IMG/VR virus record: IMGVR_UViG_3300023179_000009 | Coordinates: 62,001-126,000 of that record | DNA length: 64,000 bases | Strand: one strand, 5' to 3' | Part shown: positions 1 to 64,000 of the stretch, in pieces | How the letters are laid out: the number at the start of each line of letters is the position of its first letter | Position numbering within the stretch: the first letter of the stretch is position 1 | Position numbers and translations under genes: made by a program | The notes under the pieces: model-generated | What the model was told of the DNA's origin: nothing | Database searches by the model: none | Seen by the model: only the letters and a program-made list of their open reading frames with translations

Positions 1-2
1 AT

Positions 3-575
3 TATAATGGTTTCCCAAAATCAACATGTATTTCAATAAATGAAACAATTTGTCATGGCATACCTAAAGAAAGTGATATTTTAAAAGAAGGAGATATAGT
101 AAAAATAGACATAGCCGTGATTCTTGATAATTATTTTGGAGATGTTTGCGGCACATTTAAAATTGGAGAAGTTTCGGAAGAGTGTCGCAATCTAGTAGAC
201 GTTACTAAAAATTGTTTAGAAATAGGAATATCACAAGTTAGACCAAATAATGAATTTGGAATGATAGGAAGAGAAATATCAAAATATGCAAAAAATTTAG
301 GATATGGAGTAGTTTATCAATTTGTTGGTCATGGCGTTGGCTTAAAATTTCACGAAGAGCCTATGGTTTGCCATGACGATCAAAAGTATGATCAAACCAA
401 AATGAAGCCCGGAATGATTTTCACCATAGAGCCTATGATTTGCTTGGGAGACCCAAGGGCAGTCATAAGCGAAGAAGATAAGTGGACAGCCAAAACAATA
501 GATGGAAAACTGTCTGCACAATTTGAACATACAGTTCTTGTGACAGATGCTGGTGTTGAGATTTTGACAAGGTAA
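3..575 (+). CDS. map: Methionine aminopeptidase type I (5'-truncated by window)
   Basis: Frame open from nt 3: YNGFPKSTCISINETICHGIP...DIVKIDI...GHGVG..FHEEP...FTIEPM...SAQFEHT metal-binding motifs. Confidence 0.95.
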   Translation, partial: YNGFPKSTCISINETICHGIPKESDILKEGDIVKIDIAVILDNYFGDVCGTFKIGEVSEECRNLVDVTKNCLEIGISQVRPNNEFGMIGREISKYAKNLGYGVVYQFVGHGVGLKFHEEPMVCHDDQKYDQTKMKPGMIFTIEPMICLGDPRAVISEEDKWTAKTIDGKLSAQFEHTVLVTDAGVEILTR

Positions 576-579
576 ACAA

Positions 580-1152
580 ATGATTTTGCTAATGTTTTCT
601 GGTGGGCTTGACTCCACTGGTGTTTTTTGGAAATTAATTCAAGAAAAGGAAAAACTACACGTTCATCATCTCTACCTGTCCAATAAAGAAAATAGAGCAG
701 AAGCTGAGGCGGTTGCTGTAAAAAATATTTTAGAATACATGAAAAAAATAAGAGAGTTCTCATATACCGAAAGTTATCACGAGTATCCCTCTTACAATGG
801 CAACTTTATGTGGGATAGCGATATTTATAATTTTGTTGCTGGTACAATATGCCTCTCTGCAAAAAATATAAAAGAAGTGGCTGTGGGGAGGACAAAATCC
901 GATAGTGGTTTTGAGAGAAGGGCCGAAAGAGGTAACAAAATACTAAATATTTTAGCACCAAATGTCAAAAAAATATATCCGGTCGGAGAGATGACCAAAA
1001 AAGAAATTTATGAAATGTTACCAGAGGATCTAAGACTTTTAACTTGGAGTTGTAGAAAGCCAATTTATAAAAATGACAATATTGAAATGTGCAAAAAATG
1101 CAAAACTTGTTTTGAAATTTTGAACATGAATAAAGGAAAAAATGGAATATAA
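580..1152 (+). CDS. QueC-like PP-loop ATPase
   Basis: N-terminal FSGGLDST PP-loop; C-terminal C-x13-CKKCKTC zinc cluster. Confidence 0.7.
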   Translation: MILLMFSGGLDSTGVFWKLIQEKEKLHVHHLYLSNKENRAEAEAVAVKNILEYMKKIREFSYTESYHEYPSYNGNFMWDSDIYNFVAGTICLSAKNIKEVAVGRTKSDSGFERRAERGNKILNILAPNVKKIYPVGEMTKKEIYEMLPEDLRLLTWSCRKPIYKNDNIEMCKKCKTCFEILNMNKGKNGI

Positions 1153-1843
1153 AGAAATATTCAGACATAGGGGTGAGTCTTATGATCTAGCAATGAAAAA
1201 ATATCCTGATGCTAGAAAAAAAGAATTTGAACAACTATTTTACAAAATTCCTCTAAAAAAAAATGAAACAATATTAGACGTTCCTGCTTTGGGTGGTTAT
1301 TTAAAAAAATATTGTTTACCTGATACGAATGTACTTTTTTTAGATTTTTCTCAATCAATAAATGGCGTAGATGTTGTTTCCCCATATGAAAAATGGGACA
1401 TAGAGCCAGTTGACAGATTGGTGTGTTTAGCTGCTATGCATCATATTGAAAATTTAAATTCTTTTTTACATAACTTGTCTTTACATGTTAAGAAAAATGG
1501 ATTTATTCATATTGCTGATGTTTCTGTGGATAGCAAAATATCAAAATTTTTAGATGATTTTGTTGGACCAAACACCTCAACAGGCGAACACAAGGGTCAT
1601 TATTACGATTGGAAAAAAATAGATTTTCCTAAAAGTTTAAAAGTTATTGATATAGAAGAGCGACATTGTCCTTGGGTCTTTCAATCCGAGTCTGAGATGG
1701 TCGAATATTGCAAATTGTTATTTGATTTAAAATCCGTGAGTCACAGTGAGGTTCTATCTGCTTTAAGCCAATATGTTGGAATTGAAAATAATAACAATAT
1801 TCAAATAAAATGGCATTTGACTTATGTTGATCTAATTAATTAA
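1142..1843 (+). CDS. Class I SAM-dependent methyltransferase
   Basis: ILDVPALGGYL motif I; AAMHHI; LKKNGFIHIAD. Confidence 0.75.
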   Translation: MEYKEIFRHRGESYDLAMKKYPDARKKEFEQLFYKIPLKKNETILDVPALGGYLKKYCLPDTNVLFLDFSQSINGVDVVSPYEKWDIEPVDRLVCLAAMHHIENLNSFLHNLSLHVKKNGFIHIADVSVDSKISKFLDDFVGPNTSTGEHKGHYYDWKKIDFPKSLKVIDIEERHCPWVFQSESEMVEYCKLLFDLKSVSHSEVLSALSQYVGIENNNNIQIKWHLTYVDLIN

Positions 1844-1895
1844 AAATGTTTAACAACAATACATAAATTTAAACATTTTTAATTAAGGAGAATTT

Positions 1896-3413
1896 ATGGG
1901 CTTATATATTGTAGCCAATGTAGACGGTCATGTTATTAGTTCTACAAACGGAACAAACTGGACTGCTCCATTTGATACGGGAATTGAAATTAGAAAAGTT
2001 GCTATAGGCCCAAATAAAATAGTATACGCCGCAGCTAGCGGTGAAGTTGAAGGAGGACCATATAGCCTATATCACACATCTGCTTGGAATCAAACTCCAA
2101 TTTTAGCACAAGAAACTAATCAATACTCCTATAATGAGGTTCATTATTTAGGCGATAAATTTGTTGCAGTGGGGCATCAAATTGGCTCGCCAAAATTTCC
2201 GGCATTTGCCTATAGCAATAACGGTGTTAACTGGACAATAGGACAAGTAGATCCGAGTTATATTATGGTTGGTGGTGGAGAAGGTGACAATATTGAATTT
2301 ACAGATGTAGGCTATAATGGAACGGGTTATTTTATTACATCAAGAGTTTCTGGAGCGGGTTTGGCTGGTGGTTTTTATGTAACCGATCTGTCCCAAGAAT
2401 TAAATGAAACAAATTGGGTGAATCCATCAAATTTTCCAGTGGATGCTAAGCAGTTGGTTTATGCCGAGACTCCCGAAGGCGGAGAAAGCGAATTTAACGG
2501 CTGGTCGGCATTCAGTGATGATGGGAAAACATGGTTTATCACAGCAAACAATGACCCTTCGCAACCTTGGGATTTTTTGGGCAGCGGCGGCGAAGGATGG
2601 GATTTAACACAAGTATTTTTCGACCAAACTGGATTAAACGATCTAAATATAGCAGAGGCAACTATAGGTATTTTAGAAGGTTATGTAACATGGATGGTGA
2701 GTACTACTAATGGACAAATAATATGGTGGCCGCATGTTCCTGCTGGTCCCTTTGTTAGCATACCAAACCCTTACACTGCCGTTGTTAATTCTGTGGGCAA
2801 CTTAAACCCTCTAGAAATTAATCTATCGGGCAACTATTTTCCTTTAAACAATGAAAGAATAAAAATAGAAGGATCAACTGGTCTTGATATAAATGGAACT
2901 TATTTTGTCGAAAGTTTAGGATCAGGCAATTATAGACTGTATTCGGACTCGGCTTTAGGAAATCCAGTAGACGCCAGTTCTTTAACTGGGACATATGATG
3001 CCGGAAGTGCTGATGCTAAGTTGAGTAGAGGAACCTATATAGATGCTCTTGGATATGGGGATGGCAAGTTCTTCGCAGGTAATGATGATGAAGAAGTTTT
3101 TGTTTGTTCTTCTTTAAACATGCAAGACTTAATCTGGACAAAAGTAGATGACAAGAATAACAGTTTCGAGTTTTGGAATGATGTTGATTATGGAGATTTT
3201 GAAGGCAACACGAATGTGGCCCCCATTACGAGTAATAGTTGTGTTCGCAAACTTTTTTGCAATAAAGGACTTGATGCTAATGGGAATAAAATTTTTACAT
3301 GTGCAACATGGCGTAGATTTCGTGTTAACTGTCCAAAAGTTAATTTTCAATGCAGTTCTTTGTCAGAAGCTTGGGTTGCAGCAGTAACAGTCTGTCGCCA
3401 AAGACTTTTTTAG
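1896..3413 (+). CDS. Gly/Asn-rich beta-repeat protein, probable virion/adsorption protein
   Basis: 505 aa, SD AAGGAG; STNGTNW / SNNGVNW repeat-like motifs; Cys-rich C-terminus. Confidence 0.45.
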   Translation: MGLYIVANVDGHVISSTNGTNWTAPFDTGIEIRKVAIGPNKIVYAAASGEVEGGPYSLYHTSAWNQTPILAQETNQYSYNEVHYLGDKFVAVGHQIGSPKFPAFAYSNNGVNWTIGQVDPSYIMVGGGEGDNIEFTDVGYNGTGYFITSRVSGAGLAGGFYVTDLSQELNETNWVNPSNFPVDAKQLVYAETPEGGESEFNGWSAFSDDGKTWFITANNDPSQPWDFLGSGGEGWDLTQVFFDQTGLNDLNIAEATIGILEGYVTWMVSTTNGQIIWWPHVPAGPFVSIPNPYTAVVNSVGNLNPLEINLSGNYFPLNNERIKIEGSTGLDINGTYFVESLGSGNYRLYSDSALGNPVDASSLTGTYDAGSADAKLSRGTYIDALGYGDGKFFAGNDDEEVFVCSSLNMQDLIWTKVDDKNNSFEFWNDVDYGDFEGNTNVAPITSNSCVRKLFCNKGLDANGNKIFTCATWRRFRVNCPKVNFQCSSLSEAWVAAVTVCRQRLF

Positions 3414-3425
3414 ATAGGACGAAAT

Positions 3426-3803
3426 ATGTATTACAACCCAAATGTTCCATCTACTTGGTATCAATATGATTTTCCCTTAAAGGAGATACCAAATTCTCCC
3501 AAGCCCTCTGTGGCTGATTACAAGCCATCGAATGTTGCTTGGATGATAGAAATGTTTGCTTCAATATTTCAAAAAAACCCCGATGAATTAGTTTTTTTAT
3601 ATGAAAACAACACACCAAATGACAAAAGTGACGATATAGAGGTTCGACACCCTATGGATCGTCTTTATCTCGAAGATCGAAGAAAATTAAAAAAGAGTGA
3701 TGAACTTTCCATTTATGAGGAATATGCAAAAAAATCAAAAACTTTAAGATTGTTTGAAGAAAATTCGCCAGCGGGAATAAAATATTTTCAAGAGATCCGA
3801 TGA
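3426..3803 (+). CDS. Hypothetical protein
   Basis: 125-aa ORF abutting the previous gene. Confidence 0.6.
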   Translation: MYYNPNVPSTWYQYDFPLKEIPNSPKPSVADYKPSNVAWMIEMFASIFQKNPDELVFLYENNTPNDKSDDIEVRHPMDRLYLEDRRKLKKSDELSIYEEYAKKSKTLRLFEENSPAGIKYFQEIR

Positions 3804-4358
3804 CTAAAAACCATCGGTATTCCAATTTGTATAATTAAACTCATAAACTTTTTTAACAAAAAAGGGCAATCTTGGATTGTTAGTGTTGAATCTTTCTCTC
3901 CAATTAGGCCCAAATCTATTCTCCATTCTCTCTGACCATAGTTTTTGTTTTTCTTCAAAATTTAATTCAATGTACGTGTTCCTGTCGGGTAAGTCGCCCG
4001 ATATTCCGTAAAGAATTAAAGTTTCTTCCCCAATAACTCCTTTTTCATATAACTTGTTGAGTTTTAGAGCTAATTGGGTTTCTCTTTGTATTCTTCTTGC
4101 GGTTTGTTGTTCTTCACGTATTCTTCTAGTTTTATTTTGAGACCATGTTTGAAATTGTTTAAAAACTATTTTTGCATCATCAATTAATTCATTTTCATTT
4201 ATTCTTCCCAAAATTGCTTCACAAATTGGTTTATTTTCTAAATTTTCTATCTTTGATATCCAATAATCTGCTTCTTCTTTTGGAATAGAAGGATATCTGC
4301 TTAACATTGTTAGGATAGTGGTGTCGTTTGTTGATATCAAAATCCCTCCAAATCCCAA
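3804..4358 (-). CDS. Hypothetical protein (start uncertain)
   Basis: 184-aa ORF filling the gap without conflict. Confidence 0.6.
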   Translation of the reverse strand: MGFGGILISTNDTTILTMLSRYPSIPKEEADYWISKIENLENKPICEAILGRINENELIDDAKIVFKQFQTWSQNKTRRIREEQQTARRIQRETQLALKLNKLYEKGVIGEETLILYGISGDLPDRNTYIELNFEEKQKLWSERMENRFGPNWRERFNTNNPRLPFFVKKVYEFNYTNWNTDGF

Positions 4359-4705
4359 TTTTCTTCGTTTTTTTTATTTAAAATTTCTAAAGTACCAAAA
4401 TTATAAGACACACATAAAAAGTGATTTTTAGGTATTTTATCCCAAAAAAAAGTTATTAAACCTTCACTTAAATTTACATATCCTCTTAAAATATTTGGTG
4501 ATTTTTTATTAATTTTACACACACTAAAGATTTCTGATTCATTCATAAAAGTATGTGTCATCCTGCCATCTATATAAATACAACCGGTTATGTTATTTAT
4601 TGGTAAATTATCGGGTGGTTCGTAGATTATTTTATAATAATTCGATGATTTTATTGTAAAGTGTTCATGTATAAATTCATTTATTGTCGTGTACATGGGA
4701 ACCAT
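4337..4705 (-). CDS. Hypothetical protein
   Basis: 122-aa ORF. Confidence 0.55.
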   Translation of the reverse strand: MVPMYTTINEFIHEHFTIKSSNYYKIIYEPPDNLPINNITGCIYIDGRMTHTFMNESEIFSVCKINKKSPNILRGYVNLSEGLITFFWDKIPKNHFLCVSYNFGTLEILNKKNEENWDLEGF

Positions 4706-4749
4706 GATAGCAGCCAGTGCTTGTTACTGCAAATTATATAAGGTAAAAA

Positions 4750-5676
4750 ATGAGTAATAGAGAAGAAATAGTTGCCTTGAACAAAATTGCTATTATTCAA
4801 GAATTAATAGAAAAAACAAAAAATTGTGTAGTAATATGGAAACAAAAACAAATAAAACAATATGATTCTAATTTTAATGGCTATAAGTTTATTATAACTC
4901 AACCTAACCCCAACTCAGTGGTTTTGGATGTTCTTAAAAATAATAATCTTTATAAAAGTTATAATTCTTTATCTTTACAAAACTTAAAAGAACTATTCAA
5001 CACAATTGAAATAATTTCTATTGGTGCCGACTTAGAAAAGTACAAAAAGATAAATGAATTTTTATATAAAAAAGGATCTTGTAGACAAGAACAAATTGGT
5101 AGTTTAGTTAACATCTATGATAATTTTGTTTTTGGGTTTGGAGCAGAGGTGGGTGGTTCGGCTCCTGTTGAAAAATTTAGAAATGAAGAAATATTTTTAT
5201 TACCAAATAATATTACTTTTGATCCAAATTTAACATTCTTGTGGTCTGGTAACCACACAGATATTGACGATGAACCTGATGTGGAGTTGCATGACGGAGA
5301 TTTAACTTTTATAAGACAACAAATCTCTGGTGTTTCCCCAAGATTGTGGGGATATGCAAATATTAAATTCGATACTATTAGCTTACCAATTTTACCTCCT
5401 TATGGAGCATTTATAAGAATTGTGAGCAGGCGAGAAGAAGAATCTAATGTTTTTTTAAACGTGGAAGTGGTTTCAAACAACACAGTTTTTTTTAATACGC
5501 AAGTGGAACAATTTAATTATTATTCTTTCTGGTCGCAATATGTTTCTTTGGGCAACACAAGCATAAATGATCTAACAGTTAGGCTGAGCATGTTTACTAA
5601 TTCAAGCAATTTACTTCCAAGAGCAATCAGAATCACAGCGGTTGATTTGCGTTTGTTTGGAAAATCAATAGCCTAA
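4750..5676 (+). CDS. Hypothetical protein; N-terminal domain shared with 20961 and 37582 ORFs
   Basis: 308 aa; ELIEKTK...W...VVLDVLKNN.LY...LKELF motif. Confidence 0.7.
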   Translation: MSNREEIVALNKIAIIQELIEKTKNCVVIWKQKQIKQYDSNFNGYKFIITQPNPNSVVLDVLKNNNLYKSYNSLSLQNLKELFNTIEIISIGADLEKYKKINEFLYKKGSCRQEQIGSLVNIYDNFVFGFGAEVGGSAPVEKFRNEEIFLLPNNITFDPNLTFLWSGNHTDIDDEPDVELHDGDLTFIRQQISGVSPRLWGYANIKFDTISLPILPPYGAFIRIVSRREEESNVFLNVEVVSNNTVFFNTQVEQFNYYSFWSQYVSLGNTSINDLTVRLSMFTNSSNLLPRAIRITAVDLRLFGKSIA

Positions 5677-5719
5677 AAAATCAGGCCCTGGCTGAGCGAT
5701 GCAGCCAGGGCCTGATTTT
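5677..5719. terminator. Bidirectional intrinsic terminator
   Basis: 18-bp inverted repeat AAAATCAGGCCCTGGCTG/CAGCCAGGGCCTGATTTT between convergent genes. Confidence 0.9.
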
Positions 5720-5739
5720 AAAAAACAACAAATTTTTGA

Positions 5740-6096
5740 CTAACGATATCTGCGGCAACAATACCATCTACCGCTGTCGTCTTGAGCGTAACCTACGTCC
5801 ACAGTAGTCAACCCACTGTTCGCATAACAGCAGTTGTTGTAAGCCGACTGTTGTGTTGGGCCGCTTCCACAACCCTCGTATCTGGCTGTGTTGCCTCCAA
5901 AATGACCAACCCTTCGGGTTCTAGCCATAATGTTAGCAACTCCTTGTGCGGTGGAGTTTTCTCCATAGCCTACATTATTTGATGTGTAGGAATATGTTTT
6001 GTTTGGAGTTTGATAAACGCCTCTACTTCTCGGCCAAGCAAAAGCATTTGAAGCCAATGCGAAAAAACAAAAGCAAACAAGAAAAATCCTTTTCAT
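5740..6096 (-). CDS. Secreted Cys-containing small protein
   Basis: Signal peptide MKRIFLVCFCFFALASNAFA; GHFGG..YEGCG..NCC..WYCCRRY. Confidence 0.7.
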   Translation of the reverse strand: MKRIFLVCFCFFALASNAFAWPRSRGVYQTPNKTYSYTSNNVGYGENSTAQGVANIMARTRRVGHFGGNTARYEGCGSGPTQQSAYNNCCYANSGLTTVDVGYAQDDSGRWYCCRRYR

Positions 6097-6138
6097 CTTA
6101 AATCTCCTTTTGGGGTCTTTGAATCACGAACCTCTTTA

Positions 6139-6166
6139 ATTTTACAACACAAAAATCAAGAGTAAA
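6139..6166 (-). promoter_or_regulatory. sigma70-type promoter TTTACT-N16-TAAAAT
   Basis: Read on minus strand upstream of 6096 start. Confidence 0.55.
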
Positions 6167-6215
6167 GATTAAAAATTTAATTGTTTATAGTTTCTAAATT
6201 TTCTAAATTAACAAA

Positions 6216-6248
6216 AAAAAGCGTGAACTATTAAAGTTCACGCTTTTT
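6216..6248 (-). terminator. Intrinsic terminator
   Basis: 14-bp inverted repeat AAAAAGCGTGAACT/AGTTCACGCTTTTT with T tract on minus strand. Confidence 0.85.
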
Positions 6249-6287
6249 ACTTGCCAGATTCCGGAGAACTGGGTTGGGTCTATTTGA

Positions 6288-6506
6288 TCAATTGAAAAAC
6301 AATTGAGTCTCGGCCTCGGCTTCAAGCCAAAATTTTTGACTTTCTTCCTCGCTTACTGGAGTTCCCCCAGTTGCTGCTAACCATTTAAAATAAGCAAGTT
6401 CACGAACATCATTGTCTTGTTCAACCTGTGTATTTTGGCACCCGGTTGTGCCTCCACAACATTTGGTTTCAATTGTTTCATTGTTGTTTTTTGAAAAAAA
6501 CCCCAT
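6288..6506 (-). CDS. DUF2934-like small protein
   Basis: VRELAYFKW...FWLEAEAE resembles the IxxRAYxxW...WLxAExE pattern. Confidence 0.6.
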   Translation of the reverse strand: MGFFSKNNNETIETKCCGGTTGCQNTQVEQDNDVRELAYFKWLAATGGTPVSEEESQKFWLEAEAETQLFFN

Positions 6507-6547
6507 AAATCTAACTCCTTTAATTATGAAAACACAAAACTACTATC

Positions 6548-6575
6548 ATTATAATATTTTGATAAAAGTTGTCAA
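6548..6575 (-). promoter_or_regulatory. sigma70-type promoter TTGACA-N16-TATAAT
   Basis: Perfect -35 and -10 hexamers on minus strand. Confidence 0.75.
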
Positions 6576-6603
6576 TATCTAAAAAAAAAACTAAAATACG
6601 GTT

Positions 6604-8046
6604 ATGGAAGAAACAGTTTTAAAAATAAGCAATGTCAACAGTCAGCTTCTAACTTCTGATTCAAAACTAAAGAAATTTTTAGTTGAAAAATTAAGGTTTA
6701 GACCAAAAAATTATTGGCACAGCTCTGCCTATAAAAGAAAAATTTGGGACGGTTATAAGTATTTTTTCAATCCCAAAAATGGATTGTTTCTCACAGGCAT
6801 TCTTCCTGAAGTTCAACTTGTTCTAAATAAATTAAAAAAGAATTATTCCATAGTTGATAATAGGGACAAAATAAATTGGTTGTACGAAAAAATAGATCAA
6901 GATTTTTTAAAAAAATGTCTACCTGCTGGGATGAAGTCTTTTGATCTTCATGACTATCAACCAGATTATGTGAATCAGTGCATGAAATATGGTAGGGGGA
7001 TCATACAATCGCCAACAAGCAGCGGAAAAACTTTTATACTTATTAGTCTTTTAAAATGTTTGCCTCCAAAAACTCCAACACTTTTTCTCACCAAAAATGC
7101 ACAACTTGTTCATCAAAATTACGAAGAGATGAAATTGTGGGGGATAGAAAATTTAGGAAGATGGTACGAAAAATATAAAGAACCAAATTATGTAATGTGT
7201 GTCACCAATCACAAAAACACATTTGGTTCTTTAGAAAAATTATTACCTAAGTTTAAGGTTTTAATTGTAGACGAAGTTCATGATTGCATGAGTGATGTCC
7301 CAACAAGTGCATACAAAAAAATGCATAGTGCTTGTGTTCGAATTGGCATATCAGCAACAGCATTTAAATGGGATAAGAAAAAAATAGATAATGTTCACAA
7401 GTGGCAAATCAAAGGTAATTTTGGACCAATTTTAAAAACAACAACGACATCGACAGGAGTCTTAAATACTAAAGAGTTACAAAATCGAGGAATATTAGCA
7501 AAAAGTAATTGCTATTTTTATCCCGTAAAGAGTCCAAATTTAGATCACGAACCATATCAGGATGCTGTTAAATTAGGAATTGAGCAAAATTTTCACTTCC
7601 ATAAAATGGTCAAGAAATTAGTGGATGGTTGCGAAGGCAGGACTCTAATAGTTGTGGAGAGAATCGAACAAGGGCAATATTTGAATCAAATAATACCTAA
7701 TTCAAACTTCATTCAAGGTAAAAACAAATTAAAAGAAAGAGAACCCATTATAAATTCTTTGAAAAAGGGGGAAAAATCGATTGTGATTGTTATGAGACAA
7801 ATAATAACTGCTGGGATTAATGTTAAAATTCATGATTTAATAAATGCTGCTGGCGGTGAGGGCGCTCATAATGTAATACAATTGATGGGTCGTGGATTGA
7901 GAACAGCAGATGATAAGGATTTTCTAACTTATCATGATTTTAATTTTGTGATAAATGATTATCTTAGAAAGCACTCGGAGTGGCGAATAGAAGTTTTGAA
8001 AAAAGAAGGACACAACGTGTCTGTCTTAGAAGATTTTGATTTGTAA
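6604..8046 (+). CDS. uvsW: UvsW-like SF2 DNA helicase
   Basis: QSPTSSGKT, IVDEVH, GISAT, ITAGINV, QLMGRGLR. Confidence 0.85.
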   Translation: MEETVLKISNVNSQLLTSDSKLKKFLVEKLRFRPKNYWHSSAYKRKIWDGYKYFFNPKNGLFLTGILPEVQLVLNKLKKNYSIVDNRDKINWLYEKIDQDFLKKCLPAGMKSFDLHDYQPDYVNQCMKYGRGIIQSPTSSGKTFILISLLKCLPPKTPTLFLTKNAQLVHQNYEEMKLWGIENLGRWYEKYKEPNYVMCVTNHKNTFGSLEKLLPKFKVLIVDEVHDCMSDVPTSAYKKMHSACVRIGISATAFKWDKKKIDNVHKWQIKGNFGPILKTTTTSTGVLNTKELQNRGILAKSNCYFYPVKSPNLDHEPYQDAVKLGIEQNFHFHKMVKKLVDGCEGRTLIVVERIEQGQYLNQIIPNSNFIQGKNKLKEREPIINSLKKGEKSIVIVMRQIITAGINVKIHDLINAAGGEGAHNVIQLMGRGLRTADDKDFLTYHDFNFVINDYLRKHSEWRIEVLKKEGHNVSVLEDFDL

Positions 8047-9162
8047 TCAAAAATTATTTATTGTATTCTTAATGTGTTCCAAATCTTCTGTTGATAGCCA
8101 CCAACCACAAGGTATACAGCACATGTTTTTTGAAACATAATTTGTATTTTTCAATTTGCTTTTATATTTTTTTAAAAATTTATATTTATCATTCCTAGTA
8201 TGAACTACACTAGATTGTATGCCTTTTAATTTTAAAGCTTCTATAAATTCATCTCTATTTTTAACAAATATTGTCATTATCCAACTAGAAGAAAAACAAT
8301 GTTTGTTTTCTTTAACAACTTTTATTTTTTCATTTTTTAAATTTTTAATTAACCAATTATAATTTTGATTATTTTTTTTAACTATTGAAGAAAGATGTCG
8401 AAAATTTGCAATCCCTATAGTTGCTGCGATATCGTTCATGTGAAATTTAAAACCCCAATCTTTTATCTCCGTTTTCGGTTTGAACTCCCCTGTTCTTTCC
8501 CTCCCGTACCATCTCAATAATCTTGATTGCTCATAAAATTTATTCGACGGAGAGATTAAAACGCCGCCATCCCCACAGGTTATATGTTTTACCGATTGAA
8601 AACTAAAGACACAAAAATTTTCACTATTACCCAAGGGCTTTTGTTTGTAAAAAGACCCCAAGGCGTGAGCACAATCCTCAATTACAAAAAGTTCTTTACC
8701 AAATTTTTTTTTGGTGTATTGTTTTAAACGATTAATTTTTTCTAAATTGCAGGGATTTCCCGCCCAATGCACAACTATAAGTGCCAATGTTTTTGAACTT
8801 ATCTTTCTTTTTACATCATCAAGATCAATATTACAGGTTTTTCTCTCAACATCTGCCCATTTTATTTTTAAATTATTCGCTAATATTGGGAAATTAGTTG
8901 CAACACAAGTCATAGGAGTTGTTATTACTTCATTTCTAGTTTTATCATGATTTTTTATCATGTGTAAAGCAAGATGAATTCCTGAAGTTGCAGAATTTAA
9001 AGTGACTAATTTTTTGGTGCCAAAATAATCCGACAAGATACCTTCAAACTCCTCTACTTTTTTGCCTTGTCCTATAAAGCCCGAGTGTAATGTTTCAGCC
9101 AATTGACAAGCAACATTGTTGTCCATGAAAACTTTAAATAAAGGAATTTTATATTTTTGCAT
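8047..9162 (-). CDS. DegT/DnrJ/EryC1/StrS PLP aminotransferase
   Basis: NSATSGIHLAL, IEDCAHALG, FSFQSVKHITCGDGG; ATG overlaps upstream stop (TAATG). Confidence 0.9.
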   Translation of the reverse strand: MQKYKIPLFKVFMDNNVACQLAETLHSGFIGQGKKVEEFEGILSDYFGTKKLVTLNSATSGIHLALHMIKNHDKTRNEVITTPMTCVATNFPILANNLKIKWADVERKTCNIDLDDVKRKISSKTLALIVVHWAGNPCNLEKINRLKQYTKKKFGKELFVIEDCAHALGSFYKQKPLGNSENFCVFSFQSVKHITCGDGGVLISPSNKFYEQSRLLRWYGRERTGEFKPKTEIKDWGFKFHMNDIAATIGIANFRHLSSIVKKNNQNYNWLIKNLKNEKIKVVKENKHCFSSSWIMTIFVKNRDEFIEALKLKGIQSSVVHTRNDKYKFLKKYKSKLKNTNYVSKNMCCIPCGWWLSTEDLEHIKNTINNF

Positions 9163-9983
9163 TAGATAGCCAACGTAAGACACTTACAAGCACCACCTGA
9201 TTTGAGAAACTCTGTCATCGGGATTTCAATCACGGTGTATCCTAATTTAGAAAGTTTTTCACAAGTTTTTGGGCAGTTACTCGGGATTATTATTGTTTTA
9301 AAAACTTGAACAGCGTTACAGGCAAAATGTATTGCTTCTTCTTCGGGTACAATTATCTCATTTCCTTTTATTTTGCGTATTTTACCAATACTTTCTTTTT
9401 CAAAAGCCTTGGGAAATATCAAATAATCCATATTTTCCAAAGGACAAAAGCAGGTGTCCAGATGATAAAAGCGAGGGTCTATTAAGCGTACTATTTTGAT
9501 TTCTTTTTTTAAGTATTTTTTAATTTCTTGATAAACACGAATGTCCGTTCTGAAGCCGTGTCCACCAACTAGATGTTCTCCTAAAAATAAACAATCACCA
9601 GCACCTTCAAAATCATATTTTGTAAAAACAACCTTGTCTCCCCTATTTTCAAAATAATCAGCAAAGTGTTGGGTTTCTCCTTGTCTTTCTTTGTGTTTAA
9701 ATTTAGAAACCATAAGTGTCTTGGTGTCTTTTAAATACAAACCGGCGTTTGCTGTGAACACCATGTCCGGTAAATTTTTTTGTGGTAAAATTTTATTTAA
9801 TTTTGCCCCCGATTCTTTCAGGCTCTTACATAATAAGCCCCACTGTTTTAAAAATATTTTTTTGGATGTTTTAGAATTTTTACTCATCCAAGGATTGATT
9901 TCATAATCAATACCAAAATAAGTTGGTCTACAAACTAAAATGTTTTTAAAATCTTTTTTGTTTTCACAAAATATATTTTGCAT
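9162..9983 (-). CDS. Amidinotransferase / dimethylargininase family protein
   Basis: LPDMVFTAN, FEGAGD, FYHLDTCF, EFLKSGGACKCLTL. Confidence 0.9.
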   Translation of the reverse strand: MQNIFCENKKDFKNILVCRPTYFGIDYEINPWMSKNSKTSKKIFLKQWGLLCKSLKESGAKLNKILPQKNLPDMVFTANAGLYLKDTKTLMVSKFKHKERQGETQHFADYFENRGDKVVFTKYDFEGAGDCLFLGEHLVGGHGFRTDIRVYQEIKKYLKKEIKIVRLIDPRFYHLDTCFCPLENMDYLIFPKAFEKESIGKIRKIKGNEIIVPEEEAIHFACNAVQVFKTIIIPSNCPKTCEKLSKLGYTVIEIPMTEFLKSGGACKCLTLAI

Positions 9984-10633
9984 TAAAACATTCCCAGTTC
10001 TGCTCCAGCGGGTTTTGGTGGCATGGGGCTTTGAGGATTTTGATTAACGCTGGTTTGTGGTTGTTGCCCCATCATTCCTGCCATGGGCTCAGCCATACCG
10101 CTATCAACCTGAGTATTGTCTGGTTGGTTTTCTGGGCTGTTTTGTTGTTGATTTTGTTGAACTGGATTTTGCTTTGGGGGCATAATTTCTGTTTTGGGTG
10201 TTGGTTTGGGGTCGTCTACCTTTGGAAAATCTGCGTCTATAAATTTTTCGAAAACTTCTTTGCCAAACAATTTTTGAAGAAGCAAACTAACCGTTGTGGA
10301 GGCATTTGCGGTTTGTTCTTGATTTTTTGTGTCTAACCATCTTCTTGTGTCTTCGATGTTTTTTTTCATCTCTGGGTCGTTTAAACCCTCTAAACGAGAA
10401 AAAATTTGGCCATTTTCTAATCTTTTTCTAGTGGCTTGTTTTCCTCTAAAAAAATTATTTGGTTTCTCTGTGTTCCTTTGATTAAAAGTTATTTTGCTTA
10501 AAGATTGTTGAGAGGCATCCTCGTCAGATAAGCCCTCTATTCCCAAAGCTCTAAAGGTATCTGCCCAGATACTTTTTAATTCTTTTACTTTGTCTTTCTC
10601 TGAATTTTCTAGCCAAATTTTAAATTTCACCAT
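9983..10633 (-). CDS. Hypothetical, Gln/Pro-rich tail, capsid-targeting-like N-terminus
   Basis: MVKFKIWLE; TATAAATA 5 nt upstream. Confidence 0.7.
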   Translation of the reverse strand: MVKFKIWLENSEKDKVKELKSIWADTFRALGIEGLSDEDASQQSLSKITFNQRNTEKPNNFFRGKQATRKRLENGQIFSRLEGLNDPEMKKNIEDTRRWLDTKNQEQTANASTTVSLLLQKLFGKEVFEKFIDADFPKVDDPKPTPKTEIMPPKQNPVQQNQQQNSPENQPDNTQVDSGMAEPMAGMMGQQPQTSVNQNPQSPMPPKPAGAELGMF

Positions 10634-10638
10634 AATAA

Positions 10639-10646
10639 TATTTATA
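10639..10646 (-). promoter_or_regulatory. T4-late-like promoter TATAAATA
   Basis: Exact TATAAATA on minus strand; a divergent TAAATA at 10655-10660 precedes the 10666 gene. Confidence 0.5.
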
Positions 10647-10665
10647 TCCCTGCGTAAATAATTTA

Positions 10666-11442
10666 ATGAAATTTAAAAAATACTTTGAATCTGTGGATAT
10701 TTTTGGTTTTGACACCAAACAAGATTCTTTTGATAAAAACGATGTTTTTCTAAGTAATCCTATAAATCAATTTAATATCGAATTGATGATGAGTATTTTG
10801 TCTCAAAAAAAACTAGGATTTCAAGAAGCAAATTGTTCTTTTTCCAATGAAATCAAATGGGGCAATCAACCTGGATCTTTGAAATTAGAAGTGGATACGG
10901 GTTACACATTTTATTTAAAACAATTAGGAATAGACAAACAAGGTAACCCACGATGGGTTACAAAAAAAATGTTTCAATTAAATCGTCAAGGTTATGGCGG
11001 TACCGAAGATGCTGTTGCTCAAGAGATATTTGAGCAAATCGAAAAATTGTCTTATTCCAATATCGAATCTCCAAAAGAAGACAAGTATAATCTCGGTCTT
11101 TTAGTTGACAACATTTACAAAAAAATAATACGAACTGGAAAATCGATATTCGTTCCAGAAGGTATCAAGAAAATGAATGAAAATTCTTATATTATAAAAT
11201 TTGGCCTAAAAGGGGCTGGTTTAGAGGCACCTGACGGGCAGCGAGTGGAACAAAATCAAACTATGATTTCGTATGATGAAAGTTCTGGGACTATACGTGT
11301 TACCAATTATAATATAGAATCTCCAGTTGGGGGCAAGAGTAGTTGGAGATTAAAGCCAAATGATTTGGATTTGTATTTTTTCCCAACGCAAGACCGCAAC
11401 GAAATAAGCGAAACAATTGCCGTCCACATGAAATATTATTAA
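10666..11442 (+). CDS. Hypothetical, capsid-targeting-like N-terminus
   Basis: 258 aa, MKFKKYFE. Confidence 0.7.
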   Translation: MKFKKYFESVDIFGFDTKQDSFDKNDVFLSNPINQFNIELMMSILSQKKLGFQEANCSFSNEIKWGNQPGSLKLEVDTGYTFYLKQLGIDKQGNPRWVTKKMFQLNRQGYGGTEDAVAQEIFEQIEKLSYSNIESPKEDKYNLGLLVDNIYKKIIRTGKSIFVPEGIKKMNENSYIIKFGLKGAGLEAPDGQRVEQNQTMISYDESSGTIRVTNYNIESPVGGKSSWRLKPNDLDLYFFPTQDRNEISETIAVHMKYY

Positions 11443-11443
11443 A

Positions 11444-11803
11444 ATGCGATTCAAAACACTTTTTAAAAATTATTCAATAGATTTATGGCTAGACGATGAA
11501 AGAGATCCAAAAAATCCAATAATTATTCAAAATTTTGGATCAAGACCTAGTATGGTATGGGTAAAAAGTGTTCCCGAGGCCAAAGAATTAATCAGCACTG
11601 GTAGAGTTAATTTTATTAGTTTTGATAATGACCTGGGTTTACCAGAGGAGGGTAAAGATTTGGCAAAATGGATTGAAGAACAAGCCTTTAATAATAATTT
11701 AAAGCCAATCAGATGGCGTGTTCACAGCATGAACTCCACAGGAAGAAAAGAAATTATGGTGGCCATGCAAAATGCTGATCGTTTTTGGTCACTAGGCAAC
11801 TAA
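11444..11803 (+). CDS. Stand-alone receiver-like (cyclic-phosphate processing receiver, cREC-type) protein
   Basis: LWLDDERDP, ISFDNDLG, VHSMNSTG. Confidence 0.7.
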   Translation: MRFKTLFKNYSIDLWLDDERDPKNPIIIQNFGSRPSMVWVKSVPEAKELISTGRVNFISFDNDLGLPEEGKDLAKWIEEQAFNNNLKPIRWRVHSMNSTGRKEIMVAMQNADRFWSLGN

Positions 11804-11823
11804 ATATTTTATTAGAGGTAAAA

Positions 11824-12234
11824 ATGAAAACTTTCAATGAGTGGATTAAAATAAAAGAACAAGGGCAAATGCACATGGGGAGACCAAATGGGCCAATGGG
11901 TCCAGATGGAAAAGTTTATGGGTGGAGCGGTGGCCCAGCATCTCAAGTTCAAGGAACTGGCACTTGGAAATCAGGACAAAGTTCTGTTGCCACCGGTCGC
12001 CAACTAACACCAGCCCCAGTTCCTTCTTTACCAAAAACAAACAACCAACCCGTTAACGACGAAAAAGAGGCCGAAGGTTTATGGAGTGCCAACAATAGCG
12101 TTGTTCGTGGGGGCTACCTATCTGGTGTCAATAATTATCAACAATTAGTAAATAAAAATTGGCAACAATTACCTCCTGAGGTTAAAGAAATAGCCAAAAA
12201 ATCAATGTTCTCTAGATCTCCTTTTGGAAAATAA
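11824..12234 (+). CDS. Hypothetical, capsid-targeting-like N-terminus
   Basis: ATG at 11824 after GAGG; MKTFNEWIKIKE. Confidence 0.7.
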   Translation: MKTFNEWIKIKEQGQMHMGRPNGPMGPDGKVYGWSGGPASQVQGTGTWKSGQSSVATGRQLTPAPVPSLPKTNNQPVNDEKEAEGLWSANNSVVRGGYLSGVNNYQQLVNKNWQQLPPEVKEIAKKSMFSRSPFGK

Positions 12235-12236
12235 TT

Positions 12237-12827
12237 TCACAAAGGTGAACCTAAATAGTCAAATTCGCTAAGAGAAACCAAACCAGTTCTCCAACTTTTA
12301 TCTCGTGTTATTTGTTTACCAAGAGACTTTTGAGCATTCCATATAATTTGTTTACAATATGTTGCAAATTTAGAATCTATGATAATATTATTTTTTATAG
12401 ATGGTCTATTATTTTTGGGGACATATTTTTTAACAAGTTTTTCTAGTATAATTTCCTGAAACTCGCCAAATTTTTGTCTATTTGCACCATGCCTTCGCCT
12501 GTTTTCCCAAAGATTTTTCAATTCTTTGACAATTGCTTTGATAAATTTATCTTTTACGTATTTGTCCAGTGTTTCGAAACTGGACTCTATAAAACACTGT
12601 CTTTTATAGTATGATCCAGCACGTATGAGTGCTATTCTTAATTCTTGTGTATCATCCTCTATATCATTTGTTAGAGAATTTTGAGAATTTTTCTTTTTAA
12701 GTTCCCAGGCAACATAGTGACATAGTTTCCCAAATTTATTATCTAACAAAATATATTCGTCTGATGTTATAGGGTATTTATTTAATATAGTTTCTAGGGT
12801 TTGATTGCTTTGTTTTCTTTTATTCAT
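12237..12827 (-). CDS. Sigma-factor region-2-like protein lacking region 4
   Basis: DIEDDTQELRIALIRA (2.2-like) and SKFATYCKQIIWN (2.3-like). Confidence 0.5.
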   Translation of the reverse strand: MNKRKQSNQTLETILNKYPITSDEYILLDNKFGKLCHYVAWELKKKNSQNSLTNDIEDDTQELRIALIRAGSYYKRQCFIESSFETLDKYVKDKFIKAIVKELKNLWENRRRHGANRQKFGEFQEIILEKLVKKYVPKNNRPSIKNNIIIDSKFATYCKQIIWNAQKSLGKQITRDKSWRTGLVSLSEFDYLGSPL

Positions 12828-12837
12828 TTTCTCCTTT

Positions 12838-14151
12838 TTAATCTTTCCAAAGTGTTTTCATTTCATCTAATTTTGCCCCAAATTTTATTTCTACTTTCAT
12901 TTTTAATCCGGGACAAATAACGGATTCTGCTTCGCATACATTTTTTATTATTTTGTAAATTTCACGAGCATACTTTATTTCGCAAATCAATCCAAATCCA
13001 TCATGAACACTAAATGCCAGATGTGATTTGTTTTTATCGATTGCATTATATAACAAAATTAATTTTTCTTGACAAGCTGTGGCTGCTACTCCTTGTACAA
13101 CAAAGTTTCTAGCCAAATAAGATTTTCCTTCTTCAAAATTACGAGGGCGACCAAAAAAATCTTCTATAATATTTTTTTTAGCCATATCTTGTTTTTCTTG
13201 CATCCAACTCCACGCCGTTGGAAATCTCTTTTTAACTCTTTCGATAATATTGTTCGATAACTCATCTGATATTTTTAAGTTATTTGACAAACCATTAGAG
13301 CCACAACCGTACATTACTGGTAAAAATATTTTTTTTGATATCTTTCTCTTGCTATCTGTGTCACAATCATCTTCTGTGATTATTTTGTAAATTTGTTCAT
13401 GCAAATCTTTTCCTGAATCTAAAATCTCTTTAAGATTTTCATCTTTTGATAACCATTGTAAAACTGTAACCTCACAATGTCTAAAGTCTGAGCAAACGAA
13501 TCTTAAGTCATACCCCTTAGGTTTCAAGGATTTTTTGACATCTGGCCCCATATTGTGGGGCAAATAACTTTTTACATATTTCTTTACACTATTCATTCTT
13601 CCATTAATTTGACCCTCTATTTCGTAGTAGGGGAATTCGCATCTTTTTTTCTCCAAATTCAAAAGAGGACAAGTCTCTATTTCTGGAAGAACTCTCAGGG
13701 CGAGAGGTAGGTGAATGTTTTTAAAAAGATTTTGCCAATTTTTATTTTTTAAAATCTCTTTAATCCTATATATGCACTCGTTGTAGTTTTCTGGGATTGG
13801 TTTTTTGATTCCTAGAAAATTTTCTAATATTTTTATGTCAAATATGTTTGTTGTAGGGTTTAAAAACCTTTTTGAAAAATAAAAAAAATACGAACATAAA
13901 CCTTTTATATTCCAAACAAATAGACGATCAATATTTTCTTTTTGAAATATTGTTGCATCGAATAGAGATATAATTTCAATAATATTATCATCATTAACAT
14001 CTATCTCTAAAGTTTTTGTCTTGCTAATAATTATTATTTTAAAAGGCGCATTAACCGTGAAGTCGGGCGTTTCTGGGATGGTTTTTAAAAAAACAATATC
14101 TTTTTTATTTAATAAATCTACAACCGCATCGACTGAGGATTGGTCAATCAT
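12838..14151 (-). CDS. polA: Compact family A DNA polymerase
   Basis: Motif A SDFRHCEV, motif B RKISKKIFLPVMYG, motif C SVHDG; 437 aa. Confidence 0.85.
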   Translation of the reverse strand: MIDQSSVDAVVDLLNKKDIVFLKTIPETPDFTVNAPFKIIIISKTKTLEIDVNDDNIIEIISLFDATIFQKENIDRLFVWNIKGLCSYFFYFSKRFLNPTTNIFDIKILENFLGIKKPIPENYNECIYRIKEILKNKNWQNLFKNIHLPLALRVLPEIETCPLLNLEKKRCEFPYYEIEGQINGRMNSVKKYVKSYLPHNMGPDVKKSLKPKGYDLRFVCSDFRHCEVTVLQWLSKDENLKEILDSGKDLHEQIYKIITEDDCDTDSKRKISKKIFLPVMYGCGSNGLSNNLKISDELSNNIIERVKKRFPTAWSWMQEKQDMAKKNIIEDFFGRPRNFEEGKSYLARNFVVQGVAATACQEKLILLYNAIDKNKSHLAFSVHDGFGLICEIKYAREIYKIIKNVCEAESVICPGLKMKVEIKFGAKLDEMKTLWKD

Positions 14152-14691
14152 GATTTGTTGATCTTAACAAAAAAAAGTTTTTTGGAAAAATATTTTTTAA
14201 AAAATTTGCATAATCTCTAGTGCGCATACGGGTACTCTTGGTTAATGAGTTGAGAAAAATAAATATATTTCTTTAAGATTTAAGAAAAAATTTATTTTTA
14301 TTTGATATCATTAATTTCATTTTTAATTTTTATAGCATTTATTTTTTGCCTGCTAACCTTTACTTTTGTCCAAACCCTCATCTAGTTTGCATTTAAGCAT
14401 ATTGGACCCAAGAGTCGATGAGTTCAAAGTAAAGGCACACCTCAGCGCAAGAAGAAGGCTTAAGATGCCCGTTAACATCTGCCCGGTTCTGGTAAGATTC
14501 ACCCAGCTTCTATGGTTTTTTATTTTTCTAACTTGGTATGCTTTTAACCTCATTGTGAAAAATATGATTATCTCAAAAAGATAATCTCTATAACATTAGT
14601 TTATTTTATAAATTTTTAATTGTCAATATGCGCATTTTAAAAATACTTGCATTATTGACATTAAATAGGTTAGAATCCAAGAGGTTTGGAG

Positions 14692-15399
14692 ATGAAAAAG
14701 TTGAGTTTACAAACAATTGTTGATTTGAAAATGAGTTCCGAAGAAGCTGAGACTTTTAAGTTGGCTTTAATTTACGAAAATGAGTTTTCTAAAATTTTTA
14801 AAAATATTGATGGTCAAACTTACCGTAGAAATTTTTTACCAAGAAAAAAAGATCCTAGAGACTCATACCTCTTCAGGCAATGTTGGAAGTTAAGAAGAGA
14901 AACAAGAGGTTTACTAGAACCAAGTGAGTATAAAAATTATATTCAATCTAATTTGTTTATTATAAAAACAAATGAAGGACACATCCAGCCAAATTGCATT
15001 AATGGCGATAAAAGTTGGATACGGTACAAAGTTTGGAAAAGAATTTATGATAAAAAATTAGCTGAGAAAAATTCAAAATTAGAAAAAAAAGAAGTAAAAT
15101 TAGATCACAAAAAATTGGCTGAGATAGATAAAACAAAGAAATTTTTGTTTGAAAAATGCGAAGGTATTCCAAAATACGAACAAATACTGGATTTCATTCA
15201 ATCAGGATCTTTCAATCTCTGGATAGCCACAGAAAAAATTTCTCCATTTTATTTAAGTCTTTCTTCTTTCATAGAAAGAACTGGTGTGAAAGATAAATTA
15301 TTTTCTTTTTCCAAAGTAAGTGAAGGTTTGATTAAAGAAAAAATAACAAAAGAAATAATTGATTATTTTGAAAAAGAGTTTAGTTTTGAGAATATTTGA
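14692..15399 (+). CDS. Hypothetical protein
   Basis: Long ORF, SD GAGG, upstream TTGCAT-N18-TAGAAT. Confidence 0.7.
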   Translation: MKKLSLQTIVDLKMSSEEAETFKLALIYENEFSKIFKNIDGQTYRRNFLPRKKDPRDSYLFRQCWKLRRETRGLLEPSEYKNYIQSNLFIIKTNEGHIQPNCINGDKSWIRYKVWKRIYDKKLAEKNSKLEKKEVKLDHKKLAEIDKTKKFLFEKCEGIPKYEQILDFIQSGSFNLWIATEKISPFYLSLSSFIERTGVKDKLFSFSKVSEGLIKEKITKEIIDYFEKEFSFENI

Positions 15400-15672
15400 A
15401 TGATAATACATGTTGAAAAAAGAAGTGATTTATTTAAAAATTTACCAAAATTACAAAGTTTGAGCATAGGAGATTTTTTGTTTAATATTAAAAAAAATAA
15501 AATACAAAGAATATACTTTACGGAGATTGAAGAAAGAAATATTTGTGTTTGTTATCACAATACTAATGATATAGATTATAATTTTCTTGAATACTATTTA
15601 ATTTCAAGAAATGATTTCTTTGAACTACACAATGTTTTAAATGTTAAAACTTGTTGGGAAGAAGGTTTTTGA
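15400..15672 (+). CDS. Hypothetical protein
   Basis: 90-aa ORF coupled to neighbours. Confidence 0.55.
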   Translation: MIIHVEKRSDLFKNLPKLQSLSIGDFLFNIKKNKIQRIYFTEIEERNICVCYHNTNDIDYNFLEYYLISRNDFFELHNVLNVKTCWEEGF

Positions 15673-16256
15673 TGAGTTGCATTGTGGTTATGGGTTGCTT
15701 TAGAAGTGGAACCAGCGCTGTTGCTGGAATTCTACACCATCTTGGTGTTTTTATGGGAAGTGAATTTGATGAATTTACTTCCCATAATAAAAGCGGTTAT
15801 TGGGAAGATTTGGAATTTAAAAATTTTCATAAAAAAATGGAATTATCATCTTTCAATGAAAAAGATAGAGAAAATTATGAAAAATTGATACGAAGTAGAC
15901 AGGTTAATTTTGAATTATGGGGATTAAAGGATCCTTTATTGTGTTTGTTTCTTGATGAATTTTTAAATAATTTACAGGATCAAGTTAAATTAATAGTGTG
16001 TGATAGAAACCAAGAAAAAATTGCTCAAAGTATGTGTAATGTTTTAGGAAACCAAGATAACTATCAAAACTTTTTAAAACTTGCAAACTTTTATGTTAAT
16101 TCTATGAATAAACAAGTTTATAAATGCAAAATACCTTTTTTACGAATTGATCATGAAAAATTAATTCAACAAACAAGCGAAACAATAAAAGAAATTTGTA
16201 ATTTTTTAAATCTAGAATACAAGCAATCAGCTTTTGATTATGTGAAAAACCATTAA
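15672..16256 (+). CDS. Sulfotransferase-family P-loop protein
   Basis: VVMGCFRSGTS, WGLKDP. Confidence 0.75.
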   Translation: MSCIVVMGCFRSGTSAVAGILHHLGVFMGSEFDEFTSHNKSGYWEDLEFKNFHKKMELSSFNEKDRENYEKLIRSRQVNFELWGLKDPLLCLFLDEFLNNLQDQVKLIVCDRNQEKIAQSMCNVLGNQDNYQNFLKLANFYVNSMNKQVYKCKIPFLRIDHEKLIQQTSETIKEICNFLNLEYKQSAFDYVKNH

Positions 16257-16257
16257 T

Positions 16258-16692
16258 ATGATCCTTTCTATATTTGCTTGGAATTATTGGGGATACCAAG
16301 GATTATTTTTAAAAATACATCCTCATAGAATTCCTTTTTTTGTTGTTCCGCTTAATCATTATTCTCAAATTTGGATGTTTTGGAAATACAAAAAAGTTGA
16401 TGTTTTAGAGTTCAAAAATTTTATTGAAACAAGAAATTTTGTTTTTTGGACAACAGTTACCGGCAAAAATATACCTACTTTTAGTCAATTCCTGCTGAGA
16501 CAAAATTTCTCTAATAAGGCGATATGGATATCGGTTTGCTATAGTGGTTTTAACGGCGCATATTCGTATAAGTATTTCAAAATGAATCAAAGTGATTTTT
16601 TTTATTTTTTCAGGCAAAATATTGTTGATTTAGATAATTTTTTATCTTTGGATTTAAGAAAAAAAATTGTTTGGCAAAAGTTCGGTTTTTGA
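16258..16692 (+). CDS. Hypothetical protein
   Basis: 144-aa ORF. Confidence 0.55.
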   Translation: MILSIFAWNYWGYQGLFLKIHPHRIPFFVVPLNHYSQIWMFWKYKKVDVLEFKNFIETRNFVFWTTVTGKNIPTFSQFLLRQNFSNKAIWISVCYSGFNGAYSYKYFKMNQSDFFYFFRQNIVDLDNFLSLDLRKKIVWQKFGF

Positions 16693-16924
16693 TATGATCA
16701 TCACTCCTTTGCAAATTTATTTTGAGTCGTTAGAATAAAAAGGAAAAGATAGTCTTTAAAAATGCTATCTAAAATTAATAGATGAATGATACATTTACCT
16801 CAATAGATTTTTTATTTTTTTTTATTTTTCTTTTTTATTTAAAAATATTAGAAAAATTTCACAATAAAGAAATAAAAGAAACCAAACAACAGGATCAAAA
16901 AACTCTAACAATAATTCGATTCAA

Positions 16925-17185
16925 ATGAAACAAAAATTTGAAAAAGAAATCTTCATTTTAGGTTTGATTTTAATTACCATGTCGCTATTGCAGTATTATG
17001 CTCAAGTTAGAGAAACAATATCTAAACAAAATAGAAAAAATAATCAAACCACAGCATACACAGCATACACAACTAATTTAAATCCAGATCGATATTTGTA
17101 TCCAACAATGCAAAGTAAAAAAATTATTTTAGATTTAAGACCAAAAATATCATTTTCTTATTGTGTAAAAAATGATTATGAATAA
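16925..17185 (+). CDS. Hypothetical membrane-anchored protein
   Basis: N-terminal hydrophobic IFILGLILITMSLL. Confidence 0.5.
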   Translation: MKQKFEKEIFILGLILITMSLLQYYAQVRETISKQNRKNNQTTAYTAYTTNLNPDRYLYPTMQSKKIILDLRPKISFSYCVKNDYE

Positions 17186-17205
17186 ATAATTAACGATTCC
17201 GATAT

Positions 17206-17748
17206 TTGGTTTTTTTTGAAAATTTTGATATAATATTTCGCATGATCAAAGACTCTGTTTTGATATTTTGCGAAAGAAATTTGTTTGACGGAACGTCTGA
17301 AATACTTTTAATTTTAAAAAACAGACCCGAAAACCAAGCGGGTTATTATAATCTTCCTGGGGGCAAACTAGAGGACAATGAGTGTCCCGTTTCTGCTGTT
17401 GCACGAGAACTCAAGGAAGAGACAGGTTATGAACTATCCCAAGAACCCGTTCATGTTGGAACTATAAAAGACGTTTCAAATCATATGGGAATTCATGTTT
17501 TTAAAGGAGACATTAGATTTCCTTTTATTGAATCTAACCCTAGACAAATCGAAACAGAGAAGCCAGAGTGGATGAGTTTTGATAAATTGTGGCACTGTCC
17601 TAGTTTAATACCAAACTTAAGAATAATCATACCTCTTATTCGTGGCGGGGCCTATGATTGGGTAATTGAATCTAGATTAATGCTGGAATATGGACCCAAT
17701 CACGATTTACACATTTGGTTTCCTACATACAAAAAGTTAATCGACTAA
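17206..17748 (+). CDS. NUDIX hydrolase
   Basis: Nudix box GGKLEDNECPVSAVARELKEETG. Confidence 0.9.
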   Translation: MVFFENFDIIFRMIKDSVLIFCERNLFDGTSEILLILKNRPENQAGYYNLPGGKLEDNECPVSAVARELKEETGYELSQEPVHVGTIKDVSNHMGIHVFKGDIRFPFIESNPRQIETEKPEWMSFDKLWHCPSLIPNLRIIIPLIRGGAYDWVIESRLMLEYGPNHDLHIWFPTYKKLID

Positions 17749-17758
17749 AGGGTAAAAA

Positions 17759-19306
17759 TTGGAAGAAAATCAAGAAATAAATGATCCTGATCTTCAAGAT
17801 CCGGATCAAACTACCGACTCCAGATATTCTTGGGATGAGAATTTTCAAAGGCACGTTATGTCTTTGATGATATCGGACAGAATGTTTCTGCTTCAGTCTA
17901 TAGATTTAATCAAACCTTACTATTTCACAAATAAGATACATTCTAAAATTTGCAATATTGTATTTGATTTCTTTAAAAAATATCGTGTTTTGCCAATTAA
18001 AAATTTTATTATTCAGGAATTCAAGAAAGACATAACAGATGTTAAGACACTAGTGTTATACTCCACAGAACTAAATTTACTTTTTGATTATTTTCAACCA
18101 GGGATGGAATCTCGTGATTATTTGCAAGATAAAATAGTTTTTTTTGCAAAAATCCAATCTGTTAAAAAAGCTTTTCACGATTCTTTAAAATTAATAGACA
18201 GAGCGCCGGAATCAGAAGAAACTTGGAGCATGGTTTATGATGAGATGAGAAACGCCATGCAAACTCATCAAAATTTTGATATAGGATTGGATTATTTTAA
18301 AAGCCTATCTGATCGTTATGAGAAAAAAGACGATGATGACGAGAAAAAAGATCGATTTATTTTTGGACTTGATGAGATAGATCGAGAGATTGGAGGGGGC
18401 GGATATAGTCGTGGAGAAATTATATCAATTGTTGCCGGTTCTGGTGTTGGAAAATCGGTTATGCTTGCCTGCGTAACAGCTAACAATCTTTTAAGAAACA
18501 AAAAAGGTTTGTATATATCCTTGGAATTGGCAGAGGATAAGGTTGCTGCCAGAATGGACGCAATACTATCAGGTTTACCTATCCAGAATTTATTTTGTCA
18601 CAAAGAAGAATTATTCGACAGAATAAATAAATTGAATGTTCCCAAGGACGGTGTTGGTCCACTTATCATAAAACAGTTTTCCGCAGGCACGGCAACAGTG
18701 AACACTATTCGTGCGTATGTTTCTCAATTAAGATTCAATGGATTTGAACCAGATTTTATTATCATTGACTATGTTGGAGAAATGGCCTTACACCCAGATC
18801 TTAAAACTCACGAATCTCGTGAAAGAATAGTTCGTGAACTTAGAGCTATGGCTAGTGAGGAAAATGTTTTCGTTGCCACGGCCATGCAACCGAATAGAGA
18901 TGGCAAAAAAGATACTAAAGGTGATTTTGGAAGAATAGATGATGAACACCTTGCTGATTCTTTCGGTCAAATTAGACCTTTAGACGGTTGCATATCTTTA
19001 AATCAAAATGATAATGAGAAATTTTTGGGTATTGGAAGAGCCTATGTAATCAAACAAAGAGATGGAAAAAGTAGATTTACAATATATCTAAAATTCGACA
19101 AAGAAAGCCTCCGAATACAACAAATAAGCAACTCTGAGTATTTGTTTACTTTACAAAAGCATAAAGAAGAGGCATCGGATGAAACTAATATTGATATTGT
19201 AAAACAAAATTGGAAGCCAAAAAAAGATGAAGAAGTAATAGATGGAATCCAAGGAGATTACGAGAGTTACAAAGAAGTTTGCGAACAAAAATGTGAAGAT
19301 AATTGA
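17759..19306 (+). CDS. Replicative helicase, DnaB/T4 gp41-like
   Basis: AGSGVGKS, YISLEL, IIIDYVGEM, TAMQPNR, KQRDG. Confidence 0.9.
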   Translation: MEENQEINDPDLQDPDQTTDSRYSWDENFQRHVMSLMISDRMFLLQSIDLIKPYYFTNKIHSKICNIVFDFFKKYRVLPIKNFIIQEFKKDITDVKTLVLYSTELNLLFDYFQPGMESRDYLQDKIVFFAKIQSVKKAFHDSLKLIDRAPESEETWSMVYDEMRNAMQTHQNFDIGLDYFKSLSDRYEKKDDDDEKKDRFIFGLDEIDREIGGGGYSRGEIISIVAGSGVGKSVMLACVTANNLLRNKKGLYISLELAEDKVAARMDAILSGLPIQNLFCHKEELFDRINKLNVPKDGVGPLIIKQFSAGTATVNTIRAYVSQLRFNGFEPDFIIIDYVGEMALHPDLKTHESRERIVRELRAMASEENVFVATAMQPNRDGKKDTKGDFGRIDDEHLADSFGQIRPLDGCISLNQNDNEKFLGIGRAYVIKQRDGKSRFTIYLKFDKESLRIQQISNSEYLFTLQKHKEEASDETNIDIVKQNWKPKKDEEVIDGIQGDYESYKEVCEQKCEDN

Positions 19307-19347
19307 AATTAAACTAACAACCATAATTAGAATTAAAGGAGACAAAA

Positions 19348-19896
19348 ATGTTGCCAAAAGAAAAATTAAACTTCGATAAATTTGAAGTAATATTAGAAGA
19401 AGAAAATCTTAAATTTAACGAGAATACTTTGAGTAATTATATTCAAAAAGAGGGAGGTTTCTATGATAGTTTTGGTCATTATTTAGCCCTTGCCGAAAAG
19501 AATTTGCAAAATAAAGAAAATCAATATGAAAAAATTTATTGTGAAAGATTCATAGAATCTAAGGAATTAGGATCCAGTGACAAATTAGCAGAGGCCAAGG
19601 CTAAATGCGACCCAGATATTGTTAAAATAAATGAAGAAATAACAGAAGCTAAATATGTTGTAAATCGTTTAAAAAACCACTTGAAGGCTTGGGATAAAAA
19701 TCATGACAATGCCCAAAGCATGGGACACATGCTAAGAAAACAAATGGATAAACTAGATGGTAATATTTATGGAAATCATGGCTATCAACCATCTAACTTA
19801 GACCAAGAGATATCCTCAACAGTGAGTGCTTTTGAAAAAAAAATCAAGAAAGAAACTGGATTTGATTCTTCTTTAGGAATAGAAGGTCTAGTCTGA
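19348..19896 (+). CDS. UvsY-like helical recombination mediator
   Basis: Coiled-coil, AEAKAKCDPD pattern, next to helicase. Confidence 0.45.
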   Translation: MLPKEKLNFDKFEVILEEENLKFNENTLSNYIQKEGGFYDSFGHYLALAEKNLQNKENQYEKIYCERFIESKELGSSDKLAEAKAKCDPDIVKINEEITEAKYVVNRLKNHLKAWDKNHDNAQSMGHMLRKQMDKLDGNIYGNHGYQPSNLDQEISSTVSAFEKKIKKETGFDSSLGIEGLV

Positions 19897-20576
19897 TGGT
19901 CGATCCATCAAATATAACAAAATATAATTGTAGTGATTTTGAACTACAAGAATTGATATTATTTTGGATTTGTGTTGCTGGTAAAAAAGCTAATACAATT
20001 TCTAGAATTTTAGAAAATTTTTTACAAGAAGGTTTTAAAAAATTTGGTTGTTCTAAACCTTTTGATGTAATTTTAAGTTACAAAGATGATTTGCCACAAG
20101 AATTAAAAAAACATGGTATAGGTTGTTATAATAACAAATCTAAAACTATGTTAGAATTAGCAAAATCTAATATCGATCTTAAAAACTGCCATGTGGATGA
20201 TTTGGAATCAATATATGGTATAGGCATGAAAACAAGCCGTTGTTTTCTATTACACTCTAGAGAAAATGCCGAGTACGCCGGTTTAGATACCCATATCCTA
20301 AAATTCATGAAAATTTTAGGATATGATGTTCCTAAATCCACTCCCGTAAAAAATAAATATAAAAAAATAGAAAAAGATTTTTTATATTTGGTTAAAAAAT
20401 CGGGTCTTTCGGCTCAAGATGTTGATCTTTTAATATGGAATTATTTCTCGCAAAGAATAGTTAATGATGAATTTAAAACGCTCTTGGTTTCAATAAATAC
20501 AAAAGAATCTTTGGTTTTTTTGAAACACATTGGGCAGCGAAATGAAAAATTATTGGTTAGAACAGAGCAGGATTAA
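19896..20576 (+). CDS. HhH-GPD superfamily DNA glycosylase-like protein
   Basis: LESIYGIGMKTSRCFL hairpin; AGLDTHIL. Confidence 0.75.
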   Translation: MVDPSNITKYNCSDFELQELILFWICVAGKKANTISRILENFLQEGFKKFGCSKPFDVILSYKDDLPQELKKHGIGCYNNKSKTMLELAKSNIDLKNCHVDDLESIYGIGMKTSRCFLLHSRENAEYAGLDTHILKFMKILGYDVPKSTPVKNKYKKIEKDFLYLVKKSGLSAQDVDLLIWNYFSQRIVNDEFKTLLVSINTKESLVFLKHIGQRNEKLLVRTEQD

Positions 20577-20964
20577 AAATAAAAATTACTATACTATAGA
20601 ATTTATTGATAAAATATATAATTTAACAATATTAAAACCAGAAAAAGCTGGTATTCAAAATAACATATATCAATTTGATCCTATATTATCTAATTTCGGC
20701 AAAAACACAGCCGAATTAGAGGTTATTTTTGAATCTTCTAAAAATCATTCTTTGCTTAATAATTTTTTATCATATTGTAGCAGCAAAATGTGGTCTTGGA
20801 AATGTATTTTAAAAAATTATGTTAAACTTCAACTTATTGAAAATTATGATTTAGATGAGTTAATTTTTGATTCAATAAGTACTTTTCCTAATTTTAGAAA
20901 TAACGACATTAACGTAAAATTAAAATTTTACTATTCAAAAGTAAAATATGAAAAAATTAAATGA
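20542..20964 (+). CDS. Hypothetical protein
   Basis: ~140-aa ORF. Confidence 0.55.
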   Translation: MKNYWLEQSRIKNKNYYTIEFIDKIYNLTILKPEKAGIQNNIYQFDPILSNFGKNTAELEVIFESSKNHSLLNNFLSYCSSKMWSWKCILKNYVKLQLIENYDLDELIFDSISTFPNFRNNDINVKLKFYYSKVKYEKIK

Positions 20965-23288
20965 TATACAACAATAACTTAAATTCTTTAAAAGATATTA
21001 ATAGGCGAATATCCGTTTTGGAGATGATAGAAAAAATAAAAAATGGAGGCATGATTTGGCAGAGAACGGGTAACTTTTCTTGGAAAACAATACAAAGACA
21101 AGATGGCGATATATGGGAAATGGTGATATCAAGACAACAAGATAACTACGCAGGCACATCAGAATTCGCAGAATCAAAAAATCTTACATCTGAGCGAGTT
21201 GTTTTAGATTTTAAAAAAAATAACAATCATTATTTTTCTATAGATTCTTATTTTGATTCAAATATATTCGAACTATACAATGAGTTATCTGGGGATGATG
21301 ATTATTTAAAAGATAAATTATTGTTGTTGGATTTAAATAATCAAAATTTAATAAATGAAATAGGATCCAGAACACCAACCGTATACTCAATTCAAACATC
21401 TGGAGGTTTGGTTTCTTCTAATATTATTTTGAGAATATATGATGAGTTCTCTATTGGTGGAATAAAATTTACCCGAATATCTTCGGATGCACAAATAATA
21501 TATCCTGTTCACAAACTGAATGGCCCTAGAGGCGTTTTAGTTCACAACGATAAGATTTTTATAGCAAATGAAGGCAATCCAGAATGCGTGGTTGTTCAAC
21601 TTCAAGACGAGCAAGGTGCTAATTTAGGATATCAATATAAAGTAGAGGGAAATGGATGGTTAAATGTTATACAAAGAAGTTTTAATTTTGACGCTAATTA
21701 CAACAAAAAAATAGAATTATCACATCCTAGTTTTTCTCTTTGTAGAGTTCCATTAAAGGGAGAGCGTGGAGTTCCAGAATCTTTAAAGAAAAAACTATAC
21801 TCTATAGGTTTTCATAGTCTTAAATTAGATGTAGTAGACACTGAAAAATTAGTTGTAACAAAAACAATAGATTTAGATTTTGGTGCTTGTGCTATAGATT
21901 GCAATATAAACATATATCACTTGTATGTTGCCGAAACAAAATTAGATCTGAATAACAAAAATTGGAGATGGGATCTTTTATTCGGACCAGATTACCCAGA
22001 TAATGGATCTGAATTGGTTGAGCCTATAGTTCCCAAGGTTTTATCAGAGGGACCGCCTTATAGAACCATACAGGATGTTCCAGTTGGTGTTCAAGGCAAA
22101 CCCTCAGTTAGTAAATTAACGGTTATAGACATAAGAACCGAAGAAGAAATTGACTCAGTTGATTTTGAAGAATGTAGTTTTAGTGATATGATAGTCGATT
22201 TAAATACTAATTTTATATATTTGGCAGACGCTGGCAACAATAAAGTTTATGCTTTAGATCCTCTTCGTAATTTTCAAATAATGAATATATTTGAAACAGG
22301 GGAAATGCCAATAAGTCTACAGATAATTAGAAATCAATTATATTGCGTTAATGCTAAATCAAATAATATAGAAATTTTTGAATTGGCAAGTTGGCAAAAA
22401 ATTGGAACAATTAATTCACCTTGGAACCACCCAGTAAAAATAAGAATAAATTCTAAAACAAGTTTGGCTTATTTGGCTCTTTATGGGGAATATGGATTTT
22501 TTGGAAATTCTATAGCTGTTATAGACACATGGGAAGATAAAATAGTAAAATTTATTAATGTTGGATTCGGACCATGGGATATTGACTTGGATGAGTCGGC
22601 TAACGTTCTATATGTTACTAATTACTTATCAAACAATACAACAGCTATTGATTTATCCAACGATAACTTTAATTACTTTGACCCTAGGTTTGAAACTATA
22701 AACATTACACCAGAGTCTTTTGGATTAAAAATATCTGGATCTGCGGATTTGACAACAGGGCGAGAAGACACAAGAGAAATGTCTGGCGGTGCATTGATTA
22801 GGCCAGGAAATTTAAGTTCCAGCGGGAACGTTTACGTTTCCAAAACGCCAGTCATTGTATCTCCCAAAAGATCTGTTGAATTGATTAAATTTTGTAAAGC
22901 ATTATCGCCATCGAATCCAGATATTTTTGTTTTTGATGATAATGATAAAATTAATTGTTATGGAACAATTAATGCCACTACGCCGAAGTACATTAGTTTC
23001 TCCGTGCCTTCAAACAAACAACTAAGTTATATTGATTTAAAGAATCTGTCTGGCGGCGATGGCGTTGCCTTTTTTGCAATTCAATCGGGTTCTTTTTGGT
23101 CGGCTGGCTTAAATACTAACTCTATGCTTGCTTATGGACATATATCCGCCTCCAATTTAAACACTAATTTACTTAACACATTAACAAAACAAGCAACCTT
23201 ACCCCTGTCTAGTGGGTTTTACACTATTTGGATGAATCAGACGGGGTCTCCAATCACTAACTTTAGATTAGTTATTGGCGTGATTTAG
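20961..23288 (+). CDS. YVTN-type beta-propeller protein with shared N-terminal domain; probable virion protein
   Basis: Repeats such as LADAGNNKVYALD, SIAVIDT, VGFGPWDIDLD, LYVTNYLSNN. Confidence 0.75.
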   Translation: MIYNNNLNSLKDINRRISVLEMIEKIKNGGMIWQRTGNFSWKTIQRQDGDIWEMVISRQQDNYAGTSEFAESKNLTSERVVLDFKKNNNHYFSIDSYFDSNIFELYNELSGDDDYLKDKLLLLDLNNQNLINEIGSRTPTVYSIQTSGGLVSSNIILRIYDEFSIGGIKFTRISSDAQIIYPVHKLNGPRGVLVHNDKIFIANEGNPECVVVQLQDEQGANLGYQYKVEGNGWLNVIQRSFNFDANYNKKIELSHPSFSLCRVPLKGERGVPESLKKKLYSIGFHSLKLDVVDTEKLVVTKTIDLDFGACAIDCNINIYHLYVAETKLDLNNKNWRWDLLFGPDYPDNGSELVEPIVPKVLSEGPPYRTIQDVPVGVQGKPSVSKLTVIDIRTEEEIDSVDFEECSFSDMIVDLNTNFIYLADAGNNKVYALDPLRNFQIMNIFETGEMPISLQIIRNQLYCVNAKSNNIEIFELASWQKIGTINSPWNHPVKIRINSKTSLAYLALYGEYGFFGNSIAVIDTWEDKIVKFINVGFGPWDIDLDESANVLYVTNYLSNNTTAIDLSNDNFNYFDPRFETINITPESFGLKISGSADLTTGREDTREMSGGALIRPGNLSSSGNVYVSKTPVIVSPKRSVELIKFCKALSPSNPDIFVFDDNDKINCYGTINATTPKYISFSVPSNKQLSYIDLKNLSGGDGVAFFAIQSGSFWSAGLNTNSMLAYGHISASNLNTNLLNTLTKQATLPLSSGFYTIWMNQTGSPITNFRLVIGVI

Positions 23289-23548
23289 TTGATCTCGGAC
23301 ATGATCCAATTATAAACTTCTTCAACATCATCTTTGCTGGTGGCTATATGGTCCGAAGCCCAATCGTGTCCTTTTTCTAAAAGATTATCTAGTGTTTTTT
23401 GATCAAGCGATAATAACTTGTCCACTCTTTCTTTGATAGTTTTTAAATTAGAAAAAAACATATAGTTTTTTGTTTCCATTCCTTCACTTTTTTCTAAATC
23501 ATCTTGATTCAAAATTCCTGACAAATACAGTGCGTAATTGGGATCCAT
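23285..23548 (-). CDS. Hypothetical protein (HDWAxDHI motif)
   Basis: 87 aa, SD GGAGG. Confidence 0.65.
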   Translation of the reverse strand: MDPNYALYLSGILNQDDLEKSEGMETKNYMFFSNLKTIKERVDKLLSLDQKTLDNLLEKGHDWASDHIATSKDDVEEVYNWIMSEIN

Positions 23549-23653
23549 AACAACCCTCCAAAATATATATCAAAATTACTATATAATTATGTGTGGTCCA
23601 AAAAGACACACTTCTATGGTCATTTCGACATAGAGACAATTTAGGAGGTTTAA

Positions 23654-24130
23654 ATGAATCTTATTAATCCAAATAGGTCTATAGTTCCACTCAAAGATGA
23701 TTTGTTTTTTCCAATAGAACAACACTTTGACAAATTTTTTGATCAATTCTTCAAAAAAGATAACTTACATGCATTAGGAAACAATACCGGTTTTCCAAAA
23801 ATTAATGCGTATGAAAAAGATGGCGAACTAATTTTGTCCATTGCTGTAGCTGGTATGACTTCTAAAGACTTGAAGGTAGAAGTCGATAATGAAAATGTAT
23901 TACTCGTATCTGGTAGAGTTTCGGAAGATTATCACTTGCCGGAAGAAGCTGTGGTTCATCTTAGAGAGTTACGACTTTCTTATTTTGAAAGAAGGCTGCA
24001 ACTTCCTAAAAATATAGAAGGAGATCCAGAGGCTTTAGTTAAAGACGGAATTTTAACTTTAAAGTGGAAATTGAAAGTTGATAAATCTTCTCGTGCAAAA
24101 ACTAGATCTATACCCATTAGATCGCAGTAA
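23654..24130 (+). CDS. Small heat-shock protein (Hsp20)
   Basis: FPKINAYE..., FERRLQLP, ALVKDGILTL; SD AGGAGG. Confidence 0.92.
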   Translation: MNLINPNRSIVPLKDDLFFPIEQHFDKFFDQFFKKDNLHALGNNTGFPKINAYEKDGELILSIAVAGMTSKDLKVEVDNENVLLVSGRVSEDYHLPEEAVVHLRELRLSYFERRLQLPKNIEGDPEALVKDGILTLKWKLKVDKSSRAKTRSIPIRSQ

Positions 24131-24156
24131 AATTAAATAATTTAGATATTGGTTTT

Positions 24157-24186
24157 AGAGCGTTAGAAAAATTTTTCTAACGCTCT
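24157..24186. terminator. Intrinsic terminator (30-bp perfect palindrome)
   Basis: AGAGCGTTAGAAAAA/TTTTTCTAACGCTCT after hsp20. Confidence 0.8.
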
Positions 24187-24199
24187 TTTATACACCTCC

Positions 24200-24352
24200 C
24201 GCCAAAAACCCAGTCCTCTTTAGAGGCTGGGATGAATGGCAGTTAAGTATAGAAAAAATTCAATTCGGCACTATATTAGTATGAGATTCGGGACGGAATC
24301 TTTGTGCTTTGGCATTAGAAGCCGACTCTTTTTAGGGAGTCGGAGCGTTCAC
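24200..24352 (+). mobile_element. Non-autonomous IS200/IS605-like mini-element (left-end hairpin plus omega-RNA-like right end)
   Basis: Hairpin CCCAGTCCTC-TTTA-GAGGCTGGG (24209-24231); AGATTC-GGGACG-GAATCT; GAAG-CCGACTC..GAGTCGG-AGCGTTCAC ending TCAC; no transposase; left boundary approximate. Confidence 0.55.
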
Positions 24353-24355
24353 TTT

Positions 24356-24949
24356 ATGGAAGAATTTTTTCAAAAAATAAAAGATAAATTTGAAAAATCA
24401 AATATTTCTACAATAAACATTATTCCAAAAATTAAATTGGCGAATGTTTCATCCAAACTTTCCCCAGCTTTCAATGACCCAAAATATCTTCCTTTTTATT
24501 ATAAACTGGGATCAGAATTAAGGCCATCAAGTGTTTTGCAAGTAGGATCAAGTTTAGGTTTAATGGCTGCTGTTTTTACAAGATCTTGCACAACTGTTGA
24601 GGAGTGGTCTATTGTTGATAATAAAAAAAGAAATTTAAATATAGTTGATTGTAATTTGAAATTAAATTATAATTTAAAAACAAATTATATTTTTTTAGAT
24701 GATAAAAAATTGGAAGATCAAACTTTTAAAAAGTTCGATCTCATACTAATAACAGAAGATTTCGAAGTCAAAGATTTGAAAAAATTTTTATTTTATTTTT
24801 GGGATTTTTTAAATTTTGACTCTTTTTTAGTTGTAGATTTTCTTTTTAAAGAAGATAAAAAGAACATTTTTTTAGATTTTTGTTCAATCAAAAATAGGTC
24901 CGCATTTTTTTTGGACACAAGATATAAAATTGGTATAATAAAAAAATAA
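24356..24949 (+). CDS. Putative SAM-methyltransferase-fold protein
   Basis: SVLQVGSSLG, FDLILI, FLVVDF; start placed at MEEFF, after the mini-element. Confidence 0.55.
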   Translation: MEEFFQKIKDKFEKSNISTINIIPKIKLANVSSKLSPAFNDPKYLPFYYKLGSELRPSSVLQVGSSLGLMAAVFTRSCTTVEEWSIVDNKKRNLNIVDCNLKLNYNLKTNYIFLDDKKLEDQTFKKFDLILITEDFEVKDLKKFLFYFWDFLNFDSFLVVDFLFKEDKKNIFLDFCSIKNRSAFFLDTRYKIGIIKK

Positions 24950-24959
24950 AGAGAATTTT

Positions 24960-25781
24960 ATGGCCTTTGAAATAAAATATATTTTTCATGATAGAGATGA
25001 AAACGGACAATACAACACAGAAAAATCACAAGAAAAAACCGTAAAATTGGGAAAATTTTTAGAAGACATACCCTTAGAAAAAGTCGCCTCTTCAATAATG
25101 TCGTATTTAGCAAGAAGAGACATATGGGTAACTAAAGTTGAAGTTTTTGAGATAGTAAAAAAAGAGGTTAATTTTAAAGAATCTAAAGATGGAAAAGGAA
25201 TAGTTTTAAAAGGTAAAAAATTTAGTTTCATAGAAGGTTCAAAATTCGATATACAAGAAACAGACGAAACAGAAGAGGAATCAACAAATCAACCAGTTGA
25301 ATTCCAAAAGCAAAATTTGATATCAATTAAACCAACAATATCTAAGGAAAACATTAATAATAATAAAGTTTTATACAGGGTGTTATTTGACCCACCAATA
25401 CAATATTTTAATGAGGTCAAAAGATTGGGATTGAGATTTTCTCAAGATAAAGAATACCCAGTTCACAAGGTGGTACAACACCCAACCGGGAAACTAGAAC
25501 TTCAAAAAATAGCTGTAACAGATGACGTTGGTAGAGTGGTTGTTGTTGATGAAAAATTTTTCACAATAATAGGATCCGGCTTGTTGGCTGATAAAGAACT
25601 TAATTTCTCTGGATCTGCATCTAGAATTCAAAGAAAACCTAAATTATCATTTGAAGACCAAATGATCGCAGAAACGCCAGATCTTAGACCTAAATCTTGC
25701 AGCACAAACATACCCTTAGATGATGGCTCAATTCCAGAACACTTGATGTCAGTTCCGGACATAAGAGCCAAAAAAAATTAA
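24960..25781 (+). CDS. Hypothetical protein
   Basis: 273-aa ORF. Confidence 0.7.
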   Translation: MAFEIKYIFHDRDENGQYNTEKSQEKTVKLGKFLEDIPLEKVASSIMSYLARRDIWVTKVEVFEIVKKEVNFKESKDGKGIVLKGKKFSFIEGSKFDIQETDETEEESTNQPVEFQKQNLISIKPTISKENINNNKVLYRVLFDPPIQYFNEVKRLGLRFSQDKEYPVHKVVQHPTGKLELQKIAVTDDVGRVVVVDEKFFTIIGSGLLADKELNFSGSASRIQRKPKLSFEDQMIAETPDLRPKSCSTNIPLDDGSIPEHLMSVPDIRAKKN

Positions 25782-25793
25782 AGAAAGGAATTT

Positions 25794-26297
25794 ATGGGAA
25801 AACCATCACCGAGAAGATTAAAGAAAAAAAAAGAACGTGAAAAAGAAGCTAAGAAAAAAGTATTGTTAAAAAGAGCGGCAATGAGAGCCCCTCAAGTAGA
25901 AGAAAACAAACAAAAGAAAAAAATGAAAAGAGTTAGTAAATTGCAAAAAGAAATGGGAGAACTCAACATGTGGGCAGATGAGGTTTTGTGCAGGATGAGC
26001 AATGATACTTTAACTCAACTCGAAAAAAACGCCAAAATACTTAAGGCCCTTGAGGCACAGTATGAAAAAGAAAAATCCGAGAAAAGAAACCTTAATCAAA
26101 ATTTAGAACAAAAAGGTTTATCAACTTTAAAGGAAAAGTTGGATTATTTACATAACGAATTGGTTGAACAACAAAAATCTGCTGGGTATGAGGTTTTGAA
26201 AGATGAAATAGAGTTACACAAAATTGCTAATCAAAAAGATATAGCAGAAGTAACAGTCTGCAAAGCACCTGATTTTCAGACTGAACAAGAAAAATAA
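25794..26297 (+). CDS. Hypothetical basic coiled-coil protein
   Basis: 167 aa, SD AAGGA. Confidence 0.65.
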   Translation: MGKPSPRRLKKKKEREKEAKKKVLLKRAAMRAPQVEENKQKKKMKRVSKLQKEMGELNMWADEVLCRMSNDTLTQLEKNAKILKALEAQYEKEKSEKRNLNQNLEQKGLSTLKEKLDYLHNELVEQQKSAGYEVLKDEIELHKIANQKDIAEVTVCKAPDFQTEQEK

Positions 26298-26306
26298 ATT
26301 GATCAG

Positions 26307-26334
26307 TTGACTTATAATTTTAAAAAATTATAAT
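26307..26334 (+). promoter_or_regulatory. sigma70-type promoter TTGACT-N16-TATAAT
   Basis: Upstream of SSB gene. Confidence 0.7.
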
Positions 26335-26390
26335 AAATGAGTTGACTACAAAATTACTTGTATCAAAACTTAGAAATTACGGAGAAAAAC

Positions 26391-27443
26391 ATGCCAACTT
26401 TCGGAACACTCAACTTAGAAGAAATGGTCGGTGAGGATTCTCGTCTCAACAACGAAGGTGGACCTTCCGGTGGAAATTATTTAGAGCAATTTGTCCCTAT
26501 GCCAGACGTAAAGCCAGGACAAACAGGTTCTGTTTCTATAAGAATTTTACCTCCTGTTAGTGGCGGAAAATTGTTCCAATACAACAGAACCCACAAAATA
26601 AACAACAGAAGCATTCATTGTCCAAGACCTTTGGTAAATGGCAAGTGGGATAATAGCATTCCTTGCCCTATTTGTGAATACTATAGTTCGCTATGGAGAC
26701 AGATCGATAAGATCGAAAAGCAGCATGGTAAAGATTGTCCTGAGTCTCAACCATTAAAGGAAGAAGCACGTAATTTAAAACCAATTGAAAGATTCTACTA
26801 CAATGCCGTTGTTAGATCTATGGTTGTTGATGGCAAGGAACTTAAGAACGTTGGTCCAAGAATCCTATCAGTGGGCAAGATTCTTCACACCATGATCATT
26901 CGTGCCATAGTTGGTAATCAAGGTGACCCTGATTCTAAACTGGGCAATATTGCAGATCTAAAGAGTGGCTACGATTTCATCATTAGAAAGACTGTTACTT
27001 TGGGCAGCGAAGGTTTTCCAAAATACGATTCTTCGGGCTTTGCTAGAAATCCTAGTCCCGCTGGTACTCCCGAAGAGGTTGGTCGTTGGGCAGAGAATCT
27101 TCATGATTTAACTAAATTAAGAAACCCACGTGATGTTGATTATCTTGAGAAGGAATTGGCTATTCATCGTGGGCTAGTACAAGACGAAACAGAATCTTTT
27201 GATGCTGATTCTTTTGACGCCAAGTGGAAAGGCAAGAACTCAGACGAAGTTCAAGAAGTTGCCAAGAAGTCAACAACCAAAGTTACAGTCACTGTTCCAG
27301 AAGGTGTCCCATCCTCTAAAAACAAGAAAATTTCAGGGGCCGCAGAGGAGGATTTTGTTGAAAAAGTAACAGAATCAAAGACAGAAGATATGGCTATTGA
27401 GGATGAAGAGTTTTTGAAAGAGTTAGAAAGTATGGAAGGTTGA
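26391..27443 (+). CDS. T4 gp32-like single-stranded DNA-binding protein
   Basis: IRILPP, HCP...CPIC zinc site, GYDFII, YDSSGF, acidic C-tail; SD GGAG. Confidence 0.85.
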   Translation: MPTFGTLNLEEMVGEDSRLNNEGGPSGGNYLEQFVPMPDVKPGQTGSVSIRILPPVSGGKLFQYNRTHKINNRSIHCPRPLVNGKWDNSIPCPICEYYSSLWRQIDKIEKQHGKDCPESQPLKEEARNLKPIERFYYNAVVRSMVVDGKELKNVGPRILSVGKILHTMIIRAIVGNQGDPDSKLGNIADLKSGYDFIIRKTVTLGSEGFPKYDSSGFARNPSPAGTPEEVGRWAENLHDLTKLRNPRDVDYLEKELAIHRGLVQDETESFDADSFDAKWKGKNSDEVQEVAKKSTTKVTVTVPEGVPSSKNKKISGAAEEDFVEKVTESKTEDMAIEDEEFLKELESMEG

Positions 27444-27477
27444 TGGTGTCTAAGCGATAGGTGCCGCTTAGTTTTTC

Positions 27478-27510
27478 GGGGGGCGGCAATAGTGCCGCCC
27501 CCCTTTTTTT
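27478..27510 (+). terminator. Intrinsic terminator
   Basis: GGGGGGCGGCA-ATAG-TGCCGCCCCCC plus T tract. Confidence 0.9.
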
Positions 27511-27547
27511 CAATAAATATTTTAATTTTTAAAAAGAAAGTAATTTA

Positions 27548-28798
27548 ATGGCAAAGAAAAAATCTAATAATAATGAGATTGACATGGATGATATGTTTAG
27601 TAATATCGCAGCAGACACAGGCGGCGATGTACTGTCTGATCTTGAGAGTGTTAAATTTAGAATCGACACGGGTAACTTAGCCGTCAATTATTCCTGTTCT
27701 GGACGTTGTATTGGCGGAGGAATACCAGCGGGTCGCATCACAGAGGCTTTCGGACCAGAGGCATCTGGAAAAAGTCTTATTGGTTCAAATGTGCTTTATG
27801 GGGCACAACGATTAGGTGGATGGGCTATTATTTTGGATTGCGAGAATGCAACCAACGGTGAGTTTATGGAAAAAATTTCTCACTTAAATTTAAAACGTGT
27901 TTTACGTTACACTCCGCCTTCTCTTGAAAAGGCTTTTCGTCAAATTCACGTAACAACAAAGGCAATTCGTGATCGTGAAAAAGAAATGAAGATAGAAAGT
28001 AAGCCTATTGTGGTTGTTTTCGACTCCCTCACTGTTCCTCCTTGTGAGCGTGAATTGCGAGAAAACGAATTGCCGATGGACTACTCAGTAACAGACTGGA
28101 AAAAGGTTGTTGGCAGAATGGAACAACCTGGAGAACGTGCCAAAATTATCTCATCGGAGATGCGTAAATTACAATCAATGGTGGTTGATCAAGACGTAAC
28201 AGTGTATTTGATTAACCAAACCAGAGATAAGATAGGCGTAATGTACGGCAATCCAGAAACCACCCCTGGTGGAAATGCTGTTAAATTTTATGCTTCTCTT
28301 CGCATGAGAACCCAAACAAAGAAAAAGATTGAACACAAAAATCTTGAAAAATTCTCTGGCATAAATATGCAAGTTAAAAATATTAAAAACCGAGGCTTCA
28401 GACCTTTTGTTGTGGCCGACGATGTAAAACTTTATTTCGAACAAGGAATTGACCCTGTGTCTGGTTTGCTCGGCTGTCTGCTTTCTGGTGAAAGAATCAA
28501 AATGAAGAGTGGCGGCAATTATGAGTTGATGCCCGAGTACCTGCCTGAAGGAAAAACTGAATATAAATTTAAAGCCTCCAAGGCCGAAAATCGTATCCCA
28601 CTTCAGGTTCTCCTGGATTGTCCAAAACTTGTAGATGCTGAAAGTTCACAAGAGGTTCAGGACTATTTGGATTGTTGGGGATCAGGATTGGCCGCTTCTG
28701 AAAGTGGAGAGTATGGTGAAAAAGTTGTTGATTTTGATGCTGATGGCAACCCCTTAGAAACAGGCGATTTCACAGATAATCAAGACAGCGAAGATTGA
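27548..28798 (+). CDS. recA: RecA/UvsX recombinase
   Basis: EAFGPEASGKS, VVFDSL, INQTR, TTPGGNAVKFYASLR. Confidence 0.92.
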   Translation: MAKKKSNNNEIDMDDMFSNIAADTGGDVLSDLESVKFRIDTGNLAVNYSCSGRCIGGGIPAGRITEAFGPEASGKSLIGSNVLYGAQRLGGWAIILDCENATNGEFMEKISHLNLKRVLRYTPPSLEKAFRQIHVTTKAIRDREKEMKIESKPIVVVFDSLTVPPCERELRENELPMDYSVTDWKKVVGRMEQPGERAKIISSEMRKLQSMVVDQDVTVYLINQTRDKIGVMYGNPETTPGGNAVKFYASLRMRTQTKKKIEHKNLEKFSGINMQVKNIKNRGFRPFVVADDVKLYFEQGIDPVSGLLGCLLSGERIKMKSGGNYELMPEYLPEGKTEYKFKASKAENRIPLQVLLDCPKLVDAESSQEVQDYLDCWGSGLAASESGEYGEKVVDFDADGNPLETGDFTDNQDSED

Positions 28799-28820
28799 TT
28801 TTTTAAATTAATTTATTTAC

Positions 28821-28850
28821 AAAAGGATAGAGTAAAATCTATCCTTTTTT
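28821..28850 (+). terminator. Intrinsic terminator
   Basis: AAAAGGATAGA/TCTATCCTTTT plus T tract. Confidence 0.75.
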
Positions 28851-28902
28851 TATTTATATGCTCACCGCCAGAAAACACGGTCTCCTTTAAGGACTGACCA
28901 AT

Positions 28903-29502
28903 TCAAAGATAAACACTTAAAGGACACCACAGTCTATTTGTTGCATTTGCTTTTCTAAGACATTGGTTGATCCAATTATTGCAATTAGTGATGCAATTAT
29001 AATTTAATTTAGATTCATAGAATATACCATGTTGGTAATACTCTGGTTTTTTTTCAATTATTTTTTTTTCAAACGAATACAAAATATAATCTTTGATAAT
29101 TTTTAATTGATTTTCATCCACCATCACGTAACCACATTTATCAGGGACACTGCTGGTATAATCGATCCTCAAAACTGTTTTGTTGAGGCCAAAAAAAGCA
29201 AATAAAAAATCTTTTATTTTTAATTGCGACCAAGATTTTGTTTCTAGAAATATCTTTCTATCCCCCCAGCCTATTTTGATATAACGATCAGACTCAGGAA
29301 AAATATTTTTAAATAAATCAGATTCAAATAGAAAGTCTGAGTGTATAAGGTCTTTGCATATGTATATTTTTATATTTCCATCTTTTTGTTTTTTACCAAT
29401 TTTAATTAAAGGTATTGTGAAACAAAAAAATAAATAAATAATAAAAACAGGTATAAAAAATACTAAAATTAAAAAATATATTATTTTTTCAATGTTATAC
29501 AA
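28903..29502 (-). CDS. DUF2459/TIGR02117-like protein
   Basis: N-terminal TM; IHSD, YIKIGWGDR, YNCITNCNNW. Confidence 0.65.
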   Translation of the reverse strand: MYNIEKIIYFLILVFFIPVFIIYLFFCFTIPLIKIGKKQKDGNIKIYICKDLIHSDFLFESDLFKNIFPESDRYIKIGWGDRKIFLETKSWSQLKIKDFLFAFFGLNKTVLRIDYTSSVPDKCGYVMVDENQLKIIKDYILYSFEKKIIEKKPEYYQHGIFYESKLNYNCITNCNNWINQCLRKANATNRLWCPLSVYL

Positions 29503-29957
29503 TATTCACCAACTTTTATTTTTGTAAACTTATAACCTTTTTTTGTTAATTCTTTTTTAACTTTATTTATGTAATAATACAAATTGTTATTTTCTAGTGT
29601 ATTTTTTTTATATTGTTTTTTAATAATATCCAAACTTATAGATTCCCCCGATAATAATTTTTTATTTATAAAATCGGAAATATTTAATTCTTTATTTTTT
29701 GATTTTTCATTTTTAGGATATATTTTTTTAATTATTTTATAATGATTTTCATTTTTGTAATTTTGATTACAAATAGCAGCGGTTAGATCTTTTATTTGTA
29801 AAGATTTTGTTTTTTGTAAAACCGTTATAGAAAAAATTTCGGCGTCGAATGTTTCGACGAATTTCATTAAATATTTAATATTTTTTTGATAAGTAACAAA
29901 TTCTCTACCATCTTTTGTTTTTAGTAATAATCTTTTTTCTTTCATGTTTTTTCCCAA
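29481..29957 (-). CDS. Hypothetical protein
   Basis: 158-aa Lys-rich ORF. Confidence 0.55.
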   Translation of the reverse strand: MGKNMKEKRLLLKTKDGREFVTYQKNIKYLMKFVETFDAEIFSITVLQKTKSLQIKDLTAAICNQNYKNENHYKIIKKIYPKNEKSKNKELNISDFINKKLLSGESISLDIIKKQYKKNTLENNNLYYYINKVKKELTKKGYKFTKIKVGEYCITLKK

Positions 29958-29997
29958 AAATTTGACTTAACTACGATTATATCATAAATTCTTTTTT

Positions 29998-31026
29998 ATG
30001 GACAACATAATAAATTGTAAAAATAATAGACTTTTTGGCGTCGAAATAGAAGTAAACACAGCAGACGGCAGGATAAAAAAATTAAATAAAAATGAAATAC
30101 CACTTGGGGCAGACCGTGTTGCTTTGCTGATAAATAAAGCAATAAAAAAAAGAGTAGAGATACAAGGTTGGGATTATAATTTTCACAATAATTATTGGAT
30201 AGTAAAACCAGACTCTAGTTGCGGAATAGAAATATGCACTCCTGTGATGAGAGGCTGGAAGGATCTAAAAGATCTAATTCAGGTTGCCGAAAATTTATCC
30301 TTCAATAATATCAAGGCAGATCATAGATGTTCTTTGCACGTTCATGTGAACGTAGGAGATTTAGATAAAAATCAAATAGCTTCCATTATATCTTGGTATA
30401 TTAAATGCGAACATGTGATAATGGATGCTTTTCCTTTAATTAGAAAAAAAAATAGATACTGCCAGATGATAGCTGACAATGACTCTTTAAGCGTAAATTC
30501 TCCCTTAAATCCTTTTTTTCTTTTGGAAAAAATATCTAATATTAAATATTACACTTTAAATGCTTATCATTTTCTCAAGGGCGGAGGCTTTGATCTATTC
30601 AACAGTAGAAAAAAAACCTTAGAGTTTAGGTTGGGCGAAAACGAAATGTGTTTAGATGGACTAAGTATAAAAAATTGGGTAAGGTTTTTATTACATTTTG
30701 TAGACTGCACCAAAGACCTTGGACTGCCTAAAAAATATACAAAAAATGACAAACTAAGTGGTCTTTGTTTATTGGACCCAGATGACGTATTTAAAATATT
30801 AAAATTTGACAAACCTTGCTCAAAAGGGTTTGAGCAGATGAAACTTTGGTTTTTTGAAAGAATTTTAAAATTTTCTAGTGAAAATTCTAAACAAGGCGTG
30901 TGGTCAGAGTTGGCTAGAAAAAAATCTAGAAAAGAATCTTTAAATTTTTTTAATAATTTGAAAATTAAAAATAGTCAAAAACAAGACAGAAACATTTTGT
31001 TGTATCACGAAAACTATATCGAATAA
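29998..31026 (+). CDS. Putative amidoligase (COOH-NH2 ligase)
   Basis: FGVEIE, KPDSSCGIEICTP, CSLHVHV, TLEFRL; promoter TTGACT-N17-TAAATT at 29962. Confidence 0.8.
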   Translation: MDNIINCKNNRLFGVEIEVNTADGRIKKLNKNEIPLGADRVALLINKAIKKRVEIQGWDYNFHNNYWIVKPDSSCGIEICTPVMRGWKDLKDLIQVAENLSFNNIKADHRCSLHVHVNVGDLDKNQIASIISWYIKCEHVIMDAFPLIRKKNRYCQMIADNDSLSVNSPLNPFFLLEKISNIKYYTLNAYHFLKGGGFDLFNSRKKTLEFRLGENEMCLDGLSIKNWVRFLLHFVDCTKDLGLPKKYTKNDKLSGLCLLDPDDVFKILKFDKPCSKGFEQMKLWFFERILKFSSENSKQGVWSELARKKSRKESLNFFNNLKIKNSQKQDRNILLYHENYIE

Positions 31027-31042
31027 CAATACATATTGTGTA

Positions 31043-31489
31043 ATGTTAGATAATAATTTTCAAAAAAAAATTAAAGAAATGAAAGGGATGGCAAATATGC
31101 TTACCCCTCATACTTTTCCTAAAGTTTCTTTTAATCAAGAAAAGGAGGTGTTGCCTCTTAAACAAAGAAAAGCCATGGTTGACGGATATGATGTAGTGCT
31201 ATGCTACAGCAAGGCTGACTATAGTGATTATTTTTTAGAGTCTATTCAAGTTCAATCATGTTATGCTCCATTTTTGCCATTTTTTTTAGTTTGTAAAATT
31301 GGTCGAGCATTTCTTGGTCAAGATAATTTGTCTTATATAGAGTTTTTTCGAAACGGAAAAAAAGTTTATTGTTGGACGATTAAATCGAGAGATGGTCGGT
31401 CGCTTTTACCCGGCAGTAGATCAAAGCCGGGTAGTTATGAGGGTTTTACTTATAACATACTTGAGTCAGGATCGATTGATTTATTTTAA
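31043..31489 (+). CDS. Hypothetical protein
   Basis: 148-aa ORF. Confidence 0.65.
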   Translation: MLDNNFQKKIKEMKGMANMLTPHTFPKVSFNQEKEVLPLKQRKAMVDGYDVVLCYSKADYSDYFLESIQVQSCYAPFLPFFLVCKIGRAFLGQDNLSYIEFFRNGKKVYCWTIKSRDGRSLLPGSRSKPGSYEGFTYNILESGSIDLF

Positions 31490-31528
31490 AAAGTAAATTC
31501 TTTTTACAACATTAAAAAGAGGCAAACA

Positions 31529-31834
31529 ATGAGCGCAAAAACCAGGAAATTACAATATTTATTAATCAACCAATTGCTTGAAGAAGGCTCAGTTCAATTG
31601 ATTCTTCCAGATGGCGTCACTTTGGAAATTGATATTCTTCAAGAAGATAAAAACGGAGACATGAAAAAAACTGATAATTATTGCAGTATTGTTGCTTCCA
31701 GACAAGGAAAAAAGGCTATATTGGATTCTTTTAATTTAAGTTTGCAATATGAACAGGATGATGATATTATGGTTTTCGAACATGAGACTTGTGATCTTAA
31801 CGGTCGCATAGTTAAGAGTTTTGATGTTGTTTAA
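31529..31834 (+). CDS. Hypothetical protein
   Basis: 101-aa ORF, SD GAGG. Confidence 0.65.
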   Translation: MSAKTRKLQYLLINQLLEEGSVQLILPDGVTLEIDILQEDKNGDMKKTDNYCSIVASRQGKKAILDSFNLSLQYEQDDDIMVFEHETCDLNGRIVKSFDVV

Positions 31835-32183
31835 GAATTTTAGGTTTAAAAAAAGTTCCAAAAATATTTCTTAAATAAACATCGCCGTTTGAACTAATTA
31901 GATAGATATTTGTGCCAATTACAACGCCATTTTCTTTGGGAACAGAGTATTCTGCCCATAGTTCGAAATTGTAATTGTCAATTTGTTTGTCTAAAATTAA
32001 GAATTTAGTTAAGGTAATCTTAACACACTTAGGAGGTAAATCTTCTTGTTTTATTTCTTTAAATGTGTTATCACGTACATCTTCCATGATCTTTTTCATT
32101 AATCCTAAATGATCTAGAAAAGTGGATGATTGTTTTAAAAAGAGTTCTTCTAGTTTTTCTTTTTCAAATATCTTTTTTTTCAT
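31812..32183 (-). CDS. Hypothetical protein
   Basis: 123-aa ORF. Confidence 0.6.
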   Translation of the reverse strand: MKKKIFEKEKLEELFLKQSSTFLDHLGLMKKIMEDVRDNTFKEIKQEDLPPKCVKITLTKFLILDKQIDNYNFELWAEYSVPKENGVVIGTNIYLISSNGDVYLRNIFGTFFKPKILKQHQNS

Positions 32184-32193
32184 GAGGTTCTAA

Positions 32194-32457
32194 ATGAACA
32201 AAGAGCAAAAGAGTGTAATAATAGAGTATGTTTCTTCACTTTCAAATGAAGATGTTTCTTTTTTATCCACAAGACTCACGGAGAAACTCTCCGGAGATGT
32301 CGCTGGATCCTTGGATTTGATCTCCAAAGATTTAAAAATGGATAAACTTTTTTCAAACACAGACTCAGCAGAGGAGTTGTTTGGTCTTCTCGACTCTGTT
32401 AGAGATGTTGTCAACAAAGAGAATAAAAAAAGAGAAAACACTGCTGTAGCAAACTAA
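32194..32457 (+). CDS. Hypothetical protein
   Basis: 87-aa ORF followed by terminator. Confidence 0.65.
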   Translation: MNKEQKSVIIEYVSSLSNEDVSFLSTRLTEKLSGDVAGSLDLISKDLKMDKLFSNTDSAEELFGLLDSVRDVVNKENKKRENTAVAN

Positions 32458-32479
32458 TTATTTATTTTGGGTGTGGGGG

Positions 32480-32514
32480 AGAGGGGATGGAATTAATTCC
32501 ATCCCCTCTTTTTT
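32480..32514 (+). terminator. Intrinsic terminator
   Basis: 14-bp inverted repeat AGAGGGGATGGAAT/ATTCCATCCCCTCT plus T tract. Confidence 0.8.
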
Positions 32515-32530
32515 CTTAGGAGATAAAAAT

Positions 32531-34585
32531 ATGCCTCAAGTTATAAAAATTTCAGACACAAATGATTTAGTTGAAACAAAAGAATACGAATATGCAAATT
32601 GGTCTTTTGATAAATTTAATCCGGTTCAAAGTAGTTTGTTTAAAATATTTAAACAAAACAGCAACGTGGTGATAGCCGCAGCCACAAGTGCAGGAAAAAC
32701 TATATGTGGAGAAATATTTTTGGCCTATGGAATAAGACAATTAAAAGGCAAAGGAATTTATGTCGGTCCATTAAAGTCTTTGGCCAAAGAAAAAGAAGAA
32801 GACTGGACAAACGAAGATCATCATTTTAGAGATTTGAAAACCTTTATCGCAACAGGCGATTTTGGGTTTTCAAAAAAAAGAATGAATGAGTTAGATGAAT
32901 CCAGTTTGATTGTGATGACCCCTGAAATGTTGGCTTCAAGGTGCAGAAATCATAAAAGTGAAAAAAGCAAATTTTTATATGAAACCAATGTTATTGTTTT
33001 TGATGAAAGTCATCTTCTCACCGTTCCATCTCGTGGCGATCATATTGAAGTTGCTTTAATGAAACTTATGGAAATTAATCCAAACATAAAACTTATACTC
33101 TTATCGGCCACCATGCCAAATGTGGACGAAATATGTGGTTGGCTAAGCAAGATAACAAATAGAGATACTTATTACTTGGAGTCCGATTATAGGCCCTGTC
33201 CTTTAAATGTTCATTATGAAACTTATTATGATGGAGATAAAAATTATGAAGATAAAGAAATTCAGAAAATTGGAACTTCTTGTGCTATAGCCGAGTATTA
33301 CTCAGAGGATAAATTTTTAATTTTTGTTCACACAAAAAGAACAGGTCAGCTAATGGTTGATTCTTTGTTAAAGTATGGAATTAAATCTGAATTTCACAAT
33401 GCGGATTTAGATGCAAAGAAGAGATTTGACTTAGAAAAAAGGTTTAAGAACGATAAAGATTTTCGTGTTTTGGTATCCACTTCGACGCTTGCTTGGGGAA
33501 TGAACTTGCCAGCTAGGCGTGTTATAGTTGCTGGTGTTCATCGTGGTCTCATCGAAGTAGAAAATTATGATATTCAACAAATGATTGGCAGGGCTGGTCG
33601 TCCCAAGTTCGATCCTCGTGGAGATGCTTATATTCTTGTTCCTGAATCAGAGAAGGATCGATGGATTTCAAAATTAAAGAATAAATCAATTATTAAAAGT
33701 ACTTTATTAGATTTTGTTGGAGATTCAAGCAATCCTCATTATAAAACTTTAGCTTTTCATATAGTTTCGGAAATTCACCAGGGAAACGTTAAAACAAAAG
33801 AAGGTTTTAGAGAATGGTTTAAAAATAGTTTTGCTTATTATCAAAATATTAATTTTGATGAAGATATTATTGATAGAACTATTTTTTTATTAGAACAATG
33901 TGGTGCTATTAAAAAAGAAGAAGACGAGTACAGATGTACTGCGGTTGGTAAAATTGCTAGTATTTTGTATTTTTCTCCTTTTGATGTAAGTGATTTAAGA
34001 AGAAATTTCAATAATGTTTTCAAAAACAATTACCAAGAAAACGATCACATGGTATCTTTGGCTTTAGGCAATATTGATTCTTATAGGTGGTCGATTTGCA
34101 ATAAACAAGAAAAAGAATCTATTTTTCAATATAAAATTCAAATAGATAAAATTATTGGCAAAGATAAAGTCCCAGACTCTGTTTGCAAGATAGGCTGCGC
34201 TTATCACAATATGTTAAAAGGAAGAAGAGACAACCCAGTCCTTCAATCATTGTTCGGATCCTTATCTTCGGACCTTGATAGAACTTTTCAAGTTTTAAAT
34301 TATTTGGATAATATGTCTTGCAAGTGGGATAAAGTTAATTATTTTAAAATATTGAATATGAGAATTAGATACGGAGTTGAGTCTCATTTAGTAGATCTTT
34401 GTAGAATACCAAATATAGGGGCAGTTAGGGCCAAAAAATTAAAATTAAAAAATATTAATAAATTAGAAGATTTTATAAAATATGATATAAAAACACTAAG
34501 TAAAATAACTGGATGTAGCGAAAAGATAATACAAGAATCTCTTTCGGCAGCTAAAGAGATACACACCAACGATCAAATAACTTAA
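32531..34585 (+). CDS. Ski2-like (Hel308-type) SF2 helicase with C-terminal HhH
   Basis: AATSAGKT, DESH, LSAT, STLAWGMNLPA, QMIGRAGRP, IPNIGAVRA; SD AGGAG. Confidence 0.88.
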   Translation: MPQVIKISDTNDLVETKEYEYANWSFDKFNPVQSSLFKIFKQNSNVVIAAATSAGKTICGEIFLAYGIRQLKGKGIYVGPLKSLAKEKEEDWTNEDHHFRDLKTFIATGDFGFSKKRMNELDESSLIVMTPEMLASRCRNHKSEKSKFLYETNVIVFDESHLLTVPSRGDHIEVALMKLMEINPNIKLILLSATMPNVDEICGWLSKITNRDTYYLESDYRPCPLNVHYETYYDGDKNYEDKEIQKIGTSCAIAEYYSEDKFLIFVHTKRTGQLMVDSLLKYGIKSEFHNADLDAKKRFDLEKRFKNDKDFRVLVSTSTLAWGMNLPARRVIVAGVHRGLIEVENYDIQQMIGRAGRPKFDPRGDAYILVPESEKDRWISKLKNKSIIKSTLLDFVGDSSNPHYKTLAFHIVSEIHQGNVKTKEGFREWFKNSFAYYQNINFDEDIIDRTIFLLEQCGAIKKEEDEYRCTAVGKIASILYFSPFDVSDLRRNFNNVFKNNYQENDHMVSLALGNIDSYRWSICNKQEKESIFQYKIQIDKIIGKDKVPDSVCKIGCAYHNMLKGRRDNPVLQSLFGSLSSDLDRTFQVLNYLDNMSCKWDKVNYFKILNMRIRYGVESHLVDLCRIPNIGAVRAKKLKLKNINKLEDFIKYDIKTLSKITGCSEKIIQESLSAAKEIHTNDQIT

Positions 34586-34881
34586 TTTTCTTTTCCAAAA
34601 AAACCCTCAGGATATTCCATCTTAACGGTGCCGCTCCCGTTTGTTTTTTCTCCTTTTTCGTTTTCTACCCAAAATTTAACTTCCCGTACCTCCGTTGAAA
34701 ATCTGTCCTTTTGATTTAATATTGGATCAAAAAATTCTTCTTCGAAAAAGCAAAAATCTTCGGCAGATACCGGTAATTTTTTTCTTTCTCCTTCAAATAA
34801 AATTACAATCGAACACTCGTTTTTATTTTCATCAAACAATTTACAATTTCCACAAATTTTTTCTATTTTTTTAGTTTTCAT
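34582..34881 (-). CDS. Hypothetical Cys-containing protein
   Basis: CGNC...C...C. Confidence 0.6.
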   Translation of the reverse strand: MKTKKIEKICGNCKLFDENKNECSIVILFEGERKKLPVSAEDFCFFEEEFFDPILNQKDRFSTEVREVKFWVENEKGEKTNGSGTVKMEYPEGFFGKEN

Positions 34882-34955
34882 AAAAACTTTTTTTTGTTAC
34901 AATCTGTCTGAGATTAGAATAATTTAGTATTTATCAACTCTTTTTGGAATCAGAT

Positions 34956-35618
34956 ATGAAAATCATAGGAATAGCTGGGCAAGCACAAAACGGCAAAGAT
35001 TCGATAGCCGATAGGTTAGCTCTTAAACTAAATTCTTCTCCAAAAAATTGGCAAAGAATGGCATTCGCCTCGGCCGTTAAAAAAGTTTTTTGCGAAACAT
35101 TTAATGTTGATTTAGAATTTATCGAGAAATGGAAAACCATCTCAGAGAACCCTCCCGGTTTCGACTGCACTGTTCGACAAGCTTTGCAATTTATTGGAGA
35201 CGGATTCAGAAAAATTAAATCTAGTGTTTGGCTGGATTTGGCTTTTAGAGATAAGCATGTCTCCACTATTGTATCGGATGTGAGATATGTTAATGAATTT
35301 TCTAGAATAAAAAATGAGGGCGGGTTGAACATATTGGTGGCTAGACCGGATAAAATAAATTATGACTCTAATGACTCCGAGGCTCAAATTCGCCCATACT
35401 CTAATTACCTGTTGTCTAGATTTAGAAATGATAAATCTGGCGTTATTAATTTGAATAACATAGATTGGGCGGAGTCCCGAAAATTAGTTTTTCAACCACC
35501 AGAACACATTGAAATGTTTGATTTGTTTGTTTGCAATTGTGGAACAAAAGATGATCTTTATAATTTAGTGGATCATCACATAGTCCCCTTTTGTGAAAAT
35601 TTCGTTTTTAAAAATTAA
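34956..35618 (+). CDS. Deoxynucleoside monophosphate kinase (T4 gp1-like)
   Basis: IIGIAGQAQNGKDS, RQALQFIG, IVSDVRYVNE. Confidence 0.85.
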   Translation: MKIIGIAGQAQNGKDSIADRLALKLNSSPKNWQRMAFASAVKKVFCETFNVDLEFIEKWKTISENPPGFDCTVRQALQFIGDGFRKIKSSVWLDLAFRDKHVSTIVSDVRYVNEFSRIKNEGGLNILVARPDKINYDSNDSEAQIRPYSNYLLSRFRNDKSGVINLNNIDWAESRKLVFQPPEHIEMFDLFVCNCGTKDDLYNLVDHHIVPFCENFVFKN

Positions 35619-35626
35619 GGAACTTT

Positions 35627-36232
35627 ATGCCATACATTAAACTTAGTGATCGTAATAAATTTGCAAAACCCATCTCAGAAGTTTTAGGAGTATTATCGGA
35701 CAACACCGATAATTTTTATACCAAAGGTGAATATTTTGCGTATTTTGTAAATCGTTGTGTTAAAAGATTCTTGTCCGACCCTGAATATGTTCAAAATTCT
35801 TTCAACTCTGCTTTTTTCAATGAATCCAAGAAAAAATCTTTATCAAATGCCGCTGATAGTATAGCGGCATTGATCAATAGATCTGATCCCATAGCGGGTG
35901 CTGGTGATTTAAATTACGCCATCTCCTCTGTCATGTGGGGGTTTTTAGGTGAAGCCAAAGGCTTTCATAAAATAGGTTATGGGATAAGAGCCTATTTAGA
36001 TGGTATTTTAGAAAAGATCAAAGAGTCTGTTGAGACTGTTAATAATGGTTCCCAAAAAGATTCAACCATGGCTTTTCGTCGTCATTTAGTTATAAAAGGT
36101 ATTTTGAGCCACATAATGAAAGAAACTTATCGACTCAAAACAGTTCCTTATGAGCAAGGAAAAATTGAAGAAAATGGTGACGTTTGGGTTGATGGTAGTT
36201 TGAACATCGACAGCACACCAGTTAGTGAGTGA
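35627..36232 (+). CDS. Hypothetical protein (MPYIK / GDLNY motifs)
   Basis: 201-aa ORF, SD AAGGA. Confidence 0.65.
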   Translation: MPYIKLSDRNKFAKPISEVLGVLSDNTDNFYTKGEYFAYFVNRCVKRFLSDPEYVQNSFNSAFFNESKKKSLSNAADSIAALINRSDPIAGAGDLNYAISSVMWGFLGEAKGFHKIGYGIRAYLDGILEKIKESVETVNNGSQKDSTMAFRRHLVIKGILSHIMKETYRLKTVPYEQGKIEENGDVWVDGSLNIDSTPVSE

Positions 36233-36620
36233 AATTATGTCAGGGATCATAAAGCCTTTAGACATGAAATATGTTCCCAAACGTTGGGGTTGGGAATTAT
36301 GGATATGTAATAATGAAAAATATTGTGGTAAAAAACTTTTCATAAAACAAGGTCATCATCTTAGTTTTCACAAACATGGAGTAAAGGACGAGGTATTATT
36401 TTGTGAATCTGGTCGGATTGTTTTTACCCATAACTTAAATGAAGAAATTGAATCGATTGAAATGACTCCAGGTTACGCTTTTCATGTGCCTCCTGGAGTT
36501 ACACATCAAATGCAAGCACTTGAAGATACAATGTTGATTGAATTTTCAACTCAGCACTTTGACGAAGATAGTTACAGAGACACCACTGATTTAGTTTTAG
36601 GCAAGAAAGTAAATTTGTAA
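36225..36620 (+). CDS. Cupin, sugar-isomerase-like
   Basis: KRWGWE, SFHKH..KDE, HVPPG.THQ. Confidence 0.8.
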   Translation: MSEIMSGIIKPLDMKYVPKRWGWELWICNNEKYCGKKLFIKQGHHLSFHKHGVKDEVLFCESGRIVFTHNLNEEIESIEMTPGYAFHVPPGVTHQMQALEDTMLIEFSTQHFDEDSYRDTTDLVLGKKVNL

Positions 36621-36621
36621 G

Positions 36622-36915
36622 ATGTCTGACACAGAAAAATTAATTAAAGATTCATATTATATTAATTCTAATATGATTGAGTTTTTGATAATAGAAAATC
36701 TTGCTTTAAAATCTTTACTTCACGAAAAAGGAATAGTGGATCCCGAAGAGTACAAGAAACACCAAACACAAGCTGCCCAATTAGTAGAAAGGCGTGTAAG
36801 TGAGCAAATAGAACAATGTAAGAAAAATAACTCAAAAATTTTTGATGTTTTAAATAATTTGGGTGAAAAATCTAATCATCTGATCCATTCAAAAAACGAA
36901 CCTGTTGTTTCTTGA
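36622..36915 (+). CDS. Hypothetical protein
   Basis: 97-aa ORF. Confidence 0.6.
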   Translation: MSDTEKLIKDSYYINSNMIEFLIIENLALKSLLHEKGIVDPEEYKKHQTQAAQLVERRVSEQIEQCKKNNSKIFDVLNNLGEKSNHLIHSKNEPVVS

Positions 36916-37573
36916 TTTTAGTTTTTAATTTACCTAACCCCACCTCGGTCAGCACAACAAAATTCCATCCTAAATTTGTGCAAAAGTTATTTGCTGCAAC
37001 CCATTTGCATTTGTTTTGTTCGTAATTTGTTTGGTTTGCTGGTTTTATTTCCCAAATTTCTATTGAATTGTCAATAAATGTTACTTTTAAATCGGGTATG
37101 TAGTTGTGCCATTTTCCTTTAAAAAAATATGGTATTTTTATATCTTCATATTTAAAGTTAGTCACATCTATGTCCGATTCTAAACACTCAAAAAACTCAC
37201 ACTCCATACCTGATTTATATTCAAAGTCTCTTGAACATTTTTTGGAAGAAAAGGTACCTTGTCTAAATGAAGGTTTCCTTGTTTTTTTTCTTTCTTTTTT
37301 TCCATTCGGCCCAGTTTTAAAATCATGCCACACAGCAACCCTTGTTTGTGTATTTTTTGGCATTACCCTTGATGGGTGTTTTGCTTTATAGTGGGTTTTT
37401 AAACAACGAACTGGTGATTTGCAGTCTGGGCATATGAGGTATTCACGACCTTCATCGTGGTTAGATACAATGTGTTCTTTGTATTCTTCATAATTTTCAT
37501 AATTTTTGCCACAAACAAAACATTGATATCTTCTTGTTTTTGGTTGTCCAGCGTCTTCAAATAGCAAGGGCAT
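36872..37573 (-). CDS. C2H2 zinc-finger plus TnsA-N-like PD-(D/E)xK endonuclease
   Basis: CFVC..H..H and CPDC..H...H; YKSGME, YIPD, WEIKP. Confidence 0.75.
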   Translation of the reverse strand: MPLLFEDAGQPKTRRYQCFVCGKNYENYEEYKEHIVSNHDEGREYLICPDCKSPVRCLKTHYKAKHPSRVMPKNTQTRVAVWHDFKTGPNGKKERKKTRKPSFRQGTFSSKKCSRDFEYKSGMECEFFECLESDIDVTNFKYEDIKIPYFFKGKWHNYIPDLKVTFIDNSIEIWEIKPANQTNYEQNKCKWVAANNFCTNLGWNFVVLTEVGLGKLKTKIKKQQVRFLNGSDD

Positions 37574-37581
37574 CCTCTCTC

Positions 37582-37974
37582 CTAGGTTCTGCAATCCGTA
37601 ATTTTTTGCACAAACTGTATTGTTTCTTTGAGTTTTTTGTCCATTTCTAGAACTAAAATTTCTACTATTTCATAAAGTTCTTTTACTACGCTTTCTCGAT
37701 TTGTGTGGGTAAGAGGTCCGTCGTTTATCATTATATAAGAAACTGAGTCTTTTTTAATGTCTAATGTATATTTGTAAGTTAAATTTCCCACTTGTATCTT
37801 TGTTATAAATAAATCCCATGTCACATTGGGACTTACCGAAACATCAAGTTCGGTAGATTTGAATTGCGTTCCTCCAAGGTGGCTCCAAGCTAAACCACAA
37901 CTTTTTGTTTTTTCTACTATTTCTCTTACTAAAGCTTCGTTGTAGAGATCCTGTAATTCTAAAATCGATGGCAT
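37582..37974 (-). CDS. Stand-alone copy of the shared N-terminal domain
   Basis: EIVEKTKSCGLAW...YTLDIKKD..Y...VKELY. Confidence 0.65.
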   Translation of the reverse strand: MPSILELQDLYNEALVREIVEKTKSCGLAWSHLGGTQFKSTELDVSVSPNVTWDLFITKIQVGNLTYKYTLDIKKDSVSYIMINDGPLTHTNRESVVKELYEIVEILVLEMDKKLKETIQFVQKITDCRT

Positions 37975-37983
37975 AGTTTTCTC

Positions 37984-38439
37984 CTAATCCTCGTCGGTAC
38001 GGTTAAGGCTTGTTTTTTTATCTTTGTTTTTATTGCTCAATATTTCAATGTTGTTTTTTTCTTTTTCTTTGTTAAAAAAATTATCTTTTAAATTTTCTAT
38101 TAGTTCTTCTTCTTCTACAACTTTTATTTTTTTAATGTCTTTTTTCCCTAGTATGTTTTTGCTTGGTTCTCCCTTCACCATCCGGCTCAGATTACAAACA
38201 GTGAATGTGGCTTCTTCGTCCCAACCTTTTGGTAAATCTTCATCGTTATTTTTAATTTTTGCAAATATAATTCTTCCTTCTTCGTTTGTACCAAAATATT
38301 CCTGATCTTTTTTAAAAAACAAAATTAAACCATTGTCGTTTATTATCTGTTTAATTCTGTTTTCTTCTTCTTGCTCCAATAAGCACAGATCCCAAATATC
38401 CATTAAACTTCTGAATTTAGAAAAACCAATTGATTCCAA
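37984..38439 (-). CDS. Hypothetical protein
   Basis: 151-aa ORF. Confidence 0.6.
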   Translation of the reverse strand: MESIGFSKFRSLMDIWDLCLLEQEEENRIKQIINDNGLILFFKKDQEYFGTNEEGRIIFAKIKNNDEDLPKGWDEEATFTVCNLSRMVKGEPSKNILGKKDIKKIKVVEEEELIENLKDNFFNKEKEKNNIEILSNKNKDKKTSLNRTDED

Positions 38440-38480
38440 TTTTGCCTCTATTATAAGTATCCTGATACTATATAGACTAT

Positions 38481-38966
38481 ATGTTGCGTAGTTTTAAAGA
38501 ATTTGTGTTGTCTCAAAAAAATGCTCAATTCAAAGAGCAAGATGCCGCTCCATCAATTGGAGCCGCTCCGGAAACTCCTTTAAATCCCAAAAACTCCACA
38601 ACAAATAAGCATTTTTTTTCTTCGTTAAAAAGACAAATGGGTATGGATAATGATGGTTTGCGTGCTACTTTGGAAGGAGATGCCGTTACAATTTTTCAAG
38701 TTCCCGATTATTCTAAAAAATGGGGATTTTTGGTGGCTGGTCCATGTCCAGCGGTTTTATCTCAAAGAAAAGACGGAAATTATGACATTACTTATTTGTT
38801 AACTCAAAAACAATTATTAAACCCAGAATCTTTTATTTTGTCCTACAAAGCAGGTGACGACATAAACACCTACACTGGAAAAATTGAAGATAAAACAGAG
38901 ATAATAGACTCTGAAAGTTTACAAGACATACTTACAAAACCTTTTTCTTCTTTATCGCCAACATGA
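38481..38966 (+). CDS. Hypothetical, capsid-targeting-like N-terminus
   Basis: MLRSFKEFV. Confidence 0.7.
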   Translation: MLRSFKEFVLSQKNAQFKEQDAAPSIGAAPETPLNPKNSTTNKHFFSSLKRQMGMDNDGLRATLEGDAVTIFQVPDYSKKWGFLVAGPCPAVLSQRKDGNYDITYLLTQKQLLNPESFILSYKAGDDINTYTGKIEDKTEIIDSESLQDILTKPFSSLSPT

Positions 38967-39121
38967 AATTCAAAAAATGGCTAGAAATGACTGACACATC
39001 AAGTGTTGCTGGTTTTTCCAGAAGAGTGGGCTTTGGAAGGCGATGGTGGGTTTCCGATTGGGAACAAAAATTACTAAATTCTCAAAAAAATCAAAAATCA
39101 AAAATTAACAAATCTAAATAA
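38963..39121 (+). CDS. 52-aa protein, capsid-targeting-like N-terminus (not in ORF track)
   Basis: MKFKKWLEMTDTSSVAGFSRRVGFG...; ATGA overlap with upstream stop. Confidence 0.6.
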   Translation: MKFKKWLEMTDTSSVAGFSRRVGFGRRWWVSDWEQKLLNSQKNQKSKINKSK

Positions 39122-39147
39122 AGTTCGACTCTAAAGCTGGAGGCTTT

Positions 39148-39369
39148 ATGAACGCTTTCTTAGAAGGATTAAATTTAAATCAACTAAAAGGTTTTTTAGT
39201 TGGCAAAGAAATACTTATTGATAGTGAATATTTGAATTTTTTAGTCGATAACCAGACCGACGACTGTTCTCGCATTTGGGCAAACAGCATTTTGATAATT
39301 CTGTTGAAAGAAAAACAAAATATTCTTAAGATCAATTATGTCAAACCAGATCTTGATTTTGGATCATGA
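39148..39369 (+). CDS. Hypothetical protein
   Basis: 73 aa, SD GGAGG. Confidence 0.55.
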   Translation: MNAFLEGLNLNQLKGFLVGKEILIDSEYLNFLVDNQTDDCSRIWANSILIILLKEKQNILKINYVKPDLDFGS

Positions 39370-39701
39370 ATTCCCTCTCCTAAATTTAAATCTTTTTCTA
39401 CATTGTTTTTACCATATGGATTTGATCCCATGTGTGACAAGGCTTCGGCCATTTCTCTCTCTTTTTTAACTTTTGGTATATTGTGTTTAAATCGATAATC
39501 ATGACCAGTAGACGAACTATTCCACCGATCTGTTCCCACTGGATTAGAAAAACTAAAATTACTACTAGTGGCTAATTTTAGTTTTTCTTTAGATCCGCAA
39601 AAAGGACACTCAACAGACGGGTATATGTTTTCTTCGTCGTAATTACTTAATTCATCAAATTCTTTTTTGCATTTTTTGCATTCAAATTTATAAATTGGCA
39701 T
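39336..39701 (-). CDS. FmdB-family zinc-ribbon protein
   Basis: MPIYKFECKKC...CPFCGS. Confidence 0.85.
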   Translation of the reverse strand: MPIYKFECKKCKKEFDELSNYDEENIYPSVECPFCGSKEKLKLATSSNFSFSNPVGTDRWNSSSTGHDYRFKHNIPKVKKEREMAEALSHMGSNPYGKNNVEKDLNLGEGIHDPKSRSGLT

Positions 39702-39702
39702 T

Positions 39703-40050
39703 TTATTCTTCTTTCTTGTTTTCTTTTTCGTAGTCGTCGCCTTCTTCTTTATGCTTTTCGGTTATTTCCATTAATTTAAAGAATATTTTTTCGATAATTT
39801 TTAGTTTATCATCAATATTTTTGAAATTCCAAAGCCAACTACTTTTTGCAACACTTATTGATTTTTCTAAAATACCTTGATTGATTTTGCTTTGATCTAT
39901 ATCCATGTGCATAACGTCAAGGATGCCTTGTTGATCCATGTAGCCAACAATTTCTTCTTCTTCGTTCTCTTCTTCATAGTATTGATTTTCTTCATTGAAA
40001 AATGATTCCTTTTCATCATTTTGATCGTCATCATCATAAAATCTTTCCAT
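39703..40050 (-). CDS. Hypothetical acidic protein
   Basis: Start re-placed at MERFY with SD GAGG. Confidence 0.55.
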   Translation of the reverse strand: MERFYDDDDQNDEKESFFNEENQYYEEENEEEEIVGYMDQQGILDVMHMDIDQSKINQGILEKSISVAKSSWLWNFKNIDDKLKIIEKIFFKLMEITEKHKEEGDDYEKENKKEE

Positions 40051-40058
40051 TTTTAACC

Positions 40059-40730
40059 TCATTTTATTACTTGATAAAGCGGAACCATTTTTCTCCATAA
40101 ATTTATTATTCTTGTTTCGTTCGCTGTCATCTCGGAGGTAACCAATCCACCAGCGTTTGAAAAAGGACATCCTTTCGCTGTATTTATCCATCTACCACAC
40201 CCTTTCTTGTAACTTACTAGGGGGTTAATTGTTTGTGTTTCTTTTGCTTCAAAACAAATATTGTTTGAATTTATTTCTATTTTTTTTTCTTCTAAAAAGT
40301 ATTCATTTATTTTTTCTTTTATATCAATATTGTGAACAAAACAAACATTTTCTTCTATTAAAAATTTTGATTTATTCATGATATCTAAAATATTTTCATT
40401 TAAACAATCAATTGCCAAAACAAATGGATTTATGATCAAAAAAGGATCTTTTAAGATATTGTTATTTTGGATTACGTTTAATGCGTGAAACCAATTTAAA
40501 AAAAATGGACCTTCCGCAGAAAAAGGATTAGATTTTAAACACGGAATTTTAAGTCTTTTGGCCCACTGGAAGTAGGAAAATGGAACCTCTTTATTTCTTT
40601 GACAATAAATTATCACATTCGATTCAGGCATGTTTACGTAAAAAGAGTACCAACAGGCAAAACTCTGCCAGTCGTCTCCGCTCTCCGTCATTATTAAAAT
40701 ATTTAAATTTTTGCCTGTTTTTGAAATCAT
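40059..40730 (-). CDS. Hypothetical protein
   Basis: 223-aa ORF. Confidence 0.65.
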   Translation of the reverse strand: MISKTGKNLNILIMTESGDDWQSFACWYSFYVNMPESNVIIYCQRNKEVPFSYFQWAKRLKIPCLKSNPFSAEGPFFLNWFHALNVIQNNNILKDPFLIINPFVLAIDCLNENILDIMNKSKFLIEENVCFVHNIDIKEKINEYFLEEKKIEINSNNICFEAKETQTINPLVSYKKGCGRWINTAKGCPFSNAGGLVTSEMTANETRIINLWRKMVPLYQVIK

Positions 40731-40752
40731 AAAATATTATAGAAAGAAATCG

Positions 40753-40781
40753 TTGACAATTAAAAGGTTTTGTTATAAATT
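40753..40781 (+). promoter_or_regulatory. sigma70-type promoter TTGACA-N17-TAAATT
   Basis: About 210 nt upstream of thyA. Confidence 0.6.
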
Positions 40782-40995
40782 TTAGGTATGATCAATTCAA
40801 AATTAACTTGCGTTGATTGAACTTGTTTTGATCATAACAACTAGGATAACTCAACAAAAAAATGTTGGCGGTGACAGGGAGCCGATCTTGGTAATTAATT
40901 TATGGATATTTACAAAAACGTTAACTTATGCACATTTTTATAATTTTAGTTTAATTACCATAATGAATCCCTATTTTTAATTTTTTAAAAAAACT

Positions 40996-41898
40996 ATGTA
41001 CTTACTAAAAACATACGATGAATCTTTAAATCAAATAATTAATAATGGAACTTATAGAACAAACAAAAGAACCAAAATTAGAACACGATCTATTTTTGGT
41101 CTGATCAACAGATATAGACTGGATACCGATTATTTTCCTATTGTTACTCGCCGCAAAGTTTACCCCAAGTCAGTTTTTGCTGAATTATTGTGGTTCCTAT
41201 CTGGGTCAACAAACAATAAAGATCTTCAATCTTTAGGTTGTAATTTTTGGTCGCCTTGGGTTGACTCGGATTTTGAAACAAAGAATGGATTTGCTGAGAA
41301 TCTATTTGGTCCAGTGTATGGCTTCCAACTACGACACTTTGGCGGGGAATACGGAAACGGAATAGGCGGAAAATCTTTTACAAATCAAGATAATGTTTTA
41401 GGTCAAAATTGCTATGGTAAAGATGGGTTTGATCAATTAAAGTGGGTCATTGATAGAATTAAAAGTGATCATTCTTGTAGAAGGACTCTTTGGACTTTGT
41501 GGAATCCAAAAGATTTAGAAAGATCAAGATTGCCTCCTTGTCACATGATGTATCAGGTCTTAGTAGACGACGATAGAAGATTGACGGGCATCATGTATCA
41601 AAGATCTTGCGATTTTCCAATAGGTGTTCCTGCAAATATTCAATTCTATAGCGCATTAACGGTGATGATTGCCCAACAAACTGATTGTTTGCCTTATGAA
41701 TTTGTTCATTTCACAGGTGACTCTCATGTTTATGACGATCAAATTGAAGGTGTTAAAAAATATTTAGAACTACCTATAATCAATAGCCCTAAATTAAAAA
41801 TAAATAAGGCCAAAGATATTTTTAGTTATAGACCAGAAGATTTTGAAATAATTGATTTCGTGTCTGGTCCTAAAATAGAAATTCCAGTGGCGGTGTGA
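40996..41898 (+). CDS. thyA: Thymidylate synthase
   Basis: ELLWFLSG, GPVYGFQLR, RLPPCH, YQRSCD, GVPANI, GDSHVY. Confidence 0.97.
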   Translation: MYLLKTYDESLNQIINNGTYRTNKRTKIRTRSIFGLINRYRLDTDYFPIVTRRKVYPKSVFAELLWFLSGSTNNKDLQSLGCNFWSPWVDSDFETKNGFAENLFGPVYGFQLRHFGGEYGNGIGGKSFTNQDNVLGQNCYGKDGFDQLKWVIDRIKSDHSCRRTLWTLWNPKDLERSRLPPCHMMYQVLVDDDRRLTGIMYQRSCDFPIGVPANIQFYSALTVMIAQQTDCLPYEFVHFTGDSHVYDDQIEGVKKYLELPIINSPKLKINKAKDIFSYRPEDFEIIDFVSGPKIEIPVAV

Positions 41899-42414
<516 letters not shown>

Positions 42415-42417
42415 TTA

Positions 42418-42846
42418 GTGCAAAATTTTAAATTTAAATATTTTTTTGAACAAATGTATTCTTCAATCGGCGTTGTTGAATATGGACCCGGTTTGAAGGT
42501 TGTTGCTATTATAGATCAAGGAATTGTTGACTTTTATAGGAATTTGATACCAAAATATTATAATGTTAATCCTCAAAAACACAAAGCCCATATAACAATT
42601 GTTCGTGAAAATAAAGAAAGCCCCAAAAATATGGAATTTTGGGGCAAATACCAAAATAAAAAAATAGATTTTTTTTATGATAACAATGTACAAACAGATG
42701 GTGTTTATTTTTGGCTTGACGCATTAAGTGAAGATATCGGAAAAATAAGAGAAGAATTGGGTCTTTCAAAATTTAGAGATGATAGAGAATTTGGGGGCAA
42801 ACTTAGATCTGCATACCACATTACAATTGCGAACACAAAAACATGA
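42418..42846 (+). CDS. 2H phosphoesterase
   Basis: Two HxT motifs: AHITIV and YHITIA. Confidence 0.75.
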   Translation: MQNFKFKYFFEQMYSSIGVVEYGPGLKVVAIIDQGIVDFYRNLIPKYYNVNPQKHKAHITIVRENKESPKNMEFWGKYQNKKIDFFYDNNVQTDGVYFWLDALSEDIGKIREELGLSKFRDDREFGGKLRSAYHITIANTKT

Positions 42847-43001
42847 AAAAAAATAAAAAAGATTTTTTGGATGCAGCAACAATATTTTATATTGGTAGAA
42901 TTACATTTATTGCAATTTTTCAAGCTGTTGTGGGCAGATTTTTTGTAAAAACTTTTGAGCCTTATTGGATCAAATTTAAAGATTGGTATTCAAAAAAATG
43001 A
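42843..43001 (+). CDS. 52-aa hypothetical protein (not in ORF track)
   Basis: ATGA overlaps at both ends. Confidence 0.5.
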   Translation: MKKNKKDFLDAATIFYIGRITFIAIFQAVVGRFFVKTFEPYWIKFKDWYSKK

Positions 43002-44392
43002 ATGTGGATGTTGTCGATAAATTTTTAAAAAATAATAGAAACAAAAAAATTAAAATTCATTGCATTGGCGATGCAATTATAGATGAATACTACAATGTAA
43101 AAGTAGACAGAATCAGTCCCGAACACCCTGTCCCTGTTATGTCTTGTCAAAACGAACATGTCTCCAGACCTGGGGGCGTAGCTAATGTTGCCTATCAATT
43201 AAAGCATCTTAATGTTGATTCAATTCTTACGTGTTTTCCTGATGAGAATGCTTTAAATTTGTTTCAAAATCATAAAATTAAAATAAAATGCAAAGAACTA
43301 CCTGTAAAACCTATAATTCCAGTAAAAAGAAGATATTTAGACGACGACATTCAGGTTGCCCCAAGACATGATTTTGAATTTCCTTTTTGCAATTTAAAAG
43401 CCAAAGATATTGATGATTATTGCTTGTTTGTCAAACAAGCAATAATCGAAGAAAAACCAGACGTTGTAATTCTGTCGGACTACGATAAAGGTTTTTTTTC
43501 AAGTGAAAATTATAAGATAATAGATTTTTGTAAAGGTATAAAAACTATAGTCGATCCAAAAAAAGCACCTTTAGAAAAGTGGAAAGGATGCACAGTTTTT
43601 AAACCCAATTCAAAAGAATCCAATGAACTGACAGGTAAAAAACACTGGCGTGATCAGGCAAAATTTTTATATGATTTCCTTGAGTGCGAATCTGTTGTGA
43701 TTACTTTTGGTGGAGAAAAAGTAGTTGGAATTTACAAGGAAGAGTTTTTTGAATTTTATCCTAAAAATAAAGTATCCAATGTTCAAAGTGTTATAGGTGC
43801 CGGTGATTGTTTTATGGCCTTTTTTGCAACGGCTGTAGGTCACGGATTTAACCCGATAGAATCCTCAGAGATTGCTTGGACAGCAGGGTCTGTTTATGTT
43901 CAACATAAAAAAAATCGTCCAGTTGTCCCGGCAGAACTTTGTGCCAGCAAAATAGTTTTTCCAGAGGATTTAAGATCAAGAGATTTTAAATTGGTCTTTA
44001 CTAACGGTTGTTTTGACATTTTGCATAAAGGCCACATTGAGACACTTAAATTTGCCAAAAGCAAAGGCGACAAACTGGTTGTTGCTTTAAACTCGGATGA
44101 TAGTATTAAAATTATAAAAGGACCGAACAGGCCCGTTGTCTCTCTTGAGCAGCGTATGTCGGTTATGGAATCTATTCAATATGTAGATTTTGTTGTTTTT
44201 TTTGACGAAGACAATCCTTTGAGTTTGATTAAAAAAATACAACCTGATGTTGTTGTTAAAGGCTCAGAATATAATTTGGATTCTATTGTTGGTCACGATA
44301 TTGTTAAAGAAGTTTATCAAGCACCTATGGTGCCAAATATTAGCACTAGCATTATTCTTAAAAATTATTTCTCTGAGCAAACGCAATCTTGA
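42998..44392 (+). CDS. hldE: Bifunctional ADP-heptose synthase HldE/RfaE-like
   Basis: PfkB kinase (PGGVANV, LSDYDKG, VIGAGD) fused to nucleotidyltransferase (FTNGCFDILHKGH, VVKGSEY). Confidence 0.88.
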   Translation: MNVDVVDKFLKNNRNKKIKIHCIGDAIIDEYYNVKVDRISPEHPVPVMSCQNEHVSRPGGVANVAYQLKHLNVDSILTCFPDENALNLFQNHKIKIKCKELPVKPIIPVKRRYLDDDIQVAPRHDFEFPFCNLKAKDIDDYCLFVKQAIIEEKPDVVILSDYDKGFFSSENYKIIDFCKGIKTIVDPKKAPLEKWKGCTVFKPNSKESNELTGKKHWRDQAKFLYDFLECESVVITFGGEKVVGIYKEEFFEFYPKNKVSNVQSVIGAGDCFMAFFATAVGHGFNPIESSEIAWTAGSVYVQHKKNRPVVPAELCASKIVFPEDLRSRDFKLVFTNGCFDILHKGHIETLKFAKSKGDKLVVALNSDDSIKIIKGPNRPVVSLEQRMSVMESIQYVDFVVFFDEDNPLSLIKKIQPDVVVKGSEYNLDSIVGHDIVKEVYQAPMVPNISTSIILKNYFSEQTQS

Positions 44393-44532
44393 CAAAGGCA
44401 TTCCATACTACAATTGTTGTTGCAACAACATATTTTTCTGCCAGAATTGCACTTGCAACCATTGCATTTTTTTGTTTGACAACCCGAGATGCAGACCAAA
44501 GTAAAAATTAAAAATAATTTGATGAAAATCAT
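44365..44532 (-). CDS. 55-aa Cys-rich putative lipoprotein (not in ORF track)
   Basis: MIFIKLFLIFTLVCISG-CQTKKCNGCKCNSGRKICCCNNNCSMECLCQDCVCSEK; SD GAGG. Confidence 0.65.
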   Translation of the reverse strand: MIFIKLFLIFTLVCISGCQTKKCNGCKCNSGRKICCCNNNCSMECLCQDCVCSEK

Positions 44533-44539
44533 TTTTTAA

Positions 44540-44559
44540 ACCTCTAAATATTTAGAGGT
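44540..44559. promoter_or_regulatory. 20-bp palindrome giving TAAATA plus GAGG on both strands
   Basis: ACCTCTAAATATTTAGAGGT between divergent starts 44532 and 44564. Confidence 0.6.
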
Positions 44560-44563
44560 ATTT

Positions 44564-45388
44564 ATGGATAATAAAATTGGTTTTTGTTTCACCGGAGAGG
44601 GTGCCAGAGGATCCATACAGTCTGGAATTGCTTTAGGGCTTCACAAGCAAGGGATTGATGCTGATTTTACTATCGGAATATCATCCGGTTCCATATGTGC
44701 TGCATCTTATGCTTATTTGGGACCACAAGGTGTTGCTGATATGTGGTCCGATATAAAAAATATTTTTGATGTTTTTGGTTTTAATTATAACTTTTTTTGG
44801 AAGTCTGGGTTACTTAACCAAAAACCCATGGAGAAAATTGTAAGAAAAGCTGTTCAAAATCAACCTATATGCGAAAGCGTTGTTGTAAGAATGAATATTG
44901 AAAATGGTTATATGGACTATGTTTCAAACACATCAGTTGATAAAGAGCAATTCGTTGAGGCTGTTTTGGGGAGCGTGGCTATCACCGCTCTTGTTGAAGA
45001 CAGGGATGGCTGGGTAGACGCAGGAAGCAGGCAATTGGCTCCTTTAGAGCAGTGCATATCGGCTGGCTGCAATAAAATTTATGTTATTATGGGTAGAAGA
45101 TTTGATATTGACGAATGGAAAAAACCAAAAGGCTTCTTATCTGCTACAAGAATGGCTTATCGTGCATTGGACATAAGTCTTAACGAAATAATGATGAGAG
45201 ACATAAATTTTTGTTTGAAAAATGAGGATAATCCGGGTTATCGAGGTGTTGAGATACATCTGGTGCAACCAAAAGAAACACTGTTTGAGTCTGTTAGTTT
45301 TAATCGTTGTAAGGACGGCGTAAAATATGGCGAATCTAATTTTGAAATTGCCGATAGGAAAGGATTGATAAAATATTTCTCTTTGTGA
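44564..45388 (+). CDS. Patatin-like phospholipase
   Basis: GEGARG, GISSG nucleophile, WVDAG. Confidence 0.85.
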   Translation: MDNKIGFCFTGEGARGSIQSGIALGLHKQGIDADFTIGISSGSICAASYAYLGPQGVADMWSDIKNIFDVFGFNYNFFWKSGLLNQKPMEKIVRKAVQNQPICESVVVRMNIENGYMDYVSNTSVDKEQFVEAVLGSVAITALVEDRDGWVDAGSRQLAPLEQCISAGCNKIYVIMGRRFDIDEWKKPKGFLSATRMAYRALDISLNEIMMRDINFCLKNEDNPGYRGVEIHLVQPKETLFESVSFNRCKDGVKYGESNFEIADRKGLIKYFSL

Positions 45389-45398
45389 TATATATTTT

Positions 45399-45713
45399 AT
45401 GAGTTTATCTTTTAAAAATTGGCTGAAATCAGAGTCGCAAGCTATAGGATCCACTGGTAAAAGTGATTTACCAACAGGAGTCGCCAAGGCTGCTGGAAAA
45501 GTTGCTCAAAGTTTTTTAGCTCAAGACGCAAACGCATCCGATGTTGCAAAAATTGTTGGCAAAACCAATAACACTTCAAATCTAATCAAATTAGGAGCAC
45601 AAGCCGTCGAAACCGCCCCGAACTCTGATGCCAAGGGGACAAATGCCTTGCAGGTTGCTAGTGCCATTCAAAAAACTGCCGCACAAACAAAACTTAAAAT
45701 GAACAAAAAATGA
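45399..45713 (+). CDS. Ala-rich hypothetical, capsid-targeting-like N-terminus
   Basis: MSLSFKNWLKSE. Confidence 0.7.
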   Translation: MSLSFKNWLKSESQAIGSTGKSDLPTGVAKAAGKVAQSFLAQDANASDVAKIVGKTNNTSNLIKLGAQAVETAPNSDAKGTNALQVASAIQKTAAQTKLKMNKK

Positions 45714-46246
45714 AATTTAAAGATTATTGTGTCGATTGTGATTTTTTAAATTCTAAATTTTTTGAACAAAACTTTTTTACTTTTAAGGATTTTAAAAAAA
45801 ATTTAAATAGTTCAATAAATTTGAAAGGCCCAACCTCCGTCAAGCGATCTTTGGCTGCTGGAAAAGTTAGAAGTCCTTCAAGGCCGGTTGTGTTTTCTTC
45901 TTTAAATAAGCCTTCCGTCATCCCGTCTGTTTTGGAAAATAAAGGCATAAATTCGTGTTTACAAAAAAATGTTGATTTTGTTGTAAACAAAATCAAGGAT
46001 CATCACGAAAGACTTTCAAAAAAATACAACTCCACCTTAGCAACAATGATCATATCTGCTGCTTTGGTTGGTTCATTGTTTCCCATTCCTGGTGCTACGA
46101 TTTTTTCTTGTCTTCCTTTTTTGGGTTTAGCGGAAATGATAAACTTTTTGAAAAAAAATCCCAAAATACTTAAAAAAATAGACATGTTCTACTCCGCTGA
46201 TAAGCATGATGTTGAAAAAGACGCAATTCAAATTGATGTCTTGTAA
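45710..46246 (+). CDS. Hypothetical protein with C-terminal hydrophobic segment
   Basis: MKFKDY start; LATMIISAALVGSLFPIPG. Confidence 0.6.
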   Translation: MKFKDYCVDCDFLNSKFFEQNFFTFKDFKKNLNSSINLKGPTSVKRSLAAGKVRSPSRPVVFSSLNKPSVIPSVLENKGINSCLQKNVDFVVNKIKDHHERLSKKYNSTLATMIISAALVGSLFPIPGATIFSCLPFLGLAEMINFLKKNPKILKKIDMFYSADKHDVEKDAIQIDVL

Positions 46247-46305
46247 TTAATTTAAAAACACGTTATAATTAATTGAACACACTTGATTAAAAGCAAGGAA
46301 CACTA

Positions 46306-48393
46306 ATGTCTGACAAATCATCGACCCTTAAAAAATATTCTGATTTTTATGATCGTAAAGAATTTTTGTCTTTAAATGAAGAAATGTCTTTTGGTGAATA
46401 TTTGGATCTATGTCGAGAAAACCCAAAACTAGCCAGAAATGCTTTTCAATATGTTTACGACATGATAGTTGAAAAAGGTACCAGCACCTTTGAAAGATAC
46501 AGAAAAACTTATACTAAGTATCATTTTTTTGATGATAATGAGATACCAGTTTTTGGATTAGAAGAAACGTTGTCAAGTTTTGTTGATTTTATTCACGGGG
46601 CAGCAGGCGGTTACGGTACCGAACACCGTGTTCTATTATTACATGGCCCAGTCGGTTCTTCAAAATCAACAATTTGCCGCAGGCTTAAACGTGGTTTGGA
46701 ACAATATTCAAAAACGCAGGACGGTGCTTGGTATACATTTAAATGGGTAAATTTGCCAGTTGTTGCGGATGATAAAGGACCGGCTGTTTTTGTAAACAAA
46801 GAAGATGTTTGTCCAATGAACGAAAATCCAATCAAACTCATGCCCGGATCAATGAGAAAAGAATTTTTGAAAGATTTAAATGAAAAACTAAAAGACTCCT
46901 CATCAGAAGTCGAGCGAGAAACTCTTTATGTGCTTGATAGTGAGGGCGATTTAAATCCAAGATGTAAACTTTTTATGTCGATGCTTTTAAAGAGATACGA
47001 TGGTGATTGGGCTGCGGTTGTTGAAAACCACGTTAGAGTAATTCGTCGCACCCACTCCGAAACGGACAGGGTTGGAATTGGAACCTTTCAACCTAAAGAT
47101 GAAAAAAACCAAGACTCCACAGAGTTAACTGGCGATATGAATTTTAGCAAGATAGGTCAATTCGGCTCGGACTCTGATCCTCGTGCTTTTAATTTTGATG
47201 GCGAATTTGAAATTGCCAATCGTGGTGTTTGTGAATTTATTGAAATGCTTAAACTTGATAATGCTTTTCTTTATGACCTTTTAGGAGCAACCCAAGAACA
47301 TTCTATTAAACCAAAGAAATTTTCTCAGGTTAATATAGATGAGGTCATTGTTGCTCACACTAATAACCCAGAATTTGAGAAGTTAAAGAATAATCAATTT
47401 ATGGAAGCACTAAGAGATAGAACAGTTAAGGTGGATGTTCCTTATCTCTTACGTTGGAGTGATGAAATTAAAGTTTACGAACACACTTACGGCCCAGGCA
47501 AAGTTCGTCAACACATAATGCCTCACACTCTTGAGATAGCTGCTTTATTTGCTGTGCTAACTCGATTGGAAGATGATGGTAATGGCAAACTTGATTTGCG
47601 GGATAAGGCTAAACTTTATGATGGAAAGCAACTCCCAGGCTGGACAGAAGACACTGTCAAGGAATTGCGTGATAAATTCCCAGATGAGGGCTTTCACGGT
47701 CTTTCGGCAAGATATGTTCAAGATAAGATTGCAAATCGTCTTGCTCGTCACAAAGATTATGTGAATGTTTTTCATGTTTTGAGCGAACTTAAAGATGGTT
47801 TAAGTCAATCTTCTTTGATAACTAAGGTAGAAGACATTAAGAGATATGAATTTTGTGCAGAGTTGGCAATTAAAGAATTGGATGAAATTTTGAAAAATGA
47901 AGTTCAACGTGCCTTAGTTTCAGATGAGAAGGCTATAGAGCGTATGTGTTCTAAGTATGTTGATAACGTAATAGCTTATGTTAATGATGAAAAAATGATT
48001 CATCCAATCACGGGATCTAAAATGGACCCTGATGAGCGATTGATGCGTTCTATTGAAGAAAAGGCAGGCATACCAGAGCAAGGTTGTGATGATTTTAGAA
48101 GAAGTTTGGCAGCTTTTATAGGCACACTTGCTACTCGTCAAAAACAATTCAAGTGGGATAGCAACCCTGAGTTGAAGCGTGCTTTGGAGTCTAAAGTTTT
48201 TGAAGATGTTAAGGACACTATTAAATTATCTTCTTTAACAAAAGAAGCTTCTCAACTAGATCCTGATCTTCAAGAAAAAATAGACGCCATCAAAACAAGG
48301 TTGATAAAGCAGTACGGATACAATCAACAATCAGCAACCGATGTTTTAGAATATTGTAGTTCTATTTTTGCAAGAGGAGACATTCAAAGATAA
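46306..48393 (+). CDS. prkA: PrkA/YeaG family AAA+ serine kinase-like protein
   Basis: LLHGPVGSSKST, QDSTELTG, ANRGVCEFIE, AHTNNPE, EALRDR. Confidence 0.93.
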   Translation: MSDKSSTLKKYSDFYDRKEFLSLNEEMSFGEYLDLCRENPKLARNAFQYVYDMIVEKGTSTFERYRKTYTKYHFFDDNEIPVFGLEETLSSFVDFIHGAAGGYGTEHRVLLLHGPVGSSKSTICRRLKRGLEQYSKTQDGAWYTFKWVNLPVVADDKGPAVFVNKEDVCPMNENPIKLMPGSMRKEFLKDLNEKLKDSSSEVERETLYVLDSEGDLNPRCKLFMSMLLKRYDGDWAAVVENHVRVIRRTHSETDRVGIGTFQPKDEKNQDSTELTGDMNFSKIGQFGSDSDPRAFNFDGEFEIANRGVCEFIEMLKLDNAFLYDLLGATQEHSIKPKKFSQVNIDEVIVAHTNNPEFEKLKNNQFMEALRDRTVKVDVPYLLRWSDEIKVYEHTYGPGKVRQHIMPHTLEIAALFAVLTRLEDDGNGKLDLRDKAKLYDGKQLPGWTEDTVKELRDKFPDEGFHGLSARYVQDKIANRLARHKDYVNVFHVLSELKDGLSQSSLITKVEDIKRYEFCAELAIKELDEILKNEVQRALVSDEKAIERMCSKYVDNVIAYVNDEKMIHPITGSKMDPDERLMRSIEEKAGIPEQGCDDFRRSLAAFIGTLATRQKQFKWDSNPELKRALESKVFEDVKDTIKLSSLTKEASQLDPDLQEKIDAIKTRLIKQYGYNQQSATDVLEYCSSIFARGDIQR

Positions 48394-48442
48394 TCAATAA
48401 TTATATTTAATATTGTAAACATTATTGAGAGCGAGGTGTGCT

Positions 48443-49621
48443 ATCCCTAAAAGAATTCAAGAAGATCACAAAAGATTCAGGGACGTAGTTTCCGGAAGAA
48501 CAAGAAGGGAACTCAAGCGTCTAATCAAATCAGGTGCGATAGTTCGGCAAAGGCCAAAAGGTGGCAAGGTTACTATTTCCATTCCACAAATTGACATTCC
48601 ACACTTTGTTCATGGTGACTCAGGTGAAGGGATTGGTCGGGGTCCGGGGAAAGAAGGTGATACTATTGGCCGTGACCCACAGCCCGGTAATGGCAATCAA
48701 GCTGGAGATCAAGAAGGTGAGGGCATTCACATTCAAATCGACATGGAGGATGTTCTTGCTTTTATGGAAGAAGAGTTAAAACTTCCATTTATGAAACCTA
48801 AGCCGAACGAAACATTTGAAGAAGTTAAGATCAAGTATAATGATATTTCAAAAGTTGGTCTTAACTCATTGCGGCACACACGCCGTACAATGAAAGAAGC
48901 ATTGAAGCGTCTGGCGATGGGAGGCAAGTTGGACCAAGTTCAACTTGTCCCCGGAGCCAGCGTTCCAATGAAAGTTATAACACCTATTAAACAAGATTTT
49001 CGTTATAGGCAATATCGTGAAATAAAAATACCAGCATCCAATGCTGTGATATTTTTCGCCAGAGATTGCTCTGGATCGATGGATGATTATAAGTGCGACA
49101 TAGTTTCGGATATGGCTTGGTGGATAGACCGTTGGATAAAAAGATTTTATAAAAGGGTAGATCATTGTTATTATGTTCATGACACACGTGCTCAAGAAGT
49201 TAATGAGCAAGAATTTTATACTTATAGATACGGGGGAGGAACCCAATGCTCCTCGGCATTTGAATCAATATCCCAGCAATTTGAAAACAGATATCCTCCT
49301 CAAAAATTTAACATTTATGTTTTTTATTTCACCGATGGCGATAATTGGGATAATGATAATGAAAAAGTAGTAAAAATAATTCAAGAAAAATTTCCTCAAG
49401 GAGTTGTAAATTTCGTAGGAATAACTCAAATTTGTTCATATTCAAATGAAAATAGTGTAAAAGAATTTATTGATAGAAAAATAAAATCAAATGAACTTGA
49501 CGCAGAACACATCAGAACTGCCGAAGTTGGATCAAATCTAAGAAATGGCAAAATGAGTGAAGATGATCGGAACAGTCAGATTCTGGATGCCATTAAAAAA
49601 CTCTTATCTGTAGAAGCATGA
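48443..49621 (+). CDS. yeaH: YeaH/YhbH (DUF444) vWA protein
   Basis: MIDAS DCSGS, GGGTQCSS, YFTDGDNW; probable ATC start after GAGGTG. Confidence 0.9.
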   Translation: MPKRIQEDHKRFRDVVSGRTRRELKRLIKSGAIVRQRPKGGKVTISIPQIDIPHFVHGDSGEGIGRGPGKEGDTIGRDPQPGNGNQAGDQEGEGIHIQIDMEDVLAFMEEELKLPFMKPKPNETFEEVKIKYNDISKVGLNSLRHTRRTMKEALKRLAMGGKLDQVQLVPGASVPMKVITPIKQDFRYRQYREIKIPASNAVIFFARDCSGSMDDYKCDIVSDMAWWIDRWIKRFYKRVDHCYYVHDTRAQEVNEQEFYTYRYGGGTQCSSAFESISQQFENRYPPQKFNIYVFYFTDGDNWDNDNEKVVKIIQEKFPQGVVNFVGITQICSYSNENSVKEFIDRKIKSNELDAEHIRTAEVGSNLRNGKMSEDDRNSQILDAIKKLLSVEA

Positions 49622-50613
49622 GTGATAAAAAGTTTAAAGAATTTGTTGACCAAGGTGTTGCGGCAGCAAATAATTATTTTTATACTGGTAGATATGTTAA
49701 CGCTTTAGAAATACTGTCAGCAGTTAAACAGGTTGATCCGAATAATGATATTGTTGAGTTGCTTATTCAGAAAATTTGTTGTGAACAATTTAATATCAAG
49801 TCTCCCGATTTAAATTATTATTTTGGAGAACATTGGCTTGGTCAATCGCTAGAAAATAAAAGTATAGAAATTTTTTGTGACCAAGGAATGGGAGACACAA
49901 TAAATTTACTTCGTTATGTAAAACAATTAAAGAAAGAATATCCCAATTGTAAAATTGTTTTGAATTATTATGCTTTTTTTAATCAATTTGAAAGGTTAAT
50001 GCAAAATCAATCTTATATTGATTTATTTACTCCTTTTCACACTAAGTGTGATTATCATACAAATATAATGAGCTTACCTTGTATTCTTAATGGGATACAA
50101 CTTGATATTTATTACCCGGTTCATTTTGATAAAATCTTAGACTTGCCTCCGCCGCCTCAAATTTATTTTGAAGAATTTGAATCTTTAAATTTAAGTGATA
50201 AAAATAAAATAGGTGTAGTTTGGCAAACAAATATAGATAATCCATTATCTAAACAAAAATCAATAAATGTTGAACTTTTTGATATTTTTAAAGATTTAGA
50301 TTTTGAATTTTATTGTTTACAACCACAGGTCAAAACCCCAGATTGGATCGATTGTTTGCCAATCGAAGACCTACACGACACAGCCAGATTCATAACACAA
50401 TGTGATTTTATTATATCTGTTGATACTGTCACACTGCATCTTGCTGGAGTTTTAGGTAAAAAAACTTTTGGATTAATTCCTTTTGATCACGATCCCAGAT
50501 GGGGCGAAGGCTCCAATAACATTTGGTACCCATCAGTGGAGTTGTTTAGACAAAACAATGATCAAGATTGGTCTATTGCTCTAAATCAAATAAAAGATAA
50601 AATAAAAATTTAA
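49618..50613 (+). CDS. TPR plus GT9-like (heptosyltransferase-type) glycosyltransferase
   Basis: DQGMGDTI, IGVVW, IISVDTVTLHLAG, PRWG. Confidence 0.75.
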   Translation: MSDKKFKEFVDQGVAAANNYFYTGRYVNALEILSAVKQVDPNNDIVELLIQKICCEQFNIKSPDLNYYFGEHWLGQSLENKSIEIFCDQGMGDTINLLRYVKQLKKEYPNCKIVLNYYAFFNQFERLMQNQSYIDLFTPFHTKCDYHTNIMSLPCILNGIQLDIYYPVHFDKILDLPPPPQIYFEEFESLNLSDKNKIGVVWQTNIDNPLSKQKSINVELFDIFKDLDFEFYCLQPQVKTPDWIDCLPIEDLHDTARFITQCDFIISVDTVTLHLAGVLGKKTFGLIPFDHDPRWGEGSNNIWYPSVELFRQNNDQDWSIALNQIKDKIKI

Positions 50614-50623
50614 AGGACAAAAA

Positions 50624-52228
50624 ATGAACAAGTCTAAAATGATGAGCGGATCTCCTATCTTAACGGGAGATAATAATATTCCAGGATTAAAGATTCACAA
50701 AGAAGTCTTAAAAGTCCTTCCACAAATAGAAGAATCTTGTCACAAGATGGGCTTAGATTATTTTCCCATTATTGTTGAGTTTGTAAGATATGACGAAATG
50801 GCTGAACTAGCCAGCTACGGAGGGTTTCCTGTTCGCTATCCTCATTGGCGATTTGGCATGGAATATGAAGAGATGGCTCGTGGTTATGAACACGGTCAAT
50901 ATCGTATATCAGAAATGGTGATCAACGCCTGCCCCTGTTACATATATTGCATGGATTCAAATACTTTAGTTGATAATGTTGATGTTATTGCACACGCTAT
51001 TGGTCATAATGATTTTTTTAAGAATAACATCTTTTTTGAGCCAACAGACGAGAATATGATGAACAAGTTGGCAAATCACGGCACAAGGATTAGAAAATAC
51101 ATGGCTCGTTGGGGACACGAAGTCGTAACAGAATTTATAGATCATTGTTTAAGGCTAGATACTTTAATCGATCCTCACCGGGCTTGGCAAAAAAAGAAGA
51201 TCAAACAATCGGTTGTTCGTGATGAAAGAAAATATCAACATCCCAAGCGGCTAAAATCACAAAATAACTATATGGACGAATGGGTCAACAGCAAAGATTA
51301 TATTGATCAACAAAATGAAGATATTAAAAAACAAGAAACGGCCCACTTTCTTGATATTTTTGAGGGATCTTGCAAGGACATTCTTGGTTACTTAAAGGAC
51401 AACGCTCCTTTAAAACCTTGGCAACAAGATATTATTTCTATGCTTTACGATGAAGCAATGTATTTTAGCCCACAACGTGCAACTAAAATGATCAATGAAG
51501 GTTGGGCTAGTTTTGTAGATTACCACATCCTATGTAGGATGGGATTGGCATCATTAGGTCAACCTAGCGAAGATGCCGGTATTTGGCACTACGCAGAACA
51601 CAAAATGAGAGTTCTTGGCGGAAAATATAGTCAAAATCCTTATAAACTTGGTTTTGAATTATTTTTAGACATAGAAGATCGATGGAATAAAGGAAAATTT
51701 GGCGATGATTGGGAAAATTGCAATAACATGCACGAAAAAGAAAATTGGGATAAAAAATTAGGTTTGGGGATGGATAAAATTTTTGAGGTAAGAAAAAATT
51801 ATAATGACTTTCTTATGATTCAAGAATTCTTTACACCCGAATTTTGTGAAAAGAAACAATTTTTTGAATGGAAACATTTTCCTAATGGCGAATATAAAAT
51901 TGTAAATCGTGACTTTAAAAGTATTAAAAAGAAATTATTACAAAAATACTTAAACGCAGGTCTTCCCGATATACGTCTTTTAGACCCCAATCATTTGGGC
52001 AAAGGTTGGTTTTATATGGAACACCAATCAGACGGTAGAACTCTTTATGATAGTTACGCTCGTGAAACTATCACATCTATACAAAAAATTTGGAAAAATG
52101 TTGTGGTTTTGTCCACTAAAAATAAAGATGGAGTCGAGTGCGTTTATGTTTGTGACGGGTCTCAACAAGATAAAAATGTTCATTATATGACTAGAGAAGA
52201 ATATGAAAAAGAATTCCTAAATAATTGA
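50624..52228 (+). CDS. spoVR: SpoVR/YcgB family protein
   Basis: YPHWRFG, EMVIN.CPC, AHAIGHNDFF, TKMINEGWAS, NPYKLG. Confidence 0.93.
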   Translation: MNKSKMMSGSPILTGDNNIPGLKIHKEVLKVLPQIEESCHKMGLDYFPIIVEFVRYDEMAELASYGGFPVRYPHWRFGMEYEEMARGYEHGQYRISEMVINACPCYIYCMDSNTLVDNVDVIAHAIGHNDFFKNNIFFEPTDENMMNKLANHGTRIRKYMARWGHEVVTEFIDHCLRLDTLIDPHRAWQKKKIKQSVVRDERKYQHPKRLKSQNNYMDEWVNSKDYIDQQNEDIKKQETAHFLDIFEGSCKDILGYLKDNAPLKPWQQDIISMLYDEAMYFSPQRATKMINEGWASFVDYHILCRMGLASLGQPSEDAGIWHYAEHKMRVLGGKYSQNPYKLGFELFLDIEDRWNKGKFGDDWENCNNMHEKENWDKKLGLGMDKIFEVRKNYNDFLMIQEFFTPEFCEKKQFFEWKHFPNGEYKIVNRDFKSIKKKLLQKYLNAGLPDIRLLDPNHLGKGWFYMEHQSDGRTLYDSYARETITSIQKIWKNVVVLSTKNKDGVECVYVCDGSQQDKNVHYMTREEYEKEFLNN

Positions 52229-52229
52229 T

Positions 52230-53003
52230 ATGGAAAACATACCTCAAATTAGAACTCTTTTCATATCGGATGTTCATTTAGGAAGCAGGCATTCTTCAAC
52301 TAAAAATTTATTAGAGTTTTTAAATTACATAAAAGAAAATCATAAAATAGAAAAATTGTATATAGTTGGAGATTTTATAGACGGTTGGAAATTAAAGAGA
52401 AATTGGTATTGGAACGATGAAGCCAGTTTAGTTCTTAGAAAAATATTAAGCTTTTTAAGAAGAGAAACAGAAATTTATTATATCGCTGGAAATCATGACG
52501 AATTCATCAGGATATTTATAGAAGATTTTCATATAGGAGACTTTGGATCCATTCACATAGGTAATGAGTTTATTCATAAAACTATAGATGGTAAAAATTT
52601 ATTAGTCGTTCATGGTGATATTTTTGATTTTGCAACAAAGTATGCAAAATGGTTATGTTTTTTAGGAGATATAGGTTATAGTTTACTTTTAAGATTAAAT
52701 AAACTGGTGTCTTTTGTAAGATCTAAATTTAAATTAAAAAATTGGTCTCTAAGTAAGGCTATTAAACACAATGTTAAACACGCAGTCAACTTTATAAGTG
52801 ATTTTGAAAATTGTTTAATTTCTTATACAAAAGAAAAAAAATGTGACGGCTGTATATGCGGTCACATTCACACGCCCGATCTAAAACAGTTATCAGATGG
52901 TTTTATTTACGCCAATACTGGTGATTGGGTAGAATCATGCACCGCAATTTATGAAGATTTTGATGGCAAAATTTTTTTGTTAAATTATAATGTCCCTAGT
53001 TAG
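52230..53003 (+). CDS. LpxH-like metallophosphoesterase
   Basis: FISDVHLG, VGDFID, AGNHD, VHGD, CGHIH. Confidence 0.85.
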   Translation: MENIPQIRTLFISDVHLGSRHSSTKNLLEFLNYIKENHKIEKLYIVGDFIDGWKLKRNWYWNDEASLVLRKILSFLRRETEIYYIAGNHDEFIRIFIEDFHIGDFGSIHIGNEFIHKTIDGKNLLVVHGDIFDFATKYAKWLCFLGDIGYSLLLRLNKLVSFVRSKFKLKNWSLSKAIKHNVKHAVNFISDFENCLISYTKEKKCDGCICGHIHTPDLKQLSDGFIYANTGDWVESCTAIYEDFDGKIFLLNYNVPS

Positions 53004-53323
53004 ATATCCACCGCCTCACTAAATGCCCTATCTATATCATTTTCGGTTAATCCAAGGCTTTGCGTAAGTGGGACCAACATAGGATGACTACGCTCAATAT
53101 ATGGAGCGTATTCCCATTCGACAGATACGCTATCTCGCAAAACTGGATCTTCAATAGTACTAATAGCATCATATGTTTCTAACAACCCATCGGGCGTAAT
53201 TAAATTTAAAATTGAAGATATTGTCAGTTTTTCTGTTGTGTTTCCAGCAGAATTAGTTGCTGGAATAATATAATTTGCATCTGGTATACCTAAAGGCAGT
53301 TCACTAATTTTTATATTTGCCAT
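53000..53323 (-). CDS. Tail-fibre-associated-like small protein
   Basis: MANIKISELP start; WEYA..IER.HP...LGLT..ID..F. Confidence 0.5.
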   Translation of the reverse strand: MANIKISELPLGIPDANYIIPATNSAGNTTEKLTISSILNLITPDGLLETYDAISTIEDPVLRDSVSVEWEYAPYIERSHPMLVPLTQSLGLTENDIDRAFSEAVDI

Positions 53324-53434
53324 ATTTTATCTAATTTTTTAGACTTTTTGGTTCTAAATTGATTTCTAAAAATTACATATCTATGTATAATGTAGAATAT
53401 GGTTTCTTGTTAATAACCAGAAAGGGCAAAAAAT

Positions 53435-54103
53435 ATGCCTCAAGCCAAACAACAAACTCTTTATGATTTGCACACACATTGCATCAATCCGAACACCAGA
53501 GATATTTACTTGCACTCTCACTACACCGAGGACACCGAAGGATCAGAACCTGGGGTTGAATATCGGCAAGCAACAACTTTTATAAAAAATCTTCAATTTT
53601 TAGATCAACCTCAATACAAACCCATACTAGTTCATATCCATTCTCAAGGAGGAAATTGGGACGATGGAATGGCAATGTTTAATTCAGTTCAAGCTTGTCA
53701 ATCGTATGTGACGATGCTTGCTTATTCTCAGGCATCGTCAATGAGCGGTATTATCCTTCAATCGGCACACTTAAGAATAATGATGCCAGATTGTCATTTT
53801 TTAATGCATCACGGATGGAGCGGCGGAGGTCTAATTCATCCTTTTGGTTTAAAAAATGAAGCAGAGTTTCAAATAAGGGCAACAAAAAGAATGTTGCAGA
53901 TATTTGCCGAACGTGCTATTGTAGGGCCTTACTTCAAGAATAAAAAATCGACTAACAAACATTCGATTTATAATTTCTTTGATAAAAAACTTAAAACAGA
54001 GGTTGATTGGTATCTTAATGCGGAAGAATCCGTTTTTTATGGGTTGGCTGATTATATTTTAGGTTGTGAAACATATCCTAATGTTCAATCCTTAAGAGAA
54101 TAA
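53435..54103 (+). CDS. clpP: ClpP-like protease
   Basis: IHSQGG, ASSMSG (Ser), LMHH (His), AEESVFYGLAD. Confidence 0.85.
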   Translation: MPQAKQQTLYDLHTHCINPNTRDIYLHSHYTEDTEGSEPGVEYRQATTFIKNLQFLDQPQYKPILVHIHSQGGNWDDGMAMFNSVQACQSYVTMLAYSQASSMSGIILQSAHLRIMMPDCHFLMHHGWSGGGLIHPFGLKNEAEFQIRATKRMLQIFAERAIVGPYFKNKKSTNKHSIYNFFDKKLKTEVDWYLNAEESVFYGLADYILGCETYPNVQSLRE

Positions 54104-54137
54104 GATAACATTTTTAACCTCTCAAAGGAGTGAGAGA

Positions 54138-54674
54138 GTGAAAAATAAAAGATTTAGTCATAGTCTTAAACAAAAGTACGATTTGCTCGGTAAAAAATTA
54201 GCCGCTGAAATAATGCAAGACATTGTTAAGGCAAAGTTAATCACAGATAATCTTAAAGAAGATTCTGGCGACTTCACAGACGGTTTTTGGGACCAAAAAT
54301 ATCGTCTTCCCAGTGGCAAAGAATTAAAAGTTGAGCCAGAGATGAAAGATGAAAAGTGGTGGGGAAATCAATGGTCTTCTTCAAGGCCATTTCGATATGA
54401 AGACATGGATATTCCCTTTAGAAAAGCAAAAAATCAAGCACACCTTCACATCGTTATCAGTACTTGTGAGAATTTTGCTTTTTTACTTACTAGAGATGCC
54501 ATGAATGAAGCTCTTGAAGAATCTGGCGGAATGCCTAAGATTAAGAAAACAATTTATGAACCTAACGGTGCGGCCTACTTTAGCACCCCAGTAAATAAAG
54601 GTTATTTTGTTTACAGGAAAAAAGATGGTCGTTGGGCTAAGTGGAAAAAATTAGCAAAGGAATTAGTTAAATGA
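54138..54674 (+). CDS. Hypothetical protein
   Basis: 178 aa, SD AAGGAG. Confidence 0.65.
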   Translation: MKNKRFSHSLKQKYDLLGKKLAAEIMQDIVKAKLITDNLKEDSGDFTDGFWDQKYRLPSGKELKVEPEMKDEKWWGNQWSSSRPFRYEDMDIPFRKAKNQAHLHIVISTCENFAFLLTRDAMNEALEESGGMPKIKKTIYEPNGAAYFSTPVNKGYFVYRKKDGRWAKWKKLAKELVK

Positions 54675-55753
54675 GGATACAAAATGAGATTTGTTTAGAC
54701 TATTCAGATGTTTTGATTTGTCCAAAAAGAAGCGAGTCTCCGAGTAGAAAAAATGTAATTTTAAAAAGAAAATTTACATTTTTGAACTCAAAACAAACTT
54801 GGGAAGGTGTTCCTTTGGTGGCAGCAAACATGTCAACCATAGGCACGTTTGCGATGGCTAAAGTGTTTAATAAACATGGCATGAAGGTTTGTTTACACAA
54901 ACACTACACAGTTGAGCAATTAGTTGATTTTTTTAAAGACAATCAAGCTTTTTACACACTTGGCATTAAAGATTTTGATTTTGAAAAATTAAATCATTTT
55001 GTAAATCAGCATGGTCAGCCTCCTAAGTATATTTGCTTAGATGTTGCAAACGGTTATACAAAGTTTTTTGTTGAAAAATGCAGACAAATCAGAGATAATT
55101 TTCCAGAATCGGTTTTGATGGCCGGAAATGTTTGCACTCCAGAAATGGTTCAAGAACTTCTTCTTTCTGGTGGCGTGGATATTGTTAAAATTGGTATTGG
55201 CGGCGGGTCTGCATGCACCACAAGATTGGTAGCCGGTGTGGGAGTACCCCAATTCACGGCTGTGACAGAATGTGCGGATGCCGCACATGGATTAAGAGGT
55301 CACATTGTGGCCGATGGTGGTTGCGTAACATCTGGTGATGTGGCGAAGGCATTTGGTGGTGGTGCTGATTTTGTGATGCTTGGCGGCATGTTAAGCGGAC
55401 ACGAAGAGTGCGAAGGAGATTGGGAATACGAGTGGAAAACACAATCGGGTTTTTTTCAACCAATAGATCCTGGGTACCCTACCGAAAAGAAAAAGAAGAC
55501 TTTGCTTTTTTATGGCATGAGCAGCAAAGAAGCCATGGAAAAGTTTAATGGAGGTCAATCTGGCTATCGAGCTAGTGAAGGAAGATCAGTTCGTGTACCC
55601 TATAGAGGATTTGTGGAAGATACTCTTCTTGAAATAATGGGTGGAGTTCGAAGTGCTTGCACTTATGTCGGGACAGAGAGTTTGAAAGATTTTAGTAAGT
55701 GTTGTACATTTGTTCGAGTCAACAACACCCACAACAAGGTTTTTGAAAAATGA
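54671..55753 (+). CDS. guaC: GMP reductase
   Basis: LDYSDVLI, DVANGY, KIGIGGGSACTTR, ADGG, RSACTYVG; no CBS domains. Confidence 0.93.
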   Translation: MRIQNEICLDYSDVLICPKRSESPSRKNVILKRKFTFLNSKQTWEGVPLVAANMSTIGTFAMAKVFNKHGMKVCLHKHYTVEQLVDFFKDNQAFYTLGIKDFDFEKLNHFVNQHGQPPKYICLDVANGYTKFFVEKCRQIRDNFPESVLMAGNVCTPEMVQELLLSGGVDIVKIGIGGGSACTTRLVAGVGVPQFTAVTECADAAHGLRGHIVADGGCVTSGDVAKAFGGGADFVMLGGMLSGHEECEGDWEYEWKTQSGFFQPIDPGYPTEKKKKTLLFYGMSSKEAMEKFNGGQSGYRASEGRSVRVPYRGFVEDTLLEIMGGVRSACTYVGTESLKDFSKCCTFVRVNNTHNKVFEK

Positions 55754-56121
55754 GACATGTAACTTTAAAAGATTTTTTTCAAAGCGTTAGTTACAAAATA
55801 AACGACTCCTCAGAATACATGTGGGAGTGTTATGGCAAAAATGCTTTTTCTTTGGATGTGGACAAAAAACGGGGAAAAGAATTTACTTTCTCCACTGGAA
55901 TTATTTTTGATACAAAAACTTCTAAAGTTTATCAGATGGATTCTTGGGATTATAAAAAAAGAATTATATATCGGTGGATTAATCCTAGTTATGTTAAAAA
56001 ATACTTAAAAGAATCTAAAAAAAGAGGCATTGATCCTTTTAAGGATGAAGAGCAATTTAAAATAATGGATGTTTCGGCAACTAAGATTCTTAGAGAAACT
56101 AAAATTGCCATGTCAAAATAG
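55750..56121 (+). CDS. Hypothetical protein
   Basis: 123-aa ORF. Confidence 0.65.
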   Translation: MRHVTLKDFFQSVSYKINDSSEYMWECYGKNAFSLDVDKKRGKEFTFSTGIIFDTKTSKVYQMDSWDYKKRIIYRWINPSYVKKYLKESKKRGIDPFKDEEQFKIMDVSATKILRETKIAMSK

Positions 56122-56215
56122 TTTTCCTTGACACTCAACAAGATTTGTGCAAAGATCAATACGGTGTAAGCGATGGTTCTTGCGTTTCGGAATTAAATGA
56201 TTTTAGGAGATAAAA

Positions 56216-59043
56216 TTGGAAACTACAGGATACGAAAACCTTCATAGACATAGCGATTTTAGCCTCAAAATTTAGGGGCCTTAATGACGAAAGTCATTAA
56301 GCAAACTGGATGAATTCGGGGAAGCCCTAACGTAAAGACGAGGGTAATCCCGAGCCAAGCATGTAATGCATTACATGAAGGTGTAGAGACTACTGGCGAG
56401 GTTTAGCCCTCTTAATTACCAGCAAGAGCGTCCAGCACCCCTAGGGGTGATGATATAGTCCACTCCACAAGAAACTGTGGGCAAAAGTGCTTAGACGGGT
56501 TTGCAAAAGTATCTGAATATGCCGAGTATCAAAAGCAAATAAATCAAAAGTATTTGTGTATCACCGATCATGGTGTGATGGGGGCTATTCCACAACAAGT
56601 TGCAGAATCTGAAAAACATAATTTATATCCTTTGTTTGGATGTGAACTTTATGTTAATCCGATGCAACCAAAAGTTTCTTCACGATCAGAGTCGGCGGAG
56701 TTTCGTAAATCTTTAGAAGATGAAGCAACGCAAAAAAAGTTTGATAAATCTTATCATTTATTGGCCATAGCCTACAATGATGAGGGTTATTCTAATCTTG
56801 TTCGTTTAACTTCTTGGGGCTGGATACACGGCTTCTATAGAAAGCCTAGGGTAAATCATGAAGCACTCATGAAATATAAAGAAGGAATTGTGTTCACCTC
56901 CGCCTGTGCCAACTCAGAAATAGCAAGAGCTTTTTTTGATGGTGGCGACGAGGCTGGCTTCGCCATGTTGGAAAAATATATGGCTATGTTTGGTGAGCAT
57001 TTTTATCTTGAACTTATGATGCTCGATTTTAAAGATCAAAAGCCTTATGATGCTTTTTTAATTCGTGCTCATGATAAGTATCATGTTCCGCTGACAATGA
57101 GCACCGATTGTTTTGTTAAAGGCACTTTGGTTCTAACTAATTTTGGTTTCAAAAATATCGAAGAAATTAAAGTTGGCGATAAGGTTTTTACTCATAAAAA
57201 CAGGTGGAGGTTAGTTGAACATGTTGGATCACGTTCACTAAGATCAAATGAAAAAATTTACCGTGTATCAACTAGTGCTGGTACATTTGCTTATGAAGCT
57301 ACGGGCAATCACGAAGTATATGTGGCCACTTATGAAAAAAATAAATGGAACTTTGATTGGGTAAGAACAGACGGATTGAAATCAAAAGAACACCACCTCA
57401 CAGTTCCTAAGATAAGTGAATCTAAAGTTTTCTCCGAAAAGGATTTAAGCGAAATAGATATTTTGTCCTTCTTGAAAAAAGAAGATTTTCAAGAAGGAAC
57501 AGACTACAAATCATCCAGAAAAGGCAACATGGGTTGCCGCCTTCAGTTCAACAGGGACACTCAAGAATTTTGGTCTTATCGTGGTTGGGATAGAAAATTT
57601 AGAACCACTATTCCCAGAATGTTAAAGGTAGATGATGATTTTGTTAAAATGTTGGGATGGTATATCGCTGAAGGTTGGAGTGAAAAAAATAGCAATCAGG
57701 TGGGTTTTGCTTTTCACATAGAAGAAAAACATGTAGCTGAGTGGTTAATTTCTTATTTTTCACGTTTTGATATTATTGCAAAGATTTATAAGGTCTCTGA
57801 GAACGGTATAGCAATTCGTTTTTCTTCAGTTGTCTTTAATCGTCTTTTGGGTCAAATGTGTGGTTTTGGTGCTAAAAACAAACATCTACCGAAGCCCAAC
57901 AATCAAGTTTGGCTAAAGATGTGGTCGAAAAGACAACTTTCTATGATTATTCGTGAGTATTGGCGTGGCGATGGGGGCAACGCTGCAAATAATGATGGTT
58001 TTATTTTCACATCCACATCTAAAATTTTAATACAAGAGATCGCTTTTGTTTTTAATTCTTGTGGTGTTTTTTCTTTACCTTGTGAAGAAAAAAATAGAAA
58101 AGATACATGGAATACCAAAAAATATATATCCTACACGGGAGGAAGAGGCGATCAAGTGTTGTCTTTTTTAACGAATGGAGATTGTAAGCCTTTTTTGCAC
58201 AAGGAAGTAATTGAATTTAAAGATTATTATTTGGTGCCAATCAAAGAAATCACTGCTCTTAAACACCAAGAACAAGAAGTTCACTGTTTTCAGGTAAAGG
58301 ACGATCATTCGTTCACTGCTAATCTTTACGCTGTGAGTAACTGCCACTACTGTCTTAAAGAGCAAAGTCATAATCAACGTCTTATGCTCATGCAGCAAAA
58401 CAAAAGAACGCTTGCTGAGATGGAGGCACTTGTAGAATCCGGCCAAGCAGAGGATCTATTTGAACTACAAGACACAAATCTATGGCTGAAGAGTGAGGAT
58501 GAACTAAATGAAATGTGGGAAGAAAAATTTCAAGATGTTATCGATTATGAACTTTTCAAACAATCCAAAGCAAACACAGTCAAGATTGCAGAGTTTGCCA
58601 AAGGCGTACAAATCAATAAAGAAATAAAACTTCCTAAAATAAATGACGCAGATGCACTTTTGTGGGAAGAAATCAAAAAAGGTTTTATGAAGCGTGGTTG
58701 TCCTAGAACTCCTGTTTATATAAAGCGAATCCGTGAAGAATACGATCTAATTTCAGAGAAGGGCTTTTCTAGTTACTTTTTAATTCAAAAAATGATGGTG
58801 GATGAAGCTCGAAGGAAGAGTCCAGAGATATTAGGTTTTGGAGACGGATCAGAAGCCGTTGGTCCTGGTAGAGGTTCGGTTGCTGGCTCTTTGGTTGCCT
58901 ATTGTCTTCGTCTTCATGATGTGGAGCCAATATTCCACGATTTGAGATTTAGTCGTTTTCTAAGTCCAGCACGTGGTGGCAAGCAAATGAAAATTCGCCA
59001 CACAATAGACCCAATATCTCATGAATCAATCAATTTGGATTAA
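56216..59043 (+). CDS. dnaE: DNA polymerase III alpha, N-terminal part only (PHP plus start of palm); exons 56216-56265 and 56490-59043; contains intein
   Basis: TTG start after AGGAGA; spliced HRHSDFSLLDG, TDHG, GCE, STD|CHY, GPGRGSVAGSLVAY, RFSRFLSPAR then stop. Confidence 0.9.
56266..56489 (+). ncRNA. Group I intron (224 nt, no ORF) in dnaE
   Basis: P GAATTCGGGGAA, Q AATCCCGAGC, R GTAGAGACTA (56383), S GATATAGTCC (56452); U.G in P1, terminal G; removal restores the frame. Confidence 0.92.
57109..58341 (+). mobile_element. Intein with LAGLIDADG endonuclease (411 aa) in DnaE PHP domain
   Basis: CFVKGTLVLT...VGDKV, ATGNHEV, MLGWYIAEG, REYWRGDG, ...AVSN|C. Confidence 0.93.
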
Positions 59044-59936
59044 TATCTGTTCATCATTCTTCGCATATATGATTTCATCAATGCTTTTTGCAAATTGTGA
59101 ACAGCGGGATGATCTTTAAACATTTCGGGATTCATTTCGGGCATTTGGTCATCTTTTTCCATTGAGGCTTCCATGTCCTCATCTTCCATGCCTTCCATGT
59201 CCTCATCTTCCATGCCTTCCATGTCCTCATCTCCCATGCCTTCCATGTCCTCATCTTCCATGCCTTCCATGTCCTCATCTTCCATGCCTTCCATGTCCTC
59301 ATCTTCCATGCCTTCCATGTCCTCATCTCCCATGCCTTCCATGTCCTCATCTTCCATGCCTTCCATGTCCTCATCTTCTTCATCGTGATCAACTTGGTCA
59401 TCATCATGATCTTCTTGGCTTAGTTGATTGTGAAAAGGAGCGGCAACTTCTTCGTTCATGGCTCTTGCCAACTTGTTACACATGTCTGGTCCGTATGATT
59501 CGTGGGCCATAACCTCAGAGATGTGTTTGTAGGTTTCACGGTGATTCAAACACTCTGCCACAAGACAGCCTAGTAAACCACTCTGTTTTAGGTTTCTTAC
59601 TAAAGTTTCAATAATAACAGGGTTTTTAGAAGAGGCTTTTGTTACTTTTGATAAAAGAGCAGACTCCTCAACAGTAGGCAATTTGACAGATTTTTTTTCA
59701 TTATTTGCTTCTTGAGTTTTTGGCTCATAAACCAACTCGTCATCGCCTTCGCCTGCTAATCCTTTTGATGAATTTTTTTTACCCTTGGTTGTTTTAGCAA
59801 CATAAGGAGATTTGCCACCTTCTGGGCGATCAGGTGAGGTTGATGGGTCCACATTATCTCCATCGTTGCATACCTTGGGCTTGTCTTGTAATTTTCCTTT
59901 AGAATCCAAGTATTCATCAAATTTCATAAAAGCCAT
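59040..59936 (-). CDS. Acidic repeat protein, capsid-targeting-like N-terminus
   Basis: MAFMKFDEYLD; EDEDMEGM repeats; SD GAGG. Confidence 0.75.
   Translation of the reverse strand: MAFMKFDEYLDSKGKLQDKPKVCNDGDNVDPSTSPDRPEGGKSPYVAKTTKGKKNSSKGLAGEGDDELVYEPKTQEANNEKKSVKLPTVEESALLSKVTKASSKNPVIIETLVRNLKQSGLLGCLVAECLNHRETYKHISEVMAHESYGPDMCNKLARAMNEEVAAPFHNQLSQEDHDDDQVDHDEEDEDMEGMEDEDMEGMGDEDMEGMEDEDMEGMEDEDMEGMEDEDMEGMGDEDMEGMEDEDMEGMEDEDMEASMEKDDQMPEMNPEMFKDHPAVHNLQKALMKSYMRRMMNRY
59169..59378 (-). repeat. 24-bp coding tandem repeat, 8.75 units
   Basis: EDEDMEGM units; GDEDMEGM variant at units 3 and 7. Confidence 0.95.
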
Positions 59937-59943
59937 TTTTTCC

Positions 59944-60117
59944 TCACTCTACTGGCATGATAATTGCCAAAACTAAATAAATTATTATTGGTAATCCGAA
60001 ACCCAAAAGTGTACTTGCTGCAAAAATTAATCTTACTATAGAGGCGTCTAAACCAAGATAATTACCCAGCCCAGAACAAACTCCAAAAATTAGTTTATTT
60101 TTAAGATCTCTTTTCAT
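59944..60117 (-). CDS. pspC: PspC-domain membrane protein, 57 aa (not in ORF track)
   Basis: MKRDLKNKLIFGVCSGLGNYLGLDASIVRLIF...GLPIIIYLVLAIIMPVE; SD AGGTG. Confidence 0.85.
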   Translation of the reverse strand: MKRDLKNKLIFGVCSGLGNYLGLDASIVRLIFAASTLLGFGLPIIIYLVLAIIMPVE

Positions 60118-60174
60118 AAAACACCTTTTGTGTTATTATTTAGTAGTTTAATTGTTTTTTTGAGGAGAATATTT

Positions 60175-60786
60175 TTGGATCAAAAAAAAGATTTAAATTG
60201 GGAAACTGCTTCTTTGGATATGGAGCAAAAAAATTACCGAGGAGAAACTGGCAAATCTCGTAATAGAAGATTAAAAGAAAACTGGTTTGAAAAGTTTGCT
60301 CCTGAAAACCAAACAGGTATTGATATTGGTTGTAACGATGATCCTTTAAATGAAACTTTTCGACGTTATGATGTGATTTTCGGAGATGGAGATGCCACTA
60401 ATATGGTGGGTGTTCCAGACAACGTCTTTCATACCGTGTATGCAAGTCATGTTTTGGAACATCTTCAATTTCCCCAAAAAGCAATACGCAGGTGGTATCA
60501 AATTTTAAAACCTGGAGGCCACTTGATAATCGTTGTTCCCCACCGTGATTTGTATGAAAAAAAACGATTTCCTCCAAGCAATTGGAATCCAGAACACAAA
60601 TATTTTTGGCTACCAGAAGACGAAGACCCGCCAGCAACAAAAAATTTGAAAAAAGAAGTTCTTTTGGCAATACCAAATGCTAACATAGTCCAGTTTAGGG
60701 TTTTAGATGACGGTTATGATTATTCTCTTGAAAACAACGAACACGCTATAGGAGAATTTTCGATAGAGTGTATTGTAAAAAAATAA
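60175..60786 (+). CDS. Class I SAM-dependent methyltransferase
   Basis: GIDIGC, GDAT, YASHVLEH, LKPGGHL; TTG start after GAGGAG. Confidence 0.85.
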   Translation: MDQKKDLNWETASLDMEQKNYRGETGKSRNRRLKENWFEKFAPENQTGIDIGCNDDPLNETFRRYDVIFGDGDATNMVGVPDNVFHTVYASHVLEHLQFPQKAIRRWYQILKPGGHLIIVVPHRDLYEKKRFPPSNWNPEHKYFWLPEDEDPPATKNLKKEVLLAIPNANIVQFRVLDDGYDYSLENNEHAIGEFSIECIVKK

Positions 60787-60788
60787 TT

Positions 60789-60816
60789 TTTACTTTCTGC
60801 CTTTTAGGTGTATAAT
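60789..60816 (+). promoter_or_regulatory. tmRNA promoter TTTACT-N16-TATAAT
   Basis: -10 box ends 9 nt before tmRNA G1. Confidence 0.65.
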
Positions 60817-60825
60817 TACTGAGTT

Positions 60826-61417
60826 GGGGTCGTAAAGGTATCGATTGGATAACGAGAGACTCAATGGCAAGTCGAGGTTGGTCAATGGCCTCGTTAAAAA
60901 TTGACCAAAGCCTTAACTGGCAAAAATAGTTACGCAATGGCTGCTTGATAAAAAGAGCAACCACGGACTGCGAATGCGAGCGGGTAGCATTCAAAAGTTC
61001 GTTGTCAAATCCCGCTGGACTAGTGCGGTCAACTTGCGTCTAGTCGAGAAAATAGGTTGAAAAGTCCGTCAGGAATCCTGTTCGTTGGAGTCTCGGCGGT
61101 CTGATAAAAAACGAAACAAACTTGTAGAGGTTGTTTTTCAAATTATCGCAAGACAGGGGTTCAGGTCGAGCCGTCAATAAATGAAAGTTTATTGATTATG
61201 ATTGGATGAATTCGGTGAAACCTTAACGAGTAAAGTCGAAGGCAATACCGAGCCAAGCCCAAGATACATCTTGGGAAGGTGTAGAGACTACTAGAGGAAT
61301 AAAGTTTCCTTAATAACTAGCATGAGCGTCCAACGCCTAAAACCGCAAGGTTATGGTGAACATATAGTCCATTAACTAAGAAATTAGTTGGGGAAATATC
61401 GACTCCCCTCGACTCCA
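60826..61417 (+). ncRNA. ssrA: tmRNA, intron-containing; tag (A)GKNSYAMAA
   Basis: Acceptor stem GGGGUCG/CGACUCC-A with G3.U70; TTAACT then ORF 60919-60948 and tandem stops; spliced T-arm AGGGG-UUCGACU-CCCCU. Confidence 0.93.
61161..61398 (+). ncRNA. Group I intron (238 nt, no ORF) in tmRNA T-loop
   Basis: P GAATTCGGTGAA, Q AATACCGAGC, R GTAGAGACTA (61281), S CATATAGTCC (61361); guide GGUCGA-GCC pairs both exons. Confidence 0.9.
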
Positions 61418-61420
61418 CTA

Positions 61421-61452
61421 AAAAGAGAGGAAGAAATTCCTCTCTTTTTTTT
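61421..61452. terminator. Bidirectional terminator after tmRNA
   Basis: AAAAGAGAGGAA-GAAA-TTCCTCTCTTTT. Confidence 0.85.
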
Positions 61453-61454
61453 GT

Positions 61455-61907
61455 CTAAAGTTTTCTTCTTTGTAGAGGAGAAGGAAGCACAAATCCTTTT
61501 CCATCAAGATCTGCCGAACCCGGCAATGCTACAATTGAATCTTGTTGGAACCAATTGGCCAAATACAACAAAACTGGAGTTAGTACTTCTTGCCATGTGA
61601 ATATTGGCGATTTCACCAACCAAATCCTATAAGCCTTCACAGATAATTCACAGACACCTGATATGTTAAATATGCCCGTAATGAATGGGTGTTTTGTTAA
61701 ACTTGTTTCGTAGTCTTCTTTATCTATTGCTGTTTGGTAAATTGGGGGTATTTGTCGTATGTGAATGTAAGCCGCACTATCCGATCTTGTGTTTTCATCT
61801 TGGTTAAATTCGATTCGATAACGCAAAGGGTATTGGTTGTAAGACGGCGACTCGCCACCAATTTGAACACCAAATCCAACTAAAATTTCTTCGTTAAATG
61901 TTGCCAT
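61455..61907 (-). CDS. Hypothetical, Nfu/NifU N-terminal-like segment
   Basis: IFNISGVCELSV...LVK...WQEV pattern. Confidence 0.45.
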   Translation of the reverse strand: MATFNEEILVGFGVQIGGESPSYNQYPLRYRIEFNQDENTRSDSAAYIHIRQIPPIYQTAIDKEDYETSLTKHPFITGIFNISGVCELSVKAYRIWLVKSPIFTWQEVLTPVLLYLANWFQQDSIVALPGSADLDGKGFVLPSPLQRRKL

Positions 61908-61974
61908 TGTGCTTTCTTAAGATTTTGATTATAAACTATTTAGAATCTAAAAAATAAAATCTCAAGGAATTCTC

Positions 61975-64000
61975 ATGTCGAAGCCAGCGAAAACATTGCT
62001 GAACAATTATTTTAAAATAAAAACAGAATACAATAAAATGCCAAAAACTTTACAGGGAATTGATGATTTAGGAGATTATGATAATACTTCTATTTCAACA
62101 TATGTACATTGGACAACAGATGATTATAGGGTTTTTGTTCCTGCTGCGCCCACTATTAAAAGTTTAATACCGGGCGTTTATGAAATGCACAAGAGCGATA
62201 ACATTGGTTTATATTTTGAAAAAATACCAGTACGTTCAGAAGGTCTCCTAAGATTCCCTGACACCAATTCAGAGCGTGTTGTAAAAGAGATTCAAAAATT
62301 TTGGGAAAGAGAAGATGTTTTTGAATCGTATAGTTTAACGTATAAGCGGGGAATCCTGCTATACGGCCCCCCAGGTTGCCATGCCAAGGGAACGAAAATT
62401 TTGATGTACAACGGCGATCTTAAAAAAGTTGAAGACATAGTTGTCGGTGACGAGGTTATGGGACCAGACAGTCGGCCTAGGCGTGTTTTGGAACTTATAA
62501 GAGGCCAAGATCAAATGTATAAAATTACTCCAAATCGTGGCGAACCTTTTGTTGTGAACGGTCATCACATTTTGAGTTTACAAAGAAGCAGCAAAAGAGA
62601 CTGCGCAACGCCAGAAATATTAAATATTTCTTTAAATAATTACAAAAAATTATCTAAGCCATCTCAAGTCAAATATAAATTACGTCGTTGTGCTGTAGAT
62701 TTTTCGAATCTATCAAATGAAGTAATCGTAGATCCTTATTTTTTAGGTGTTTGGTTAGGAGACGGCTCAGAGAATAAAACCGAAATCAACACCGCTGATA
62801 AAGAGATAAAAGATTATTTATATCAAATAGCAAGTAGTTATAATCTACACGTAACAGAGAGAAGGAAAACGGATTCTATTTGTTGCAGTTATACACTCTC
62901 TAGTAATGGAGGCATTGGCGAAAATGGCTTGCGTAATGATTTGAAAAAAATCGGGGTATTTAATTCAAAACACATTCCAAATGAATATTTTGTGGCTTCA
63001 AGAGAAGTCCGCTTGCAACTTCTAGCAGGGATAATTGACACAGACGGTGGTTATTCAACGGCTTCTTGGAGGAAGAATCAAAAATTTAAAAATAAAGGCT
63101 ATAAAGGTTATTTTGAAATAATTCAAAAGAGGGTCGATCTATCCAATCAAATTGTAAAATTGGCAAGAAGTCTTGGATTTGGAGTTACTATTCGTAGTTG
63201 TAAAAAAACAATTAAAAAAACCGGGTTTGTAGGAGAATATCAAAGAATTAGTATTTTTGGAGACATTTCCATTATTCCTACAAAAATTCTTAGAAAGAAT
63301 GCTCTTAAAGGTCGTGCAAATAAAGACCCACTTCGCACGGGAATATCTTTAATAGAATCTTTGGGCTTTGGTGATTTTTATGGCTTCACGCTGTCGGGAG
63401 ATCATCTATACCTCACAGATGATTTTATTGTTCACCACAACTCTGGTAAATCGTGTACAATTCAATTAATTATGGAAGATGTGGTGAACAGAGAAGGAAT
63501 TGTCATAAAGTTCACAGATCCTTTTTTGTTTACCCAAGGCATGCGAGTTCTTAGACAGATACAAGAAGATACACCTGTGGTTGTCATAATTGAAGATATA
63601 GATTCTTTTTTAGAAATTTATAACGAATCTGAGATACTAAATGTTTTAGACGGAGTAAACGAAGTCAATAAAGTTGTTTTTTTGGCTACCACTAATTACC
63701 CAGAAAAACTCGGAGCAAGAATAGTAAACAGACCCAGTCGTTTCGATAAAAGGTTTAGAATAGGTTACCCTTCAAAGACTTCAAGAAGAATGTATTTCGA
63801 ACACTTGATTGGCGAAGGAGATGAAAATAAACTTAAACAAAAAATATCAGATTTAAATTTGGATTTGGATCGCTGGGTCGAAGACACAGACGAGATGTCG
63901 GTTGCCCATCTCAAGGAGTTGTTTATACAAGTTGTTATTATAGGTGACACTTATGAAGAATCAATAGAAACTTTAAAAAGTATGAAAGAAAACCTTGAAG
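61975..64000 (+). CDS. AAA+ ATPase with intein (3'-truncated; not in ORF track)
   Basis: GILLYGPPG|SGKS, IIEDID, LNVLDG, ATTNYPE, NRPSRFD; frame open to window end. Confidence 0.9.
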   Translation, partial: MSKPAKTLLNNYFKIKTEYNKMPKTLQGIDDLGDYDNTSISTYVHWTTDDYRVFVPAAPTIKSLIPGVYEMHKSDNIGLYFEKIPVRSEGLLRFPDTNSERVVKEIQKFWEREDVFESYSLTYKRGILLYGPPGCHAKGTKILMYNGDLKKVEDIVVGDEVMGPDSRPRRVLELIRGQDQMYKITPNRGEPFVVNGHHILSLQRSSKRDCATPEILNISLNNYKKLSKPSQVKYKLRRCAVDFSNLSNEVIVDPYFLGVWLGDGSENKTEINTADKEIKDYLYQIASSYNLHVTERRKTDSICCSYTLSSNGGIGENGLRNDLKKIGVFNSKHIPNEYFVASREVRLQLLAGIIDTDGGYSTASWRKNQKFKNKGYKGYFEIIQKRVDLSNQIVKLARSLGFGVTIRSCKKTIKKTGFVGEYQRISIFGDISIIPTKILRKNALKGRANKDPLRTGISLIESLGFGDFYGFTLSGDHLYLTDDFIVHHNSGKSCTIQLIMEDVVNREGIVIKFTDPFLFTQGMRVLRQIQEDTPVVVIIEDIDSFLEIYNESEILNVLDGVNEVNKVVFLATTNYPEKLGARIVNRPSRFDKRFRIGYPSKTSRRMYFEHLIGEGDENKLKQKISDLNLDLDRWVEDTDEMSVAHLKELFIQVVIIGDTYEESIETLKSMKENLE
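62377..63441 (+). mobile_element. Intein with LAGLIDADG endonuclease (355 aa) in Walker A
   Basis: CHAKGTKILM, VVNGHH, YFLGVWLGDG, LLAGIIDTDG, ...IVHHN|S. Confidence 0.95.

What the first reader, a model, noticed from the sequence alone, without database searches (positions are those of the whole stretch)
46306..52228. Complete prkA-yeaH-spoVR triad in a phage, with a TPR-GT9 gene wedged inside
Seen: all three genes intact (Walker A, MIDAS DxSxS, SpoVR HxxGH and NEG) and tightly coupled with a glycosyltransferase between yeaH and spoVR, then an LpxH-like hydrolase. Established: YeaG/YeaH/YcgB are bacterial starvation/sporulation-linked proteins of unclear mechanism (AAA+ with vWA partner). 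Inference: phage control of host dormancy or stress state, possibly tied to protein or envelope glycosylation.
Basis: partly seen in the sequence, partly recalled or inferred. Interest (0 to 1): 0.65.

Follow-up and report, generated by a model that had tools for sequence, protein, structure and literature searches.

The report
Phage PrkA-YeaH-SpoVR operon with glycosyltransferase insert
A 459-kb freshwater phage carries an intact, slowly evolving copy of the bacterial PrkA-YeaH-SpoVR stress module; the sugar-transferase gene lodged inside it is conserved in one phage clade but most likely works with the phage's sugar-activating gene HldE, not with the module.

Summary
Window 46306-52228 encodes PrkA, YeaH (DUF444), a 331-aa GT9-fold glycosyltransferase (GT9L) and SpoVR, packed with gaps of -4 to 31 nt. 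The record is a 458,813-bp phage (terminase, DnaB, UvsX), not a cell.

The triad itself is not new in phages. Thermus phage phiYS40, Ralstonia phage RsoM2USA, three PHROG families and 65 IMG/VR loci carry it.

The insert is specific to one clade. It sits between yeaH and spoVR in every relative whose PrkA is at least 74% identical (15 loci and the window). It is absent from all relatives at 68% or below, and 78 cellular loci encoding GT9L relatives have no triad gene within 6 kb.

GT9L folds like the ADP-heptose transferases WaaC, WaaF and TibC. An HldE-like gene lies upstream in all these phages. GT9L and HldE evolve about five times faster than PrkA and SpoVR. One relative has HldE and GT9L with no triad in the locus, and another has a TPR-GT9-HldE operon beside an uninterrupted triad.

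The best reading is two interleaved, co-expressed modules. Direct action of the transferase on the triad is unproven. As a side lead, SpoVR models as a zincin-like fold, which suggests an AAA+/vWA/metallohydrolase machine.

The parts
42983..44392 (+). HldE-like bifunctional sugar kinase/adenylyltransferase, the presumed donor-sugar (ADP-heptose) supplier for GT9L
   Evidence: PfkB plus CTP_transf_like domains. NCBIfam HldE 268 bits (below the 521 cut-off), rfaE_dom_II 160 bits, rfaE_dom_I 148 bits. Found upstream of the triad in every GT9L locus that reaches that far. Abuts a TPR-GT9 gene in L113.
44564..45388 (+). Patatin-like phospholipase, a variable neighbour and not part of the unit
   Evidence: PF01734 2e-8. 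Among the surveyed loci, present only in L003 and L086/L122.
46306..48393 (+). PrkA: AAA+ ATPase with PrkA C-terminal domain
   Evidence: PF08298 1e-81 and PF06798 3e-71. PHROG 22605 3e-111. PDB 9xip E=2e-206. P-loop GPVGSSKS 114-121. 74-99% identical across the clade.
48425..49621 (+). YeaH/YhbH: DUF444 vWA protein with MIDAS motif
   Evidence: PF04285 2e-65. NF003711 300 bits and TIGR02877 228 bits. DCSGS 214-218. Its stop overlaps the GT9L start by 4 nt.
49618..50613 (+). GT9L: soluble GT-B glycosyltransferase of GT9 type with a 3-helix TPR-like N-terminal stub
   Evidence: AF2 pLDDT 94. Foldseek top hits WaaC, WaaF, 3tov and TibC. Invariant G90, G92, D93, D269, T270, H274 and G277; K214 conserved in at least 90% of sequences. 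The SVDTxxLHLAG motif aligns with WaaC D261, T262 and H266. About 88 full-length homologues at 34-96% identity. Same slot in 15 related loci.
50624..52228 (+). SpoVR/YcgB family protein, modelled as a zincin-like helical fold
   Evidence: PF04293 2e-104. Invariant H74, E97, H124, H128, N291, E292 and G293 in 31 phage sequences. AF2 pLDDT 84. VIA-align top 50 almost all zincin metallopeptidases, Z up to 10.6.
52230..53003 (+). Calcineurin-type metallophosphoesterase ('LpxH-like'), a lineage-specific add-on
   Evidence: PF00149 1e-13. LpxH model 57.9 bits against a cut-off of 134. Only in the window and L086/L122.

Best explanation
Two functional modules are interleaved in one co-transcribed block of a huge freshwater phage.

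Module 1 is a vertically inherited, strongly constrained phage copy of the bacterial PrkA-YeaH-SpoVR system. It comprises an AAA+ ATPase (PrkA), its vWA/MIDAS partner (YeaH), and SpoVR. I infer that SpoVR is a zincin-like metal-dependent hydrolase or substrate-binding subunit. Together they would form an ATP-driven protein-remodelling or protein-degrading machine. Expressed from the phage, it would impose or override the host's starvation/stationary-phase programme during a long infection of nutrient-limited lake bacteria.

Module 2 is GT9L, a soluble GT9-fold transferase descended from TPR-GT9 proteins. It most likely uses the ADP-heptose made by the phage HldE-like enzyme to glycosylate a protein acceptor. 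GT9L was inserted between yeaH and spoVR in the ancestor of one clade and has been inherited there ever since. It therefore shares the triad's expression, but it is not required by the triad and does not require it.

Shown: gene identities, folds, motifs, synteny, distribution and relative rates. Inferred: the donor sugar, the acceptor class, the proteolytic or remodelling role, and the effect on the host.
For: Triad identity and integrity.

Strong constraint on the triad. Across the clade PrkA is 74-99% and SpoVR 70-98% identical, against GT9L 34-93%, HldE 48-90% and ClpP 50-84%. Tree path from the window to L003: PrkA 0.13, SpoVR 0.15, GT9L 0.67, HldE 0.78. Inteins sit in SpoVR (L103/L092).

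The triad works as a unit in bacteria. yeaG, yeaH and ycgB show cofitness in six species (10.1101/072470). PrkA is an ATPase, with ATP-dependent caseinolysis reported in one study (PMC9512850).

SpoVR fold. Nearly all of the top 50 matches are zincin metallopeptidases. HAIGH lies in one helix and NEG at the start of another.

GT9L as an enzyme. The fold matches are ADP-heptose users only, and the conserved D-T-x3-H motif aligns with the WaaC ADP-heptose site.

GT9L pairs with HldE rather than with the triad.
- L084 has ThyA-DHFR-HldE-x-GT9L and no triad in the locus.
- L113 has TPR-GT9 overlapping HldE, beside an uninterrupted triad.
- P0087 sits in an unrelated phage context.
- The genome holds four GT9-like paralogues, one with a full TPR array.
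- The N-terminal motif (N19, T23, A29) is kept in members not linked to the triad.

The triad occurs without GT9L in every phage with PrkA at 68% identity or below. None of 78 cellular loci encoding GT9L relatives has a triad gene within 6 kb.

Vertical co-inheritance: the trees are congruent where resolved.

Co-expression is plausible: the genes overlap or are 10-31 nt apart.
Against: The slot has been kept over deep divergence (GT9L down to 34% identity), while flanking genes (patatin, HNH, peptidase M14, phosphoesterase) come and go. That could reflect selection for coupling to the triad.

Other glycan genes gather at the same place. An FkbM methyltransferase lies between yeaH and GT9L in a subclade. 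A GT2-methyltransferase fusion follows spoVR in L003. Several GT2 genes lie between HldE and PrkA in LR756511.1.

HldE is present without GT9L in more distant phages, so the HldE-GT9L pairing is not exclusive.

The phage lacks GmhA and GmhB, so heptose supply depends on the host.

The donor sugar is not established. In one cellular genome the TPR-GT9 gene is followed by PseB- and PseC-like genes, and such genes lie near it in 5 of 78 loci. This resembles the gene neighbourhood of FlmG, which uses pseudaminic acid.

The catalytic Glu of HExxH is missing in SpoVR (A125). The fold Z-scores of 8-10.6 are in the range that helical models can reach by chance.

One study found negligible protease or kinase activity for PrkA (PMC13001217).

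There is no expression data.
Confidence: 0.55

Rival explanations
1. Integrated four-gene system. GT9L glycosylates a triad protein or the triad's client proteins, so glycosylation gates or targets the AAA+/vWA/SpoVR machine.
For: Translational coupling: 4-nt yeaH/GT9L overlap and 10 nt to spoVR. GT9L lies immediately upstream of spoVR in every clade member. The slot is kept down to 34% GT9L identity. Further glycan genes (FkbM, GT2) gather around the triad in three lineages. The TPR heritage points to a protein acceptor.
Against: The triad is complete and conserved without GT9L in other phages and in bacteria. GT9L exists without the triad. GT9L evolves about 5 times faster than its supposed partners. 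Unrelated genes (Dam methylase, HNH, inteins) also insert at the triad's junctions.
Confidence: 0.2
2. GT9L is a canonical envelope enzyme. With HldE it adds heptose to host LPS core or another surface glycan, for example to block superinfection or change receptor display. It is merely parked inside the triad.
For: The best structural matches are the LPS heptosyltransferases WaaC and WaaF. An HldE-like gene is linked. FkbM and RfbT-like methyltransferases, typical of O-antigen modification, sit next to GT9L in a subclade.
Against: The family's nearest cellular relatives are TPR-GT9 fusion proteins. In one genome such a gene lies next to pseudaminic-acid-type genes. This resembles the architecture of the flagellin glycosyltransferase FlmG, whose TPR domain binds the protein substrate. 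TibC, a protein heptosyltransferase, is also among the top matches. Sequence similarity to WaaC is confined to the nucleotide-sugar motif.
Confidence: 0.15
3. GT9L and HldE hypermodify phage DNA by glycosylating a modified base, as T4 glucosyltransferases (also GT-B) do.
For: HldE always follows the thymidylate synthase-DHFR (or ThyX) genes. GT-B enzymes glycosylate DNA in T-even phages (general knowledge).
Against: The ThyA homologue scores above the thymidylate synthase equivalog cut-off (208 against 108 bits) and is paired with DHFR, the ordinary dTMP cycle. No structural match to DNA glucosyltransferases appears among the top hits. TPR-bearing paralogues point to protein acceptors.
Confidence: 0.05
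4. Artefact or cellular DNA: the block is a bacterial operon on a misbinned contig, or a chimeric assembly.
For: The triad is typically bacterial. PrkA is 'serine protein kinase' in JGI annotations.
Against: The record is a 458,813-bp virus, CheckV 91%. Terminase, DnaB, UvsX, gp32-like SSB and DNA polymerase lie in the same window. The same order is seen on more than 20 independent contigs up to 693 kb. Contigs from three other studies bridge every junction. Bacterial genomes sampled have PrkA at 34% identity or less.
Confidence: 0.02

Closest known systems
Bacterial yeaG-yeaH-ycgB / prkA-yhbH-spoVR module
   Same: The same three Pfam families in the same order, with P-loop lysine, MIDAS DxSxS and SpoVR HxxxH/NEG motifs intact. 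In bacteria the three genes behave as one unit.
   Different: It is encoded by a phage. PrkA falls below the E. coli YeaG equivalog cut-off (220 against 576 bits) and is only 28-34% identical to the proteobacterial copies sampled. It is closest to the solved 692-aa PrkA 9xip. The operon is interrupted by a glycosyltransferase.
Triads of cultured and metagenomic phages (Thermus phiYS40/TMA, Ralstonia RsoM2USA, LR745206, LR756504, LR756511.1)
   Same: Large phages carrying all three genes.
   Different: They are only 25-30% identical (61% for LR756511.1), so probably separate acquisitions. The gene order differs in phiYS40 (YeaH-SpoVR...PrkA). None has GT9L inside the triad.
GT9 heptosyltransferases WaaC/WaaF and the protein heptosyltransferase TibC
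   Same: GT-B fold with the best structural matches. The conserved D-T-x3-H nucleotide-sugar motif aligns to WaaC 261-266. An HldE-like ADP-heptose gene is linked.
   Different: Pfam GT9 is below threshold. There is an extra N-terminal 3-helix TPR-like stub. Donor and acceptor are untested.
FlmG-type TPR-glycosyltransferases (flagellin O-glycosylation)
   Same: The architecture of the cellular relatives and of one phage paralogue is an N-terminal TPR array plus a C-terminal GT-B domain. One relative is followed by PseB- and PseC-like genes. FlmG's TPR domain binds the protein substrate (PMC7591256).
   Different: Direct homology to FlmG was not tested. GT9L keeps only a stub of the TPR region. 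Only 5 of 78 cellular loci have Pse-type genes nearby. The phage supplies HldE, not Pse genes.
AAA+ plus zincin proteases (FtsH) and MoxR-vWA chaperone pairs
   Same: The parts list is an AAA+ ATPase, a vWA/MIDAS partner and a zincin-like fold. This is an analogy only.
   Different: The parts are on three separate polypeptides. SpoVR lacks the HExxH glutamate. No activity has been shown.

Membership tests
PrkA/YeaG family | AAA_PrkA (PF08298) plus PrkA C-terminal domain (PF06798) above gathering score | tested here: met
   275 and 241 bits against a cut-off of 25.
PrkA/YeaG family | Walker A lysine needed for ATP binding (B. subtilis K108) | tested here: met
   GPVGSSKS 114-121 with K120. The same variant occurs in solved PrkA 9xip. 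K108 role from PMC9512850.
PrkA/YeaG family | E. coli YeaG equivalog (NF011999) | tested here: not met
   220 bits against a cut-off of 576. It is a different PrkA subfamily.
YeaH/YhbH (DUF444) | PF04285 above threshold and MIDAS DxSxS | tested here: met
   222 bits against 27. DCSGS 214-218.
SpoVR/YcgB | PF04293 above threshold and conserved HxxxH and NEG | tested here: met
   350 bits against 27. H124, H128, N291, E292 and G293 are invariant in 31 phage sequences.
Zincin metallopeptidase fold (for SpoVR) | Zincin fold | tested here: inconclusive
   VIA-align Z 8-10.6 to DUF885, M30, M1, M3, M4 and M32, with nearly all of the top 50 being zincins. This Z range can arise by chance for helical models, and Foldseek finds nothing.
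Zincin metallopeptidase fold (for SpoVR) | HExxH with catalytic Glu | tested here: not met
   The motif is HAIGH, and A125 is nearly invariant.
CAZy GT9 / Pfam Glyco_transf_9 | Pfam PF01075 above gathering score | tested here: not met
   16.6 bits against 22 for the window protein. About a third of family members carry a precomputed PF01075 hit.
CAZy GT9 / Pfam Glyco_transf_9 | GT-B fold closest to solved GT9 enzymes | tested here: met
   The top nine Foldseek matches are all WaaC, the Veillonella GT9 3tov or WaaF, followed by the TibC chains, probability 1.00.
CAZy GT9 / Pfam Glyco_transf_9 | C-terminal nucleotide-sugar motif (WaaC D261, T262, H266) | tested here: met
   SVDTvtLHLAG aligns to WaaC VSVDTGLSHL. 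D269, T270 and H274 are invariant.
CAZy GT9 / Pfam Glyco_transf_9 | N-terminal catalytic Asp (WaaC D13) and use of ADP-heptose | not testable with these tools
   G90-x-G92-D93 is invariant after strand 1, but no residue-level superposition was available. The donor needs an enzyme assay.
TPR proteins | Pfam TPR repeat models | tested here: not met
   No TPR hit in the window protein; it has only three N-terminal helices. TPR arrays are present in paralogue G000:C1:4149 (538 aa), in L113 and in cellular relatives.
HldE (ADP-heptose synthase) | Kinase and adenylyltransferase domains at equivalog score | tested here: inconclusive
   Both domains are present, but NF008454 scores 268 against 521, rfaE_dom_II 160 against 181.5 and rfaE_dom_I 148 against 345.
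LpxH | NF003743 / TIGR01854 equivalog score | tested here: not met
   57.9 against 134 and 46.3 against 190 bits. It is a generic metallophosphoesterase.

The most novel reading that the evidence does not exclude
The four genes form one machine. A phage-encoded AAA+ (PrkA), vWA (YeaH) and zincin-like (SpoVR) protease or remodeller has its subunits or clients marked by heptosylation from GT9L, fed by phage HldE. This would give huge phages a glycosylation-gated switch over host starvation or dormancy physiology. It would also reveal the long-sought biochemical role of SpoVR as the hydrolytic subunit of the PrkA system.
Probability: 0.12. Interest if true: 0.8.

Novelty: new variant of a known kind. 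Interest (0 to 1): 0.45.

Why it matters
The PrkA/YeaG-YeaH-SpoVR/YcgB triad is one of the most widespread bacterial modules whose biochemistry is still unknown.

Large phages have acquired it, probably several times. One big freshwater clade keeps PrkA and SpoVR at 70-99% identity while its neighbours diverge about five times faster, and inteins sit in SpoVR. This argues that the module does something important during infection. It also offers compact, host-independent versions for biochemistry.

The zincin-like model of SpoVR gives a concrete, testable idea: AAA+ unfoldase, vWA adaptor and metal hydrolase. That could reconcile conflicting reports on PrkA 'protease' activity.

The inserted GT9-type transferase, three paralogues and a phage HldE point to heptose-type protein glycosylation as a trait of huge phages. 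Whether or not it touches the triad, this trait is little explored.

Tried and rejected
- Complex prediction for SpoVR with GT9L gave no verdict (score 0.21, mark 0.32). It is not evidence either way.
- The promoter/terminator scan of 42800-54300 was at chance level: 47 against 44.5 expected promoters, and 7 against 5.8 terminators. The operon structure therefore rests on spacing only.
- Expression. No RNA run holds the stretch, and the metatranscriptome X23 laid nothing.
- Read laying was given 5,923 letters.
- Searching the rest of the 539-kb contig behind L084 for a triad elsewhere was not possible because the record is not held. 'L084 lacks the triad' therefore holds for the 15-kb locus only.
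- No paper was found for PDB 9xip/9xiq/9xir, nor any linking SpoVR to zincins.
- Foldseek against PDB gave nothing for SpoVR.
- No GmhA or GmhB was found in the phage.
- Model coordinates are not exposed, so the H124/H128/E292 geometry could not be measured.
- Cellular TPR-GT9 loci were screened for Pse genes; only 5 of 78 were positive, too few to assign a donor sugar.
- The large representative-protein search was not used. The word search and family scans settled family membership.
- The idea that the LpxH-like gene belongs to the unit was rejected on distribution and score.


Full report
WHAT IS THERE

The window is bases 62001-126000 of a 458,813-bp IMG/VR virus record that CheckV rates 91% complete. 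The same 64 kb encodes a large terminase, a DnaB-like helicase, a UvsX-like recombinase, a gp32-like SSB and DNA polymerase pieces. The 'cellular contig' way out is therefore closed.

On the + strand the region reads as follows:
- ThyA 40996-41898
- DHFR 41902-42414
- an HldE-like kinase/adenylyltransferase 42983-44392
- a patatin-like lipase 44564-45388
- two small ORFs
- PrkA 46306-48393
- YeaH 48425-49621
- a 331-aa protein, here called GT9L, 49618-50613
- SpoVR 50624-52228
- a metallophosphoesterase 52230-53003
- a ClpP-like protease
- GMP reductase
- an intein-bearing Pol III alpha

The three triad proteins hit their Pfam families at 1e-65 to 1e-104. The PrkA P-loop is the variant GPVGSSKS, which it shares with the solved PrkA 9xip (E=2e-206).

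The gaps between the four genes are 31 nt, -4 nt and 10 nt. Contigs from three independent freshwater studies bridge each junction, so the arrangement is not an assembly artefact.

THE INSERTED GENE

By sequence alone GT9L is only a sub-threshold GT9 match. It has about 88 full-length homologues at 34-96% identity, many on contigs of 100-690 kb.

An AF2 model built on 35 of them is confident (pLDDT 94). Its best PDB matches are the ADP-heptose enzymes WaaC, WaaF, a Veillonella GT9 and the protein heptosyltransferase TibC.

The family has invariant G90-x-G92-D93, D269-T270 and H274; K214 is conserved in at least 90% of sequences. The D-T-x3-H block aligns with WaaC residues 261-266. It therefore looks like an active GT9-type transferase.

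The 'TPR' part is a three-helix stub. Real TPR arrays are seen in a 538-aa paralogue in the same genome, in the L113 gene and in the cellular relatives.

The cellular relatives are at most about 31-34% identical, over the GT part only. None of 78 such loci has PrkA, YeaH or SpoVR within 6 kb. In Rhodocyclus the gene is followed by PseB- and PseC-like genes. This recalls the flagellin glycosyltransferase FlmG, whose TPR domain binds the protein substrate (PMC7591256). Only 5 of 78 loci show such neighbours, and homology to FlmG itself was not tested.

DISTRIBUTION

The triad is not new in phages.
- PHROGs holds a family for each protein.
- Thermus phages phiYS40 and TMA are annotated 'SpoVR' and 'serine kinase'.
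- RsoM2USA has ORF28 and ORF30, and several 600-kb metagenomic phages have all three genes.
- spoVR has been reported as an abundant viral auxiliary gene (PMC8940887).

A PrkA profile finds 65 IMG/VR loci. In 60 of them PrkA, YeaH and SpoVR follow in that order; in the other five the locus ends within or shortly after PrkA or YeaH. The group at 47-50% identity is also viral, with a gp32-like SSB and UvsX next door. The word search finds at least 120 clusters at 66-99% identity, on contigs up to 691 kb.

Identities of 25-30% to the Thermus, Ralstonia and 630-kb phages suggest several acquisitions; no joint tree with cellular sequences was built. Proteobacterial copies sampled are only 28-34% identical, in 44 of 201 genomes. 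No true PrkA was found in 101 genomes of the phylum of a Melioribacteraceae genome.

WHERE THE INSERT OCCURS

GT9L lies between yeaH and spoVR in all 15 related loci whose PrkA is at least 74% identical to the window's, apart from one locus cut off just after PrkA. It lies there in none of the loci at 68% or below, including LR756511.1, where yeaH abuts spoVR.

The GT9L, PrkA, SpoVR and HldE trees agree wherever they are resolved, so the insert has been inherited vertically.

Rates differ sharply. On the path from the window to L003, PrkA is 0.13 and SpoVR 0.15 substitutions per site, against GT9L 0.67 and HldE 0.78.

DOES THE TRANSFERASE BELONG TO THE TRIAD OR TO HldE?

An HldE-like gene lies upstream in every GT9L locus that reaches far enough.

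Evidence for a tie to HldE, independent of the triad:
- L084, a 539-kb contig, has ThyA-DHFR-HldE-x-GT9L and then ClpP, with no triad gene in the locus. In the GT9L tree it sits inside the clade (86/89 support). Leaving GT9L behind would therefore have taken two flanking deletions.
- In L113 a 417-aa TPR-GT9 gene overlaps the start of HldE on the opposite strand, beside an uninterrupted triad.
- A more distant GT9L relative (P0087) sits among unrelated phage genes.
- The window's own genome has four GT9-like genes.
- The conserved N-terminal motif of GT9L is kept in the members not linked to the triad.

Evidence for a tie to the triad:
- The slot is very stable.
- GT9L is always directly upstream of spoVR.
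- Other glycan genes collect at the same place. There is an FkbM-type methyltransferase between yeaH and GT9L in a subclade. There is a GT2-methyltransferase fusion after spoVR in L003. There are GT2 genes between HldE and PrkA in LR756511.1.
- Against this, the junctions also accept a Dam methylase, HNH genes and an intein.

A structure-based test of SpoVR-GT9L binding gave no verdict.

On balance I read the block as two modules that share transcription. I give 0.55 to that reading and 0.2 to real functional coupling.

HOW THE TRIAD MAY WORK

In bacteria the three genes are cofit in six species. PrkA is an ATPase. One group reports ATP-dependent caseinolysis (PMC9512850), while another finds negligible protease or kinase activity (PMC13001217).

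The SpoVR model is of good quality (pLDDT 84). In an exhaustive structural scan, almost all of the 50 best matches are zincin metallopeptidases: DUF885, M30, M1, M3, M4, M9 and M32, and also YbeY, with Z up to 10.6.

The invariant H124-x3-H128 lies in one helix, and the invariant N291-E292-G293 lies at the start of another. This recalls the HExxH...NExxSD arrangement of gluzincins; that comparison is from my own knowledge.

The catalytic Glu is replaced by a nearly invariant Ala. The Z range is one that helical models can reach by chance, and Foldseek finds nothing. This is therefore a lead, not a result.

It does suggest a concrete mechanism: PrkA as the ATP-driven motor, YeaH as the vWA adaptor, and SpoVR as the metal-dependent hydrolytic or substrate-holding subunit.

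In a phage of nutrient-poor lakes, such a machine would most plausibly reset the host's starvation state. That last step is inference.

OTHER POINTS

The 'LpxH-like' gene is a generic metallophosphoesterase, below the LpxH cut-off, and occurs only in the nearest relative. The phage has no GmhA or GmhB, so ADP-heptose synthesis would depend on host steps.

VERDICT

This is a new clade-specific variant (a glycosyltransferase-interrupted triad) of an element already known in phages. Interest is moderate.

Noticed in passing
G000:C1:4149-4244, 207143-207241 and 414319-414417 (loci L099, L097, L098), outside the window: The phage genome holds three more GT9-like genes. One is a 538-aa protein with a full TPR array. 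The others are 313 aa (34% identical to GT9L) and 325 aa. All keep the GxGD and DTxxxH motifs.
   Followed up: partly
L103:13838-16082 (= L092:11058-13985): SpoVR of a related phage is interrupted by an intein (Intein_splicing plus LAGLIDADG). Two PrkA forms of about 1085 aa in the word search may carry one too.
   Followed up: partly
L085:6207-7031, L108:10394-11278, L114:10407-11270, L103:11910-12794: An FkbM-family methyltransferase (weak RfbT similarity) sits between yeaH and GT9L in a subclade, making a two-gene glycan cassette inside the triad.
   Followed up: partly
L113:743-3414 (- strand): A 417-aa TPR-GT9 gene overlaps the start of an HldE-like gene, next to ThyX and beside an uninterrupted PrkA-YeaH-SpoVR triad on a 298-kb viral contig.
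   Followed up: partly
window 50624-52228: The SpoVR model resembles zincin metallopeptidases (Z up to 10.6). The invariant HxxxH and NEG lie on separate helices, but there is no HExxH glutamate. No paper in the library makes this link.
   Followed up: partly
window 46306-48393: PDB entries 9xip, 9xiq and 9xir ('Serine protein kinase', 692 aa, 30 chains) match the phage PrkA at E=2e-206. No publication could be found.
   Followed up: partly
window 56554-59043: The Pol III alpha (PHP plus NTPase domains) is split by a Hint/LAGLIDADG intein. The L003 homologue has the same.
   Followed up: no
L001 (LR756511.1 337950-358007), locus 712-8157: In the 595-kb relative that lacks GT9L, four GT2-type glycosyltransferase genes (up to 969 aa) fill the space between HldE and PrkA.
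   Followed up: partly
window 50608: One freshwater run (X5) has a contig with a 1-nt T insertion five bases before the GT9L stop codon. This would change only the last residue or two.
   Followed up: no
Logan contig with P0087 (no DNA served): A 32%-identical GT9L relative lies on a 13.9-kb contig with Prok-JAB, ThiF and an Apyc1-like (anti-Pycsar) metallo-beta-lactamase gene, i.e. among counter-defence-type genes.
   Followed up: no
L105:9134-11389: A Dam-type N6-adenine methyltransferase and two unknown ORFs are inserted between prkA and yeaH in one relative. Both junctions of the triad therefore accept foreign genes.
   Followed up: no

What the first reader, a model, noticed from the sequence alone, without database searches (positions are those of the whole stretch)
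56216..58341. dnaE is doubly parasitised in its PHP domain and has a hidden 50-nt first exon
Seen: ORF callers start at 56554, but splicing 56266-56489 joins TTG-ETTGYENLHRHSDFSL to LDG..., restoring the first HxH metal motif. A 411-aa LAGLIDADG intein sits in the last metal motif (STD|CHY) and ends Ser-Asn without the penultimate His. Recognisable PHP ligands (HxH, D, H, E, H, D, H) are retained, consistent with an active proofreading nuclease. RNA and protein splicing are both needed for one domain.
Basis: partly seen in the sequence, partly recalled or inferred. Interest (0 to 1): 0.7.

Follow-up and report, generated by a model that had tools for sequence, protein, structure and literature searches.

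The report
Intron plus intein in phage dnaE
The first half of a giant freshwater phage's replicative DNA polymerase gene is interrupted, inside its proofreading (PHP) domain, by a self-splicing RNA intron 50 bases after the start codon and by a self-splicing protein intein; both are real, but each is an ordinary example of a well-known kind of selfish element.

Summary
A 224-nt ORF-less group I intron (56266-56489; Rfam 98.4 bits) separates a 50-nt first exon (TTG 56216-56265, AGGAG 6 nt upstream) from the rest of the gene. A 411-aa LAGLIDADG intein (57109-58341) sits between the Asp and the Cys-His of the last PHP metal motif. Intron-less and intein-less relatives read straight across both junctions. 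The same intron occurs at the same site in L084, L119 and L120. The same intein occurs at the same site in 16 metagenomic DnaE protein clusters. All nine PHP metal ligands are present. Ser-Asn at the intein's end is the norm for this intein family, not a defect.

The ORF is only the N-terminal half of a dnaE that is split across this phage clade; the catalytic half starts 5 kb downstream, just past the window. Introns in phage polymerase genes, inteins in the Pol III alpha PHP domain, and genes carrying both are all already described.

No RNA or protein data exist, so splicing is inferred. The verdict is a new member of known kinds, of moderate interest. The most unusual lead is in relatives: an HNH endonuclease gene upstream of dnaE coincides with odd insertions at this same site.

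The parts
56128..56156 (+). Promoter-like TTGACA, 17-nt spacer, AAAGAT upstream of exon 1 (inferred only)
   Evidence: Read. L084 has TTGACT-17-AAGAAT at the equivalent place, and L003 and L004 have CTTGAC motifs. The consensus scan did not score it.
56205..56209 (+). Shine-Dalgarno AGGAG, 6 nt before the TTG start
   Evidence: No such motif precedes the TTG at 56554.
56216..56265 (+). Exon 1 (50 nt): TTG start and codons for ETTGYENLHRHSDFS plus CT of the next Leu. It carries the HxH metal motif.
   Evidence: Colinear with intron-less relatives. Against L119, the 13 conserved codons show four synonymous changes and one Tyr-to-Phe change. Exon 1 ends in U56265, which pairs with G56276.
56266..56489 (+). 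Group I intron, 224 nt, with no ORF. P1 is 56262-56266 paired with 56275-56279. P7 is 56388-56392 paired with 56456-56460. The terminal omega-G is G56489. An extra helix lies between P7 and P3' (IA-like).
   Evidence: Rfam 98.4 bits. Same site in L084 (102.4 bits) and in L119 and L120. 28 of 68 predicted pairs show compensatory changes. The unspliced exon-1 frame stops at TAG 56273-56275.
56490..57108 (+). Exon 2, N-extein: the rest of the PHP domain (LDG...TDHG...E...H...C...STD)
   Evidence: Pfam PHP 97.8 bits. Alignments to Taq and M. tuberculosis DnaE. The ligand columns are invariant in the clade.
57109..58341 (+). 411-aa intein with a LAGLIDADG homing endonuclease: Cys1, TGNH (block B), LGWYIAEGW and YWRGDG motifs, DDHSFTAN (block F), and a Ser-Asn terminus
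   Evidence: The endonuclease part resembles PI-PkoII, E 8e-6. Family alignment. dN/dS 0.12 against L119.
58342..59043 (+). C-extein of the N-half: CHY (last PHP His), thumb and N-terminal palm with GPGRGS, ending FLSPARGGKQMKIRH...LD and a stop
   Evidence: Pfam DNA_pol3_alpha profile positions 5-98 only. Alignment to M. tuberculosis DnaE1, whose CHY starts at residue 227. Relatives end at the same point.

Best explanation
The window lies in a 459-kb phage genome, probably from fresh water. Region 56216-59043 encodes the N-terminal half of a split family-C replicative polymerase (DnaE). Two independent selfish elements have invaded it, both within the PHP proofreading domain.

1. An ORF-less group I intron of the phage IA-like type sits after the second base of codon 17. 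The transcript must self-splice to join the 50-nt exon carrying Met...HxHSDFS to LLDG. The steps would be guanosine attack after U56265, which forms a U.G wobble with G56276 in P1, followed by exon ligation after omega-G56489. Without splicing, translation stops at TAG 56273 and exon 2 has no start codon before 56554.

2. A 411-aa class-1 intein with a LAGLIDADG homing endonuclease sits between the Asp and the Cys-His of the last metal-binding motif. After translation it must excise itself, using Cys1, the terminal Asn and the +1 Cys, to recreate STD-CHY.

The mature ~457-aa N-half has all nine PHP ligands plus the GPGRGS nucleotide-binding loop. It then associates non-covalently with the separately encoded C-half (PDIDIDY catalytic aspartates, fingers, HhH) to form the polymerase.

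Shown here: the anatomy, the junctions, conservation, and homologous elements at the same sites. Inferred: that splicing actually happens, that the PHP domain is an active exonuclease, and that the two halves assemble.
For: Intron:
- Full-length Rfam match at 98.4 bits.
- Canonical U.G wobble at the 5' splice site and omega-G at the 3' end.
- G56489 is the only nearby G that keeps the reading frame (reading).
- Identical insertion site in L084 (66% protein identity over the PHP domain) and in L119 and L120 (~96% protein identity), all from other samples.
- 28 of 68 consensus pairs carry compensatory changes.
- Intron-bearing alleles share the exon sequence AGCCU that pairs with the internal guide sequence. 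Intron-less alleles use other Ser-Leu codons.
- Exon 1 evolves like coding sequence.

Intein:
- Pfam Hint_2 and LAGLIDADG_3 above their cut-offs.
- All catalytic residues are invariant across 17 sequences.
- Junctions are colinear with intein-less relatives and with M. tuberculosis DnaE1 D226-C227-H228.
- 16 protein clusters carry a homologous intein at this site.
- Against L119, dN/dS is 0.12 for the whole intein and 0.09 for its endonuclease part.
- Synonymous divergence is 0.185 in the intein against 0.65 and 0.73 in the two exteins, which implies recent exchange.

Host gene:
- The exteins have dN/dS 0.02.
- The nine ligand columns are invariant.

Split:
- All but one clade relative end after FLSPARGG. 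L092 is fused.
- The C-halves lie 8-21 kb away in four other phages.
- The predicted N-half/C-half complex scores ipSAE 0.74 against a best control of 0.00. That mark was reached by 51 of 78 solved complexes and 2 of 108 mismatched pairs. The three runs agree on at least 94% of contacts, and partner pLDDT is at least 78.
Against: There is no direct evidence of splicing. No public RNA run holds the stretch, and three metatranscriptomes from the same study laid no reads on it. The Pfam Intein_splicing model scores below its cut-off (22.6 against 35.8 bits), although Hint_2 passes. P10 pairing with the 3' exon is weak (my reading). The penultimate intein residue is Ser rather than His, which is the family norm. 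The complex prediction may simply echo the fold of solved one-piece DnaE structures (caveat printed).
Confidence: 0.88

Rival explanations
1. The intron does not splice, or splices poorly. The protein is instead made from the TTG at 56554. It would lack HxH and the first Asp, so the N-half would keep its polymerase role but have a dead PHP nuclease.
For: An ORF does start at 56554. PHP domains with lost ligands exist in functional DnaE proteins such as that of E. coli (established knowledge; see the weaker E. coli alignments).
Against: No Shine-Dalgarno motif precedes 56554, whereas AGGAG precedes 56216. Exon 1 is under protein-level constraint. The intron core and its helices are conserved with compensatory changes across four assemblies. 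All nine ligands are invariant in the clade. A start at 56554 would also delete the first strand of the barrel, which every intact relative retains.
Confidence: 0.04
2. The locus is a decaying pseudogene. The intron and intein would be degenerate remnants, and the phage would replicate with another polymerase.
For: The gene is in pieces. Several relatives carry frame-breaking changes at the same 5' site (L087, L097, L099, L101). The intein in the C-half begins with Thr and has a low-complexity middle.
Against: Extein dN/dS is 0.02 over a synonymous divergence of about 0.7. The frames are open. Every catalytic residue of the intron, the intein, the PHP domain and the palm is intact. PF07733 matches nothing else in the 91%-complete genome.
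Confidence: 0.03
3. The two elements are more than parasites and act as conditional switches. Splicing of the intron or the intein would be gated by conditions such as nucleotide pool, redox state or metal ions, so that polymerase or proofreading activity is timed during infection.
For: The intein lies inside a metal-binding motif and uses Cys1 and Cys+1. Zinc inhibits the Ssp DnaE intein (paper titles cited in PMC4031507). The intein is kept under purifying selection.
Against: Nothing in the sequence requires this. Close relatives lack one or both elements with no compensating change. Purifying selection on the endonuclease, together with low synonymous divergence, is what a mobile element would show.
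Confidence: 0.05

Closest known systems
[quoted passage not shown]
   Same: Same ribozyme family (Rfam RF00028). An extra helix lies between P7 and P3'. The core is 70-87% identical over partial stretches to introns of cultured Staphylococcus, Klebsiella jumbo, crAss-like, Flavobacterium and Synechococcus phages, and it resembles introns in 72 viral contigs. It sits in a conserved catalytic motif of a DNA-metabolism gene.
   Different: None of the 72 contigs that share its 17-nt core had it at this dnaE site. The site is only 50 nt into the gene, so the first exon escapes ORF callers. I did not check where phage G's introns lie. The subgroup assignment rests on helix order, not on a formal test.
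ORF-less psbA intron plus the adjacent free-standing endonuclease F-CphI in cyanophage S-PM2 ('collaborative homing'; recalled from Zeng, Bonocora and Shub 2009, not read here)
   Same: In relative L084 the same ORF-less intron lies just downstream of a free-standing HNH-type endonuclease gene (PHROG 559, E 4e-17).
   Different: The window's own genome has no homologue of that endonuclease. No cleavage site is known.
Inteins of bacterial Pol III alpha, including the cyanobacterial split DnaE inteins (Novikova et al. 2016, PMC4760082)
   Same: The host protein is the same. That survey reports insertion points in the PHP domain as well as in the fingers. The Ssp DnaE intein also lacks the penultimate His (paper title cited in PMC4031507).
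   Different: This intein is contiguous and carries an endonuclease. It is known here only from phage or metagenomic DnaE proteins. I could not establish whether its exact site (between the D and the CH of the last DxH motif) equals a catalogued PHP site.
Ribonucleotide reductase genes of Bacillus prophage SPbeta, which carry both group I introns and an intein (Lazarevic 2001, PMC55833, cited in PMC4760082; not read here)
   Same: One gene needs both RNA splicing and protein splicing.
   Different: The host gene is different. Here both elements fall within one ~230-residue domain, and the gene is in addition split into two ORFs.
Split minimal Pol III alpha of group 2.2 jumbo phages (Iyer et al. 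2021, PMC7824862)
   Same: The catalytic subunit is divided into an N-terminal nucleotide-binding part and a C-terminal Mg-binding and DNA-binding part, encoded by separate genes. Here the split falls at Pfam PF07733 profile positions 98/100.
   Different: These phages keep a complete PHP domain, fingers and HhH. The two halves lie 5-21 kb apart on the same strand. One clade member, L092, is still fused.

Membership tests
Group I self-splicing intron (Rfam RF00028) | Conserved catalytic core (P3-P9, with P7 holding the guanosine-binding site) scoring above the curated threshold | tested here: met
   98.4 bits against a gathering score of 50, over model positions 1-253. P7 is GACUA/UAGUC at 56388-92 and 56456-60.
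Group I self-splicing intron (Rfam RF00028) | 5' splice site after a U that forms a U.G wobble in P1, and a terminal omega-G | tested here: met
   U56265.G56276 lies within the P1 helix 56262-66/56275-79. The intron ends in G56489.
Group I self-splicing intron (Rfam RF00028) | Helices supported by covariation | tested here: met
   28 of 68 predicted pairs show changes on both sides across four sequences. The sample is small and three of the four are related.
Group I self-splicing intron (Rfam RF00028) | Removal restores a continuous, conserved host sequence | tested here: met
   The spliced product is colinear with intron-less relatives.
Group I self-splicing intron (Rfam RF00028) | Self-splicing activity, or spliced RNA in vivo | not testable with these tools
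   No RNA run holds the stretch.
Intein (Hint domain, class 1) with LAGLIDADG endonuclease | Splicing blocks: Cys/Ser1 (A), TxxH (B), block F Asp and His, terminal Asn (G), and a +1 Cys/Ser/Thr | tested here: met
   C1, TGNH, DDHSF, the terminal N and the +1 C are invariant or nearly so in 17 sequences. Hint_2 scores 35.2 bits against a cut-off of 28.4. Intein_splicing scores 22.6 bits, below its 35.8 cut-off.
Intein (Hint domain, class 1) with LAGLIDADG endonuclease | Penultimate His (block G:6), an assisting residue that is common but not obligatory | tested here: not met
   The residue is Ser, as in 15 of 16 homologues. Splicing without it is documented (references 74 and 87 in PMC4031507).
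Intein (Hint domain, class 1) with LAGLIDADG endonuclease | In-frame insertion at a conserved host site, with intein-less alleles colinear | tested here: met
   Relatives read LTQD|CHYC. M. tuberculosis DnaE1 has CHY at residue 227.
Intein (Hint domain, class 1) with LAGLIDADG endonuclease | Two LAGLIDADG motifs with their acidic residues | tested here: met
   LGWYIAEGW and YWRGDG are present. LAGLIDADG_3 scores 32.8 bits against a cut-off of 22.5. Similar to PI-PkoII, E 8e-6. Conserved in the family.
Intein (Hint domain, class 1) with LAGLIDADG endonuclease | Protein splicing and homing activity | not testable with these tools
   The only support is indirect: dN/dS 0.12, and synonymous divergence about four times lower than in the exteins.
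DnaE-type Pol III alpha with an active PHP exonuclease | Nine metal ligands (M. tuberculosis DnaE1 numbering H14, H16, D23, H48, E73, H107, C158, D226, H228; numbering recalled from Rock et al. 2015) | tested here: met
   H-R-H and D lie across the exon junction. The others are TDHG, GCELY, SYHLL, SACAN and STD|CHY. These columns are invariant in the clade.
DnaE-type Pol III alpha with an active PHP exonuclease | One polypeptide carrying PHP, palm with catalytic aspartates, thumb, fingers and HhH | tested here: not met
   The ORF stops after FLSPARGG. PDIDIDY, the fingers and HhH are in a second ORF at genome 126081-130124.
DnaE-type Pol III alpha with an active PHP exonuclease | 3'-5' exonuclease activity | not testable with these tools
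   No test was possible with these tools.

The most novel reading that the evidence does not exclude
The coding stretch for HxHSDFSLLDG at the 5' end of dnaE may be the target of a free-standing HNH homing endonuclease that sits directly upstream of dnaE in some relatives. On this reading, the window's ORF-less intron is one of several alternative 'immunity' insertions at that target. The others are a 47-nt perfect hairpin preceded by a stop codon (L087) and a 41-nt hairpin (L097), placed between the Asp and Phe codons and out of frame. These would have to be skipped by the ribosome or otherwise recoded, as with the MobA / gene 60 bypass cassette of T4. That kind of cassette is so far known only in topoisomerase genes.
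Probability: 0.15. Interest if true: 0.75.

Novelty: new member of a known kind. Interest (0 to 1): 0.4.

Why it matters
Annotation: automatic callers miss the 50-nt exon. The public protein for the near-identical strain (P0001) begins at LDG, so it lacks the first two of the nine PHP metal ligands (the HxH pair), and PHP activity would be mis-scored in surveys.

Biology: within about 12 kb of one huge-phage genome lie a group I intron in dnaE, another in the tmRNA gene, three inteins (dnaE N-half, an AAA ATPase P-loop, dnaE C-half) and a split replicase. This makes a compact natural system for studying how selfish elements pile up in replication genes. The intein's synonymous divergence, about four times lower than that of its host gene, is direct evidence of recent exchange between phage lineages.

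Practical: the family offers 17 natural Cys1 / Ser-Asn / Cys+1 inteins that splice (by inference) in an unusual Asp-Cys-His extein context.

Tried and rejected
1. RNA evidence. No RNA run holds the window stretch. Three freshwater metatranscriptomes from the same study laid nothing on it. No run was listed for L097.
2. Same intron at this dnaE site elsewhere. A scan of viral contigs for the intron's 17-nt core gave 72 loci with related introns, none in dnaE. The site-identical copies came instead from protein-based searches.
3. Split intein or cis-intron joining the two dnaE halves: rejected. Neither cut end has a Hint motif. There is no further Rfam intron in the window. Five genes, some on the other strand, lie in between.
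4. Whether the ~90-aa N-terminal extension of the C-half is a diverged duplicate of the palm's first helices. BLASTP gave E 0.19. hhalign gave P 7e-4 at 26% probability, in the expected register. This is suggestive only.
5. A close-relative scan for the C-half found nothing. Handles gave the C-halves instead.
6. The hairpin inserts in L087 and L097 as a repeated MITE family: rejected. Each is unique in its record.
7. Simple frameshift or matched take-off and landing codons for those inserts: no convincing solution (my reading).
8. Canonical boundaries for the tmRNA intron could not be found (notebook).
9. The sigma-70 scan did not score the TTGACA motif upstream of exon 1.
Full report
**Context.** The window is bases 62001-126000 of a 458,813-bp IMG/VR virus record. 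CheckV estimates it 91% complete, and its G+C content is about 33%. Runs listed as belonging to the same study are freshwater metagenomes. The nearest record in the phage collection is an uncultured 595-kb phage at 46% protein identity. This is therefore a 'huge phage' known only from metagenomes.

**The observation.**
- The ORF listing gives an 829-aa ORF from TTG 56554 to 59043.
- Its frame is open back to a TAA ending at 56415 and has no start codon before 56554.
- Rfam finds a full-length group I intron at 56256-56481, at 98.4 bits against a gathering score of 50.
- Upstream, TTG 56216 follows a TAG ending at 56206 and is preceded by AGGAG at a 6-nt spacing.
- Its frame reads ETTGYENLHRHSDFSL and then hits TAG at 56273 inside the intron.
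- Exon 1 ends in U56265, which forms a U.G wobble with G56276. The P1 helix is 56262-66 paired with 56275-79.
- The intron ends in G56489, which is the only nearby G that keeps the frame.
- Splicing gives ...LHRHSDFSL|LDGFAKVSEYAEY.

**Comparative proof of the junctions.**
- Five close relatives, then 39 more distant ones, were fetched from viral contigs.
- Most read straight through, for example L003 MYHPITGFEHLHRHSDFSLLDGFARVSEYAKY, with no gap relative to the spliced product.
- Three other assemblies carry the same intron at exactly the same phase. These are L084 (66% protein identity over the PHP domain; Rfam 102.4 bits) and L119 and L120 (a ~96% protein-identical strain from two further samples).
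- Between these copies P2, P6, the P7.1-like helix, P8 and P9 change by compensatory substitutions. 28 of 68 RNAalifold pairs have changes on both sides.
- An extra helix lies between the 5' strand of P7 and P3'. That is the arrangement of subgroup IA, the usual phage type. This is an inference from helix order.
- Intron-bearing alleles share the exon bases AGCCU that pair with the guide sequence. Intron-less alleles use other Ser-Leu codons.
- Against L119, the 13 conserved codons of exon 1 differ by four synonymous changes and one Tyr-to-Phe change. Exon 1 is therefore translated in this frame.
- The intron has no ORF. Its core resembles introns of many cultured phages and of 72 viral contigs.

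**The intein.**
- Residues 207-617 of the exon-2 translation (57109-58341, 411 aa) begin CFVKGTLV and end LYAVSN, followed by CHY.
- Pfam matches Hint_2 and LAGLIDADG_3 above their cut-offs, and Intein_splicing below its cut-off.
- The middle of the intein resembles the PI-PkoII endonuclease.
- Intein-less relatives read (L/V)T(Q/N)D|(C/T)HY. M. tuberculosis DnaE1 aligns with its CHY at residue 227. The intein therefore splits the last DxH metal motif.
- A search of 5.8 billion proteins found 16 DnaE clusters with a homologous intein (42-95% identity) at the same D|C junction.
- In an alignment of these 16 clusters (the window's intein plus 14 in the alignment itself, P0008 and P0009 read separately), Cys1, the block B Thr and His, the LAGLIDADG Glu, block F DH, the terminal Asn and the +1 Cys are invariant or nearly so. 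15 of the 16 end in Ser-Asn.
- The missing penultimate His is thus a family trait. Splicing without it is documented for other inteins, including Ssp DnaE (references listed in PMC4031507).
- Against L119, the exteins have dS 0.65 and 0.73 with dN/dS 0.02. The intein has dS 0.185 with dN/dS 0.12, and 0.09 in its endonuclease part. Its central 480 nt are 97-100% identical.
- The intein is therefore under purifying selection and has been exchanged between lineages far more recently than its host gene diverged. This is what an active homing element would show.

**The PHP domain.** Alignments to the Taq and M. tuberculosis enzymes place H-x-H and the Asp of LLDG across the exon junction. The other ligands are TDHG, GCELY, SYHLL, SACAN and STD|CHY. 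These columns are invariant in the clade. All nine ligands are present. That fits an active proofreading nuclease, but it was not tested.

- The ORF ends ...FSRFLSPARGGKQMKIRHTIDPISHESINLD, at Pfam DNA_pol3_alpha profile position 98 of 260.
- Profile positions 100-259, beginning PDIDIDY, lie in a second ORF at genome 126081-130124. That is 5 kb downstream and just past the window end. This ORF also carries the fingers, the HhH domain and another intein.
- Between the halves lie an acidic-repeat ORF on the other strand, a PspC-like ORF, a methyltransferase, a tmRNA gene and an AAA ATPase gene.
- Neither cut end has a Hint motif, so trans-splicing is excluded.
- Nearly all clade relatives stop at the same place with a conserved ARGGKQxKxR tail. 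In four larger records the C-half lies 8-21 kb away on the same strand. L092 still has a fused 1157-aa enzyme.
- A complex prediction places the N-half's C-terminal part against the C-half. The ipSAE is 0.74 against a best control of 0.00. That mark was reached by 51 of 78 solved complexes and 2 of 108 mismatched pairs. The three runs agree on at least 94% of contacts, and partner pLDDT is at least 78. Because one-piece DnaE structures are solved, this shows likeness to the intact fold rather than proving binding.
- A split of Pol III alpha into nucleotide-binding and Mg-binding parts has been described for a minimal version in other jumbo phages (PMC7824862).

**Comparison with what is known.**
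- Inteins are common in bacterial Pol III alpha, with a hot spot in the fingers and 'additional insertion points' in the PHP domain (PMC4760082).
- Self-splicing introns have been noted in the polymerase gene of phage G (PMC7824862).
- Genes carrying both introns and an intein are known from Bacillus prophage ribonucleotide reductase genes (PMC55833, cited in PMC4760082).
- The finding is therefore a well-documented new member of known kinds. What distinguishes it is that both elements lie in one domain, that the exon is only 50 nt long, and that the host gene is itself split.

**A lead from the relatives.**
- In L084, L087, L099 and L101, an ORF matching HNH endonuclease and endonuclease VII PHROGs lies directly upstream of dnaE.
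- These are exactly the loci whose HxH...LLDG coding stretch is interrupted. L084 has the intron. L087 has a 47-nt insert that begins with TGA and forms an 18-bp perfect hairpin. L099 has an 8-nt insert. L101 has a 1-nt deletion in a T run.
- Among the 19 other clade loci only L097 is interrupted, by a 41-nt hairpin. This count ignores relatedness between loci.
- The hairpins are unique in their records.
- This recalls collaborative homing and the MobA / gene 60 bypass cassette of T4, which is known only in topoisomerase genes (10.1101/2022.08.31.505936).
- I found no convincing take-off and landing codons or slippery site that fits both inserts, and there are no RNA data.
- The window's genome has no homologue of this endonuclease.

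**Verdict.** Splicing itself remains inferred.

Noticed in passing
window 60826-61417: A tmRNA gene (Rfam 82.7 bits, missed by ARAGORN) is interrupted in its T-loop by a second group I intron (61151-61390, 65.5 bits) closely related to the dnaE intron. The near-identical strain L119 has the gene uninterrupted. T-loop introns in tmRNA are known, mostly from bacteria (PMC11915505). Here, no junction that restores L119's T-loop (UUCGACU) leaves a terminal G on the intron, so the boundaries are unresolved.
   Followed up: partly
window ~62250-64000, continuing to genome 126065 (L001:76-1212): An AAA ATPase gene running off the window end contains a LAGLIDADG intein that ends HN|S, immediately before the GKS of the Walker A loop.
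   Followed up: partly
genome 126081-130124 (window-equivalent 64081-68124; L123:82-4125): The C-terminal half of the split dnaE carries a ~410-aa intein at GFNK|...|SHS, four residues from the classical cyanobacterial split-intein site (site recalled, not checked). The intein begins with Thr (TLTEDTII), not Cys or Ser. Its ~300-aa middle is Lys/Arg-rich and low in complexity, with no recognisable endonuclease. Pfam Intein_splicing scores 35.7 against a cut-off of 35.8 bits.
   Followed up: partly
window 58342-59043 and genome 126081-126360: The dnaE gene is split across the clade at the palm, with a conserved ARGGKQxKxR tail on the N-half and a conserved ~90-aa extension on the C-half. That extension may be a diverged duplicate of the palm's first helices (hhalign P 7e-4, weak). 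L092 is unsplit.
   Followed up: partly
L087:2950-2996 and L097:2952-2992: Unique 47-nt and 41-nt hairpin inserts lie between the Asp and Phe codons of HxH(S/T)D|FS(L/T)LDG in dnaE. Their lengths are not multiples of three, and L087's insert starts with a TGA stop. They may be a gene-60-like bypass or another recoding device, or else gene disruption.
   Followed up: partly
L084:1899-2714, L087:2449-2862, L099:1746-2918, L101:2052-2945: A free-standing HNH-type endonuclease ORF lies directly upstream of dnaE only in relatives whose dnaE 5' motif is interrupted (intron, hairpin, 8-nt insert TAGTTGAC, or 1-nt deletion). It is absent from the window's genome.
   Followed up: partly
L090 and L099 (dnaE N-half, residues ~384-799): Relatives carry a different LAGLIDADG intein at GPGRG|C...HN|S(G/A)xGS, inside the nucleotide-binding loop of the palm.
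   Followed up: no
L086:3001-4314: This relative lacks eight residues (LTQDCHYC) exactly at the intein insertion site, so it loses the last two PHP ligands. This could be an imprecise intein loss or a deletion that gives immunity to homing.
   Followed up: no
genome 333883-334091 (L122:1984-2192) and 318868-319123 (L121:2069-2324): The genome has two more group I introns. One (40.9 bits, below threshold) appears to sit in a tRNA-like gene next to tRNA-Asn and tRNA-Lys. The other (70 bits) overlaps the 3' end of an HNH_3 endonuclease ORF.
   Followed up: partly
window 59040-59936 (-): A 298-aa ORF converges on the dnaE N-half stop. It contains eleven tandem copies of an 8-aa acidic repeat, (M/G)EDEDMEG. 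It has no Pfam or PHROG match and is syntenic in L119.
   Followed up: no
P0001 (JGI protein; L119:3001-5553): The public gene call for the near-identical strain starts at the Leu codon (TTG) of LDG, that is, at the second base of exon 2. The database protein therefore lacks the HxH motif.
   Followed up: yes

What the first reader, a model, noticed from the sequence alone, without database searches (positions are those of the whole stretch)
56266..61398. Two sibling, endonuclease-free group I introns with compensatory changes, in an mRNA and in a tmRNA 5 kb apart
Seen: cores align almost base for base with covariation: P3 CTGGATG/CGTCCAG vs TTGGATG/CGTCCAA, P4 TTCGGG/CCCGAG vs TTCGGT/ACCGAG, P5 CCCT/AGGG vs CCTT/AAGG, P7.1 CTGG/CCAG vs CTAG/CTAG, while P1/P10 guides fit their own exons. 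Extra helices between P7 and P3 suggest subgroup IA (established trait of phage introns). Inference: both are under selection to splice, and one lineage has moved to unrelated targets without a homing ORF (reverse splicing or an endonuclease in trans).
Basis: partly seen in the sequence, partly recalled or inferred. Interest (0 to 1): 0.65.

Follow-up and report, generated by a model that had tools for sequence, protein, structure and literature searches.

The report
Two ORF-less introns in huge phage
A 459-kb lake phage carries two small, endonuclease-free self-splicing introns, one in its DNA polymerase gene and one in its tmRNA gene; both are real and come and go among related phages, but they are cousins rather than siblings, and the tmRNA intron ends in A where the textbook rule requires G.

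Summary
Rfam calls group I introns at 56256-56481 and 61151-61390, and a tmRNA at 60834-61168. Intron-less alleles in related phages fix the boundaries at 56266-56489 (A, in split dnaE) and 61161-61398 (B, in the tmRNA T-loop). Of 51 modelled base pairs compared between A and B, 34 are identical, 16 changed on both sides and none is broken. Neither intron holds an ORF.

A and B are about 65% identical and belong to a large family of compact, ORF-less phage introns. B's nearest kin are introns at the same T-loop site in other phage contigs (72-81% identical). A's nearest is its orthologue in a divergent phage: 91% identical, against flanks of 69-74%. That points to recent lateral spread, not a jump from one gene to the other within this genome.

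Splicing itself is inferred, because no RNA data were found. No endonuclease gene lies beside either intron.

The parts
56216..56265 (+). dnaE-N exon 1 (TTG start after an AGGAG ribosome-binding site; ends in U56265, the -1 U of the 5' splice site)
   Evidence: Translation gives ...NLHRHSDFS. Intron-less homologues read ...HRHSDFSLLDGF....
56266..56489 (+). Intron A, a 224-nt ORF-less group I intron. P1 56262-66/56275-79; P2 56280-88/56293-301; P3; P4; P5; P6a 56360-77; P7 56386-92/56456-61; P7.1/P7.1a 56393-56422; P8 56436-49; P9 56465-80; P9.0 plus terminal G 56487-89.
   Evidence: Rfam 98.4 bits; own model 242.5 bits; fold z = -4.7; boundaries fixed by intron-less dnaE alleles L064, L065 and L069.
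56490..59043 (+). dnaE-N exon 2 (PHP domain and the start of the pol III alpha domain), interrupted at protein level by a 411-aa LAGLIDADG intein (57109-58341)
   Evidence: Pfam PHP, DNA_pol3_alpha, Hint_2 and LAGLIDADG_3. An intein-less DNA allele skips 1233 nt in run X10.
60826..61160 (+). tmRNA exon 1: acceptor 5' strand GGGGTCG, tag reading frame ending ...NSYAMAA plus two stops, pseudoknots, T-stem 5' strand, and the first T-loop U
   Evidence: Rfam tmRNA 82.7 bits. The intron-less orthologue L061 scores 139.9 bits, and ARAGORN reads its tag as GKNSYAMAA**.
61161..61398 (+). Intron B, a 238-nt ORF-less group I intron at T-loop subsite 2. P1 61158-62/61168-72 (U61160 pairs with G61170); P10 guide 61164-69; P2 61174-82/61187-95; P3; P4; P5; P6a 61258-75; P7 61284-90/61365-70; P7.1/P7.1a 61291-61320; P8 61334-58; P9 61373-89; GGGG 61390-93; P9.0 AU 61396-97 with J7/9 AU 61371-72; terminal A61398.
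   Evidence: Rfam 65.5 bits; own model 269 bits; fold z = -3.9. A DNA contig in run X10 joins 61160 to 61399, skipping exactly 238 nt, and the intron-less allele L061 confirms this.
61399..61417 (+). tmRNA exon 2: T-loop remainder UCGACU (the P10 partner), T-stem 3' strand, acceptor 3' strand CGACTCC, and discriminator A. CCA is not encoded.
   Evidence: Alignment with the intron-less allele. The G3-U70 pair and the 7-bp acceptor stem were read directly from the sequence.
61425..61444 (+). Terminator-like hairpin followed by a T run, directly after the tmRNA
   Evidence: Read from the sequence.

Best explanation
The window lies in a 459-kb huge phage from lake water. It carries two independent members of a widespread family of compact (about 200-240 nt), ORF-less group I introns of subgroup IA type. 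Intron A (56266-56489) interrupts the N-terminal piece of a split dnaE gene, inside the PHP motif HxHSDFS|LLDG. Intron B (61161-61398) interrupts the tmRNA gene between the first and second nucleotide of the T-loop.

Inferred mechanism: each is removed from its transcript by guanosine-initiated self-splicing. P1 selects the U before the 5' splice site, and P9.0 plus P10 select the 3' splice site. Splicing restores the dnaE reading frame and a canonical T-arm (AGGGG-UUCGACU-CCCCU).

Shown here: both introns are dispensable and sporadic at DNA level among related phages. A has recently moved between phages that are otherwise only about 70-74% identical.

Inferred: spread is by DNA-level homing or recombination during mixed infection. 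Any double-strand break would be supplied in trans, either by a free-standing nuclease elsewhere in a phage genome or by the neighbouring intein endonucleases. A and B are cousins within the family, not products of a jump within this genome.

B belongs to a tmRNA-specific lineage whose members mostly end in A instead of the canonical G. I infer that they still ligate exons, helped by a 2-bp P9.0 and a 6-bp P10.
For: - Identity as group I introns and tmRNA.
- Exact boundaries from intron-less alleles: B, (joint 61160 to 61399, 238 nt skipped; L061); A, (L064, L065, L069).
- Selection on the fold: 16 double changes and 0 broken pairs between A and B; family-wide 94.9% paired cells with 40 of 46 pairs covarying; compensatory changes also within B variants (P2, P7.1) and within A orthologues (P6a, P9).
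- Family size and ORF-less state: 52 hits of 113-257 nt (some cut off by contig ends) in 46 IMG/VR loci.
- Cousins, not siblings: A-B identity 65%, ranks 22 and 29 of 51; B is 81%, 75% and 72% identical to L071, L070 and L028, which sit at the same T-loop site.
- Lateral spread of A: the intron is 91% identical in L067, against dnaE exon 74%, IMPDH 71%, orf123 69%, and a tmRNA that BLAST cannot align.
- Presence/absence of B between contigs 98-99% identical (L061 vs L062).
- All six more distant relatives have intron-less tmRNA, and only one has A.
- Terminal A: no placement of the 238-nt insert ends in G. The same A is present in an independent study's assembly (X2), in variants L057, L060 and L062, and in L028, L070 and L076.
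- P9.0 covaries: AU/AU in B, L028 and L076; AC/GU in L070 and in A.
- Precedent for exon ligation without a terminal G: hexacoral ND5-717 (PMC6545197).
Against: - There is no RNA evidence of splicing for either intron. The one metatranscriptome laid on the region (X23) did not cover the locus.
- The P7 guanosine-binding pair is unchanged in B (GAGACUA/UAGUCC), so nothing in the sequence explains how a terminal A would be accommodated.
- The phylogeny is poorly resolved. An A+B clade is not rejected (AU p = 0.22-0.33), and neither is monophyly of the tmRNA introns demonstrated.
- No nuclease gene was found next to either intron, so the DNA-level mobility mechanism is an inference.
- The higher conservation of A relative to its flanks could partly reflect constraint on the ribozyme.
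Confidence: 0.75

Rival explanations
1. One reading: A and B are true siblings, and one copy transposed within this genome from dnaE to tmRNA (or the reverse) by reverse splicing, without any endonuclease.
For: They share the same architecture and nearly identical cores in J3/4-P4-P6-P7. By tree path length, A's nearest non-orthologous relatives include the tmRNA introns (0.44-0.50). The AU test does not reject an A+B clade (p = 0.22).
Against: A-B identity is only about 65% and ranks mid-table among 51 relatives. B has closer kin (72-81%) at the very same T-loop site in other phage contigs, and A has a 91% orthologue at the same dnaE site in a divergent phage. Each intron is therefore older at its own site than a jump within this genome would allow. 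No reverse transcriptase was looked for or seen in the window.
Confidence: 0.1
2. Intron B is defective in the second splicing step. The terminal G-to-A change blocks exon ligation, so the phage tmRNA gene in intron-bearing lineages is dead, or yields only cleaved products.
For: A terminal G is near-universal, and all 883 bacterial tmRNA introns obey the rule (PMC11915505). The G-binding pair in P7 is unchanged. There is no RNA evidence. Variants L060 and L062 carry a 1-nt insertion in the P7 5' strand.
Against: The terminal A is kept in four lineages that are 72-75% identical to each other, with fully compensatory changes in P2, P3, P6a and P7.1a. P9.0 covaries in register with the terminal A. 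The tmRNA exons (acceptor stem, T-arm, tag frame) stay intact and 94-100% conserved in intron-bearing genomes. The phage is found with this allele in assemblies from several studies. ND5-717 introns without a terminal G ligate exons in vivo.
Confidence: 0.15
3. The introns spread passively by ordinary homologous recombination between co-infecting phages, with no site-specific nuclease involved at all.
For: No endonuclease ORF lies in or beside either intron. Both target sites are among the most conserved stretches of their genes (the PHP motif and the T-loop), which offers flanking homology. Only 4.1% of tmRNA introns carry a homing endonuclease gene.
Against: A has crossed between phages whose flanks are only about 70-74% identical, which is poor substrate for unassisted recombination. 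The genome encodes at least five HNH ORFs and one GIY-YIG ORF elsewhere, and two LAGLIDADG inteins lie within about 0.6-1 kb of the introns.
Confidence: 0.3

Closest known systems
[quoted passage not shown]
   Same: Intron B is a group I intron with a P7.1 region inside the T-loop. It has a -1 U paired with G in P1, is mostly ORF-less like 96% of known cases, and splicing would rebuild the T-loop.
   Different: The host is a huge phage, not a bacterium. The subsite is loop position 2, reported there only for Anaerolineae plus one Myxococcota, whereas the main site is 7. The stated boundary rule (terminal G) cannot be met: B and three sister lineages end in A.
Phage group I introns of subgroup IA in DNA-metabolism genes (T4 td, nrdB and sunY; SPO1-type DNA polymerase introns), reviewed in PMC3984707
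   Same: Intron A is a small IA-type self-splicing intron in a highly conserved motif of a replication gene of a phage, with sporadic distribution among relatives.
   Different: The host gene is a split pol III alpha (dnaE) with an intein 620 nt downstream. There is no intron ORF. Sub-subgroup (IA1, IA2 or IA3) was not determined here.
Collaborative or trans homing of ORF-less introns by free-standing endonucleases (cyanophage S-PM2 psbA intron with F-CphI; T4 mobE with the nrdB intron), PMC3984707, PMC2790892, PMC6083498
   Same: ORF-less introns that nevertheless show presence/absence polymorphism and lateral spread among related phages.
   Different: In those systems the nuclease gene lies next to the intron-bearing gene. 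Here no HNH or GIY-YIG gene lies in the 64-kb window, and the variable ORF beside the tmRNA has no nuclease signature.
Hexacoral mitochondrial ND5-717 group I intron lacking the terminal G (PMC6545197)
   Same: A natural group I intron without the 3'-terminal G that is nevertheless maintained. For ND5-717, perfectly ligated exons were observed in vivo.
   Different: ND5-717 is a giant, vertically inherited organellar intron that probably depends on host factors. B is a 238-nt mobile phage intron with a standard compact core, and its splicing is untested.

Membership tests
Group I intron (Rfam RF00028) | Covariance-model score above the curated gathering threshold (50 bits) | tested here: met
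   A 98.4 bits, B 65.5 bits.
Group I intron (Rfam RF00028) | Conserved core helices P3-P8 with the P7 guanosine-binding helix, supported by covariation | tested here: met
   51 of 51 modelled pairs are standard in both introns, with 16 double changes. Family-wide, 94.9% of cells are paired and 0 of 500 shuffles reach this.
Group I intron (Rfam RF00028) | 5' splice site after a U that pairs with G in P1 | tested here: met
   U56265 pairs with G56276 (A) and U61160 pairs with G61170 (B). The boundaries agree with intron-less alleles.
Group I intron (Rfam RF00028) | 3'-terminal nucleotide is G | tested here: not met
   Met for A (G56489). Not met for B: the three possible placements of the 238-nt insert end in A, U or C, and with the -1 U it ends in A61398.
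Group I intron (Rfam RF00028) | Guanosine-dependent self-splicing with exon ligation | not testable with these tools
   No RNA run covers the locus. This needs an in vitro assay or junction reads.
Subgroup IA | Extra paired element(s) P7.1/P7.2 between P7 and the 3' strand of P3 | tested here: met
   A 4+4 bp hairpin at 56393-56422 and a 4+5 bp hairpin at 61291-61320, with 4 compensatory changes. Assignment to IA1, IA2 or IA3 was not made.
Intron-form tmRNA gene (PMC11915505) | Group I intron inside the T-psi-C loop whose removal rebuilds a 7-nt T-loop | tested here: met
   The intron-less orthologue L061 reads AGGGG-TTCGACT-CCCCT. The insert sits after loop nucleotide 1.
Intron-form tmRNA gene (PMC11915505) | Boundaries obey -1 U (or C) and a terminal G | tested here: not met
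   The -1 U is met. The terminal nucleotide is A in B, L028, L070 and L076, and G only in L071.
tmRNA (RF00023) | tRNA-Ala-like acceptor with G3-U70, a T-arm, and a tag reading frame with stop | tested here: met
   Rfam 82.7 bits for exon 1 alone. Acceptor GGGGTCG/CGACTCC with a G-U at pair 3. The tag ends in ...NSYAMAA plus two stops, and ARAGORN calls the intron-less orthologue.
Mobile group I intron with its own homing endonuclease | Endonuclease ORF inside the intron | tested here: not met
   No ORF of 40 aa or more lies within 56266-56489 or 61161-61398. The introns are only 224 and 238 nt long.
Collaborative homing (ORF-less intron plus adjacent free-standing endonuclease) | Free-standing nuclease gene next to the intron-bearing gene that cuts the intron-less site | tested here: inconclusive
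   Neighbouring ORFs have no nuclease domain. HNH and GIY-YIG genes exist only 90 kb or more away. LAGLIDADG domains occur only inside the two nearby inteins. Cleavage specificity cannot be tested here.

The most novel reading that the evidence does not exclude
A lineage of compact phage group I introns in the tmRNA T-loop has replaced the near-universal 3'-terminal guanosine with adenosine. It keeps an ordinary guanosine-binding P7, yet still ligates exons accurately, with the 3' splice site fixed by P9.0 and a long P10. This would be the first small, probably self-splicing, natural system in which to ask how the second step can proceed without the terminal G.
Probability: 0.5. Interest if true: 0.75.

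Novelty: new variant of a known kind. Interest (0 to 1): 0.6.

Why it matters
Group I introns in phage replication genes and in tmRNA T-loops are both established, so the basic finding is ordinary.

Three things go beyond it.

1. The data give clean natural evidence that ORF-less introns are still moving. Precise intron-plus and intron-minus alleles exist in contigs 98-99% identical. One intron is 91% identical across phages whose neighbouring genes are about 70% identical. This bears on the old question of how endonuclease-free introns spread.

2. The tmRNA intron form extends to huge phages, and to a T-loop subsite so far seen only in two bacterial groups.

3. Four lineages end in A instead of G, with the rest of the ribozyme under clear structural selection. 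If they splice, a 238-nt RNA offers a tractable model for 3' splice-site recognition without the terminal G, which is otherwise known only from giant coral mitochondrial introns.

For annotation, interrupted phage tmRNAs are missed by ARAGORN, and boundary rules that insist on a terminal G would mis-place this intron.

Tried and rejected
- ARAGORN on the window finds no tmRNA, because the intron interrupts the T-loop. It does call the intron-less orthologue.
- BLAST of both loci against 50,697 phage records found only short core matches to other introns. There was no related tmRNA or dnaE locus.
- The search for related loci with the neighbouring methyltransferase found one distant IMG/VR locus and, in JGI metagenomes, only the source contig itself. 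Relatives were reached through protein clusters and the look-up of encoding contigs instead.
- RNA evidence: no RNA run holds the locus. The metatranscriptome X23 matched only conserved cores of other introns.
- Phylogeny: two ML trees are largely star-like. Neither an A+B clade nor a tmRNA-intron clade is recovered or rejected.
- The variable 298/323-aa ORF next to the tmRNA in L057, L060 and L061 was tested as a candidate free-standing endonuclease. It has no Pfam or PHROG hit and no nuclease motif seen.
- Pattern scans also returned GC-rich chance matches (L072, L073-L075, L077-L079) that the covariance model rejects.
- The supplement of PMC11915505 held here contains no sequences, so B could not be compared with the bacterial subsite-2 and subsite-3 introns.
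- An alternative 3' splice site after G61393 was considered and rejected. It would leave 5, 4 or 2 extra T-loop nucleotides in different lineages, and it contradicts the intron-less allele.
- A switched nucleoside pocket (A-U in place of the G-C pair in P7) was considered and rejected, because P7 is unchanged.
Exons were analysed separately by reference, and junctions were judged against natural intron-less alleles.

Full report
**What is there**

The window is bases 62001-126000 of a 458,813-bp virus record, judged 91% complete. The same phage turns up in lake and freshwater metagenomes from nine studies.

Rfam finds three things above its curated thresholds:
- a group I intron at 56256-56481 (98.4 bits);
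- a tmRNA at 60834-61168 (82.7 bits), whose match stops in the T-arm;
- a second group I intron at 61151-61390 (65.5 bits).

ARAGORN sees no tmRNA, because the gene is interrupted. Both introns fold far better than shuffled controls (z = -4.7 and -3.9). Neither contains an ORF of 40 codons or more.

**Host genes and exact boundaries**

Intron A lies 50 nt into a gene that starts at TTG 56216, behind an AGGAG site.
- Exon 1 encodes ...NLHRHSDFS and exon 2 continues LDGFAKVSEY....
- This is the PHP-domain motif of pol III alpha. Pfam finds PHP, DNA_pol3_alpha and a Hint/LAGLIDADG intein in exon 2.
- Relatives L064, L065 and L069 carry uninterrupted genes reading ...HRHSDFSLLDGF.... This fixes A at 56266-56489, with -1 U56265 and terminal G56489.

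Intron B lies in the tmRNA T-loop.
- A DNA contig of a related strain in run X10 joins 61160 directly to 61399, skipping exactly 238 nt.
- A fetched contig, L061, shows the same intron-less allele. Its canonical T-arm is AGGGG-TTCGACT-CCCCT, Rfam scores it 139.9 bits, and ARAGORN reads the tag GKNSYAMAA**.
- B is therefore 61161-61398.
- The same X10 strain keeps intron A but lacks the 1233-nt intein, so these are DNA alleles and not spliced RNA.

I did not build or search any joined exon sequence. Junctions were judged against natural intron-less alleles.

Every quoted helix and every quoted compensatory change is correct. In a 51-pair model (P3, P4, P5, P5a, P6, P6a, P7, P7.1, P7.1a, P8, P9), A and B share 34 identical pairs. 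They differ by double compensatory changes at 16 pairs, by one A-U to G-U change, and have no broken pair.

P1 and P10 fit each intron's own exons:
- A: GCCU|C pairs with GGGGC, and P10 is weak.
- B: GGU|UC pairs with GAGCC, and a 6-bp P10 forms between GGUCGA (61164-69) and UCGACU (61399-404).

The hairpin between P7 and the 3' strand of P3 (P7.1/P7.1a) is the subgroup IA hallmark. I did not try to assign IA1, IA2 or IA3.

**Are they siblings?**

A covariance model built from A and B finds only four introns in the whole genome:
- A and B;
- D, inside a tRNA (77 bits);
- C, beside an HNH gene (26-55 bits with my model; 70 bits with Rfam).

An 18-nt core word shared by A and B occurs in 46 IMG/VR loci. 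The model aligns 52 introns there, 113-257 nt long (some cut off by contig ends), all ORF-less. They sit in tRNA-Leu-like anticodon loops, in tmRNA and in protein genes. Family-wide, 94.9% of cells pair and 40 of 46 pairs show double changes.

Within this family, A and B are only about 65% identical. Each ranks 22nd or 29th of 51 among the other's relatives. ML trees are star-like. A+B is not recovered, but the AU test does not reject it (p = 0.33 and 0.22).

The more telling evidence is positional.
- Introns at exactly the same T-loop site occur in L028, which Rfam also calls as a tmRNA, and in L070, L076 and L071.
- L071 is filed as a "Neisseriaceae" MAG scaffold, but it carries a split dnaE-C with an intein next to the tmRNA. 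It looks like a mis-binned relative of this phage clade.
- B is 81%, 75% and 72% identical to L071, L070 and L028.

So B belongs to a tmRNA-specific lineage, and A has its own orthologue in another phage's dnaE. They are cousins.

**Mobility**

The gene order dnaE-N ... PspC, methyltransferase, tmRNA ... AAA ATPase, dnaE-C is conserved in a clade of large phage contigs.

Among close relatives (methyltransferase about 90% or more identical):
- B is present in L057-L060 and L062;
- B is absent from L061, which is 98.6-99% identical to L062 in its flanks.

Among six more distant relatives (methyltransferase 71-78% identical), all tmRNA genes are intron-less, and only L067 has A.

The L067 copy of A is 91% identical to the window's copy, with compensatory changes in P6a and P9. 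By contrast, the adjoining dnaE exon is 74% identical, IMPDH 71% and orf123 69%. The two tmRNAs cannot be aligned by BLAST. This is the signature of a recent lateral transfer of an ORF-less intron.

The mechanism is not shown.
- No HNH or GIY-YIG gene lies in the window.
- The genome has at least five HNH ORFs and one GIY-YIG ORF, all 90 kb or more away. One of the HNH ORFs abuts intron C.
- The only nearby endonuclease domains are inside inteins: one in dnaE-N, 620 nt downstream of A, and one in the AAA ATPase, about 1 kb downstream of B. The inteins are not strictly linked to the introns.
- A variable ORF beside the tmRNA in some relatives has no recognisable nuclease domain.

**The unexpected point: B does not end in G**

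The 238-nt insert can be placed in three registers, because TC occurs at both ends. Its last base is then A, U or C, and never G. With the U-G pair of P1, it ends in A61398.

This is not an assembly error. The base is the same in an independent study's assembly (X2). It is also the same in three diverged variants (L057, L060, L062) and in three other lineages (L028, L070, L076). Only L071 has G at that position.

The two bases before the terminal A pair with J7/9 exactly as P9.0 does in canonical introns. The pairing is AU/AU in B, L028 and L076. In L070 it is AC/GU, the same pairing intron A uses before its terminal G. That amounts to one compensatory event.

The lineages ending in A that I checked in full (B, L028, L070) have a 6-bp P10, whereas L071, which ends in G, has 5 bp and a 1-bp P9.0. 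L076's P10 was not examined.

The P7 guanosine-binding pair is unchanged, so a switched nucleoside pocket is not the explanation. Between these lineages, P2, P3, P6a and P7.1a differ by fully compensatory changes, so the ribozyme has stayed under structural selection with the terminal A in place.

The tmRNA database paper states that all 883 bacterial tmRNA introns obey the terminal-G rule. It reports subsite 2 only in Anaerolineae and one Myxococcota (PMC11915505). A natural precedent for exon ligation without the terminal G exists in coral mitochondria (PMC6545197). I therefore think accurate splicing is more likely than not, but it is untested.

**Verdict**

The feature is real and the structural description is accurate. 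Selection to splice is a sound inference. The claim of siblings moving between the two targets is not supported.

The basic kinds are known: phage IA introns, and intron-form tmRNA. The new elements are:
- the huge-phage host;
- the direct population evidence for spread of ORF-less introns;
- the tmRNA intron lineage that ends in A.

Noticed in passing
window 56216-59043, and beyond 64000 (L057 9760-12519): dnaE is a split gene. The N-terminal piece (PHP plus the start of the pol III alpha domain) ends at 59043. The C-terminal piece (alpha, finger, HHH) lies about 5 kb downstream, after the tmRNA and an AAA ATPase. The split is conserved in all relatives fetched.
   Followed up: partly
window 57109-58341: A 411-aa LAGLIDADG intein (Cys...Asn|Cys) sits in dnaE-N. 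A precise intein-less DNA allele exists in run X10, which still keeps intron A.
   Followed up: partly
window 61975-63999 (runs off the window): The AAA ATPase is interrupted by a Hom_end/Hint intein. Relatives L057, L060, L061 and L062 have the 341-aa intein-less form. This 8-kb stretch therefore holds four self-splicing insertions (two introns and two inteins).
   Followed up: partly
L004 about 1513-1716 (genome about 333.9 kb): A third family member (intron D; 77 bits with my model, 40.9 bits with Rfam, below the gathering threshold) sits inside a tRNA gene. By eye it is tRNA-Gln(UUG), split between nucleotides 34 and 35. tRNA-Asn and tRNA-Lys follow it.
   Followed up: partly
L002 1082-1765 (genome about 318.4-319.1 kb): A fourth intron (C; Rfam 70 bits, with a large P5 extension) is abutted and partly overlapped by a 188-aa HNH_3 endonuclease ORF. 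Its host gene was not identified. A second HNH lies about 1.3 kb further on.
   Followed up: partly
L057 7277-8248, L060 2112-3008, L061 1868-2764, L062 2100-2500: A variable cassette lies directly after the tmRNA terminator. Some relatives have a 298/323-aa ORF with no Pfam or PHROG match, L062 has about 400 nt of non-coding DNA, and the window has nothing.
   Followed up: partly
window 61390-61393 with 61405-61408: All six tmRNA T-loop intron lineages keep a GGGG (UGGG in L057) four to five bases before the 3' splice site. It is complementary to the CCCC T-stem strand of exon 2. It may act as a surrogate partner while P1 and P10 occupy the T-arm. No covariation test is possible, because the stem is invariant.
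   Followed up: no
L076 13098-13310 (minus strand): A tmRNA T-loop intron that lacks the P9 hairpin altogether and still ends in ...AAUA before UCGACU.
   Followed up: partly
L060 and L062, aligned to window 61288-61289: These intron B variants carry a 1-nt insertion in the 5' strand of P7 (GAGACUUAC) and another just after the 5' splice site. This is either tolerated variation or early decay.
   Followed up: no
window 59040-59936 (minus strand): A 298-aa acidic protein contains about ten tandem copies of an 8-residue MEGMEDED-like repeat. Repeat length varies between strains (266-298 aa).
   Followed up: no
L071 (RXKI01000036.1, 'MAG: Neisseriaceae bacterium'): This 11-kb scaffold has an intron-bearing tmRNA followed by a split dnaE-C with an intein and a LAGLIDADG ORF, like the huge-phage clade. 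It is probably a phage contig mis-binned into a bacterial MAG.
   Followed up: partly
window 54671-55753: The phage encodes an IMPDH/GMP-reductase family enzyme just upstream of dnaE-N. It is conserved in relatives.
   Followed up: no
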